Shown: positions 1 through 19,909 of the stretch, one piece after another | Position numbering within the stretch: the first letter of the stretch is position 1 | How the letters are laid out: each line of letters starts with the position of its first letter | Assembly: GCA_030378105.1 (NCBI GenBank) | Contig: JAUCGL010000088.1 | Location: forward strand, 1 to 19,909 | Direction of reading: 5' to 3' | Length of the DNA: 19,909 nt | From: Candidatus Halobeggiatoa sp. HSG11 | GTDB lineage: Bacteria; Pseudomonadota; Gammaproteobacteria; Beggiatoales; Beggiatoaceae | Position numbers and translations under genes: made by a program | Notes under the pieces: model-generated | Database searches by the model: none | Told to the model about the DNA's origin: nothing | The model's input: the letters and a program-made list of their open reading frames with translations, nothing else

Positions 1-375
1 GACGTTGCTTTGGTATCATTAATGTTGGACATTTGTTCCAACGCATATTTTTGGATACTTCAGATAGAAAATTATATGCTTTATAATCAATATATTATAT
101 TCAACGCAAATTACCAAAGAGCCAATAAAATCTACCATTTTGAAGGTTCGGTGGGTTTCCACTTCGTTCCTACTCACCCTACGAAAAACCATTTAAGTTA
201 AAGAAATTTTTTTGGAGTTCAAAGTGAAGCTTTGTATTATTTATTTTAATAATCTTAAGCTACAATTTGAATTCCAACTGCTTAATTTAATAGCAATACT
301 CCTTCTTAACTAAGAAAGGAATGGAAGAGGTATATAAACGATAAATATTATAAGTACAAAAATAAGTTAAAGATT

Positions 376-1089
376 TTAATCAATATTCAAATCAACCTGT
401 TGCAATAAATTTGCTCGCATTTGTCGTAACTGGCTAGAATCTTTAGAAGTTTGAATATGTTTAGATAACTCATCCAAAGCATCATACCAAAAACCATGTT
501 TAGCATAAATCAATGGCAATTTGTCTTTAGAACTAGCCTTTAATTCCGTAGTTAATTGAGCAGTTGGTTTAATCCGTATTATGCTGCCAGTAGCACTGAC
601 ATCTAAACTGGGATAATCTTTATGGCAATTAATGGACAAATTAATTTGGTATTTGATTCCCGGTATTAATTCAAAATCTGGTATCGGCAAAGCCTGTATC
701 CCTTTGGAAACTGACATTTTAAATTCCTTTTTAACTAACGGTGGGGCAAATTCAAAATCATTATCTGTAGCCAATTTATCTATTATTAATAACAATTCAG
801 CATCTTGCAATGGTTGCGATACCCACCAATACAAAATTGGATGAGATGATATAGTTTTACCAGTATTTTTAGGCACTAATAAACGCAAAGCAAAATCATC
901 TTGCATTTGAGTACAAGTACCACGCATACCTCGCATACCTCGCATACCACGAATTCCGCGTACATCAGCTTTAAACTCACGGACATTATCGTTAAATTCT
1001 GCCCCTTGATAAGAAATTTTATCCAATGCAGTCACATTCATTACAGCAAACATTGCTAGACTTAAAGTTATAAATTTGATACTATTCAT
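376..1089 (-). CDS. Secreted hypothetical protein with an N-terminal signal peptide and an internal RGI/RGM/RGM/RGM/RGT tripeptide repeat. A DUF928-like family is possible but cannot be verified from sequence alone.
   Basis: ORF 376..1116; the likely true start is the internal Met (MNSIKFITLSLAMFAVMNVTA|LD) at 1089, preceded by GAGGA 8 nt upstream. Hydrophobic h-region followed by an AxA-like cleavage site. No recognisable catalytic motifs. Divergently oriented to the CHAT gene. Confidence 0.6.
   Translation of the reverse strand: MNSIKFITLSLAMFAVMNVTALDKISYQGAEFNDNVREFKADVRGIRGMRGMRGMRGTCTQMQDDFALRLLVPKNTGKTISSHPILYWWVSQPLQDAELLLIIDKLATDNDFEFAPPLVKKEFKMSVSKGIQALPIPDFELIPGIKYQINLSINCHKDYPSLDVSATGSIIRIKPTAQLTTELKASSKDKLPLIYAKHGFWYDALDELSKHIQTSKDSSQLRQMRANLLQQVDLNID
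914..958 (-). repeat. In-frame 9-bp tandem repeat (5 units, consensus cgcatacct on the + strand) encoding (RGM)n inside the secreted protein.
   Basis: Direct reading: taccacg/catacctcg/catacctcg/cataccacg/aattccgcg. The protein shows DVRGIRGMRGMRGMRGT. Confidence 0.8.
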
Positions 1090-1197
1090 AATATTTTCCT
1101 CAATATTGAATGACAAAGACCTTAATTAAGTTTTCAAAACTTAAATTGGTCTGTTGAAAATCATTTTACTACAATTTTAAAATTAGGAGTAATTTTT

Positions 1198-3405
1198 ATG
1201 ATTTCTAGGCTATTTTTTTGTGTATTAATATTATGTGTTACTGAAACGTTTGCCACTCAAAAGAGTCAAGATTTTTATCAACAAGGAAATTTTGCTCAAG
1301 CGATTCGTAATTTGGAACAATCAATAACACAATTACAACCGGGTAGTACAGAACATTTTAACGCTATTATCCGTTTAGCAGTGGCTAACCAAAAAGCTGG
1401 CAATAATTACACCACCGCTTATGATTTATTTCAACAAGCTTTGACTTTAAGTAATGATAATACGGCTCGTCAAGTTCTAGTGCATAGTTATTTAGGCGAT
1501 TTATTGCTAGTTATGCAACAATCAGACGAAGCAATAACCCAGATGGAGAAACATTTAGAGACAGCTCGTTCTTTAGATGATTCAGCGATTTTAGTCAATT
1601 TTTTGAATAATCTCGGCAATGCTTTGGCTGTTGAGCAATATTATAAATCAGCTTTTCAGATGTATCAAGAAGCAATTGAAATAGCTCAACGTATTGATAA
1701 CCAAAACTTATATATCCAAACTCTGCTCAACCAATTACGACTTGATTCTAAGTTAAATTCTTTGGAACCAAAAAAACTTGCTGAAGCAGTTACCTTGATA
1801 GAAAAACTACCTGCTAATTATGATAAGGCTTTTTATTTACTTAGTGTTGGAGAGCTATCTTTACATGGAAATGGACAACAAGCTAATAAAATATTATCCC
1901 AAGTTTTAATCTTAGCCAAAAAATATCAAAATAATCGCTTACTCTCTCATGCTAAAGGTTTTTTAGGTGAATTGTACGGACAACAACATCGCTATGATGA
2001 GGCTTTGTTATTAACAAGAGAAGCTGTTTTTGCTGCTCAAGATATTCCAGATACTTTATATATTTGGGAAACCCAGTTGGGGCATATTCTGTTGGCTCAA
2101 AAAAAATTGGCAGAAGCTTTAATAATGTTTAGACAAGCTTTAGAACATTTACAATTAATTCGCCAAAAATTGAATGTTGGTTTGCATAATTCACAAGACA
2201 ATTTTTACCAACATATTCAGCCAATTTATTACAGTATTGCAGATATTTTATTGCAACAAGCAAAACTGGCTACTGATGATAAAAAGGATTTGTTAATTCA
2301 AGCAAGAGATACAATTGAGCAATTAAAGGAAGCAGAATTGCAAGATTACTTTCAAAATGAATGTATTTCAGCAGTTAAATCTAGTATAAAACAATTAGAT
2401 AATTTGGGCGAAAATACAGCAGTGTTTTACCCTATATTATTGAAAAATCGCATAGAATTATTAATTAATATAGGAACTGAATTAAAGCAAGTTGTCATTC
2501 CAGTTTCTCATGCGGAAGTCAATGCAACAGTGTTGGAATTTCGTTCTAATTTACAACGGACTACAGAAGGTAGTTTTATCGTACAAGCCAAACAGCTTTT
2601 TCAATGGTTAATCGCTCCTTTACAAGAGGAATTTGATAAGCATAAAATTAACACGTTGATAATTGTTCCAGACGGTATATTGCGTACTATTCCTATGTCT
2701 GCGTTATATAATCCAACTAAAAAACGTTTTCTGTTTCATCAATTTGCTTTGGTGACAACTCCTAGTTTAAGACTAACCGATCCGCATAAACTGCCTCGCA
2801 AAAATGTCCAAATAATGTTAAATGGTCTATCGGAAGCCGTGCAGGGTTTTACTCCGTTACCAAATGTTATACAAGAGATTGAACAGATTGATAATATTTT
2901 TAACAAAAAGGAAGTGTTATTAAATAAGGATTTTTCACTGGAAGCAGTTAATCAGGCTCTACAAGCTGCTCCTTATGAAATTATACATATTTCTTCACAT
3001 GGTCAATTTGATCGTAATCCTAAGAAAAGTTTTTTACTTACCTATGATAGCAAGTTGACAATGGATCGATTGGAAAAATTATTTCGAGTAACTGGATTAA
3101 GGAAGAAACAGGTAGAGTTATTGACTTTGAGTGCTTGTCAAACGGCTGTTGGTGATGAAAGGGCTGCATTAGGATTGGCCGGTGTGGCACTTAAGGCTGG
3201 GGCAAGAAGTGCGTTGGCAAGTCTTTGGTTTGTGGATGATGAAGCAACTTCTCAATTGATAGCTGAATTTTATCAACAGTTGCAAAATCCAGAATTATCC
3301 AAAGCTCAAGCTTTGCAAAATGCTCAACGGAAATTGGCTAAACAAAGACGTTTTCGACATCCAGCTTATTGGGCTCCATTTTTGTTGATTGGGAATTGGT
3401 TGTAA
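1198..3405 (+). CDS. TPR-repeat + CHAT domain (caspase-like, clan CD) protein with a predicted Sec signal peptide.
   Basis: 735 aa. N-terminus MISRLFFCVLILCVTETFA|TQ is signal-peptide-like. The N-terminal ~450 aa are TPR-like helical repeats (AxxAxxxY/LxxAL patterns). The C-terminus carries CHAT hallmarks: the His motif IHISSHGQF (His codon 2998..3000) and the Cys motif LLTLSACQTAVGDE (Cys codon 3136..3138), followed by SALASLWFVDD. AGGAG lies upstream of the ATG. Confidence 0.85.
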   Translation: MISRLFFCVLILCVTETFATQKSQDFYQQGNFAQAIRNLEQSITQLQPGSTEHFNAIIRLAVANQKAGNNYTTAYDLFQQALTLSNDNTARQVLVHSYLGDLLLVMQQSDEAITQMEKHLETARSLDDSAILVNFLNNLGNALAVEQYYKSAFQMYQEAIEIAQRIDNQNLYIQTLLNQLRLDSKLNSLEPKKLAEAVTLIEKLPANYDKAFYLLSVGELSLHGNGQQANKILSQVLILAKKYQNNRLLSHAKGFLGELYGQQHRYDEALLLTREAVFAAQDIPDTLYIWETQLGHILLAQKKLAEALIMFRQALEHLQLIRQKLNVGLHNSQDNFYQHIQPIYYSIADILLQQAKLATDDKKDLLIQARDTIEQLKEAELQDYFQNECISAVKSSIKQLDNLGENTAVFYPILLKNRIELLINIGTELKQVVIPVSHAEVNATVLEFRSNLQRTTEGSFIVQAKQLFQWLIAPLQEEFDKHKINTLIIVPDGILRTIPMSALYNPTKKRFLFHQFALVTTPSLRLTDPHKLPRKNVQIMLNGLSEAVQGFTPLPNVIQEIEQIDNIFNKKEVLLNKDFSLEAVNQALQAAPYEIIHISSHGQFDRNPKKSFLLTYDSKLTMDRLEKLFRVTGLRKKQVELLTLSACQTAVGDERAALGLAGVALKAGARSALASLWFVDDEATSQLIAEFYQQLQNPELSKAQALQNAQRKLAKQRRFRHPAYWAPFLLIGNWL

Positions 3406-3414
3406 GTTGGTTGT

Positions 3415-3655
3415 TTGAATCAGAATTAACAGAATTATAGAATTTTCAGGATAAATTCACAAACTTATTTGGTTTAATCCTGTCAATCCTGATTCTGACA
3501 ATTAATTCTCAAACAGTTGCAAATCATATAATTTTCTGGTTAAATAGATTGTAAGTAGCTTGTGGGCAGTTTTTCGACAACCCCAAGCCTAGACAATTAA
3601 CTATTATCACTAGTCTTGCCGTGCAATCATTATAGCATGGTGACTTGCTTCCAAA
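3415..3655 (-). mobile_element. Truncated IS1-family remnant: the 3' part of the insB-like transposase ORF plus the IS end. About 85% identical to 10124..10335.
   Basis: Direct alignment to 10124..10335 (shared tgcaaatcatataattttctggttaaatag and caaccccaagcctagacaattaactat...tagtcttgccgtgcaatcatta). That region on the minus strand encodes the InsB-like C-terminus CTARLATIVNCLGL. Confidence 0.55.
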
Positions 3656-3664
3656 GGCAAATTT

Positions 3665-4675
3665 ATGTTATCACATTTATATATTGTTCAATCTAAAAAT
3701 GGTCTAATCAAAATAGGCCGTAGTAAATGTCCCAAAAGACGTATCACTGAAATAGCTAAAGCCACCGGTACAAAAGTTATTAAGCAACATATATCTCCAC
3801 TCTGTTTGAATGCCCATAAAATTGAGCGGTATTTACATAAACATTTTGCTAAACATCGACAAGAAGGTGAATGGTTTGATATTGATTTTGAAACAGCTGT
3901 TGACGAAGCTGAAAAACAGAAATTCCAAACTGAAGAGCCAAGTAAAATGATGCCATTTGAATTTAATGGTGACAAAATACGTACTTTGACTGATGAAAAA
4001 GGTGAACCTTGGTTTGTAGCTAAAGATGTTTGTAAAGTTGTAGAAATTAGTAAATACCGTGATGCTATTGCAAAACTTGATGATGATGAAAGGATGTCCA
4101 TGATTGTGGACACCCTTGGTGGAAAGCAAAGAATGGTGTGTGTTAATGAATTTGGATTATACACACTCATACTCATGTCACAAAAACCTCAAGCTAAACA
4201 AGTTCGGCGTTGGGTAACTCACGAAATCCTCCCAAGTATCCGCAAAACTGGCCAGTATTCTATTCCAACTAATCAACAACTGAAAGGTAAAGTTGAGCAG
4301 AAGACTTTTGAGAGTTTCATTGCTGACTGTTTTATTCCCGATTCAACCAATAAGGAAAGAGCTAGAGATATTTATTTAATTTATCAAGGTTGGTGTTTGC
4401 AGAATAAATGTGAGGCTCGAACAATTCAATGGGTTGGAATGCAACTAAGGAAACAAGGTTATGGTAAAAGCAAATGTCCACCTAATGGTGTGGCCTGTTG
4501 GCATGGATTCCGACTGAATAATTTGGCTTGCCCAGCCAATCCAAGTAATTTGGAGGATTTACAGAGCTATCTATCTGCTTTGAGTAAAAATCTCGCTACT
4601 GGAATGCAATATTCTAATACGGAGTTATTGAGTTTGATTAATACTGCTAATCAGAAGGTTATGGCAATTCAATAA
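3665..4675 (+). CDS. Phage-like protein with an N-terminal T5orf172/GIY-YIG-like domain, a central Bro-N (BRO family N-terminal, antirepressor-type) domain, and a Cys-rich C-terminal region of unknown function.
   Basis: N-terminus: LYIVQSKNGLIKIGRSKCPKRRITEI...EGEWFDIDFETAVDEAEK, the T5orf172/MUG113-like motif (IKIG.S..P..R...L). Middle: FEFNGDKIRTLTDEKGEPWFVAKDVCKVVEI...VDTLGGKQRMVCVNEFGLYTLILMSQKPQAKQVRRWVTHEILPSIRKTGQY, the canonical Bro-N pattern. AGG lies 7 nt upstream of the ATG. Flanked by IS-end repeats. Confidence 0.75.
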   Translation: MLSHLYIVQSKNGLIKIGRSKCPKRRITEIAKATGTKVIKQHISPLCLNAHKIERYLHKHFAKHRQEGEWFDIDFETAVDEAEKQKFQTEEPSKMMPFEFNGDKIRTLTDEKGEPWFVAKDVCKVVEISKYRDAIAKLDDDERMSMIVDTLGGKQRMVCVNEFGLYTLILMSQKPQAKQVRRWVTHEILPSIRKTGQYSIPTNQQLKGKVEQKTFESFIADCFIPDSTNKERARDIYLIYQGWCLQNKCEARTIQWVGMQLRKQGYGKSKCPPNGVACWHGFRLNNLACPANPSNLEDLQSYLSALSKNLATGMQYSNTELLSLINTANQKVMAIQ

Positions 4676-4677
4676 TG

Positions 4678-4712
4678 TCTGAATCAGGATTTTCAGGATA
4701 AATTCACAAGCT
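4678..4712 (+). repeat. Solo IS1-like end fragment (ctgaatcaggattttcaggataaattcacaagct).
   Basis: Matches the ends of the 3415, 7437 and 10124 copies. Confidence 0.6.
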
Positions 4713-4806
4713 ATAGACATTCATAAAAATACATTTGTGTGAAACCTGCGAGGTTTTGGAAACCTCGTAGGTTTTTGTGAAGTTATTTATCTGAAAAACT
4801 ATAGTT
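4706..4806 (+). repeat. Hairpin-containing ~100-bp MITE-like element (family H). Core hairpin: aaacctgcgagg-ttttggaaa-cctcgtaggttt.
   Basis: Near-perfect 12-bp stem with one G-U pair. Whole element matches the reverse complement of 10878..10985. The hairpin module is related to 17984..18018. Confidence 0.7.
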
Positions 4807-4855
4807 TTGTTTCATCCTGTCCATCCTTTAATCCGTTAAATCCTATTCAAAACAC

Positions 4856-7408
4856 TTAAATATTACTCACCAACAATTCTGGCCGACAACTTGTCCAATC
4901 AACCTGTTTAGCTTCTTTAACTTCAGTTTTTAAATCAATATCTTCTTCCTCTTCAATAAGCACTAATTCGTTAGCAATAAAATCGGCTGGGGAAGGTTGG
5001 CTGCCAGTTAAATGGAATACATAGAAAGTGCTTGGTTCCATTATGTCTTCAATGGTGCAAGGTCGTCTCATATGGGCGGCAGCATTGAGGAAATTGATAC
5101 CAAAAGCTTTTAAGGCTCCGGTTAAATCAACATCTATGGACTCAATTGCTACTTCGCCATCTAAACCCAAATTTGAGGAAGCACTTATTAAACTATTTGG
5201 AGAAGTTATGAATTGGTCAGCAACAATGCGAATATTGCCACCATGTCCTGCATCAGCTTGGGCTTTGATTTGACCTTGATTCAATACCACGAAATTGGGA
5301 TTTTCAATCGTTATATTGCCTCCATCCCCGCTACCACCTTGTACGCTGGTAGTCATTTGCCCTTCTCGCAAAAACAGTAAGTTTGGAGTGACGATAGTCA
5401 TATTACCACCGGTGGCGTGTTTGGCAGAGGTAGTGATTGTGCTACCATTGGTTATTTTTATCGTATTGGCTTGTACGGCAACATTACCGGCATTACCGGT
5501 TCCCATAGCGTTAGCTGTAATTATTCCACCATCTTTAATGTTAAGATGATTGGTTTCCACTTTAACATTCCCACCTTGTCCAATACCTAAAGATTGAGTA
5601 GAAATAGTACCAGCAGAATTGGTGATATTATCCGTAGCAATAACATGTACATTGCCACCAGGACCTTGTCCAATAAATATTTTTTTTCCTATCAAACCAC
5701 CGCTAGCACTGTTAATTTCAGAACCAGCTCCCATGAATAAATTATTTATGCTAACAGTGACATCTCCAGCTACACCTTCACCAAGCGTACCTGCACTAAT
5801 CCCGGCATAATCATCTATAATAAGATCATTAGCAGCAACAGAAATATTACCGGCAGCACCTTTACCAAAACTCATAGTGACAATGCCAGATTGGTTATTT
5901 TCAAGAGTAATCACACTGATAATAAGTAATCCTAAACGTCTTCCACTTATAGACATTGTGTTGGAGTTAATGTTTATTTTGCCGCCATTTCCATCTCTAA
6001 AAGCTGTGGATGTAATCAGACCACCACCGGTTATAATTATTTTATCGGCATTCACCGTAATGTCATTGCTGTCAGATATTCCATAATTATCGGTTGAAAT
6101 CGAACCACCAGCTATATTTAAAAGTCCAGTAGTGATAGTAATACTACCTGATTTTCCACCATTGTAGGAGGTCACAGTGGCTAAAGTACTAATATTATCT
6201 TGTTTAGTAGTACCCAGAATAACAACCCTTCCCTTTCGTCGACCTGATATAAAAACGGATTCCGTGGCATTAATATTGATATCGCCACTTTGCCCTTTGC
6301 CATAGGTCTCACTACCAACGATACCTCCTTTATCCAGTAATATTTGTTTGGCTTTGATCGATATATCACCTGCATCACCGGTATCAAAATTGGTGCTTCC
6401 AATGACGCTTCCAGTGACTGTCAAATAAGGAACATTAATAGTTATAGCACCCGCATTACCACTATCCATCGCGTCATTCATTATAGCGTAAAATTCTCCT
6501 TTAATATCAATACTATCTGTCAATTTCAGGTTAATACCCTTACCATTCTCATCGGCCATCGTCTTGGCTTGAATGACCGCATCATCCATGAAAAATTGTC
6601 CACCACGAACAAAAACACTGCCACTGCCTCTACCACTGACTTCCATTAAGGTATTATTAGCTGTTATGGTTCCACCTTCAGCATTCAAGTCTAATCCAGA
6701 CTCGCTTGGAATAACTTCACCTTGAGAAGCTACACTCGCCAAATTAATTCGTCCCGCTAGTGCAGATAATTTAGAACTAGCAAAAATCACCATGAATCCT
6801 TGTTCATCAAACACTATCGGAGAATTACCGTTCAAATTTAAATCTCCACCAATTAATGATAAAGTTTGTCCATAAGGCACAGCCAATGTACTGTCTTGTG
6901 TAGAAATTGATTTGGGAGAATCAGTCAAAAAACCAAAACTTGCAATCGGCGCAATCGTCAACAAACTATCACTCGGATTAAGCGCATCAAACCGCCCATT
7001 TTCTCCCAAACGTAAATAGTCAGCAGTGCTGGCATGAAAAGAGCCTTGCACATCCAATTGAGCATTCGGCCCAAACATAATTCCATACGGGTTAAGAAAA
7101 TACATATCTGCATTGGGAATTGTCGAACGGATTAAACCATCAATGTTAGAAGGATTGCCACCAGTTACGCGACTTAAGATATTCTGCACACTGTTTGGCC
7201 CAGAGAAGGTGGCACTTTCCGCGCTATTCAAATTAAAGTCTTGGAAGCTGTGGAAGAGATTACCTCCATGTTGTTGACCCAAATCAGCACCAATTTGAAA
7301 ATCAGGACCGGGTAAATTGATATTTTGGCCGAGTGTACCGTCAGTTACTATTTCGGCGTTGGAGGATAAAGTGATGATTAATAAAGATGCTATTGTTAAA
7401 TGTTTCAT
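4856..7408 (-). CDS. TPS-domain (haemagglutination-activity / filamentous haemagglutinin N-terminal domain) exoprotein. Gly-rich beta-helix repeat body; TpsA-like, paralog 1.
   Basis: 850 aa. Signal peptide MKHLTIASLLIITLSSNA|E. TPS hallmarks: TDGTLGQ...GGNLFHSFQDFNLNS...NILSRVTGGNPSNIDG...FLNPYGIMFGPNAQLDVQGSFHAST (NPNGI-type motif). The body is GGNI/GxG repeats. TPS domain at ~6930..7350. Confidence 0.85.
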   Translation of the reverse strand: MKHLTIASLLIITLSSNAEIVTDGTLGQNINLPGPDFQIGADLGQQHGGNLFHSFQDFNLNSAESATFSGPNSVQNILSRVTGGNPSNIDGLIRSTIPNADMYFLNPYGIMFGPNAQLDVQGSFHASTADYLRLGENGRFDALNPSDSLLTIAPIASFGFLTDSPKSISTQDSTLAVPYGQTLSLIGGDLNLNGNSPIVFDEQGFMVIFASSKLSALAGRINLASVASQGEVIPSESGLDLNAEGGTITANNTLMEVSGRGSGSVFVRGGQFFMDDAVIQAKTMADENGKGINLKLTDSIDIKGEFYAIMNDAMDSGNAGAITINVPYLTVTGSVIGSTNFDTGDAGDISIKAKQILLDKGGIVGSETYGKGQSGDININATESVFISGRRKGRVVILGTTKQDNISTLATVTSYNGGKSGSITITTGLLNIAGGSISTDNYGISDSNDITVNADKIIITGGGLITSTAFRDGNGGKININSNTMSISGRRLGLLIISVITLENNQSGIVTMSFGKGAAGNISVAANDLIIDDYAGISAGTLGEGVAGDVTVSINNLFMGAGSEINSASGGLIGKKIFIGQGPGGNVHVIATDNITNSAGTISTQSLGIGQGGNVKVETNHLNIKDGGIITANAMGTGNAGNVAVQANTIKITNGSTITTSAKHATGGNMTIVTPNLLFLREGQMTTSVQGGSGDGGNITIENPNFVVLNQGQIKAQADAGHGGNIRIVADQFITSPNSLISASSNLGLDGEVAIESIDVDLTGALKAFGINFLNAAAHMRRPCTIEDIMEPSTFYVFHLTGSQPSPADFIANELVLIEEEEDIDLKTEVKEAKQVDWTSCRPELLVSNI

Positions 7409-7436
7409 TTTGTTTTCCGAATAAAGATTAACATAA

Positions 7437-7517
7437 TTATAGGATTTTCAGGATAAATTCACAAGCTAGTTTTATTCCATCTTGTTAATCCTCAAATTCT
7501 GTAAATCCTGATTCAGA
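7437..7517 (+). repeat. ~80-bp IS1-end-derived MITE-like element with imperfect terminal inverted repeats (aggattttcagga ... tcctgattcagac). Forms the 5' leader of TpsA paralog 1.
   Basis: Aligns with 10149..10210 (ttttcaggataaattcacaagctagtttt[a/g]ttccatc[t/c]tgttaat). Sits 29–110 nt upstream of the 7408 start, the same spacing as the copy upstream of paralog 2. Confidence 0.6.
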
Positions 7518-7526
7518 CAAAGACAA

Positions 7527-10103
7527 TCATTTTTTACAAGTTAAAGAAGCCAATTTTTCAGTTGAATTTTTAACCGAAACTGTTGTTTTAATAGGCAATA
7601 TTTCGGATAACAACGGTCCACTTGGCAATAAATCGTCCAATGAGTTAGGCGAACCTTCACTTGGTATAACAACAAAGCTACTCATATTTTCAGTTATCCT
7701 TTGACCACAAGGAGTTTTCATTTGATTACTAGCATCCACAACTTTATCTGGTAACACAACCAAAAAACCATCCAAATCAACATCTATAGACTCAATTGCT
7801 ACTTCACCATCCAAACCCAAATTTGAGGAAGCACTGATTAAACTATTTGGAGAGGTAATGAACTGTTCAGATTTAATACTTATGTTACCACCATGTCCTG
7901 CATCAGCTTGTGTTTTGATTTTGCCTTGATTTAACACTACAAAATTAGGATTTTTGATGGTGATGTTACCGCCACTTCCTACTCCCTTTGCAACACTGGT
8001 GGTTATTTCACTATTATTCAAATAAAGCAGTCTTGAAAGATTTGTTAATTCGATATTTCCTCCACCTGATAGAGTTGAGGCGGTACTTATGTTAGCATTT
8101 TCAGTTAATTGTATCTGTTGTGCTTGTAAATTAATTTGGCCAGCATCGCCAATACCATAAGCACGAGCGGAGATAGCTGAATCACCTTTAATATCCAAAA
8201 AATCGGTTTGTAAATTAATATTACCGCCTAGCCCATGAGTGTAGGTGTCAGTGAAAATTCCTGTTTGATTCGCTTGCGAATGTTGAGTAGTTAAACTAAT
8301 ATATTTTGATCGAATGTTGATACCACCACCATGTCCAACACCTATAAGCATTTCTGAAGTCGATATATCGTAAATACTATTACTCGCATTGATTTGCCCA
8401 CCTTCAGTGAGAATCAAATTTTCAGTTTGTAGGTCAATAGTACTAATTTTTTCACCCAAACCAAGTGATGATGCAGTAATTGAACCTTCCTCAGTCAAAT
8501 GAATGGTTTTGGCTTTCAACTTCAACTGTCCACCAGTACCAAGTAAAGAAAGACTTTGAATGCTACTTGTATTATGATTAACTTCCTGATTAGTACTTGG
8601 TAGAAAAATAATACCATCCCGTCGTCCAGATAAAAACAAGGTATCAGCCACATCTAATTGAATACTACCCGCTAATCCAAGGTCAGCCGCTGAAGTTGCA
8701 ATAAAGGCACCTGCTGTTAGATTGATATTATTCGCTTGAATATGAATATTAGCTGCATTACCTACACTAAAACTTGCACTAGTAATAATTCCTCCAACCA
8801 TATCAAGTTGTTGAGTGTTAATATCAATATTGCCTCCTAACCCTGATGAATAAGTCGTACTATCAATATAAGAGGGTAAATCTATAAACGGTACTCCATT
8901 GCGTATCCCACTTCCAACACCATATCCTGATATTAAAATAGATTCAGTTGCTTTAATAGTTAATAAACCACTTTTCCCACCAACAGATGCGTTAGAGATA
9001 CCAGCTCCATTTAAGAGAGATAACTGAGCTACTTCTATGTCAGTATTTCCACCAATAGTTTCTGCCATTGGATTGGCTGATATAGCTACTCTATCCAATA
9101 CTAATTTTGGTACTTTAATGGTTATTGAACCACCATGACCACTTCCAAATGCTTTGCTAGAAAAAGATTGAAGTCCAAGATGGTTCGGGTCACTAGTAGC
9201 ATATAATAATTCTGTCAATTGAATATCCATGAGGCCCCCATCGAAGTCTCCCAAAGTATTAGTTTGCAAGGCACTATCTTGCATTTGTAACCACCCACCA
9301 CGAATTTTAAGGTTGCCACTGCCTAAGCTACTGGTATCCACTAGAGTACGATTGAGAGAAATGTCGCCTCCTTGTCCGGTGATGGTTAAATCATTATTAC
9401 TCACAATCACTTCGCCACTCGAACCAATTGCTGTTAGATTGAGTGTACCGCCAGTGGTTTTGAGGAAGGAAGTTGCAAAGGTCGCATAAATATTCAAGTC
9501 ATCAAATTGGATTGGCAAAGTTCCCTGTAATTGTAAATCTCCACCAATTAATGACAAGGATTTGAATGGCGGAACTAACAAAGTACTGTCCTGCGTGGTA
9601 ATTGGAGCTGGTGAATCACCAAGGAATCCAAATGCTTCAATTGGAGCAATGGTCAACAAACTGTCACTCGGATTGCGAACATCAAACCGGCCATTTTCCC
9701 CCAAACGTAAATAATCAGCAGTGCTGGCATGAAAGCTTCCTTGTATGTCTAATTGAGCATTTGGCCCAAACATAATTCCATATGGATTGAGGAAATAGAA
9801 ATTTGCATTGGGAATTGTTGAGCGAAGTAGCCCATCAATATTGGATGGATTGCCACCAGTTACCCGACTGATTATATTTTGCACTGAATTTGGCCCAGAA
9901 AATGTTGCTGATTCTGAACTATTCAAGTTAAAGTCTTGGAAGCTGTGGAATAGGTTGCCGCCGTGTTGCTGGCCTAAATCTGCTTCGATTTGAAAATCGG
10001 GGCCGGGTAGGTTAATATTTTGGCCGAGTGTGCCATCAGTGATAACTTCGGCGTTGATTGATAGAGAAGTGACTAATAAAGGTATAGTTATTAAGTATTT
10101 CAT
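7527..10103 (-). CDS. TPS-domain exoprotein, paralog 2 (TpsA-like).
   Basis: 858 aa. N-terminal ~185 aa are ~90% identical to paralog 1, including all TPS motifs. Conserved C-proximal block GGNITIKNPNFVVLNQGKIKTQADAGHGGNI...SPNSLISASSNLGLDGEVAIESIDVDL. Divergent central Gly-rich repeats and a divergent 81-aa tail. AAGGA SD. Confidence 0.85.
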   Translation of the reverse strand: MKYLITIPLLVTSLSINAEVITDGTLGQNINLPGPDFQIEADLGQQHGGNLFHSFQDFNLNSSESATFSGPNSVQNIISRVTGGNPSNIDGLLRSTIPNANFYFLNPYGIMFGPNAQLDIQGSFHASTADYLRLGENGRFDVRNPSDSLLTIAPIEAFGFLGDSPAPITTQDSTLLVPPFKSLSLIGGDLQLQGTLPIQFDDLNIYATFATSFLKTTGGTLNLTAIGSSGEVIVSNNDLTITGQGGDISLNRTLVDTSSLGSGNLKIRGGWLQMQDSALQTNTLGDFDGGLMDIQLTELLYATSDPNHLGLQSFSSKAFGSGHGGSITIKVPKLVLDRVAISANPMAETIGGNTDIEVAQLSLLNGAGISNASVGGKSGLLTIKATESILISGYGVGSGIRNGVPFIDLPSYIDSTTYSSGLGGNIDINTQQLDMVGGIITSASFSVGNAANIHIQANNINLTAGAFIATSAADLGLAGSIQLDVADTLFLSGRRDGIIFLPSTNQEVNHNTSSIQSLSLLGTGGQLKLKAKTIHLTEEGSITASSLGLGEKISTIDLQTENLILTEGGQINASNSIYDISTSEMLIGVGHGGGINIRSKYISLTTQHSQANQTGIFTDTYTHGLGGNINLQTDFLDIKGDSAISARAYGIGDAGQINLQAQQIQLTENANISTASTLSGGGNIELTNLSRLLYLNNSEITTSVAKGVGSGGNITIKNPNFVVLNQGKIKTQADAGHGGNISIKSEQFITSPNSLISASSNLGLDGEVAIESIDVDLDGFLVVLPDKVVDASNQMKTPCGQRITENMSSFVVIPSEGSPNSLDDLLPSGPLLSEILPIKTTVSVKNSTEKLASLTCKK

Positions 10104-10123
10104 TTTATTTTTCCTTTTAAATT

Positions 10124-10800
10124 GCCTGAATCAGGATTTTCAAAATTATAGAATTTTCAGGATAAATTCACAAGCTAGTTTTGTTCCATCCTGTTAATTC
10201 TCAAATTCTCAAACGGTTGCAAATCATATAATTTTCTGGTTAAATAGTTGGTAATTGGTTTAGGGTAGTTCGTAAACAACCCCAAGCCTAGACAATTAAC
10301 TATCGTTGCTAGTCTTGCCGTGCAATCATTATTAATCCAAAACTTCGTTGGTACATCAAGGGCAGCAAATACCCATAATTGATGTTTTTTGCTCTGTAAA
10401 ATATGACCATAATTCATCCATTTGTACGAATAGTAAATTTAGTCCAATTGTTATGCAAAGAAATGTATGAAATACTTTACTTTTTTCACCAATAGCTTCG
10501 ACCCACCGTTCAATAGTTCTGACATCATGTCCTATAATATTATGCGATCTGTCCTACAGATAATCCACAGGAACACATTTTCGCAACCATTTCATATTCA
10601 TAAAAACTACCTTGCTTTTTAAACAAGCCTGAATACCTTGTTTCTGAAAAACGATGATTACCACCATGACACTTCAACATTTGTCGGGGGATAGAGTCAG
10701 ATTTTGTTGTATAAACACCATCTTTGGTTATTGTAATTCATTGGGTCTTGGTAGCAGGGACATTTTTTATCTGGACATAAAAGTTGTATTTTTGTATTAA
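10124..10800 (-). mobile_element. Degenerate IS1-family insertion sequence (~0.7 kb) with frameshifted/stop-interrupted insA-like and insB-like reading frames.
   Basis: Minus-strand translations: ITKDGVYTTKSDSIPRQMLKCHGGNHRF (cf. IS1 InsA ...[25 protein letters not shown]) and KMCSCGLSVGQIA (HTH-like). MDELWSYF then, after a frameshift, SKKHQLWVFAALD...CTARLATIVNCLGL (cf. IS1 InsB [22 protein letters not shown]...GERTMATLGRLMSLL). The size matches IS1 (~768 bp). Comparison to IS1 is from memory, not a database search. Confidence 0.6.
10175..10760 (-). pseudogene. IS1-family transposase (insA/insB-like) pseudogene with multiple frameshifts and stops.
   Basis: As above. The tracked ORF 10175..10417 is only its 3' fragment. 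Confidence 0.55.
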
Positions 10801-10877
10801 TTTTTTCGCACATATATTACCATAATTTTATTAAGTGTTTATATCTGTATAAAATATTATGATAACATACCTGCATT

Positions 10878-10985
10878 GGTTTGTGGGGACTACCGTTTTT
10901 CAGATAAATAATTTCACTTAAAACCTACGAGGTTTCCAAAACCTAGCAGGTTTCACACGAATGTATCTTAATGGATGTCTATAGG
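10878..10985 (-). repeat. Family H hairpin element, inverted copy (aaacctacgagg-tttccaaaa-cctagcaggttt).
   Basis: Reverse complement aligns with 4706..4806 over ~100 bp, including the flanking ttatttatctgaaaaa module. Confidence 0.7.
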
Positions 10986-11075
10986 TTCACCCCTTCGGGG
11001 TTAACAATTGATTCATAAACCCTGAAAGGGTTGAATGTGAATAACCACCGATGAAATCGGTGGAATATAGTAAGT
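10978..11075 (+). ncRNA. Candidate structured RNA or repeat element (family T): three consecutive hairpins capped by UUCG, GAAA and GAAA-type loops.
   Basis: caCCCCttcgGGGG; AACCCTgaaaGGGTT; CCACCGATgaaATCGGTGG. The stable tetraloops occur only when read on the + strand. A decayed inverse copy lies at 15120..15245. Confidence 0.4.
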
Positions 11076-11111
11076 CCCATAATTTGGCATTCTTCAACAC
11101 ATATTTGACAG

Positions 11112-11206
11112 TTATTTCGGGAATGAAACGAAGTGGATTTCCCAAAATCTAAATTAAGCAATCGTTTCGGGAAATACGTTTCACTTCATTCCCGAAACAA
11201 CTGTTC
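11112..11206. repeat. Nested long-range inverted repeat: outer arms tttcgggaatgaa[acg]aagtg / cacttcattcccgaaa with a 3-nt bulge; inner atttccc / gggaaat.
   Basis: Direct reading. No ORF; gene-free region. Confidence 0.6.
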
Positions 11207-11404
11207 ACTAATTTTTAATTTTTTACATCCATAAATTGGGATACAAAAATTAGTCAAAATAGCTGTTTTTCGACAGGCTAGTCAGATTCCCATTCCCATG
11301 AGGACATGATTTCGTGGGCATGACAATTAATTATTTTTATCAACGAATCTATTATAGTCAGTCATAGGCGTTCTGGATAATTCATAACTAATTGATATAT
11401 ATAT

Positions 11405-11485
11405 TTAATTATGAATGGTTAACTGTGAATATTTAATTGTTAATGAAAGTCAAAATCATTAATAATTAACCATTCATAATTAATA
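11405..11485. repeat. 18-bp inverted repeat (ttaattatgaatggttaac ... gttaaccattcataatta) with a ~40-bp AT-rich spacer, immediately 3' of the flotillin gene.
   Basis: Direct reading. Possible terminator or protein-binding palindrome. Confidence 0.5.
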
Positions 11486-11498
11486 ATTGCTATACCAT

Positions 11499-12878
11499 TC
11501 AATCCTTATCCGCATTTGATATATCAGAATCAGTCTTTGGCTTAAGAATTTTACCAAGAGTTTCAGGTAATTCAACACCAGACATATTTGCAAATTCATG
11601 TAATGGTGGCAAAATTTTTGTGATACTAGAAATCCAATTAGCTGTTGTTGAATGATCACCATTAGCTGTATCCATAACCACAATTTTATCAAACTTAATA
11701 TTGCTGATAGCTTTGGATTGAGCATCAACAATTTTTGGTAATTGCTCAATAACCATCAGAGTTGCGGCCTTATCTGGATCGCCACCAATAGCAGCTACAA
11801 TAGCCTTGAAACCATCAGCTTTTTTAGCCATTTGCTCATAGATACCTTTGGCTTGTCCAGACATTTCTGCTTTCAGTGCTTCACCTTTACCCTGCCCGTC
11901 AAGAACCATCTGAGCTTTTTTAGCTTCTGCATCAATAATTTGTTTATCTTTTGCAATTTCTGCTGGTACAACAACATCAGCTTGTTGAGTTGCACGTTCT
12001 CGTTCTGCACGAGCAACTTCAGCTTGCTGTTCTGCTACATAACCAGCTTCTTGAGCTGCTGCGGTTTGTACTGCTTCGGCAGAATCACCACGCCGTTTAG
12101 CATCTGCTTCTGCTTCTCGACGATCAGCGTTGGAATTAGCTTCAACAACCATTGCTTTATTTTCACCAGTTATAGCTCGTGCATTAGCATCAGCAACATT
12201 AACTCGTTCTTCTTGTTTAGCATTTGCGGAACCAGTTTCACCATCTCGCTGTTGTTGAGCAACTTGAACTTTAGCACGGTTAATCGCTTCAGCAGCAGCT
12301 TTTTCACCCAAAGCTTTCAAATAGCCTGATTCGTCAGTGATATCAGCAATATTGACATTAATAAGCCGTAAACCAATTTTTTTCAGTTCACTTTCGATAT
12401 TTTCCATCACTTTCTGGCTAAACGTGTCACGATCAGCATTGATTTCTTCAATATTCATCGTTGCGATAGTTGCTCGCAATTGGCCTAAAATAATTTCTTG
12501 GGCCATTGCTTCAAGAGCGTCTGGAGTGAGGCCGAGTATACGAATGGAAGCATTGTGCATAAGCTCTTCAGTAGTGCCAATACCAAAAGTAAATTTGGAA
12601 GGAACATTGACACGAATATTTTGTTTAGAAAGAGCTGATTTTAATGGAACATCGGTGGTTATTGGAGTTAAATCCAAATAGGAATATTGCTGGATAAATG
12701 GCCACACAAATGCGGCTCCACCATGAATTGGTAACGCAGATTTGCCGGCACCAATTTTACCATATTTAACTAGAATTTTATTGGAAGGACAGGTTTTATA
12801 ACGGCCAACAAATATTGAAAAAAAACCTATGATAAACAAACCAATGATGACTGCGACTACTATATAATATGTAAACAT
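11499..12878 (-). CDS. Flotillin-like SPFH/Band-7 domain protein (YqiK/FloT family).
   Basis: 459 aa. N-terminal TM helix (YYIVVAVIIGLFIIGFFSIFV). SPFH core, then a long Ala/Glu/Gln-rich coiled coil (EAEADAKRR...AEQQAEVARAERERA) and a flotillin C-terminal region. Confidence 0.85.
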   Translation of the reverse strand: MFTYYIVVAVIIGLFIIGFFSIFVGRYKTCPSNKILVKYGKIGAGKSALPIHGGAAFVWPFIQQYSYLDLTPITTDVPLKSALSKQNIRVNVPSKFTFGIGTTEELMHNASIRILGLTPDALEAMAQEIILGQLRATIATMNIEEINADRDTFSQKVMENIESELKKIGLRLINVNIADITDESGYLKALGEKAAAEAINRAKVQVAQQQRDGETGSANAKQEERVNVADANARAITGENKAMVVEANSNADRREAEADAKRRGDSAEAVQTAAAQEAGYVAEQQAEVARAERERATQQADVVVPAEIAKDKQIIDAEAKKAQMVLDGQGKGEALKAEMSGQAKGIYEQMAKKADGFKAIVAAIGGDPDKAATLMVIEQLPKIVDAQSKAISNIKFDKIVVMDTANGDHSTTANWISSITKILPPLHEFANMSGVELPETLGKILKPKTDSDISNADKD

Positions 12879-12968
12879 AATTTAACCCTTGTTAGTTTAT
12901 AAGAATGACTATGAATGGTTTTATATATTAACTCATTGTTATTTGAGCATAAAACAGGATTTAATGCT

Positions 12969-12992
12969 CCTCTCCTTGATTAAGGAGAGGTA
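12969..12992 (-). terminator. Stem-loop (cctctcctt-gat-taaggagagg) downstream of rpiA. A weak intrinsic terminator or a leader structure for the flotillin gene.
   Basis: 9-bp perfect stem; the downstream T-tract is poor. Confidence 0.3.
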
Positions 12993-13020
12993 AGGAAAGA
13001 GCAGAAATTATGAGAAATAA

Positions 13021-13677
13021 CTACTCTAAAATTTTAACGCCATCATCACTTCCCAACAACAATACATCAGCCCCACGAGCTGCAAATAAACCATTTGTCA
13101 CCACACCAGTTATTTGATTAAGTTTAGTCTCTAAAGCAACTGGTTCACTTATTTGCAAATTGTGTATATCTAAGATTAAATTACCATTATCAGTAACAAA
13201 ATCTTTTCTCCACATAGGTTGACCGCCAAGTTTAACTATTTCTCTTGCGACATAACTACGTGCCATTGGAATAACTTCAACTGGTAGCGGAAATTTACCA
13301 AGCATATCAACTAATTTACTATCATCAGCTATACACACAAACCGTTTACTTACCGCAGCCACTATTTTTTCACGAGTTAAGGCTCCACCACCACCTTTAA
13401 TCAAATGTAAATGGCGATTGGATTCATCAGCACCATCAATATACACAGAAATTTCATCCACACCATTTAAATCCAATACTGGAATTCCATGTGATTTCAA
13501 TCTTTCCGCAGTAGCATCGGAACTAGCAACTGTCCCTTCAATTTTATGCTTAATTGCAGCCAAAGCATCAACAAAATGATTAGCTGTACTACCAGTACCA
13601 ATACCAATTATTGTATTTTCAACAACATATTCTAAAGCTGCCTTTGCAACTTGTTGTTTTTTTTCATCTGGGGTCAA
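13021..13677 (-). CDS. rpiA: Ribose-5-phosphate isomerase A.
   Basis: 218 aa. GIGTGSTA motif, DGADE and [11 protein letters not shown] motifs typical of RpiA. Confidence 0.9.
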
Positions 13678-13692
13678 AATATAATTCTCCGT

Positions 13693-14472
13693 TTACACCA
13701 TACCAAGGATGTTAAAACCACAATCAACATAGGTTATTTCACCAGTGATTGCGGAAGCTAAATCAGAACATAAAAAAGCAGCAGTATTACCAACTTCTTC
13801 GATGGTAACATTACGCCGTAAAGGAGAATTTTTCTCAAAATAATCTAACATGCTACGAAAATCAGCAATTCCAGAAGCGGCTAAAGTACGAATTGGGCCA
13901 GCAGAAATAGCATTAACTCTTATGCCTTCTGGTCCTAAACCATGAGCTAAATAACGAACATTGGCTTCTAAACTGGCTTTAGCCAACCCCATAACGTTAT
14001 AATTAGGAACTGCACGCACAGCACCAAGATAACTTAAGGTCAATAAAGCTCCATTACGTCCTTGCATCATACTACGACCAGCTTTTGCTAGAGCAGAAAA
14101 ACTGTAAGAACTTATTTCATGAGCCGTTTTAAAACCTTCTCGACTTGAATTGTCCAAATATGCACCATTTAGTTCTTCTCTTGGTGCAAAAGCGACTGAA
14201 TGAATAATTATATCTAACCCATCATCCCAAGTTTTTTGTAATTCAGCAAATACATTGTCAATTTGTTCATCACTACTTACATCACAAGGTATTGTTATAT
14301 CAGATTTACAATCAGTTGCCATTTTAACAACTCTACTTTGTAATTTATCATTTTGATAAGTAAAAGCCAGTTCTGCTCCTTCACGATGCATAGCTTGAGC
14401 TACTCCCCAAGCGATAGAACGGTTACTTGCCAAGCCAACAATTAAGGCTCGTTTACCACTTAACATTCCCAT
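13693..14472 (-). CDS. fabI: Enoyl-[acyl-carrier-protein] reductase (NADH), FabI.
   Basis: Start taken at [16 protein letters not shown] (AGGA SD upstream) rather than the ORF-track Met at 14523. Short-chain dehydrogenase (SDR) fold with Tyr and Lys in the FabI-typical YxxxxxxK spacing. 15-bp gap to rpiA, so a likely operon. Confidence 0.85.
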
Positions 14473-14654
14473 AATTATCCTATTTTGTTTAATGTAATAA
14501 AAATTTTGGAAAACATTTTGCAAGAAATTAAGAATTAATTAAATATTTAAAATTATAATTTTTCATGCAGTTTATTTTAACTTAAAATTAGATATAATTA
14601 TTTATATTTAGTTGCTATAATATTAACCAAGTAATATAAAAATTATATTCAATT

Positions 14655-15026
14655 ATGTCCAACAAACTTAGAAGAAAATTTATTCGTCATCCAACTCATA
14701 TACCTATTAAAGTAGGCTATGTTAATGATGAATATTTGCACAATAAAGAATATCTGAACAATGTGAGTTTAGGCGGTATAGCATTTGAATCAGATTCTTA
14801 TTGGAAACCAGACACTATTATTAGTATTAATATATTAAATAATACCTTACAATTTAATGGTAAGGTTGCATGGTGCAGGCAAAACAAAAATTATTTTGAT
14901 GTTGGTGTCGAATTTATCACAGAACTAGATTCTACCAAGGATGTTGATAAAAAGGAAGGGCAAATAGAATCATATAAGCAAATGTTAATAGACATTGGAG
15001 AATGTGATCAGTACTATATTATATAG
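14655..15026 (+). CDS. Single-domain PilZ (c-di-GMP-binding) protein.
   Basis: RRKFIR (RxxxR) and NVSLGGIAF (D/NxSxxG) motifs at the expected spacing. 123 aa. Confidence 0.7.
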   Translation: MSNKLRRKFIRHPTHIPIKVGYVNDEYLHNKEYLNNVSLGGIAFESDSYWKPDTIISINILNNTLQFNGKVAWCRQNKNYFDVGVEFITELDSTKDVDKKEGQIESYKQMLIDIGECDQYYII

Positions 15027-15119
15027 GACAGTCTTCTATGATTATTAGGATGGATAACAGAAATTTCATGATGTCCACAGAACATCCATATTCCGTATAT
15101 CAGTTATTAACTTAAGATT

Positions 15120-15245
15120 ACGCAGAAAGCCTTTATATTCCACCGATTTCATCAGTGACTATTCACATTCAACCCCTTCAAGATTTGAATAACCCCAACG
15201 AGGTTAAAATTAAATAGCCATAGGTGAAACCTATGGAATCAAATT
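15120..15245 (-). repeat. Degenerate inverted copy of the family T three-hairpin element.
   Basis: Reverse complement aligns with 10978..11075 (ttgaatgtgaata...gatgaaatcggtggaata). The hairpins are partly disrupted. Confidence 0.55.
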
Positions 15246-15399
15246 AAAAATGTTCTCTGCGTCAACCATCAGCTATTTAGGAAAGATGTCTAATAAAATT
15301 ACACCTCTCCTTTGAAATTTTTTTCTTAATTTTGGGGGGGAGTGAGCAATTACCTTACAATCAATCACTGGACCTGCCAAATTATTTAATTATTAATAT

Positions 15400-15661
15400 A
15401 TATTAATAATTAAGAAATTGTATTTATTTTATTAAACCATGTCTTATAATAATAATAACATTATATTTTTTATATATGTTATAAAATACAAAATGTTATG
15501 TCTATTTAACCTATTTTAACGTTAAAAATAATAAAAAAATATAACCATATTCTTCAATTTTTTGTTATTATCTGTATATTAATAAGCATTTCAACATATA
15601 ACAATACTTTCTTTAAGTATTTTATAACTTTTACTTAATAAATACCTGATTTAACAGAAAA
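15400..15661 (+). promoter_or_regulatory. Extremely AT-rich (>85% A+T) upstream region of mrcB. Probable promoter/UP-element region.
   Basis: Composition only; no sigma-70 boxes confidently assigned. Confidence 0.3.
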
Positions 15662-17947
15662 ATGACATACACAGAACCAAATAGATTGCCACCACGTCGT
15701 CGTCGTAGAACTCATAAAAAGCGTTCACCACCACCTCGTCGTCAAAAATTTCATTTCAAAATAAGATGGATAATTATTTTAGTGATTATGGTATTTGTTG
15801 GTAATTATATAAGTGGAATAGACATAAAAGTTCGCAAACAATTTGAAGGTAAGCGTTGGGCATTACCAGCCCGAGTCTATGCAAGTCCATTAGAATTATA
15901 TAGTGGCAGTAATATAAATCCAGAGAGTTTGGCTAAAGAATTAAAAGCTTTAGGTTATCAGCATTCTAAACAACTTTATGAAACTGGGCAATATCAACGT
16001 AATAAAGATAAATTTATAATAACAACTCGGGCTTTTAAATTTTGGGATGAAGCAACATCAACACGTAAAGTACAAGTCCGTTTTAATGGCAACATAGTTA
16101 AATCTATCACTGAATTGCAAACTAAACGTCAGATACCACTCTTACGTTTAGAACCAAGACTTATAGGTAAGCTTTATCCAACTCATAATGAAGACCGTAT
16201 CTTAGTTCAATTAAAAGATGTGCCAAAACAGTTAATTGATGCCATAATTGCTGTTGAAGATCGTAATTTTTATAGCCATTATGGAGTAAGTATACGTGGC
16301 ATTCTTCGGGCTTTTTTTGAAAATGTTAAGTCTGGTGAATTAGTTCAGGGTGGTAGTACATTAACTCAACAGTTGGTTAAAAACTTTTATTTAACTCCTG
16401 AACGTACTTTAAAACGTAAAATAAATGAAGCTATTATGTCCGTATTACTGGAATGGCATTATAGTAAGGAACAAATTTTAGAAGCTTATTTTAATGAGGT
16501 TTTTTTGGGTCAAGATGGAAATCGAGCTATTCATGGAATGGGAATGGCGGCTAGATTTTACTTTAATCGTCCTTTGAAAGATTTGAGATTACCGCAATTA
16601 GCATTGTTGGTTGGTTTAATACGTGGCCCCACAGTTTATAATCCACGTTTACATTCACAGAAAGCATTAGACCGACGCAATATGGTATTGGATATTATGG
16701 CCCAAGAAAATAAAATTTCTTCTGAAAAAGCTTTATTGGCCAAAAACACTCCGCTGGACATTATTAAAAAAATGTCGGAAAAATTTCCTTACCCAGCTTT
16801 TATAGGTTTTGTACGCCATCAACTGCATAAAGATTATCGTGAAGAAGATTTGCGTTCTGAAGGTTTGCAGATTTTTACAACTTTAAATCCAACTATTCAG
16901 AGAATAGGTGAAAGGGTTATGGTAAGGGGTTTAAGAAAGTTGCAGAAAAAAACTCGTAAAGCTCGTAATCTACAGGGAGCAATGGTTGTCACCAACGTTG
17001 AAAATGGCGAGGTGTTAGCGTTTGTGAACGGTAAAAATTCACAATATGCCGGTTTTAATCGACCTCTCAATGCGATTCGTCCAATAGGCTCTTTAGTTAA
17101 AATAGCGGTATATTTAACGGCATTGGAAAGAAATAATAGTTATTCATTGACAACAATTATTAATGATAAGCCTTATACATGGGTAGATCGTAATACTGGC
17201 GAAGTGTGGAAACCACGTAACTATGATAAAATTTCTCATGGCCGAGTACCGCTATACTATGCTCTAGCTCATTCTTATAACCTTGCTACAGTTCGTTTAG
17301 GTATGTCGTTGGGATTGGGTAAAATATATGAAACTTTAGAACGTTTAGGTGTAGAAAAAGAGTTTAAGACAAGATACCCCTCAATGTTGTTAGGTAGTAT
17401 TTCCTTAACTCCATTAGAAGTTACGCAGATGTATCAAACTATTGCTAGTGGCGGTTTTCGTATTCCGTTAAAATCAATTCGAGCAGTTTTAGATCACAAA
17501 GGTGAACCTCTGAAACATTATGGATTGGAAATAAAGAAACGCTTTGATGAAGCACCAGTATATTTATTAAACTATGCATTACGACGTGCTGTACGAGAGG
17601 GAACTGGACGTAAGGTTGCCAGAACTCTACCATCAAGAATGGTTTTAGCTGGTAAAACTGGTACAAGTAACGATAAACGTGATAGTTGGTTTGCTGGGTT
17701 TGGTGGCAAATTTTTAGCGGTGACATGGGTTGGTCGTGATGATAATAAACCAATGGGATTAAGTGGTGGTACAGGAGCGATGGTTGTTTGGCGAGATTTC
17801 ATTGCATCTATTCGTCCCAATACATCTTTGTCACCAGCACCTCGCAATATAAGGTGGCGTAAAAAAGGTTCAAAACGCATTCCATATATCGTTGGTGGTA
17901 GTAGTAGCAATCAAACTACAGCCAAGAATGGTTTGTTTATATTTTAA
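15662..17947 (+). CDS. mrcB: Penicillin-binding protein 1B (bifunctional glycosyltransferase/transpeptidase).
   Basis: Basic cytoplasmic tail then a TM segment. UB2H-like region (GKRWALPARVYASP). GT motifs EDRNFYSHYGVS and GGSTLTQQLVKN. TP motifs SLVK (SxxK), SYN (SxN) and KTGTS. Confidence 0.9.
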   Translation: MTYTEPNRLPPRRRRRTHKKRSPPPRRQKFHFKIRWIIILVIMVFVGNYISGIDIKVRKQFEGKRWALPARVYASPLELYSGSNINPESLAKELKALGYQHSKQLYETGQYQRNKDKFIITTRAFKFWDEATSTRKVQVRFNGNIVKSITELQTKRQIPLLRLEPRLIGKLYPTHNEDRILVQLKDVPKQLIDAIIAVEDRNFYSHYGVSIRGILRAFFENVKSGELVQGGSTLTQQLVKNFYLTPERTLKRKINEAIMSVLLEWHYSKEQILEAYFNEVFLGQDGNRAIHGMGMAARFYFNRPLKDLRLPQLALLVGLIRGPTVYNPRLHSQKALDRRNMVLDIMAQENKISSEKALLAKNTPLDIIKKMSEKFPYPAFIGFVRHQLHKDYREEDLRSEGLQIFTTLNPTIQRIGERVMVRGLRKLQKKTRKARNLQGAMVVTNVENGEVLAFVNGKNSQYAGFNRPLNAIRPIGSLVKIAVYLTALERNNSYSLTTIINDKPYTWVDRNTGEVWKPRNYDKISHGRVPLYYALAHSYNLATVRLGMSLGLGKIYETLERLGVEKEFKTRYPSMLLGSISLTPLEVTQMYQTIASGGFRIPLKSIRAVLDHKGEPLKHYGLEIKKRFDEAPVYLLNYALRRAVREGTGRKVARTLPSRMVLAGKTGTSNDKRDSWFAGFGGKFLAVTWVGRDDNKPMGLSGGTGAMVVWRDFIASIRPNTSLSPAPRNIRWRKKGSKRIPYIVGGSSSNQTTAKNGLFIF

Positions 17948-17959
17948 AATTTTGTCGCT

Positions 17960-18060
17960 ACAGACTCAGAAAAATAAAAGTTCTCAGACCTGACAGGTTT
18001 CCAAAACATGTCAGGTCTCTTGGCCAAAATATTTATCTGAAAAGCTATACATATTATAAA
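17960..18060 (+). repeat. Family H hairpin element, third copy (gacctgaca-ggtttccaaaaca-tgtcaggtc) plus the atttatctgaaaagctatac module.
   Basis: Same loop tttccaaaac as the 10921 copy. Stem bases differ, with compensatory changes on both arms. Confidence 0.65.
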
Positions 18061-18182
18061 CTAGGATAGCTTCCGAAATGAAAGATAACTACAGAATGTT
18101 ACTTCGCTAGGTATTTTCTATCAAATATCTATAATTACTTTGGAAATGTTTAATTATAAACACACCTTATCTGAAAAAAATC

Positions 18183-18392
18183 ATGACAACTAAAACTGTA
18201 AATATTCCTAAAATCAATTGTGGCCATTGTACCGGTACAATTGAACGAGAAGTAAGTGAGCTAGAAGGAGTTAATTCCGTAACAGCCAATAAAGACAATA
18301 AAACGGCTACTATTGACTGGGATGAAACGACAATTAAATGGGAACAAATATCTGAATTATTAGAAGAAATTGGATTTCCATCTGTAGACTAA
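18183..18392 (+). CDS. Heavy-metal-associated (HMA) domain protein, CopZ-like metallochaperone.
   Basis: 69 aa. INCGHCTGTIE matches the MxCxxC HMA metal-binding motif; ferredoxin-like length. Confidence 0.7.
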   Translation: MTTKTVNIPKINCGHCTGTIEREVSELEGVNSVTANKDNKTATIDWDETTIKWEQISELLEEIGFPSVD

Positions 18393-18524
18393 TTTATTAA
18401 TTAATATATACGAAGCATCCGTATGGTCTGAATATATGTTGGCAGTCTTGGATAACAGTATTAAGGTGGTAAATAATTAAGTTTGATTGATAAGTTGTAT
18501 GCTTTGCTAACTTTGAATTCTACT

Positions 18525-19109
18525 CTACTTGATATTTGCTACCAATTCCGTAGTTCCCCAAATTTTGGCTGATATTTTTCCATTTGTAGCTATAAATTTC
18601 TTCCAATCAATTGGTTCATTCGTCACTATTGCTTTAAAGTATTCTTGCCCAATTTCTAATGTTAGTTTGGGCATAACAACAAGAGGTGCATCAGCTTCTA
18701 TTGCTGTTTGAGATTCGGGCAGTGAATAAATTTGCTCATTTTTGACGGTTTTATTAAACAGCAATTGAGATAATTCACCAGTGGGTGAGATGTTGAATAA
18801 TGTCAGATATGCGGTTTTTTCTGAAGGAAAATCTCCAACTTTGTAGTGCAATACTATTTCATCTTCAGTTGTGAATTCAGTGACATTAGGAATATTGTTT
18901 ATCCACATTGCTATTGAAAAAGATGCGGCTGGATTTTGCAAACTTTTAACTTGAGCAACAATATCAGTGGGAATCTTTTTTTGTGGTTCAGGACTTTTAG
19001 GGGTTTCAAGCCATGTTTGAAACATTATCAGAACGATACCAACAATCATCGGTGCGGCAATGGCAACGATAAGGGCATCTTTCCAGTCAAATTTTATTTC
19101 CATTTTCAT
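18525..19109 (-). CDS. Membrane-anchored hypothetical protein (single N-terminal TM helix, extracytoplasmic C-terminal domain).
   Basis: LIVAIAAPMIVGIVLIMF TM segment. No recognised motifs. Confidence 0.5.
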   Translation of the reverse strand: MKMEIKFDWKDALIVAIAAPMIVGIVLIMFQTWLETPKSPEPQKKIPTDIVAQVKSLQNPAASFSIAMWINNIPNVTEFTTEDEIVLHYKVGDFPSEKTAYLTLFNISPTGELSQLLFNKTVKNEQIYSLPESQTAIEADAPLVVMPKLTLEIGQEYFKAIVTNEPIDWKKFIATNGKISAKIWGTTELVANIK

Positions 19110-19145
19110 AATTGATTATCTCTTTTGGGTAGTATTGAATAAAGA

Positions 19146-19190
19146 AAAACCTGGCAGGTCTTGAAGACCTGCCAGGTTTGCTTTTTATTT
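19146..19190 (-). terminator. Rho-independent terminator (aaacctggcaggtc-ttgaa-gacctgccaggttt followed by a T-run). Bidirectional in appearance.
   Basis: 12-bp perfect GC-rich stem with T-tracts on both strands. Immediately 3' of the OmpA-family gene. Confidence 0.75.
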
Positions 19191-19883
19191 AACAGCAATC
19201 TCAACTCGGCGATTTTTAGCTTGTGCTGTTTTTGAATTGCCGGGTACGAGTGGGTGCTTGCTGCCATGACCTTTTGCTTGAATCCGGTTTTGCTCAATAT
19301 TTTGGTTAATTAAACCTTTTTTCACTGTGTAAGCACGTTGTTGAGAAAGTTCCAAGTTAAGTTGCTGACTTTGTTTCATGCTTTTGCCACGCCAGCGTTG
19401 ATTGTCTGAATGTCCATCTATTTTTATCCAAGTGGGTTTGACAAATTTAAGGTCCGCAGCAATTTGATTAAGTTGTTGGTTTGATTTTTGTTTGAGGGTT
19501 GCTTTACCTGAGTTGAAAACTAAATTGCGAAAAATAACTACGTGTTGCATTTTGGCTCTTAAACCACAGTCGGCTAACATTTTGTTGACTTTTGCTCGTC
19601 GCTTTTCATTGAAGAGCAGTAACAAACTGTCTTTATTTAGGATTTTTCCTTCTTCAGTAACAGCATATTGATTGTTTTCCAAAAGTTCGACAATTCGGGC
19701 TTTGGAATCTTTATCTGTTTTACAGGCGTGAAGATGAGCTTCTAAACTGAGGGGAGATTGGCCTTGTTTACGGTAGGTTTCCCCCACGGCTTTCTCATAA
19801 AAATTCTTGAAGTTTTGGTATAATATAAAGCAGATTTCAATAACCATAATTTTTGAGAAGAAGAATACCTGTGAACAAAACAA
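19185..19883 (-). CDS. OmpA/MotB-family peptidoglycan-binding domain protein. The N-terminus may extend beyond the window.
   Basis: The C-terminal half shows VVIFRNLVFNSGKATL...LNQIAADLK...IKIDGHSDN...LSQQRAYTVKKGL...NRRVEI, the classic OmpA_C pattern. Confidence 0.75.
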   Translation of the reverse strand: MFCSQVFFFSKIMVIEICFILYQNFKNFYEKAVGETYRKQGQSPLSLEAHLHACKTDKDSKARIVELLENNQYAVTEEGKILNKDSLLLLFNEKRRAKVNKMLADCGLRAKMQHVVIFRNLVFNSGKATLKQKSNQQLNQIAADLKFVKPTWIKIDGHSDNQRWRGKSMKQSQQLNLELSQQRAYTVKKGLINQNIEQNRIQAKGHGSKHPLVPGNSKTAQAKNRRVEIAVK

Positions 19884-19909
19884 TACCTTATTCAGACGAA
19901 AAAATCATC

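Follow-up and report, generated by a model that had tools for sequence, protein, structure and literature searches.

A DUF928, TPR-CHAT and TpsA gene locus of Candidatus Halobeggiatoa sp. HSG11, very probably belonging to a five-gene cell-envelope module

Genes and upstream repeats of the locus

The window, which is the whole stretch of DNA that was analysed, is the entire 19.9-kb contig of Candidatus Halobeggiatoa sp. HSG11, a point missed by the original prediction, whose guess of an AT-rich, large-sulfur-bacterium host was nevertheless correct (GC 29-41%). Four genes, encoding a DUF928 protein, a TPR-CHAT protein and two TpsA-type exoproteins, lie at the coordinates given in that prediction, and the genes neighbouring them in the window are housekeeping genes. 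The features are as follows.

376-1089, minus strand: DUF928 protein, 237 aa, ATG start; PF06051
913-960, minus strand: codons of R44-C59 (RGIRGMRGMRGMRGTC); tandem repeat, included in a motif comparison of 80 DUF928 proteins
1090-1197, 108 bp: divergent intergenic region between the DUF928 and CHAT genes; divergent pairing kept in relatives
1198-3405, plus strand: TPR-CHAT protein; PF12770 (E 1.5e-68) and several TPR families
2998-3000, plus strand: catalytic His601 codon
3136-3138, plus strand: catalytic Cys647 codon
3417-3633, minus strand: orphan copy of the ~200-nt TpsA upstream repeat, matching 10128-10332; families D3, D5, D7, D9
3665-4675, plus strand: T5orf172/MUG113 (GIY-YIG-like) and Bro-N gene, an interloper; PF02498 (E 6e-25), PF10544 (E 5e-12)
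4856-7408, minus strand: TpsA1, 850 aa; PF05860 (E 1e-37), TIGR01901 (76 bits, cutoff 29)
7419-7500, minus strand: repeat element with promoter-like site at 7464-7436, about 30 nt upstream of TpsA1
7527-10103, minus strand: TpsA2, 858 aa; PF05860 (E 4e-36), TIGR01901 (73 bits, cutoff 29)
10128-10332, minus strand: repeat element with promoter-like site at 10173-10145, upstream of TpsA2

The HMM searches thus matched the expected families in the CHAT and both TpsA genes, and the tentative assignment of the first gene to DUF928 was confirmed by PF06051 (E 6.5e-31, 108 bits against a cutoff of 26); its product is identical to the NCBI entry "DUF928 domain-containing protein" of HSG11. A TTG-extended version of this ORF reaches 1116. 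Besides the signal peptide, the protein contains a disordered segment with an Arg-Gly repeat, a beta-sandwich and, at its C-terminus, a bundle of four helices. The "RGM repeat" described earlier is genuine; it spans residues 44-57 (VRGIRGMRGMRGMRG), and the underlying DNA is a 9-nt tandem repeat at 918-948. Comparison of the 80 DUF928 proteins showed that a disordered N-terminal motif, YKPPxRGAPxxRxGGGTRG, is near-universal and is altered in Beggiatoaceae, and the RGIRGMRGMRGMRGTC segment is the lineage-specific form of the family-wide motif.

The TPR-CHAT protein contains a Sec-type signal peptide, a TPR superhelix at about residues 25-390 and a CHAT caspase-like domain at 464-733, and its His/Cys dyad is intact as had been claimed, His601 and Cys647 both being invariant in 47 homologues. 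In Foldseek searches, the AF2 model (pLDDT 86.7, pTM 0.85) gave as top matches Csx29/Craspase (7y9x_B, E 2.7e-14, TMq 0.47), DdvA (8rw5/8rot, E 5e-11 to 8e-10, with a TM-score of only about 0.31) and separase (E about 1e-9). With an invariant dyad and a confident TPR-CHAT model, the protein is predicted to be protease-competent. N-termini were signal-like in 92 of 110 CHAT homologues, and the sequence suggests a periplasmic location. As for the Sec export claimed for the locus, all four proteins have a signal-peptide-like hydrophobic N-terminus, as judged by a simple hydrophobicity test and not by SignalP.

In TpsA1, a TPS domain (residues 18-237) and a divergent repeat body of the GGNI type are combined with a conserved cap near the C-terminus and a tail; TpsA2 has the same architecture. 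Each has only two cysteines, which lie in the tail 57 residues apart (C784 and C841 in TpsA1, C799 and C856 in TpsA2). The two proteins share 68-94% identity within the first 200 residues, 22-36% in their middle part and about 70% in the C-terminal cap. The orphan repeat carries a sigma-70-like TTGTGA-17-TATAAT at 3462-3434(-), directed antisense into the 3' end of the CHAT gene. The interloper between the CHAT and TpsA genes had also been overlooked. Genes with T5orf172 and Bro-N domains are characteristic of phages and mobile elements; none was present at the other module loci examined, and this gene is outside the module described below. The CHAT and TpsA genes are convergent and separated by this mobile-type gene, and each TpsA gene has its own promoter-like repeat; CHAT and TpsA are not co-transcribed in the window.

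The five-gene module and the missing partners

A DUF928-seeded scan with one genome per species yielded 79 loci; the sampling is biased, having relied on the pattern YA[EK]xG[ILF]WYD and kept the 80 matches closest to the window protein. Thirty-three loci had flanks of at least 9 kb in both directions, and among them CHAT was found at 27, CHASE2 at 29, TPS (TpsA) at 28 and TpsB at 24, with all four partners present at 21, frequently as a tight operon; the CHAT, TPS and TpsA-C-terminus classes were assigned with home-built HMMs on naive ORF calls, with Pfam spot-checks only. The Pfam check confirmed CHASE2 in 53/53 proteins (51 with a cyclase domain) and ShlB in 44/44, and the median distance from DUF928 was 130 bp for CHASE2 and 298 bp for TpsB. 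At locus L036 the order is TpsA-TpsB-CHAT-CHASE2-DUF928 with gaps of 16-53 nt, and at locus L009 the module was verified one gene at a time. Our results showed that the complete module is composed of a beta-helix type TpsA whose C-terminal cap is conserved and characteristic and whose tail contains cysteine, a ShlB/POTRA_2 outer-membrane transporter (TpsB), a Sec-exported TPR-CHAT protease, an inner-membrane CHASE2-sensor adenylate/guanylate cyclase and a small periplasmic DUF928 protein. The MAGs bearing it are labelled as about ten phyla. No published description of the module was found in the literature searched, nor any published mechanism, in agreement with the earlier statement that none had been defined.

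The linkage of CHAT, a TPS exoprotein and a small secreted protein, which had been compared to cyanobacterial-type neighbourhoods, is conserved, as the CHAT and TPS counts show, and it occurs in cyanobacterial loci (L007, L081, L087) and in many other phyla. The view of a three-component system has to be revised, as the canonical set has five members, TpsB and the Pfam-confirmed CHASE2 cyclase being the additional two, and the system is therefore better viewed as signalling-linked than as a stand-alone protease plus cargo.

The window very probably belongs to this module. Its CHAT protein shares 38-42% identity over at least 91% of the length with CHATs of complete modules from many phyla, alignment with module TpsAs showed the module-specific C-terminal region in the window TpsAs, and the divergent order of DUF928 and CHAT recurs at loci L001/L002, L156 and L169. 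The window would be a reduced and rearranged copy that kept DUF928, CHAT and two TpsAs, and is without TpsB and the CHASE2 cyclase; it thus retains three of the five components of an unstudied cell-envelope gene set that is widespread. The reported absence of TpsB from the window held in every search: a Pfam scan of 10 window ORFs gave no ShlB, POTRA or Omp85 match, tblastn with module TpsB gave a best E of 1.7, and a custom TpsB HMM gave no match at E<=10. The CHASE2 cyclase, a second expected partner that the original prediction did not consider, is likewise absent from the window. The missing TpsB is not a peculiarity of the island but a trait of the Beggiatoaceae lineage, since 0/79 related TpsA loci (816 kb) had a TpsB, or a confident CHASE2 match; for the same reason TPS secretion in Beggiatoaceae is putative.

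Comparison with known systems

In Pseudomonas aeruginosa, the TpsA adhesin CdrA of the CdrA/CdrB system is anchored at the cell surface by a C-terminal two-cysteine tail, the "cysteine hook", and LapG, a periplasmic cysteine protease, cuts this tail in an event linked to cyclic-nucleotide signalling (PMC5422565, PMC11898600, PMC7616799). The window TpsAs resemble CdrA in that the tail holds their sole pair of cysteines, and they lie beside a predicted periplasmic cysteine protease. However, LapG is transglutaminase-like (DUF920) and not a CHAT protein, and the window, unlike CdrA/CdrB, has no TpsB. LapG is controlled inside-out through the c-di-GMP receptor LapD, whereas the partner in the complete CHAT module is a CHASE2 cyclase, which makes the nucleotide, and an outside-in flow is therefore implied.

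DdvA, the only characterised periplasmic TPR-CHAT protein, carries a His-Cys dyad and has been proposed as a protease that is activated by a signal and initiates a relay across the membrane (PMC11506125). Unlike the window CHAT, which is predicted to be a soluble signal-peptide protein without a sigma/anti-sigma partner, DdvA is a membrane-anchored dimer with a fused zinc anti-sigma domain and lacks three active-site helices. Csx29 of the type III-E CRISPR Craspase and separase have a TPR superhelix followed by CHAT, the same order as in the window protein, but they are cytoplasmic and RNA-guided or cell-cycle-regulated, respectively; no Cas7-11, Csx30 or Csx31 genes are in the window.

The best structural match of the DUF928 model was the periplasmic protein MtxA of Magnetospirillum (PDB 4z29); the next gene after mtxA encodes a CHASE2 adenylate cyclase, and deletion of mtxA gave no detectable phenotype (PMC4439547). 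The likeness is in structure only, as sequence similarity is undetectable and a profile search of PDB sequences gave no match; MtxA has an additional N-terminal domain and no reported CHAT or TPS partner. The CHASE2 cyclases CyaD1/CyaD2/CyaK of S. meliloti need the outer-membrane beta-barrel NsrA in order to perceive a proteinaceous extracellular signal (PMC7529298, PMC13001267), a precedent for a relay from the outer membrane to CHASE2, but NsrA is roughly 1200 aa, belongs to another family and is not TpsB, and CHAT, DUF928 and TpsA are not known in that pathway. FhaB/FhaC-type TPS proteins share with the window TpsAs the N-terminal TPS domain, the NPxG-type motif and the beta-helix-type repeat body, and their periplasmic C-terminal region is processed by proteases (PMC5422565). 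Such classical proteins are much larger and are always accompanied by a cognate TpsB close by, whereas the window TpsAs are about 850 aa, lie on a contig without TpsB and end in a conserved cap and tail of a distinct type.

Possible roles of the CHAT protein

The best explanation overall, which we hold tentatively, is that the locus is a reduced copy of the five-gene module in which the CHAT protein has a proteolytic role. Alternatively, the neighbours are independent, amplified TpsA surface, sheath or gliding adhesins merely lying beside an unrelated CHAT-DUF928 pair without functional interaction, which we consider unlikely. The HSG11 genome encodes at least 11 TpsA-like paralogues across at least 7 contigs, and roles in adhesion, sheath or gliding were proposed for such paralogues by Mussmann et al. 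2007 (PMC1951784). Independence would also agree with the scarcity of CHAT (11/79) and DUF928 (1/79) at related TpsA loci, where tandem TpsA arrays are common, with the convergent genes, inserted mobile-type gene and separate promoter-like repeats of the window, and with the CHAT relatives of Beggiatoa alba (43% identity), Thioploca and metagenome locus L168, which are solitary, with no TpsA, TpsB, CHASE2 or DUF928 within 10 kb. But the same CHAT, DUF928 and TpsA subfamilies are linked across phyla at 27-28 of the 33 well-flanked loci, and the module-specific C-terminal region of the window TpsAs also speaks for a connection. Other CHAT paralogues in the lineage also lie next to TpsA, at 5 of 18 Beggiatoaceae-type loci with at least 3 kb flanks and at L170, the gap sometimes being 0-3 nt, and in a close relative (L156) CHAT, DUF928 and TpsA are grouped again in a different order.

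It is improbable that the locus is a periplasmic invader sensor, in which a DdvA-like TPR-CHAT protein would sense a phage or competitor protein, TpsA would be a receptor or bait at the surface and the cyclase, at loci that have one, would give the alarm. DdvA has indeed been proposed to detect a protein associated with phage (PMC11506125), the CHAT model matches DdvA and Craspase Csx29 (the latter at a rounded E of 3e-14), and the fast-diverging TpsA middle is expected of surface proteins under diversifying pressure. Yet the only PADLOC matches were CHAT to a generic TPR model and, weakly, the interloper to a candidate family, and none of its defence-system protease, toxin and effector models matched; the window CHAT contains neither an anti-sigma domain nor a transmembrane anchor and is not accompanied by an ECF sigma gene, the NCBIfam Csx29 model scored 43.9 bits against a cutoff of 300, no effector genes were found across the 79 DUF928-seeded loci, and the adjoining window genes are housekeeping. 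A CDI or polymorphic-toxin two-partner locus with CHAT as the processing or toxin-activating protease is most improbable, as its superficial likeness to CdiA or orphan toxin arrays (TPS domains and tandem TpsAs) is largely refuted by the architecture of the TpsAs, which are short (850-858 aa), without a VENN/pretoxin motif and with C-termini conserved over phyla rather than polymorphic, and neither small immunity-like ORFs after the TpsA genes, CdiB/TpsB in the window nor a toxin domain in PADLOC and Pfam scans was found. Of the "processing/maturation or conflict module" suggested originally, the first part stays the most plausible role for a periplasmic CHAT, whereas conflict, defence and toxin roles find no support.

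Within the reading as a reduced module copy, a proteolytic relay can be drawn, although we regard it as rather doubtful in its details. TpsA would cross the inner membrane via Sec and then pass through a TpsB encoded elsewhere in the genome, its conserved two-cysteine tail being retained on the periplasmic side as a CdrA-like tether. The TPR superhelix might serve as the docking site of the protease, and CHAT may cut the tail of TpsA, the disordered N-terminal stretch of DUF928 that is rich in Arg and Gly, or both. Where the module is complete, proteolysis would be converted into cAMP/cGMP synthesis by DUF928, with its MtxA-like fold, and the CHASE2 domain, which, if true, would form a signalling relay from the surface to the cytoplasm. 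The Beggiatoaceae would have lost the signalling arm from the locus and amplified the TpsA family, and in Halobeggiatoa the pair of CHAT and DUF928 most probably does no more than mature or release surface TpsAs.

A GRGGxP-like motif was present in 37/48 module TpsA tails and in 0/106 Beggiatoaceae TpsA tails, and this motif and YKPPxRGAPxxRxGGGTRG of DUF928 are candidate cleavage or docking motifs. The likeness between the two is short and possibly due to chance. A link to signalling is also seen in fusions of CHASE2-cyclase with DUF928 (P0251) and of CHAT with CHASE2 (L007).

Gene content of the island

The locus very probably belongs to a five-gene module composed of TpsA, TpsB, TPR-CHAT, CHASE2 cyclase and DUF928 genes, and it is an incomplete lineage variant of this module from which TpsB and the CHASE2 cyclase are missing. 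The window is one entire contig of 19,909 bp with a GC content of 29-41%, and the ORF layout together with the Pfam/NCBIfam scans placed the island genes where the original prediction had put them:

376-1089, minus strand: DUF928 protein (PF06051, E 6.5e-31, 108 bits)
1198-3405, plus strand: TPR-CHAT protein (PF12770, E 1.5e-68)
3665-4675, plus strand: mobile/phage-type gene with T5orf172/MUG113 and Bro-N domains
4856-7408, minus strand: TpsA-type exoprotein 1, TpsA1 (PF05860 and TIGR01901, over cutoffs)
7527-10103, minus strand: TpsA-type exoprotein 2, TpsA2 (PF05860 and TIGR01901, over cutoffs)
10104-11498: non-coding stretch of about 1.4 kb without a convincing ORF
from 11499 on: flotillin, PilZ, DUF4384 and OmpA genes (Pfam/NCBIfam families)
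from 11499 on: RpiA-like, FabI-like and class A PBP-like genes (reading of translations)

A hydrophobicity test and inspection of the translations recognized signal-peptide-like N-termini on all four island proteins, those of the two TpsAs being MKHLTIASLLIITLSSNA and MKYLITIPLLVTSLSINA, each followed by E. Both TpsAs contain the TPS secretion domain (PF05860, E 1e-37 and 4e-36; TIGR01901, 76 and 73 bits vs a cutoff of 29) and about ten GGNI-type repeats. Identity between TpsA1 and TpsA2 is 68-94% within the first 200 residues, drops to 22-36% in the repeat body and rises again to about 70% in the C-terminal cap; judging from these values, the ends are conserved and the putatively exposed middle diversifies. 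Each TpsA has only two cysteines, which lie in its tail at a distance of 57 residues (784/841 in TpsA1, 799/856 in TpsA2).

The intact CHAT dyad that had been read from the sequence was confirmed as His601 (2998-3000) and Cys647 (3136-3138); both residues are invariant among 47 CHAT homologues, and signal-like N-termini are present in 92 of 110 full-length homologues. PDB sequence searches returned no match for either DUF928 or TpsA, and for CHAT they gave TPR proteins only, so structure comparison was needed. The CHAT model is a TPR superhelix followed by the CHAT domain (pLDDT 86.7, pTM 0.85), and its Foldseek matches were Csx29/Craspase (E 2.7e-14, TMq 0.47), DdvA (E 5e-11) and separase. 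Membership in the Type III-E CRISPR Craspase was rejected, as the protein scored 43.9 bits vs the NCBIfam Csx29 cutoff of 300; Cas7-11, Csx30 and Csx31 genes were absent among the window ORFs.

An exhaustive profile search (E<=1e-3) showed that the DUF928 family comprises 6,505 clusters at 50% identity. In the AF2 model of the window protein (pLDDT 83), a signal helix and a disordered segment (residues 26-56) precede a beta-sandwich and a four-helix bundle, and the predicted fold, an Ig-like sandwich with a helical bundle, is MtxA-like. Across the family, this disordered segment nearly always carries YKPPxRGAPxxRxGGGTRG, and in the Beggiatoaceae subfamily this is replaced by (RGx)n-RG-[TA]-C, the window form being (RGx)n-RG-T-C. 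The 'RGM repeat' of the original prediction is this lineage variant, in which form the window protein has the N-terminal Arg-Gly motif of module DUF928 proteins. Tandem double-domain DUF928 proteins (444-543 aa) are common (P0129-P0136, P0143 and P0151), and several loci (L019, L034, L056 and L063) carry two DUF928 genes.

The five-gene module across genomes

The genome scan took one genome per species with a 30-sequence DUF928 alignment as the query, relied on one peptide pattern and retained the best 80 matches by similarity to the window protein, which yielded 79 loci whose flanks extend to 10 kb at most. Six-frame ORFs were classed by iterated HMMs seeded from the window and locus L009. 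Among the 33 loci with at least 9 kb on either side, CHAT was found in 27, CHASE2 in 29, a TPS-domain gene in 28, TpsB in 24 and all four in 21, where the CHAT, TPS and TpsA-C-terminus classes are home-built HMMs on naive ORF calls, spot-checked with Pfam, and the bulk check covers CHASE2 and TpsB only. That Pfam bulk check recovered CHASE2 in 53 of 53 proteins, with a class III cyclase domain in 51, and ShlB in 44 of 44 TpsB proteins, with POTRA_2 in 43. Two gene orders recur: TpsA-TpsB-CHAT-CHASE2-DUF928 with gaps of 16-53 nt (L036, L042, L052, L058, L073 and L076), and CHAT-CHASE2-DUF928 divergent from TpsB-TpsA (L009, L019, L040, L048, L080 and L083). For example, L009 has the TPR-CHAT, CHASE2-guanylate-cyclase and DUF928 genes on one strand and TpsB and TpsA divergent from them. 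Fused forms were also found, namely a CHASE2-cyclase-DUF928 protein (P0251, 932 aa) and a CHAT-CHASE2 protein (7505-9982 of L007, a cyanobacterial-type locus encoding TPR-CHAT, the CHAT-CHASE2 fusion and DUF928). P0251 may have arisen from gene calling that read through adjacent genes; a genuine fusion would need an additional membrane pass for its DUF928 to be periplasmic.

The window CHAT is 38-42% identical over at least 91% of its length to complete-module CHATs from many phyla, such as that of the Gallionella locus L022, which agrees with P0079 in contig and protein length. The window TpsAs align with module TpsAs in the TPS domain and in a specific C-terminal region, for which the module consensus is ...GGNI.I...ASS..G..G.V.I.AP..D.SG.L..LP...LDA..LLR..C.AR..G..SSFV..GRGG.P..P.G.LPS; the C-terminal cap and the Cys...SSF tail are present in the window and the GRGGxP part is missing. 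The association of CHAT, TpsA and DUF928 that had been noticed from a single contig is real and conserved, and the linkage was found across phyla. By their MAG labels, and with contigs that are possibly chimeric, the modules come from about ten phyla, including alpha-, beta- and gamma-proteobacteria, Desulfobacterota, Verrucomicrobiota, Planctomycetota (Scalindua), Nitrospirota, Nitrospinota, Rokubacteria, Acidobacteriota, Myxococcota, Chloroflexota and Cyanobacteria. Implausible host labels, i.e., Bifidobacteriaceae, Enterobacteriaceae and Akkermansia muciniphila, were seen on L024, L035, L045, L051 and L072, which suggests mis-binned or mislabelled assemblies. In the literature searched, of which coverage was partial, no paper was found that joins DUF928 with CHAT, CHAT with two-partner secretion, CHASE2 with CHAT or CHASE2 with TPS, and the TPS/CHAT/CHASE2-cyclase/DUF928 module is apparently widely distributed and undescribed in that literature.

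In contrast to the classical type Vb arrangement, in which TpsB is encoded with the exoprotein, Pfam, tblastn and a TpsB HMM at E<=10 found no TpsB (ShlB barrel and POTRA_2) in the window, as originally predicted. For the CHASE2 cyclase, tblastn of the window gave nothing better than E 2.8 and the HMM nothing at E<=10, and neither Guanylate_cyc nor CHASE2 was present among the 10 window ORFs scanned with Pfam. Close CHAT homologues came from Beggiatoaceae (Thiotrichales HSG1, Marithrix, Thioploca and Parabeggiatoa), and the divergent DUF928-CHAT pair recurs in L001/L002, L156 and L169, of which L001/L002 is the closest full-length relative (59% identity) and has a TPS gene about 9 kb away. Directly downstream of CHAT in L001/L002 is a dCache_1-HAMP-guanylate cyclase-hemerythrin gene (12655-15420, plus strand), and in that lineage the CHASE2 cyclase may have given way to a cyclase that has another sensor domain. 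In the Thioploca-type loci L004 (12346-13518) and L168 (12336-14503), a DUF4350 gene lies 8-18 nt after CHAT, joined in L168 by a MoxR-type AAA+ ATPase gene; here the same CHAT subfamily has another conserved set of partners.

A metagenome scan seeded on TpsA1 collected 79 Beggiatoaceae-type loci (816 kb in total), none of which contained TpsB even at E<=10. CHASE2 was absent from all of them at E<=1e-5, with one weak match in a relaxed scan (E 9e-5, L131); DUF928 was present in one locus and CHAT in 11. When 59 unassigned flank ORFs of 430-720 aa were searched with Pfam, ShlB, POTRA and Omp85 were absent among the families with at least two members; Guanylate_cyc was seen in three of these ORFs and Hemerythrin in two. 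The absence of TpsB is a trait of this lineage. The TpsA genes themselves are numerous: in the HSG11 genome, at least 11 TpsA-like paralogues are spread over a minimum of seven contigs, and tandem arrays of two or three full-length genes occur in 15 of the 79 loci, with truncated copies in a few. A signal-peptide TPR-CHAT of another paralogue group lies 0-1.8 kb from TpsA in 5 of the 18 loci with flanks of at least 3 kb, and in L170 a TPS gene follows CHAT at a distance of 2 nt, which indicates that the CHAT-TpsA association persists in the lineage with no TpsB, CHASE2 or DUF928 nearby. GRGGxP-like motifs were found in 37 of 48 module TpsA tails vs none of 106 Beggiatoaceae-type tails, and the alteration of both the DUF928 N-terminal and the TpsA tail motifs in Beggiatoaceae is weakly suggestive. 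Mussmann et al. (2007) reported many cyanobacteria-like haemagglutination-domain paralogues in Beggiatoa and suggested roles in adhesion, sheath and gliding, with no description of the module (PMC1951784).

Proposed mechanism and alternative explanations

The signals perceived by CHASE2 sensors are largely unidentified and TPR-CHAT proteins are little known (PMC7529298, PMC11506125). In S. meliloti, perception of a proteinaceous signal by the CHASE2 cyclases depends on NsrA, an outer-membrane protein (PMC7529298, PMC13001267). CdrA, a TpsA, is anchored in CdrB by a cysteine hook, and its periplasmic tail is cut by LapG (PMC5422565, PMC11898600, PMC7616799). With LapD/LapG the window shares only a functional analogy, the two cysteines in the TpsA tail; neither a LapG-type (DUF920, transglutaminase-like) protease nor the LapD c-di-GMP receptor was matched among the window ORFs by Pfam.

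A proteolytic relay is a possible mechanism, which we propose tentatively. TpsA would be exported by Sec and threaded through a TpsB, here encoded elsewhere, and its two-cysteine tail would remain periplasmic, where TPR-CHAT may cut the tail and/or the Arg-Gly segment of DUF928; both are candidate CHAT substrates. In complete modules, DUF928 and CHASE2 would turn this cleavage into cAMP/cGMP synthesis, a direction of signal flow that we infer because the output domain of the receptor is a cyclase. Beggiatoaceae appear to have uncoupled the signalling arm and expanded the TpsA arm, so that the role of CHAT-DUF928 there is probably limited to the maturation or release of surface TpsA.

The CHAT-DUF928 pair and the TpsA genes could instead be independent neighbours. 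The convergent orientation in the window, the T5orf172/Bro-N gene that separates CHAT from the TpsAs, the separate promoter-like repeats and the CHAT relatives which stand alone all point that way, but the cross-phylum linkage argues against it and we consider it rather improbable. The separating gene, which weakly matches the PADLOC candidate family PDC-S57 (E 8e-7), is missing from all other module loci examined and probably came in with a mobile element or a phage. An invader sensor like DdvA is still harder to sustain. DdvA is the only characterised periplasmic TPR-CHAT protein and has been proposed to act as a protease which, once activated by a signal, sets off a transmembrane relay (PMC11506125), and the structural resemblance to it is all that favours such a sensor here. 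Unlike in DdvA, a zinc anti-sigma domain and a transmembrane helix are absent from the window CHAT, whose signal peptide leads directly into the TPRs, sigma and anti-sigma genes are lacking, and the Pfam scan of the window ORFs matched no sigma-factor family. The defence-system reading of the conflict module suggested earlier was also rejected, as PADLOC returned a generic TPR model and the weak candidate-family match to the separating gene and no other defence match. A CDI/CdiBAI-like toxin locus was rejected as highly improbable, because the TpsAs have no VENN motif, their C-terminus is conserved across phyla, and the window ORF calls contain no immunity ORF and no small ORF downstream of the TpsAs.

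The proteolytic relay may be extended to a fuller reading of the complete module as a trans-envelope signalling pathway, which we regard as speculative and on balance doubtful. Here the putative surface beta-helix of TpsA, threaded through TpsB, would act as the sensor, and its engagement at the surface would expose the periplasmic tail or the DUF928 Arg-Gly motif to TPR-CHAT. The cleavage product, or the freed MtxA-like DUF928, would be the ligand, long sought, by which CHASE2 cyclases are turned on or off, and would thereby set cAMP/cGMP levels. Beggiatoaceae would have uncoupled these components and expanded the TpsA arm to serve functions at the filament surface. If true, this pathway would explain at once what DUF928, periplasmic CHAT proteases and a major class of CHASE2 receptors do. 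The window's own copy is of less importance than the module. Three large families, CHASE2, TPR-CHAT and DUF928, are encoded together with a two-partner secretion pair in a single conserved operon, in about ten phyla by MAG label, so their roles become testable. It also widens the view of type Vb substrates, which may be surface devices under regulated control by proteases and not simply adhesins or toxins. For the large sulfur bacteria, the long-noted 'cyanobacteria-like haemagglutinin' paralogues gain a defined ancestral context, which raises the question of the export route for dozens of orphan TpsA proteins.

Repeats and non-coding sequence around the island

A dispersed repeat with the core AGGATTTTCAGGATAAATTCACAAGCTA occurs at 3417-3633, 4686-4713, 7419-7500 and 10128-10332 of the window and carries a sigma-70-like TTGTGA-17-TATAAT on the minus strand. 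Two copies lie 30-45 nt upstream of the TpsA1 and TpsA2 start codons, and a third is right after the CHAT stop codon, oriented antisense into CHAT. The core recurs in L156, some 65 nt downstream of the CHAT gene, and at other places in JQIA01 contigs. A role of the 28-82-nt repeat as a TpsA-specific regulatory element was rejected. Related contigs have the repeat away from TpsA genes too, which makes it a dispersed lineage repeat with an incidental promoter-like site.

Scans of the window for Rfam families and tRNAs found none. The stretch at 10104-11498 contains several hairpins and inverted repeats (e.g., 11108-11204, and 11017-11069 paired with 15134-15186) and may be a rearrangement scar beside the TpsA array. 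Toward the end of the window, the DUF4384 protein (18525-19883, minus strand) scored exactly at the Pfam threshold (27.0 bits vs a cutoff of 27), and its gene adjoins that of an OmpA-family peptidoglycan-binding protein; fusions of DUF4384 to caspase-like proteins of bacteria are frequent. REP-like double-hairpin elements (ACCTGCGAGGTTTTGGAAACCTCGTAGGTTTT and variants) were located at gene ends (4741-4794, 10920-10954, 17988-18019 and 19149-19180), and the sequence at 4708-4805 recurs in inverted form at 10889-10987, with a complementarity of about 90%.

Follow-up and report, generated by a model that had tools for sequence, protein, structure and literature searches.

A predicted exported TPR-CHAT protease and its association with two-partner secretion genes

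Bacterial CHAT proteases are now seen as cytoplasmic executioners or switches, as in Craspase, gasdermin activation and SAVED-CHAT. This raises the question of what role can be played by a CHAT protein whose gene begins with a predicted export signal. Such a gene is found in the window, i.e. the whole stretch of 19,909 nucleotides that was analyzed here. The same ORF is called by NCBI (MDM8566356.1, entitled 'CHAT domain-containing protein [Candidatus Halobeggiatoa sp. HSG11]'); this annotation already names the CHAT domain, and what is new is the location of the protein and the system around it, not its fold.

The protease and its predicted export signal

The features of the gene, from ORF calling, translation, the ribosome binding site (RBS), Pfam and an AF2 model, are as follows.

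1198..3405, plus strand: gene of the predicted exported TPR-CHAT protease, 735 aa, MDM8566356.1
1198..1254, plus strand: predicted Sec signal peptide with n/h/c layout, residues 1-19, cleavage between TFA and TQ
1249..2376, plus strand: TPR/helical-repeat array, residues ~18-393, ~20 helices (Pfam, AF2)
2362..2364, plus strand: Cys389, invariant in 40/40 sequences, within ELQDYFxxEC where the TPR array meets the CHAT domain
2587..3396, plus strand: CHAT (caspase-hemoglobinase fold) protease domain, residues 464-733
2998..3000, plus strand: catalytic His601 (SSHGQF), invariant in a 40-sequence alignment
3136..3138, plus strand: catalytic Cys647 (SACQTA), invariant in the same alignment

No earlier start codon precedes the ATG within the ORF, and an RBS (AGGAG) is found about 9 nt upstream of it. 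The Pfam CHAT profile (PF12770) matches residues 464-733 with E 1.5e-68 and 231.8 bits (cutoff 24), covering profile positions 4-289 of 289, and the array is matched by TPR_12, TPR_2, TPR_1 and TPR_10. In the AF2 model (pLDDT 87.5) the CHAT domain has the caspase-like alpha/beta fold that was asked of structure prediction, with residues 407-463 as its beta-strand start. The original prediction of an intact His/Cys dyad was right in its coordinates, and both residues are conserved in all 40 relatives of the alignment (39-61% identity). The helical array is also present as predicted, but the model gives it a length of ~375 aa (residues ~18-393) and not ~450 aa. PDB sequence matches of the protease were dominated by TPR proteins, a PDB sequence search with the CHAT domain alone gave no significant match, and Csx29, separase and DdvA are linked to this domain by fold comparison only. 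Taken together, the protein is a TPR-CHAT protein with a modelled caspase-type fold and an intact dyad, for which proteolytic activity is predicted.

Apart from the catalytic Cys647, Cys389 is the sole cysteine of the mature protease, and such a cysteine-poor protein (2 Cys) fits the expectation for the envelope. The surrounding ELQDYFxxEC motif was found in 119/119 stand-alone and 58/60 fused relatives (see below), and Cys389 might act on the catalytic cysteine as a latch, by redox or disulfide chemistry.

The N-terminus, MISRLFFCVLILCVTETFA followed by TQ, has one basic residue (R4), a 10-residue core (LFFCVLILCV) and T and A at positions -3 and -1; the features sought in a Sec signal were a basic n-region, a hydrophobic core of 7-15 residues and small residues at -3/-1. 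Residues 1-17 are unstructured in the AF2 model (pLDDT < 55). Using a home-made, uncalibrated heuristic in place of SignalP, which under loose settings also scored segments further inside cytoplasmic control proteins as signals, we found an export signal in 108/114 close homologues and in 126/137 representatives at ≤50% identity. The N-termini of the homologues vary in length and sequence, are always hydrophobic with an AxA-type end, and the signal stops a few residues short of the first conserved TPR helix. A membrane anchor is disfavoured because the hydrophobic core, at 10 residues, is too short. A lipoprotein was rejected on inspection, as there is no lipobox and LILC has Leu at -1.

Natural gene fusions gave a second line of evidence. 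We found dozens in which a TPS domain, a beta-helix and TPR-CHAT are joined in a single ORF, as confirmed with Pfam, and in these TpsA stands exactly where the signal peptide would be. The fusions align to the window protease from residue 22-26, just past the predicted cleavage site, with TpsA in the place of residues 1-21, and with a fusion as query PF05860 and PF12770 occurred together in ~60 of the best 120 clusters. Fusions of this kind are equally compatible with surface display of the protease. Our export call is based mainly on the family-wide conservation of the signal and on these fusions, which together with the heuristic support the textbook cleavable signal peptide that was first proposed. 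The accompanying idea of a non-cytoplasmic CHAT protein is likewise supported, but not as something unprecedented, since a periplasmic TPR-CHAT has been described in DdvA (PMC11506125).

Neighbouring genes in the window and in relatives

The other genes of interest in the window are listed below.

376..1089, minus strand: DUF928 gene, 237 aa, divergent from the CHAT gene (PF06051, E 6.5e-31; NCBI record P0241)
919..963, minus strand: Arg-Gly repeat VRGIRGMRGMRGMRG, read from the sequence, within the disordered N-terminus of the DUF928 protein
4856..7408, minus strand: TpsA-type exoprotein 1, 850 aa (Pfam TPS, E 1.1e-37; TIGR01901)
7527..10103, minus strand: TpsA-type exoprotein 2, 858 aa (Pfam TPS, PF05860, E 3.8e-36)

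The DUF928 protein has an SP-like N-terminus of its own (heuristic), and its AF2 model shows residues 1-56 as disordered, followed by an Ig-like sandwich and a helical bundle. The repeat VRGIRGMRGMRGMRG matches the DUF928 family motif Y.PP..G.P..RVGGG.RG and is a candidate cleavage or recognition site. The two exoproteins are tandem paralogues (46% identity in pairwise alignment), both carry the N-terminal TPS domain of a type Vb system, and exoprotein 1 has an SP-like N-terminus (heuristic). Between the CHAT gene and the TpsA pair sits a Bro-N/T5orf172 gene. A tblastn search of the 19.9-kb contig with 75 queries gave nothing below E 0.07 for TpsB or CHASE2, intact or degraded, including the ORF-poor region 10104-11498; the search covered this one contig, and a cognate TpsB may lie elsewhere in the genome. 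Next to the window genes there is no cyclase or kinase, no sigma-factor gene was found among the window ORFs, profile searches of the ORFs gave no cas or gasdermin genes, and Rfam and tRNA scans gave no RNA genes. A promoter/terminator scan gave 53 sites versus 48.6 expected from shuffled sequence, and therefore we make no regulatory claim. A defence-system reading was dropped: PADLOC gave a weak generic TPR match for the protease and none for DUF928 or TpsA, and cas and gasdermin genes are absent.

Each window TpsA has exactly two cysteines, 57 residues apart, in its C-terminal tail. In the TpsAs of related cassettes (see below) the first cysteine is present in 39/39 and a second one is found among the last 13 residues in 28/39 and is missing in 11/39; the median is 2 cysteines per protein, and the pair, 50-95 residues apart, usually makes up all the cysteines of the protein. 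From this pattern we infer that the tail may form a disulfide loop in the periplasm. The tail motif GRGGLP has its Arg in most cassette TpsAs; both window TpsAs lack it, and this Arg was dropped as a P1 cleavage site.

Relatives of the exported TPR-CHAT protein were found in hundreds of species. A search of representatives of 50%-identity clusters gave at least 150 family members, all of those listed having E ≤ 1e-241, and the carriers include Beggiatoaceae, Desulfonema, Magnetomorum, Nitrospira, Scalindua and Verrucomicrobia, i.e. filamentous or multicellular bacteria and many others. When the neighbouring genes of 80 genome loci, drawn from 8 or more phyla, were clustered without bias, DUF928 appeared in 50 loci, a TpsB (ShlB/POTRA_2) in 48, a TPS-domain protein in 42 and a sensor-cyclase in 23. 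In the 31 related loci with at least 8 kb on each side, a TPS component was present in 29/31, DUF928 and TpsB in 25/31 each and a cyclase in 13/31, and none (0/31) was without any partner. The canonical order is TpsA, TpsB, CHAT, (CHASE2-cyclase), DUF928, with same-strand gaps of median ~50 bp. Directly 3' of CHAT, on the same strand and at a median distance of 8 bp, there is a CHASE2 or dCache class III cyclase in 17 pairs, 19/21 of the cyclases being CHASE2 plus Guanylate_cyc, and in 34 loci sigma-54 regulators and kinases come after the cassette. Whether homologues with signal peptides always neighbour TPS-domain genes, as the original prediction asked, was thus answered strongly in the positive (29/31), but not without exception, as no TPS gene lies within 10 kb of the homologue in Beggiatoa alba. 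In close relatives the CHAT orthologue is disrupted by deletions, and it is therefore dispensable at least in these.

In open-access papers we did not find the CHAT domain together with two-partner secretion, hemagglutinin or CHASE2, nothing relevant was returned for the CHAT domain with a signal peptide, and a search of this literature by Pfam/COG accession gave no description of the cassette. DUF928 appeared in one unrelated open-access paper.

Role of the protease and alternative explanations

Because of the export signal and the TPS cassette, the protease most likely acts in the envelope on a secreted surface protein. It is very probably an exported protease that belongs to the cassette. 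We further propose that it is a Sec-exported, soluble, periplasmic TPR-CHAT cysteine protease serving as dedicated accessory of a type Vb module, and that it acts as outlined below; to this reading as a whole we give a probability of about 50%. The cognate TpsAs would be threaded through TpsB and still be tethered by the C-terminal tail, which would be closed into a periplasmic loop by a disulfide. The TPR array would then recognise the tail or a DUF928 partner and the CHAT domain would cut the tail, by which the surface protein is matured or released, in cis in the fused versions and in trans in the version of the window. As an alternative output, CHAT may pass a signal to the adjacent CHASE2 cyclase. 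That the substrate is the TpsA tail itself is put forward tentatively, at somewhat below even odds.

Several observations count against the accessory model. There is no TpsB or CHASE2 gene in the window and the Bro-N/T5orf172 gene separates CHAT from the TpsAs, the Beggiatoa alba homologue stands alone, 11/39 cassette TpsAs are without the second cysteine, the window TpsAs are without the GRGGLP Arg, and the CHAT orthologue is broken in close relatives. Release of TpsA also leaves the roles of DUF928 and the cyclase unexplained.

These two partners are central to an alternative in envelope signalling, where TpsA is a surface sensor or antenna and the periplasmic CHAT cleaves the disordered, Arg-Gly-rich N-terminus of DUF928, or the sensor itself, and thereby turns on the adjacent CHASE2 cyclase (adenylate/guanylate) or two-component genes of the sigma-54 type. 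The class III cyclases directly 3' of CHAT, the regulators and kinases behind the cassette in 34 loci, and the conserved motif PP..G.P..RVGGG.RG in a disordered segment of DUF928 are all in line with this, and DdvA is a precedent for a periplasmic TPR-CHAT in signalling, for which autoproteolysis was proposed (PMC11506125). However, the window genes have no adjacent cyclase or kinase, cyclases are found in 13/31 full-flank loci versus 29/31 for TPS genes, and the fusions physically join CHAT to TpsA and not to a sensor. On balance we consider signalling a serious but unlikely explanation. A related and broader view, that the TpsA-TpsB-(exported TPR-CHAT)-(CHASE2 cyclase)-DUF928 cassette is an unrecognised envelope module working as an extracytoplasmic caspase switch, where contact, damage or a ligand at TpsA leads to proteolytic release or a cyclic-nucleotide signal, is speculative and rather doubtful.

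The fusions can also be seen in another light, as TPS-TPR-CHAT resembles the layout of CDI toxins (TpsA with a C-terminal effector). The protease would then be a secreted or surface-displayed effector that attacks proteins of neighbouring cells or of the matrix in a gingipain-like manner, the fused CHAT being C-terminal TpsA cargo exported via TpsB and the stand-alone form taking another route. This is improbable: the stand-alone protease lacks a TPS domain and should not be exported by TpsB, there is no conserved immunity-like neighbour gene, a folded 700-aa TPR solenoid is an unlikely passenger for the TpsB pore, and the C-terminal parts of FhaB, CdiA, HMW1 and CdrA are known to stay in the periplasm.

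Some enzymes of the caspase fold, such as legumain and GPI-transamidase-type enzymes, are transpeptidases. TPR arrays are protein-binding modules and a second cysteine, Cys389, is invariant, so that a non-proteolytic protein could be pictured that assists TpsA in the periplasm as a chaperone or scaffold, or ligates the TpsA tail to another envelope component as a transpeptidase. We give this even less credence, as there is no evident acceptor substrate and the strict invariance of His601/Cys647 and their flanking motifs speaks for catalysis. Finally, it is very improbable that the protein is not exported at all, its hydrophobic N-terminus being a start-codon artefact or membrane anchor and its role cytoplasmic as in Csx29 and the gasdermin-activating CHATs: although every stand-alone bacterial CHAT protease that has been studied well is a cytoplasmic one and our signal-peptide scan is uncalibrated, the start codon, an ATG behind a good RBS, is the earliest in the ORF and agrees with the NCBI start, the hydrophobic core has just 10 residues, the signal is kept in >90% of diverse relatives, the cassette neighbours are all envelope proteins with signal peptides, and there is no CRISPR, gasdermin or defence-system match.

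A large CHAT family behind a signal peptide and tied to type Vb secretion would bring caspase-type regulation to the envelope, and two-partner secretion would gain a dedicated, co-encoded processing enzyme. Testable hypotheses can now be framed for DUF928 and CHASE2, and for the tail that the TpsAs conserve at their C-terminus. The module is abundant in Nitrospira, anammox bacteria and giant sulfur bacteria, which points to a part in the surface or aggregate biology of environmentally important organisms.

Comparison with known systems

Among proteins of related fold, Csx29 of the type III-E CRISPR Craspase works in the cytoplasm in a complex with Cas7-11 and is switched on by target RNA, whereas the window protein has a predicted signal peptide and no cas genes beside it. 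The two share 13-16% sequence identity, and against the NCBIfam model NF041237 for Csx29 the window protein scores 43.9 bits, short of the cutoff of 300. Separase has the caspase-hemoglobinase fold and is eukaryotic, nuclear or cytoplasmic; gingipains, which share the fold as well, lack a TPR array and are secreted by the type IX system.

The Myxococcus xanthus protein DdvA, a transmembrane anti-sigma factor with a periplasmic TPR-CHAT (PMC11506125), is a structural match of the window protein (PDB 8ROT/8RW5). DdvA is anchored by a TM helix and has a cytoplasmic zinc anti-sigma domain, whereas the window protein is a predicted soluble Sec substrate; it has no anti-sigma domain, TM helix or ECF sigma gene, with just 19 residues before the TPR array. 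Furthermore, DdvA is a dimer without the three-helix active-site element and controls a CBASS/CRISPR island, in contrast to the TPS cassette of the present family.

On the side of secretion, the TpsAs of the HMW1/HMW1B and HxuA/HxuB systems have a C-terminal Cys pair, where a periplasmic loop locks TpsA in TpsB. CdrA belongs to this disulfide-anchored type as well. The cassette TpsAs likewise have a Cys pair, their disulfide being predicted from the sequence only, and for HMW1/HxuA no dedicated protease is known. A precedent for processing is found in Bordetella FhaB, where envelope proteases (SphB1) act on the TpsA C-terminal region during or after secretion. CtpA and DegP are also maturation proteases of FhaB. 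In contrast to the CHAT family these are serine proteases, and no conserved operon joins their genes to the TPS genes.

The closest functional analogy is LapG, the Pseudomonas aeruginosa protease of the TpsA adhesin CdrA, in a system that also comprises CdrB and LapD. LapG is of unrelated fold and family, as Pfam matches of the window protease are CHAT and TPR only and it has no homology to LapG (BTLCP); LapG is not encoded with its TPS genes, and it is regulated by c-di-GMP via LapD and not by a CHASE2 class III cyclase. The likeness lies in an exported cysteine protease, in TpsAs with a two-Cys tail and in the nucleotide cyclase of many cassette relatives. By this analogy, the window protease may process or release an anchored TpsA, as LapG does for CdrA.

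A CHAT-family protease with a predicted export signal

The window is one whole contig (19,909 bp) from the large sulfur bacterium Candidatus Halobeggiatoa sp. HSG11. The longest ORF of its region, at 1198..3405 (+), is preceded by AGGAG about 9 nt before the ATG and is identical to an NCBI gene call (MDM8566356.1, 'CHAT domain-containing protein'), i.e. the CHAT gene itself is already annotated there. Pfam gave a full-length CHAT match over residues 464-733 (E 1.5e-68) and placed several TPR families within residues 30-320. The proposed catalytic dyad, His601 (nt 2998..3000) and Cys647 (nt 3136..3138), lies at the coordinates originally read and was invariant in a 40-sequence alignment (39-61% identity). 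An AlphaFold2 model built on this alignment was confident (mean pLDDT 87.5, pTM 0.87), and in it an alpha/beta domain comes after about 20 helices that span residues 18 to 393; the helical array thus spans ~375 aa, and not the ~450 aa of the original prediction. Foldseek revealed structural likeness to Csx29 (E 2e-15), DdvA (3e-12) and separase (~1e-10), and the caspase-like fold that had been expected is present. A PDB search by sequence with the CHAT domain alone gave no match, so the relationship is distant (13-16% identity). Profile, dyad and fold all identify the protease as a bona fide member of the CHAT family. The protein is not Csx29 itself (43.9 bits vs. a cutoff of 300; no cas genes), nor a DdvA-type anti-sigma factor, as it has neither a cytoplasmic domain nor a TM helix, and it is not related to LapG.

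The N-terminus, MISRLFFCVLILCVTETFA followed by TQ, combines a single basic residue with a hydrophobic core of 10 residues, too short to anchor the protein in a membrane, and a predicted cleavage site with Thr at -3 and Ala at -1; no lipobox was found in this N-terminus, and residues 1-17 are unstructured in the AlphaFold2 model. Signal peptides were called with an uncalibrated heuristic; with a loose search range of 70 residues it also picks out internal stretches in cytoplasmic control proteins. By this heuristic, a hydrophobic N-terminal segment with an AxA-type end was found in 108/114 full-length close homologues and in 126 of the 137 non-fused representatives (≤50% mutual identity) drawn from an exhaustive HMM search, several of the exceptions being visibly mis-called starts. 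In the alignment the segment varies in length and sequence across the family and ends a few residues ahead of the first conserved helix, QQGxxFYQQGxFxQAI. The homology of natural fusion proteins to the window protease starts at residue 22-26, so that the signal peptide is exactly the part replaced. For predicted export we would put more weight on family conservation, the alignment pattern and the fusions than on the heuristic, and together with the N-terminal layout they favour the export signal proposed from the first reading. An extracytoplasmic, soluble TPR-CHAT protein appears to be uncharacterised.

Low cysteine content is typical of envelope proteins, and this fits the mature protease, whose only two cysteines are the catalytic Cys647 and Cys389 (2362..2364, +). 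The latter lies at the TPR/CHAT junction in an invariant motif, ELQDYFxxEC, and is conserved in 40/40 relatives; the motif occurs in 119/119 stand-alone and 58/60 TpsA-fused homologues. Conceivably, Cys389 could latch the catalytic cysteine through a disulfide or by redox control.

Neighbours of the protease gene and the conserved cassette

Genes around the protease in the window (coordinates, strand, description)
376..1089, −, DUF928 gene with its own predicted signal peptide, divergent from the protease gene
3665..4675, +, Bro-N plus T5orf172/MUG113 gene between the protease and the TpsA pair; weak PADLOC PDC-S57 match
4856..7408, −, TpsA-type gene 1; TPS domain E ~1e-37
7527..10103, −, TpsA-type gene 2, in tandem; TPS domain E ~1e-37
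18525..19883, −, DUF4384 and OmpA-family genes at the right contig end

The remaining window genes are housekeeping (flotillin, RpiA, FabI, PilZ, PBP1b and an OmpA-like gene), and TpsB and CHASE2 genes are absent from the 19,909 bp. The 1.4 kb upstream of the TpsA pair (10104..11498) held no ORF >80 aa, no Rfam or tRNA match and no trace of TpsB or CHASE2. The TpsA paralogues share 46% identity overall. Identity reaches ~85-90% over the N-terminal ~170 residues (TPS domain) and over ~75 C-proximal residues (beta-helix cap), but the sequences diverge between these blocks and at the extreme tail, which suggests that recombination or diversifying selection may act on the exposed middle. The Bro-N/T5orf172 gene is of a type typical of mobile elements; other parts of the HSG11 genome carry fragments of this protein, and a related metagenome contig (L083) shows a near-identical arrangement beside a TpsA. 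The related locus L084 likewise has an OmpA-family gene on its flank.

A scan of one genome per species yielded >440 relatives. Of their loci, 80 were retained together with as much as 10 kb of flanking sequence; these belong to Beggiatoaceae, Nitrospirota, Desulfobacterales, Verrucomicrobiota, Scalindua, Competibacter, Burkholderiales, Magnetococcales, Binatia and Acidobacteriota. When all neighbouring ORFs were compared with one another and clustered without prior labels, five families recurred: DUF928 (50 of 80 loci), ShlB/POTRA_2 TpsB (48), TPS-domain proteins (42), sigma-54 regulators and kinases (34) and sensor-cyclases (23), 19/21 of the cyclases scanned being CHASE2 plus class III cyclase. 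Cassette genes canonically run in the order TpsA>TpsB>CHAT>(CHASE2-cyclase>)DUF928>, with median gaps of ~50 bp. In the 31 loci whose flanks both reach 8 kb or more, a TPS component was present in 29, DUF928 in 25 and a cyclase in 13, and none lacked every partner. The association with TPS genes is very common but does not always hold, as a separate lookup of the Beggiatoa alba homologue found neither TPS genes nor DUF928 within 10 kb. This conserved TPS/DUF928/CHASE2 cassette, together with the fusions, is what our analysis adds; the original observation is confirmed and its interpretation supported. A dedicated link between exported TPR-CHAT and type Vb secretion appears to be uncharacterised, and we found no description of CHAT with TPS, DUF928 or CHASE2 in the open-access full-text literature, although an earlier account may exist elsewhere.

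Variations on the cassette were also seen. In Nitrospira loci (e.g. L035, L047, L056, L058, L061, L064, L081) a TonB-dependent receptor regularly comes after it, along with a block of genes for sigma-54 response regulators and histidine kinases; TpsA, TpsB and the TonB receptor together resemble the HxuABC layout for haem acquisition. Near the Ca. Scalindua cassette, a 1514-aa member of the cyclase cluster (L045:1269-5813, −) also matches AAA_16, TPR and CHAT, and is a large, probably cytoplasmic STAND-like CHAT-cyclase protein. Three metagenome contigs from close relatives (L082, L083, L084) are ~87% identical to window 370..2971 and have the order CHAT< DUF928> TpsA> TpsA>; deletions equivalent to window 1841-2004 and 2971-3310 have broken their CHAT orthologue into pieces of 447 and 108 aa, while DUF928 and the two downstream TpsA genes are intact.

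Fusions, TpsA tails and the proposed role of the protease

CHAT and TpsA also fell into one cluster, which is due to single-ORF fusions at two Desulfobacterales loci (1602 and 2090 aa), each with a TPS domain, beta-helix, conserved TpsA tail, TPR array and CHAT. When a fusion was used as query, PF05860 and PF12770 occurred together in ~60 of the best 120 clusters. Such fusions occur in Desulfonema, Ca. Magnetomorum, Gammaproteobacteria and Acidobacteria, and some are named by NCBI 'Filamentous hemagglutinin family N-terminal domain-containing protein, CHAT domain-containing'. As Rosetta-stone evidence, these proteins indicate that protease and TpsA would act together in one compartment.

The TpsAs encoded beside relatives of the protease share a C-terminal module, ...ASS..G..G.V.I..P......LP.....(Cys)....SSFVv.GR.GLP..P..., followed by 40-90 variable residues, often with a second Cys within the last 13. 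The first Cys was present in 39/39 full-length cassette TpsAs and the second in 28 of them; these proteins are 850-1500 aa long, with a median of two cysteines. Each of the two window TpsAs has exactly two cysteines, spaced by 57 residues, and lacks the Arg of the tail motif that most cassette TpsAs carry.

DUF928 contains a family motif, Y.PP..G.P..RVGGG.RG, in its disordered part, and this could be a substrate, pseudosubstrate or adaptor of the protease. The window counterpart, VRGIRGMRGMRGMRG (nt 919..963, −), consists of perfectly repeated Arg-Gly triplets and likewise lies in the N-terminal disordered stretch; a Parabeggiatoa relative carries GLRGLRGLRGLRGLRG, and other phyla have the non-repeated RVGGG.RG.

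The main rival model is a signalling output from CHAT via the CHASE2 cyclase, which is suggested by the frequent position of this gene immediately downstream of CHAT. This model parallels the autoproteolytic periplasmic TPR-CHAT proposed for DdvA, which the DdvA paper calls the only reported protein with a periplasmic TPR-CHAT (PMC11506125). By analogy with TpsAs that are anchored through their C-terminus, we infer that the exported TPR-CHAT is best explained as a dedicated tail-processing or release protease of the cassette TpsAs. In the window, CHAT would act in trans on the TpsA tail; in the fusions it would act in cis, the bulky TPR-CHAT standing in place of the second-Cys tail. According to a two-partner-secretion review, HMW1 and HxuA are locked in their TpsB by a C-terminal disulfide loop of this kind, which serves as a periplasmic anchor; the Cys pair of the cassette TpsAs may form a comparable loop.

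Follow-up and report, generated by a model that had tools for sequence, protein, structure and literature searches.

Organisation of the locus

The window analysed here is a 19.9-kb stretch of DNA (19,909 nucleotides) from Candidatus Halobeggiatoa sp. HSG11. It carries two head-to-tail open reading frames (ORFs) on the minus strand, gene A at 7527-10103 (858 aa) and gene B at 4856-7408 (850 aa). The features of both genes and of their neighbourhood are as follows (module borders were computed):

376..1116, minus strand: gene for a DUF928 protein with a predicted signal peptide (Pfam DUF928, E 6.5e-31), divergent from the TPR-CHAT gene
1198..3405, plus strand: gene for a TPR-CHAT (caspase-like) protein with a predicted Sec signal peptide (Pfam CHAT, E 1.5e-68, and TPRs)
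3417..3633, minus strand: orphan TPS leader with no TPS gene behind it; 28-mer at 3439-3466, promoter-like site at 3462-3434
3665..4675, plus strand: T5orf172 (GIY-YIG clan) and Bro-N gene (Pfam), convergent with B
4686..4855, minus strand: spacer after B, with a post-stop element, a MITE-like insertion and a third 28-mer
4856..7408, minus strand: gene B, putative TpsA-type exoprotein (ORF; Pfam TPS; module identities to A)
4859-5125, minus strand: Cys tail of B (Cys784 at 5057-5059, Cys841 at 4886-4888)
5126-5359, minus strand: C-block of B
5360-6868, minus strand: beta-helix core of B
6869-7351, minus strand: conserved TPS block of B
7352-7408, minus strand: signal peptide of B
7409..7526, minus strand: A-B spacer, which is the leader of B; 28-mer at 7441-7468, promoter-like site at 7464-7436
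7527..10103, minus strand: gene A, putative TpsA-type exoprotein (ORF; Pfam TPS; AF2 beta-helix)
7530-7775, minus strand: Cys tail of A (Cys799 at 7707-7709, Cys856 at 7536-7538)
7776-8009, minus strand: C-block of A
8010-9563, minus strand: beta-helix core of A
9564-10046, minus strand: conserved TPS block of A
10047-10103, minus strand: signal peptide of A
10104..10332, minus strand: leader of A; 28-mer at 10150-10177, promoter-like TTGTGA-17-TATAAT site at 10173-10145

Both proteins contain the Pfam TPS domain PF05860 (E 3.8e-36 in A, 1.1e-37 in B) and match the adhes_NPXG model TIGR01901 (E 1e-21 and 2e-20). N-terminal Sec signal peptides can be read from the sequence as MKYLITIPLLVTSLSINA/EV and MKHLTIASLLIITLSSNA/EI. 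The AF2 model of A forms a continuous beta-helix over residues 20-775 (mean pLDDT 84.9), and its nearest solved folds in a Foldseek search are HxuA, at the top, EtpA and HMW1. A profile search of solved structures gave HMW1 and HxuA as best matches, through their TPS domains only, and a PDB search with A as a single sequence returned nothing. By their TPS domain and, for A, the modelled right-handed beta-helix, A and B are classified as predicted TpsA (type Vb) passengers. A scan of the whole window with Rfam gave no match.

Conserved ends and diverged cores

The two proteins are 88% identical over TPS residues 20-180 and 83% over the 78-residue C-block, which terminates in ...LGLDGEVAIESIDVD; for the cores the figure is about 30%, for the tails 24%. 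A preliminary description of this DNA had recognised tandem TpsA paralogues with conserved ends and a diverged middle and tails, and this contrast between modules holds, with block coordinates that were right to within a few bases. It overstated the similarity of the ends, however, which it gave as ~85–90% identical at the nucleotide level. Measured identities are only 76-77% for 6850-7408 against 9550-10103 and 80-82% for 5123-5330 against 7773-7985, and local BLAST aligns the genes at best with 78.5% identity across 687 nt and 85.6% across 181 nt. Every module is close to saturation at synonymous sites, with a pS of 0.58-0.66 in the conserved blocks that equals that of the core.

The similarity between A and B continues for about 100 nt upstream of both start codons, and includes a perfect 28-30-nt repeat with the promoter-like TTGTGA-17-TATAAT site. 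The third copy of the 28-mer, after B (4686-4713), is without the -10 box; the same spacer contains the 98-nt MITE-like insertion (4708-4805) and the post-stop element (4802-4857), which is 91-95% identical to elements after TPS genes in L007, a related locus. The orphan leader at 3417..3633 is homologous to 10128-10332, and the distal leader of A (10217-10332) resembles the region upstream of Bro-N genes. A promoter scan was at chance overall (27 sites, 26.5 expected), and the only notable feature in it is that one site keeps its position in three leaders. Judged by sequence, the 28-mers look like each gene's own promoter.

Genes of the T5orf172/Bro-N kind recur inside TPS arrays. Close homologues of the Bro-N gene adjoin TPS genes in L007, L034 and L036, as do three of the four contexts looked up from the gene itself (L078, L079 and L080). 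The gene in the window is bracketed by GAATCAGGATT inverted repeats; these are not general for Bro-N genes, and a transposon-like reading was therefore dropped.

Direct repeats with homologous ends, each gene flanked by perfect 28-30-nt repeats, could serve as an active variation switch, in which A and B exchange or delete sequence through their ends and so vary the cell surface frequently. Younger recombinants do exist in other genomes, as pairs with ends 94-98% identical at the nucleotide level and cores 30-32% identical in amino acids, and adjacent pairs exceed non-adjacent pairs of the same genome in similarity in the ends only, the pairs tested not being independent of one another. The ends of A and B themselves, however, are no closer than is typical of non-adjacent paralogues from the same genome. 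Their pS of 0.58-0.66 and a longest perfect coding match of 23 nt argue against current or recent gene conversion between them, which the preliminary description had expected of such ends; conversion within HSG11 was judged from the paralogues of other genomes. At synonymous sites, a gene from a different genome is nearer to the TPS block of A than B is. The window contains no donor cassettes, silent or truncated, a search of it for TPS fragments having found only A and B themselves, and the flanking 28-mers resemble promoters. We regard such a switch as highly improbable.

A large family of exoproteins

A and B belong to a family of more than 3,000 homologues, at least 11 of which are paralogues in HSG11 with accession numbers from one assembly. 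Family genes usually lie in arrays of two to five. All 11 HSG11 paralogues have TPS blocks that are 71-89% identical and cores that are 26-54% identical, so that tandem position is not the cause of the contrast. Identities across the family as a whole amount to 70% in TPS, 57% in the C-block, 33% in the core and 33% in the tail, and its conservation profile mirrors that of A and B.

The arrays are usually without a TpsB gene within 10 kb. None was found in the 19.9-kb window with Pfam and other domain models, nor within 10 kb in two long contigs (L001 and L002), and no ShlB/POTRA family recurs among 46 large ORFs of related loci. A 578-aa ORF upstream in L007 was considered as a TpsB and rejected, since it gave a bPH_3 match only. 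With no TpsB in the window or recurring near related arrays, export through a shared TpsB is what we infer.

Mosaic origin of A and B

Different modules of A and B have different relatives, and each core has nearer kin in other organisms than the ends of the same gene have. For the TPS and C-block modules, quartet bootstraps unite A and B (913-1000 of 1000), whereas the core of A joins P0002 and that of B joins P0035, P0077 and P0064 (1000 of 1000). Crossovers in the similarity profiles fall near residues 150-180, 700-740 and 775. Fourfold-degenerate sites give the same contrast within single gene pairs: identity between B and P0035 is 72% in the core but 38% in the ends, between B and L022 (Parabeggiatoa) 64% and 30%, and between A and P0002 50% and 24% (p from 2e-6 to 5e-4). 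Sliding-window pS values against the core relatives are low across the cores and reach saturation in the ends.

The core of B counts Parabeggiatoa L022_5917 and P0035 among its relatives, at unsaturated synonymous divergence. The genomic baseline between Halobeggiatoa and Parabeggiatoa, measured on fourfold sites of PBP1B, is saturated at 33%; at the protein level PBP1B is 66% identical to that of Parabeggiatoa, about the same level as the 55-87% found between orthologues of TpsA cores. These orthologues lie in other genera, where genus labels depend on binning because most comparison genomes are metagenome-assembled (MAGs), and the cores are accordingly not hypervariable, contrary to the earlier suggestion of antigenic variation.

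The ends follow the genome instead. The nearest neighbour lies within the same genome for 40 of 73 TPS blocks, 37 of 73 C-blocks and 38 of 73 tails but for only 12 of 73 cores, with 6.7 expected by chance. This likeness of the ends could stem partly from co-evolution with the transporter rather than from gene conversion; for Halobeggiatoa and HSG1 (Thiotrichales), genes of one genome do not resemble each other more closely at synonymous sites of the TPS block than genes of the two different genomes do.

Locus L007, whose gene order is common with that of the window, has tails, TPS blocks and a Bro-N gene that are 76-82% identical to those of the window at the nucleotide level, while its cores are unrelated (33-34% aa); it also holds TPS fragments and a core-less gene. 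Core similarity and tail similarity are uncoupled across the family, with tail classes reshuffled relative to cores, and one pair in other genomes combines a core of 93% nucleotide identity with a swapped tail. Assembly chimeras are an unlikely source of A and B, as exact matches reach only 23-30 nt, and they are irrelevant to the mosaic signal, which consists of intermediate synonymous divergence and not of identity.

Could A and B simply be old tandem duplicates that diverged in place, under stronger purifying selection on TPS and C-block and with no recombination? Synonymous sites near saturation in every module would agree with this, as would a family-wide profile shaped like that of A and B, in which any two members are about 70% identical in TPS and 57% in the C-block. 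A single tree nevertheless fails for the whole gene, given the union of A with B in the ends and their foreign partners in the core. Nor does in-place divergence accommodate the fourfold identities of B, 64-72% in the core and 30-38% in the ends with the same partner genes, against a genome baseline that is saturated. Codon bias as the source of low core divergence is opposed by the cores of A and B, which are only 35% identical to each other at fourfold sites. We therefore consider divergence in place very unlikely.

The conflict between module trees and the unequal synonymous divergence identify a modular mosaic family that recombines between conserved arms, and past recombination inside the conserved ends is supported as having shaped both A and B. 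To this extent the preliminary view of the ends as a recombination substrate stands.

The C-terminal tails

The tails comprise 82 aa in A and 89 aa in B. The only cysteines in either protein are a pair in its tail, spaced 57 residues apart; Cys799 is invariant and Phe810 near-invariant across the family. As many members have a single tail cysteine (65 of 116 relatives), a disulfide knot is not a general mechanism. The tails are predicted to be disordered in two AF2 analyses, of the full-length protein and of class-specific alignments (pLDDT 30-41; 30-36 for the tail of A in the full-length model).

The tails of A and B represent two of several classes of a region that is homologous throughout the family, and they have more in common than the M[RK]xPC...SxF core to which their likeness had been confined. 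Conservation of the proximal tail extends to at least 1,726 protein clusters, so that the tails correspond to the case that the preliminary description had set against its own reading, namely tails that are simply conserved C-terminal domains of TpsA homologues. They define a widespread C-terminal module that has no Pfam family and is present in at least 1,700 protein clusters.

A conserved block with a fixed end motif followed by divergent tails is superficially CdiA-like, and tail classes reshuffled relative to cores would also suit a polymorphic-toxin or CDI-like system in which TPS and helix deliver tail payloads of 82 and 89 aa. The tails are, however, short and predicted to be disordered. 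Five tails, and constructs of C-block plus tail, gave no Pfam match at E up to 10, and the profile and structure check proposed earlier for toxin or peptidase folds yielded no confident structure. Neither A nor B has a VENN-type pre-toxin motif. No small immunity gene follows either tail, as had already been remarked: A is followed by the 118-nt spacer and then B, and B by its spacer and the convergent 336-aa T5orf172/Bro-N gene. Homology of the proximal tail across the family, with its invariant cysteine, and conservation of tail classes between genera (74-78% identity) likewise speak against a payload, and the toxin logic earlier seen in this arrangement is extremely unlikely to apply. The tails are not toxins and resemble, by analogy, the periplasmic anchor of HMW1 and HxuA.

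TPR-CHAT and DUF928 neighbours

Some homologues are natural fusions in which TPS, helix, C-block, tail, TPR and CHAT follow one another, and thereby tie the tail module to a caspase-like TPR-CHAT protease. The TPR-CHAT protein of the window aligns with the part of one such fusion, P0503, that directly follows the TpsA tail (36% identity, E 1e-135). Separate TPR-CHAT genes adjoin TPS genes in six loci (the window, L047, L022, L073, L078 and L083), in one of which besides the window, L047, the DUF928/TPR-CHAT pair is also next to a TPS gene. Overall, a CHAT gene lies within 10 kb in only about 9% of TPS loci. These arrangements make TPR-CHAT a candidate periplasmic partner of TpsA tails, while the CHAT part of the fusions might be secreted rather than periplasmic. 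A literature search found no paper linking CHAT with hemagglutinin/TPS proteins, or DUF928 with CHAT. If the link between tail and CHAT is functional, it would represent a new kind of periplasmic control in two-partner secretion and open a first biochemical approach to bacterial CHAT proteases that are not part of CRISPR systems.

The tail may alternatively act mainly as a pro-peptide or degron that is cleaved by TPR-CHAT to release the exoprotein, and not as a permanent anchor. TPR domains typically bind extended peptides, a property that we count for this reading together with the predicted disorder of the tail, the position of TPR-CHAT directly behind it in the fusions and the adjacency in six loci. 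Periplasmic processing is documented for FhaB in the passages retrieved from PMC8263021. No cleavage site is defined, however, and most arrays lack the CHAT gene; the invariant cysteine and the frequent second one fit an anchor of the HMW1/HxuA kind better. A role mainly as pro-peptide thus appears rather doubtful, though it has some plausibility, and the two roles do not exclude each other.

A probable resident frame and exchangeable shaft

The explanation that we prefer, and consider probable, is that A and B are old mosaic products within a large exoprotein family built from a resident frame and an exchangeable beta-helix shaft. The family would consist of two-partner-secretion (type Vb) beta-helix exoproteins of about 800 aa in giant sulfur bacteria. 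Its frame would comprise each gene's own promoter and leader, the signal peptide and TPS block, the last helix coils (C-block) and the disordered Cys tail, with the beta-helix shaft as the exchangeable middle. Frame modules follow genome or clade. Shafts are old, conserved types with orthologues in other genera, and recombination within the conserved ends has carried them between frames and genera. A and B date from old exchange of this kind and do not form an active switch.

Export would proceed through an unlinked, shared TpsB, such that the parts fitting the machinery stay conserved and the exposed shaft differs between paralogues. The tail would remain in the periplasm, as in HMW1 and HxuA, anchoring or docking the protein, and the neighbouring Sec-exported TPR-CHAT protease may bind or process it. 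The proteins are likely to serve in surface adhesion or in sheath or filament interaction.

A bolder extension, which we hold to be unlikely, would join the TpsA arrays, TPR-CHAT, DUF928 and GIY-YIG/Bro-N proteins into one undescribed surface system of multicellular giant bacteria. Interchangeable shafts would sit in a common export-and-anchor frame, CHAT would dock on the Cys tail to hold or release the protein, and homing-endonuclease-like Bro-N proteins encoded in conserved spacers would make the DNA breaks that drive exchange.

Comparison with known systems

One close likeness is to the HMW subfamily of TpsA, with HMW1/HMW2 and HxuA of Haemophilus influenzae, which share the N-terminal TPS domain with A and B. 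HxuA is likewise a single right-handed beta-helix of about 800 residues, and HMW1 and HxuA end, as is predicted for A and B, in a disordered tail some 70-90 residues long, in which the protein's sole two cysteines lie. For HMW1 and HxuA it has been proposed that these cysteines make a disulfide loop in the periplasm and so lock the protein in its TpsB (PMC4873976, PMC5422565). The cysteines of A and B are 57 residues apart, in contrast to 5-11 there, and many relatives have only one. Unlike the HMW systems, A and B have no adjacent TpsB and no HMW1C-type glycosyltransferase; their tail is linked to TPR-CHAT, and at least 11 paralogues per genome are arranged in arrays in free-living sulfur-bacterium hosts.

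Recombination at a conserved junction swaps modules in CdiA and in meningococcal TpsA with orphan CT or tpsC cassettes (PMC5422565), as is also described in the passages retrieved from PMC3848433, and the reshuffling of tail classes relative to cores is a similar feature. In contrast to CdiA, exchange chiefly affects the central shaft, which lies between two conserved arms, and not a C-terminal toxin; toxin fold, immunity gene, VENN motif and, in the window, promoterless cassettes are lacking. Systems of the pilE/pilS type have silent truncated donors and near-identical arms, whereas the window has no donors, arms of 76-82% identity and a longest perfect run of 23 nt.

The C-terminal part of Bordetella FhaB is, in the retrieved parts of PMC8263021 and PMC4542190, also located in the periplasm and handled by periplasmic proteases. 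The FhaB prodomain is much longer, at about 1,200 residues, and its processing involves DegP, CtpA and SphB1 instead of a caspase-like CHAT enzyme; no sequence similarity between it and the tails of A and B was detected.

The hemagglutination-domain exoproteins of Beggiatoa (Mussmann et al. 2007, PMC1951784) belong, like A and B, to this gene family and come from the same bacterial family. Passages retrieved from the 2007 study describe several paralogues with affinity to cyanobacterial genes and propose a role in gliding, sheath formation or adhesion, and contain nothing on a four-module architecture, a Cys tail, core exchange or a TPR-CHAT link.

Knowledge of type Vb exoproteins comes mostly from pathogens, where they act as individual adhesins or carry toxins with a swappable C-terminal payload. 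Here, a free-living, uncultured giant sulfur bacterium has at least 11 such proteins, and it is their exposed shaft that can be exchanged. Export and tail modules have remained local, whereas shafts have passed between genera, and this provides a testable picture of how a surface repertoire is assembled.

Modular architecture of the two TpsA genes

HMW/HxuA-like TpsA exoproteins form a large family that is modular and recombines, and they have a candidate partner in a CHAT protease. The window, a complete contig of 19,909 bp from Candidatus Halobeggiatoa sp. HSG11, encodes two members:

7527-10103, minus strand: gene A, an ORF of 858 aa, head-to-tail with gene B
4856-7408, minus strand: gene B, an ORF of 850 aa, head-to-tail with gene A

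Each protein opens with a segment resembling a signal peptide, followed by a TPS secretion domain recognised by Pfam (E 4e-36 and 1e-37). With 93 homologs in the alignment, AlphaFold2 models A as a confident continuous beta-helix at residues 20-775 (mean pLDDT 84.9), and the final 84 residues are without predicted structure (pLDDT 30-36). Profile and fold comparisons both give HxuA, EtpA and HMW1 as the nearest solved relatives.

The mosaic of conserved and diverged modules recognised in the preliminary description is real: at the protein level, A and B are 88% identical in the TPS domain (residues 20-180), 30% in the core of ~500 residues, 83% in the 78-residue C-proximal conserved block (C-block) and 24% in the tails. 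The nucleotide identities then claimed for the two conserved blocks were too high, the actual values being 76-77% for the N-terminal block and 80-82% for the C-block; the best local matches cover 687 nt at 78.5% and 181 nt at 85.6%. That description saw the architecture but missed the upstream similarity and repeat, the tail cysteines and the family-wide homology of the tails. The likeness of A and B reaches ~100 nt 5′ of both start codons and takes in a perfect repeat of 28-30 nt, which is present in four copies in the window (at 3439, 4686, 7441 and 10150); a promoter-like TTGTGA-17-TATAAT site is common to three of the copies. Cysteines number exactly two per protein, both within the tail and 57 residues apart.

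Differential constraint across the family

More than 3,000 homologs of A were found, nearly all in Beggiatoaceae-type genomes and metagenomes, and arrays of 2-5 TpsA genes without TpsB within 10 kb are common. Eleven homologs come from the same HSG11 assembly; these paralogs are 71-89% identical in the TPS domain, 51-85% in the C-block and just 26-54% in the core, and their tails sort into discrete classes. Since all eleven carry the same pattern, it is a genome-wide rule, and the tandem placement is incidental. The conservation profile across the family also matches the A-B profile in shape, with any two members sharing ~70% identity in the TPS domain, ~57% in the C-block and ~33% in both core and tail. 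Part of the A-B pattern is therefore plain differential constraint. Nor are the highly diverged cores hypervariable: across genera, core identities are 55-87%, comparable with those of PBP1B, and so the ~30% identity of paralogous cores reflects old conserved types, not fast diversification.

Exchange of modules

Despite this differential constraint, sequence comparisons show that the modules of TpsA genes have different histories. The best core relatives of A (55-68% identical) have tails merely 16-37% identical to that of A, its best tail relatives (54-74%) have cores of 17-39% identity, and B shows the same uncoupling. In a set of 85 proteins (20 genomes), 40 of 73 nearest neighbours were from the same genome for the TPS domain, 37 for the C-block and 38 for the tail, and only 12 of 73 for the core (chance expectation, 6.7). 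Similarity profiles in sliding windows cross near residues 150-180, 700-740 and 775. In quartet bootstraps, A and B pair in the TPS domain and C-block (913-1000/1000); in the core, A groups with the homolog P0002, and B with P0035, P0077 or P0064 (1000/1000).

The strongest evidence for exchange comes from synonymous sites, where the conserved ends have diverged more than the cores in comparisons with core relatives. Identity at fourfold-degenerate sites is 38% in the ends versus 72% in the core for B and P0035 (p = 2e-6), 30% versus 64% for B and the Parabeggiatoa sp. nov. 3 gene L022_5917 (p = 2e-5), and 24% versus 50% for A and P0002 (p = 5e-4). As a genome baseline, PBP1B of the window and its Parabeggiatoa-cluster ortholog share 66% protein identity, and their fourfold sites are saturated (33%). 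Against this baseline, the core of B shares with a Parabeggiatoa core an ancestor much younger than the genome split, and the ends of B are as old as the two genomes (Halobeggiatoa and Parabeggiatoa). Two routes would lead to this: the core crossed between genera and was recombined into a frame already in place, or a whole gene crossed and its ends were then converted to the local type. The suggestion that the conserved ends act as recombination arms was thus correct, as quartet bootstraps and synonymous sites both point to differing module histories. From protein identities, a second inter-genus core transfer is likely: P0099 (HSG11) and L024 7287-9413 (Parabeggiatoa HSG14) are 87% identical in their cores, 60% in the C-blocks and 34% in the tails, with PBP1B of these genera ~66% identical.

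Gene conversion had also been proposed as an active switch between A and B. The proportion of synonymous differences (pS, Nei-Gojobori) argues against this, being the same in the ends (TPS block 0.65-0.66, C-block 0.60) as in the core (0.61-0.65), as does the longest perfect match between the coding sequences, at 23 nt. At fourfold sites the ends are 49% and the core 35% identical (p = 0.1), with 30-36% predicted from base composition alone. At synonymous sites the TPS block of A stands nearer a Thiotrichales bacterium HSG1 gene (pS 0.48) than it does B (0.66), and a search for silent donors found no TPS fragments elsewhere in the window beyond A and B. A and B are thus not exchanging sequence, at least not recently, and are old recombination products.

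Younger recombinants are found elsewhere. Two adjoining Thiomargarita genes are 94% identical in nucleotides in their first 500 nt and again in their last 372 nt, and their cores have 30% aa identity. One Parabeggiatoa HSG14 pair has C-blocks and tails 98% identical in nucleotides and cores at 32% aa; a second shares a 3.2-kb core (93% nt) and has unrelated tails. Adjacent same-genome pairs are more similar than non-adjacent ones in TPS domain, C-block and tail (p = 0.004-0.011; pairs are non-independent and p-values indicative only), and no more similar in the core (p = 0.39; pairs likewise non-independent). Locus L007 of Thiotrichales bacterium HSG1 has the gene order of the window (A-class-tail gene, B-class-tail gene, convergent Bro-N gene), with 76-82% nucleotide identity in TPS domain, C-block, tail and Bro-N gene, and unrelated cores (33-34% aa). 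It also carries a 'core-less' gene (15135-16035), whose TPS N-terminus runs nearly straight on into a C-block and B-class tail, and additional B-class tail fragments (1229-1676, 3602-3738); these look like by-products of array deletion or recombination.

Elements in the spacers

Bro-N genes lie inside or beside the TPS arrays:

3665-4675, plus strand: T5orf172 (GIY-YIG clan) + Bro-N gene
Related Bro-N genes: L007 8663-9670, L034 1-984, L036 4005-5024, L078 6876-10155, L079 6120-7127, L080 2381-3439

Most often such a gene diverges from one TPS gene and converges on another; of four contexts searched from the Bro-N gene, three have it next to TPS genes, and L078 has three tandem copies behind a TPR-CHAT gene. 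The Bro-N gene may be a homing-endonuclease-like element in conserved spacers, or a regulator. Positions 10217-10332 resemble the region 5′ of Bro-N genes, as if one had once stood at this place.

Two inverted copies of a 98-nt MITE-like palindromic element (4708-4805 and 10889-10984; 90% identical, 6.1 kb apart) bracket the A-B pair, with relatives in Parabeggiatoa HSG14 loci L064, L029 and L023. Upstream of A, frameshifted transposase-like fragments occupy ~10300-10800 on the minus strand, e.g. MDELWSYFTEQKTSIM... and then, in another frame, WVFAALDVPTKFWI...; 10418-11499 (~1.3 kb) is without a long ORF.

A candidate CHAT-protease partner

Two further genes of the window lie beside the TpsA genes:

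1198-3405, plus strand: TPR-CHAT (caspase-like) protein with a predicted Sec signal peptide, adjoining the TpsA genes
376-1116, minus strand: DUF928 protein, beside the TpsA genes and TPR-CHAT

In the homologs P0386, P0439, P0489 and P0503, the C-block and tail are internal, and the protein goes on with TPR repeats followed by a caspase-like CHAT domain. From its mature N-terminus, the TPR-CHAT protein of the window aligns with the P0503 segment that starts directly behind the tail (36% identity, E 1e-135). TPR-CHAT genes also stand beside TPS genes in L047, L022, L073, L078 and L083, accompanied in L047 (8615-11903) by DUF928. That a stand-alone, Sec-exported partner is elsewhere fused to the C-terminus of the tail suggests that the end of the tail probably lies in the periplasm and that the tail acts together with the TPR-CHAT protease. 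A literature search found no paper linking CHAT domains with two-partner secretion.

In other organisms, TPR-CHAT is fused behind the tail or takes the place of C-block and tail; L067 9938-13426 and L075 7265-10525 belong with these cases. The DUF928 protein bears a short tandem peptide repeat, RGIRGMRGMRGMRGT, right after its signal peptide. In related loci, AAA_15/AAA_21 ATPase genes paired with DUF4276 or DUF4435 separate or flank TPS and CHAT genes (L083 2731-4487; L002 12392-14548); gene pairs of this kind occur in anti-phage defence systems.

Conserved tails and their precedent

The tails had been likened to polymorphic-toxin payloads, but they are not toxins. They are short and, with two different alignments, predicted to be disordered; they have no match in Pfam or the PDB, no VENN-type junction was found in A or B, and no immunity-like gene follows either tail in the window. 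Both instead belong to a region homologous throughout the family, in which Cys799 is invariant and Phe810 nearly so (93 homologs). A C-block and tail profile matched 12,916 cluster representatives (1,726 at E <=1e-30), mostly C-terminally and spanning the conserved proximal tail. The tails are thus a conserved anchor- or dock-like module.

One long tail class (P0035, P0072, P0082, P0105, P0113 and others; L047 5362-8436) ends in a conserved ...(S/R)V(I/M)PE(E)QLF motif with a terminal phenylalanine, which resembles a C-terminal recognition signal and is absent from A and B.

The best precedent for the tails of A and B is the HMW subfamily of TpsA proteins, of which a C-terminal anchoring disulfide is a defining trait; HxuA ends in 69 disordered residues that are thought to reach the periplasm through the barrel of TpsB (PMC4873976, PMC5422565). 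The tails differ from this two-cysteine anchor in that their cysteines are 57 residues apart, and a single tail cysteine is all that over half of the relatives carry.

Follow-up and report, generated by a model that had tools for sequence, protein, structure and literature searches.

The hairpins at positions 10989–11063 of the window, by which we mean the whole stretch of 19,909 nucleotides (20 kb) analysed here, are probably copies of a REP-like DNA element that belongs to a REP/REPtron-like single-stranded-DNA system. Since the repeat is dispersed in several phyla and flanks a Y1 transposase gene, it is most likely REP-type mobile DNA rather than a structured RNA gene. The element is a module of 46 nt with the consensus AACCNN-GAA-NNGGTT, an 11-nt linker NAAYRTGAATA and then R-CCNNNGRT-GNA-AYCNNNGG. 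It thus consists of a 6-bp hairpin with a GAA triloop (hairpin A), the linker and an 8-bp hairpin with a GNA triloop (hairpin B). For the window itself, the hairpins would be dispersed-repeat DNA, ordinary in its effect, and not an RNA gene.

Modules and hairpins in the window

Modules were located with a covariance model, R1, built from a pattern-based seed, and with a broadened model, R2, whose E-values are rough. The R1 search of the window yielded three full modules and one partial module in total:

10989–11001, minus strand: putative inverted truncated module, a hairpin-A-type stem-loop alone (ACCCC-GAA-GGGGT on the minus strand)
11018–11063, plus strand: intact 46-nt module (R1 69.5 bits, E 2e-17; R2 68.2 bits)
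11018–11032, plus strand: hairpin A of the intact module, AACCCT-GAA-AGGGTT, 6 bp with a GAA triloop
11033–11044, plus strand: linker GAATGTGAATA plus A of the intact module
11045–11063, plus strand: hairpin B of the intact module, CCACCGAT-GAA-ATCGGTGG, with a triloop
15140–15185, minus strand: full-length decaying module, AATCTT-GAA-GGGGTT GAATGTGAATAG TCACTGAT-GAA-ATCGGTGG (R1 50.2 bits, E 9e-12)
15191–15236, plus strand: third full-length module, AACCCCAACGAGGTT AAAATTAAATAG CCATAGGT-GAA-ACCTATGG (R1 49.7 bits, E 1e-11; R2 50.8 bits)

The R1 E-values of the three full modules were obtained in a 693-kb search and lie far below chance. One module is intact and the other copies are decaying. 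As DNA, the intact module folds into exactly two hairpins (-12.5 kcal/mol, z = -6.35). The module at 15140–15185 differs from it at five stem positions in the alignment, all of which leave G-T pairs on the module strand, and its DNA fold is weak (-3.3 kcal/mol). In the module at 15191–15236 hairpin A is degenerate and hairpin B intact; the z-score of its DNA fold is -4.15.

The earlier note had described three tandem tetraloop hairpins and had taken their special loops, which seemed confined to the plus strand, as a sign of an RNA in that orientation. Three hairpins are indeed present in a row at 10989–11063, but all of their loops are 3 nt long. The supposed UUCG tetraloop belongs to ACCCC-TTC-GGGGT (10989–11001), with 3 nt between four C and four G, and the c(UUCG)g register would leave a stem of 3 bp. 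The second and third hairpins, read as GAAA and GAAA-type tetraloops, are hairpins A and B of the intact module, each with a GAA triloop. The first hairpin is the reverse complement of a stem-loop of the hairpin-2 type, CCCC-GAA-GGGG, and is matched on the minus strand by R1 (model positions 2–14, 13.8 bits, E 0.29) and, with filters off, by R2 (13.6 bits, E 0.009). These minus-strand matches suggest that the "UUCG hairpin" represents hairpin A of an inverted module that has been truncated; the match is weak on its own and is backed by its context, as it lies back to back (divergently) with the intact module across a gap of 15–16 nt. The 126-nt hairpin stretch folds better than shuffled sequences, as RNA with -38.9 kcal/mol and z = -3.4 on the plus strand, and its minus strand is equally good (-36.9 kcal/mol, z = -3.6). 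Since all loops have 3 nt and both strands fold equally well, the argument from tetraloops for a plus-strand RNA fails.

A partly decayed copy in reverse orientation had also been reported at 15120–15245. A related reverse-oriented stretch does exist, at about 15134–15245, and is linked with the hairpin region by the inverted repeat I2 (53 nt, 89% complementary), but in reality it contains two back-to-back modules, 15140–15185 on the minus strand and 15191–15236 on the plus strand, with a gap of 5 nt. Both loci of the window are therefore divergent module pairs, and both are situated in intergenic DNA.

A different, TATAG-bounded repeat adjoins the far side of the truncated module. The motif TATAG occurs on both sides of the intact copy (10980–10984 and 11066–11070) and was considered as a target-site duplication of the module. 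However, the left TATAG is part of that different repeat, whose paralogue at 4708–4805 continues differently, and the sequence on the right side is without homology; hence, there is no evidence of a duplication.

The window encodes CHAT/TPR, Bro-N, two TPS-domain proteins, Band-7, RpiA, FabI, PilZ and PBP1. Its rpiA-fabI-pilZ stretch is syntenic with a contig of Candidatus Parabeggiatoa (L005), with amino-acid identities of 84%, 78% and 45%, respectively, which places the window in a Beggiatoaceae-like genome. The orthologous intergenic sites differ, since in the Parabeggiatoa contig modules follow rpiA and are missing behind pilZ, and in the window the reverse is found. At the window copy four promoter-like sites were counted against 6.3 expected, none of them upstream of the module on the plus strand, and terminator-like sites numbered zero. 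A blastn search of the hairpin region against the PLSDB plasmids gave no match. With Rfam, no match was obtained for the whole window at gathering thresholds and nothing relevant around the hairpin element at E ≤ 10. The Rfam output at E ≤ 10 consisted of miRNA-type noise from a neighbouring long palindrome.

A covarying module family in several phyla

Two scans define the distribution of the module. An exact linker with a trailing GGAATA was searched in 185,579 genomes, one per species, and was found in Candidatus Parabeggiatoa (6 loci), one Prolixibacteraceae MAG, Saprospiraceae and Thermoanaerobaculia; five further matches, located inside coding sequence, were rejected as chance. The Prolixibacteraceae MAG holds at least nine pattern-exact copies on six contigs, four of which end in the repeat. 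To avoid circularity, the pattern of the metagenome scan fixed no more than the invariant stem and loop bases, so that the linker and six base pairs could vary. Together with the earlier loci it provided at least 168 instances with at least 104 distinct cores, a count of sequences that is not equal to a number of independent evolutionary events. The module is present on more than 120 metagenome contigs, and a scan of viral contigs gave zero matches. Consequently, what had been suspected to be a novel, mobile or duplicated module turned out to be a dispersed multi-copy repeat with many copies across phyla and, for the window element, no match to an Rfam family (E ≤ 10). A search of the literature, of incomplete coverage, for the linker sequence and for post-2018 work on TnpA-Y1 subclass 1.2 found no description of the module.

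The linker measures 11 nt in nearly all instances, although its length was left free in the pattern. Although the pattern made no demand on them, linker columns 17, 18 and 23–26 are 94–98% conserved (all at least 90%). At its foot, hairpin B carries ATAG in 63% and ATAA in 36%, preceded by a conserved A, and never GTAG.

The module family is real and both of its stems covary, as a check proposed in the earlier note had anticipated. Of the cells in the seed alignment 99% are paired, covariation is seen at each of the six unconstrained pairs, and none of 500 shuffles attained the covariation score. Among the divergent copies collected by R1, double (compensatory) changes occur at 14 of 14 pairs, and 97.9% of cells pair, compared with 26–56% when the partners are slid. 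Because this alignment was fitted to the model, it leans toward structure; the pattern-based set is free of that bias. Examples of compensatory stems are AAGCCC/GGGCTT, AATCCC/GGGATT, TGCCGC/GTGGCA and CTCCGGGT/ACCCGGAG. Mispairs in the seed set, read on the strand with the GAA/GNA loops, comprise 31 G-T and 6 A-C, a ratio of about five. Covariation and tolerance of G-T fit a DNA hairpin and an RNA hairpin alike.

Modules occur in three forms, namely solitary, as inverted pairs and as direct tandem arrays. Inverted pairs, either face to face or back to back, are found in L001, L005, L011, L015–L017, L019 and L106. Tandem arrays with a period of 64–72 nt are seen in L092, L100/L134, L111, L069, L032/L112 and L137, and their spacers of about 20 nt are repeated within the array, e.g. 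ggcacggcgaac in L111 and aaaatgtgccacgacg in L100. A relaxed pattern gave 256 modules, 85% of them outside ORFs of at least 110 aa. According to crude ORF calls, modules between co-directional genes have the same orientation in 43 cases and the opposite one in 37, and convergent gene pairs host 35 modules, divergent pairs 17.

The linked Y1 transposase

For gene linkage, ORFs of at least 90 aa from 135 loci were compared all against all by BLAST and clustered. Apart from the largest clusters, which consisted of spurious ORFs spanning the arrays and of ubiquitous histidine kinases, a single family recurs within a few hundred nt of the modules, Y1_Tnp (PF01797), so that the earlier suggestion to look for linkage to IS200/605 genes proved well founded: an IS200-like Y1 transposase is the sole recurrently linked gene. 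It is present in six loci that had been collected by their modules (L054, L111, L003, L126, L044 and L104). The six proteins have 148–176 aa and are 44–90% identical to each other; the four that were scanned match PF01797 with E-values from 1e-17 to 3e-28. DH[LI]H and Y..NQ..HH are kept in all six and the W motif WQ in five, and the motifs DHLH, WQ and Y..NQ were aligned to IS608 TnpA, the Y motif reading YVKNQEEHH. With the NCBIfam model for IS200/IS605, NF033573, the proteins score 31–80 bits (cutoff 55, reached or exceeded by four of the six). The RAYT model NF047646 gave 27.6–29.6 bits in two of the six, against a cutoff of 80. The closest solved structures are IS608 and ISDra2 TnpA.

In a database search, relatives at E ≤ 1e-10 numbered 3,946. 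The best 120 of these are 70–99% identical to the query and mostly 148 aa long, and their 90%-identity clusters were mostly seen on 1–3 contigs. The source names of the relatives listed are IS200/IS605 transposase or "REP element-mobilizing transposase RayT".

In a protein-first test, five Y1 homologues were chosen without reference to the repeat and their loci of 8.4 kb were inspected:

L140: gene of Emticicia sp. SJ17W-69
L141 and L142: one protein, in two Saprospirales MAGs
L143: gene from a further NCBI assembly
L144–L146: gene from a wastewater metagenome
L147–L150: gene from JGI metagenome samples

R1 detected modules on both sides of all five genes, up to about 400 nt upstream and about 50–1,050 nt downstream, and the remaining 7 kb or so of each locus contained no R1 match above 10 bits. 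In L143, L147, L140, L111, L054 and L104 the module closest to the gene on its upstream side is oriented like the gene and the closest one downstream is opposite to it, an arrangement known as a REPtron. Several modules in both orientations are present on each side of the Y1 gene, and their spacing and the neighbouring genes vary. For Thiomargarita, 13 IS200-like genes have been reported (Flood et al. 2016, PMC4853749). In our tblastn search of the Y1 proteins against all collected loci, including the window, no Beggiatoaceae copy was found.

HUH Y1 enzymes act on single-stranded DNA hairpins. GNA triloops with a closing C-G or T-A pair are well known from very stable DNA mini-hairpins, which fits a role of the module at the DNA level. 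By analogy with characterised HUH/Y1 enzymes we infer that the module would be mobilised by the Y1 enzyme. The strand with the GAA/GNA loops would fold into hairpins whenever the DNA is transiently single-stranded. The enzyme may then bind hairpin B along with the linker and the conserved ATAR "foot", cleave, and rejoin nearby. In this manner modules would be dispersed and maintained in trans, comparable to the action of E. coli TnpA-REP on GTAG-REPs and of IS608 TnpA on its end hairpins.

Alternative readings and known systems

The strong covariation in both stems would also suit a structured non-coding RNA, in which the hairpins and the linker form a protein-bound RNA motif or an sRNA and the tandem arrays are multi-copy RNA genes. 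So would the preference for G-U-type wobbles on one strand (31 versus 6), the decayed window copy, which pairs through G-U alone and folds poorly as DNA, and a single instance that scores as Acido-Lenti-1, an Rfam sRNA, with the opposite strand recognised as a divergent module. Nevertheless, we regard such an RNA as decidedly unlikely. The strand-specific structured ncRNA proposed earlier is at variance with one of the three hairpins lying on the opposite strand, with the lack of promoter- and terminator-like signals at the window copy and with GNA triloops, which are not known for special stability in RNA. Modules show no orientation preference (43 same, 37 opposite) and occur routinely in inverted pairs, so that any transcript would carry both orientations. 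The window element has no Rfam match at E ≤ 10, and the linkage to an HUH enzyme acting on single-stranded DNA fits a DNA element better.

An ordinary IS200-type insertion sequence with its PATE- or MITE-like decay products would make the modules left- and right-end hairpins of an autonomous IS that is still able to copy itself, and the window copies orphaned ends. IS200/IS605 transposase is the best-scoring assignment of the linked protein (four of six at or above the NF033573 cutoff), the protein's closest solved structures are the TnpA proteins of IS608 and ISDra2, and IS200/605 remnants and MITEs abound in the genomes of Beggiatoaceae (Flood et al. 2016, PMC4853749). We still consider this explanation unlikely, since the flanking modules are inverted instead of forming direct top-strand LE/RE, several of them with variable spacing stand on each side of the gene, and no tnpB is present. 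Furthermore, neighbourhoods differ between lineages and no conserved boundary of a whole IS is visible, the 90%-identity clusters among the best 120 of 3,946 relatives are mostly found on 1–3 contigs, and subclass 1.2 genes are low in copy number (1.7 per genome, 36% identity between copies) and without IS properties (PMC6006769). Highly improbable is a guide-RNA or CRISPR-like array, or an RNA repeat like a type III antitoxin, with units of 64–72 nt processed into small RNAs. Regular tandem arrays (L092, L100/L134, L111, L069, L032 and L137) and a module cluster inside a cas gene locus (L141/L142) would agree with it, whereas most copies are solitary or in inverted pairs and the window has no array. 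The array reading was rejected because the spacers themselves are repeated within an array and because the modules have no associated effector gene, with neither cas, tnpB, iscB nor a toxin gene recurring beside them in the 135 loci. An omega-RNA of TnpB or IscB was likewise dismissed, as no such gene is present in the window and none is recurrent in the 135 loci. The hupL MITE of Thiomargarita and a RepeatModeler table, both from the supplements of Flood et al. 2016, were unrelated or uninformative.

The preferred reading, a REP-like DNA element, also bears on the Acido-Lenti-1 RNA motif (RF01687), which is filed by Rfam as an sRNA (Weinberg et al. 2010, PMC2864571). The reverse complement of Acido-Lenti-1 has a 5-bp stem with a GAA loop, an 11–12-nt linker ending in ..UAG and an 8-bp CC...GG stem, which is the plan of the module. 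One locus, L043, contains an Acido-Lenti-1 match at 10394–10438 on the plus strand with 40.5 bits (gathering threshold 37 bits). It also carries a canonical module at 10516–10561 on the minus strand followed by two divergent tandem units, the last of which is the Acido-Lenti-1 match, and R2 matches 10394–10438 over its full length on the minus strand (18.3 bits, E of about 3e-4, a rough value as for R2 in general). The module of L043 is located 200 nt downstream of a group II intron. RF01687 found no match in eight module-rich loci at E ≤ 5, the modules beside Y1 genes included, and none in the window element at E ≤ 10, so direct membership of the window module was rejected. The annotated strand is the opposite one, and stems and second loop do not agree in sequence; the relation is one of architecture, on the reverse strand.

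REP-RAYT is the best-studied case of a transposase that, at about one copy per genome, maintains tiny non-coding repeats, and it is known mainly from Proteobacteria, with single GTAG-tagged palindromes. REP, BIME and REPIN repeats together with RAYT (TnpA-REP) make up a "REPtron", reportedly described by Nunvar (2010), Bertels and Rainey (2011) and Ton-Hoang (2012), and by Quentin et al. (2018). Like REPs, the modules are short, extragenic, hairpin-forming and multi-copy, appear singly, as inverted doublets and in clusters, and vary in their stems by lineage while the architecture is kept. As in a REPtron, a HUH/Y1 gene of apparently low copy number has inverted repeats on both sides, both in the six module-first loci and for the five protein-first genes. 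However, a REP unit is one palindrome, whereas the module has two hairpins and a conserved 11-nt linker within 46 nt, and the tetranucleotide directly 5' of the hairpin foot is ATAR instead of GT[AG]G. The linker and loop are near-identical across phyla, unlike in REP, and direct tandem arrays with constant spacers (L092, L100, L111), common for the module, are atypical of BIMEs. RAYT belongs to class 2 (YIxxNP), in contrast to the module-linked protein, which falls into class 1, subclass 1.2 (Y..NQ..HH, 148 aa). With the ends of IS200/IS605 elements and with PATEs the module would share subterminal single-stranded-DNA hairpins recognised by a Y1 HUH enzyme and the use of a short sequence 5' of the hairpin foot. 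Those ends, however, are direct and delimit a defined IS, which is copied as a whole, whereas here the gene is apparently low-copy and the modules would multiply without it.

The closest counterpart on the protein side is TnpA-Y1 subclass 1.2 (Quentin et al. 2018, BMC Genomics 19:475, PMC6006769), which has a median length of 148 aa, the motifs DH[IV]H (DH[IVL]H), WQ and YIKNQKEHH (YxKNQxEHH) and hosts among Cyanobacteria and Bacteroidetes. It was characterised by "REP: no" and "does not share IS properties", besides the low copy number mentioned above. The module-linked Y1 proteins fit this subclass in length, motifs and Bacteroidetes host range, and hence the module looks like its missed cognate repeat. 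We tentatively propose, as a possibility of nearly even weight, that this orphan subclass and the module form a new system of the REP/REPtron type, bipartite and nearly invariant in its linker, common to Bacteroidota, Beggiatoaceae and Acidobacteriota, and that Acido-Lenti-1 is a branch of the same superfamily of DNA elements that was annotated on the wrong strand. The module would then assign a function to a Y1 subclass hitherto without one, would supply a compact and well-defined single-stranded-DNA substrate for biochemistry and would explain frequent contig breaks in MAGs of Beggiatoaceae and Bacteroidota. As a caution, at least one "sRNA" motif of Rfam may be a DNA element on the wrong strand. 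Unlike subclass 1.2 as published, every member examined here is embedded in a module cluster, and the module also extends beyond the hosts of the subclass, to Gammaproteobacteria (Beggiatoaceae) and Acidobacteriota.

Repeats and paralogous genes around the modules of the window

The intact two-hairpin module (11018-11063, plus strand) and the truncated module (10989-11001, minus strand) lie in a window that carries several other repeats:

3417-3498, 7419-7500 and 10128-10209: direct-repeat family of 82 nt, 76-89% identity
4856-7408 and 7527-10103, both minus strand: two tandem paralogous TPS-domain genes of 850 and 858 aa, respectively
10889-10984 (plus strand) and 4708-4805 (minus strand): repeat of ~95 nt, two copies with ~91% identity across a 68-nt core
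11108-11204: long inverted repeat whose 40-nt arms, separated by a 17-nt loop, are 83% complementary

The 82-nt copies are intergenic and are located around the CHAT and TPS-domain genes. They share the core AGGATTTTCAGGATAAATTCACAAGCTA, which is additionally found at 4686-4713, and two of them are followed by a further common block (3504-3633 and 10204-10332). In the two paralogues the TPS secretion domain is N-terminal and of the filamentous-haemagglutinin type; the DNA blocks common to both genes are 80-84% identical.

The truncated module is adjoined by the ~95-nt repeat, which carries two small hairpins (AAACCT-nnn-AGGTTT) and, in the copy at 4708-4805, TATAG at both ends. A piece of this repeat, ttcagataaataatttcac, is also present in the Candidatus Parabeggiatoa locus L017. 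A MITE with terminal TATAG direct repeats has been described in Thiomargarita (Flood et al. 2016, PMC4853749).

The inverted repeat lies downstream of the intact module at a distance of ~45 nt and accounts for the plant-miRNA-like Rfam matches, all of them below threshold.

Surroundings of modules in other loci

A single module variant, AACCGTGAAGCGGTTCAATTTTAATAACCTCCGGTGCAACCGGAGG, occurs in the comparison loci L023, L027, L045, L047, L061, L064, L074, L079, L087, L099 and L127, which stem from many different metagenomes. Its 5' flanks are identical (gttaaaggaaga) and its 3' flanks similar. This recurrence suggests a copy fixed in a single widespread organism or, alternatively, a conserved element of larger size.

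Two loci carry modules together with matches to other known elements:

L043, 10394-12582, minus strand: group II intron followed by three module-like units in tandem
L081, 6286-6366 and 13073-13154, plus strand: two sub-threshold matches to Flavo-1 (RF01705), 35 and 37 bits at a gathering score of 42

The three units in L043 start ~200 nt 3' of the intron, and the final one matches the Rfam motif Acido-Lenti-1 on the opposite strand. This motif is sometimes reported close to group II introns. One Flavo-1 match lies ~100 nt and the other ~800 nt from the closest module-like match. In two Saprospirales MAGs (L141 and L142, 3600-5100) a type I CRISPR-Cas locus encloses the Y1 transposase gene together with a module cluster, with cas5d/cas7 (DevR) on one side and cas3 on the other.

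Modules interrupted by insertions

Short foreign inserts break the module in two loci:

L004, 3831-3860, minus strand: interrupted module
L009, 3755-3805, minus strand: interrupted module

One insert, of 26 nt, is located inside the linker (gaatgtgaa-acgcagtaacgagcgtagcgagatca-tagcc) and the other within hairpin B. In cyanobacteria, very small mobile repeats have been described as nested inside other repeats, and the interrupted modules are reminiscent of these.
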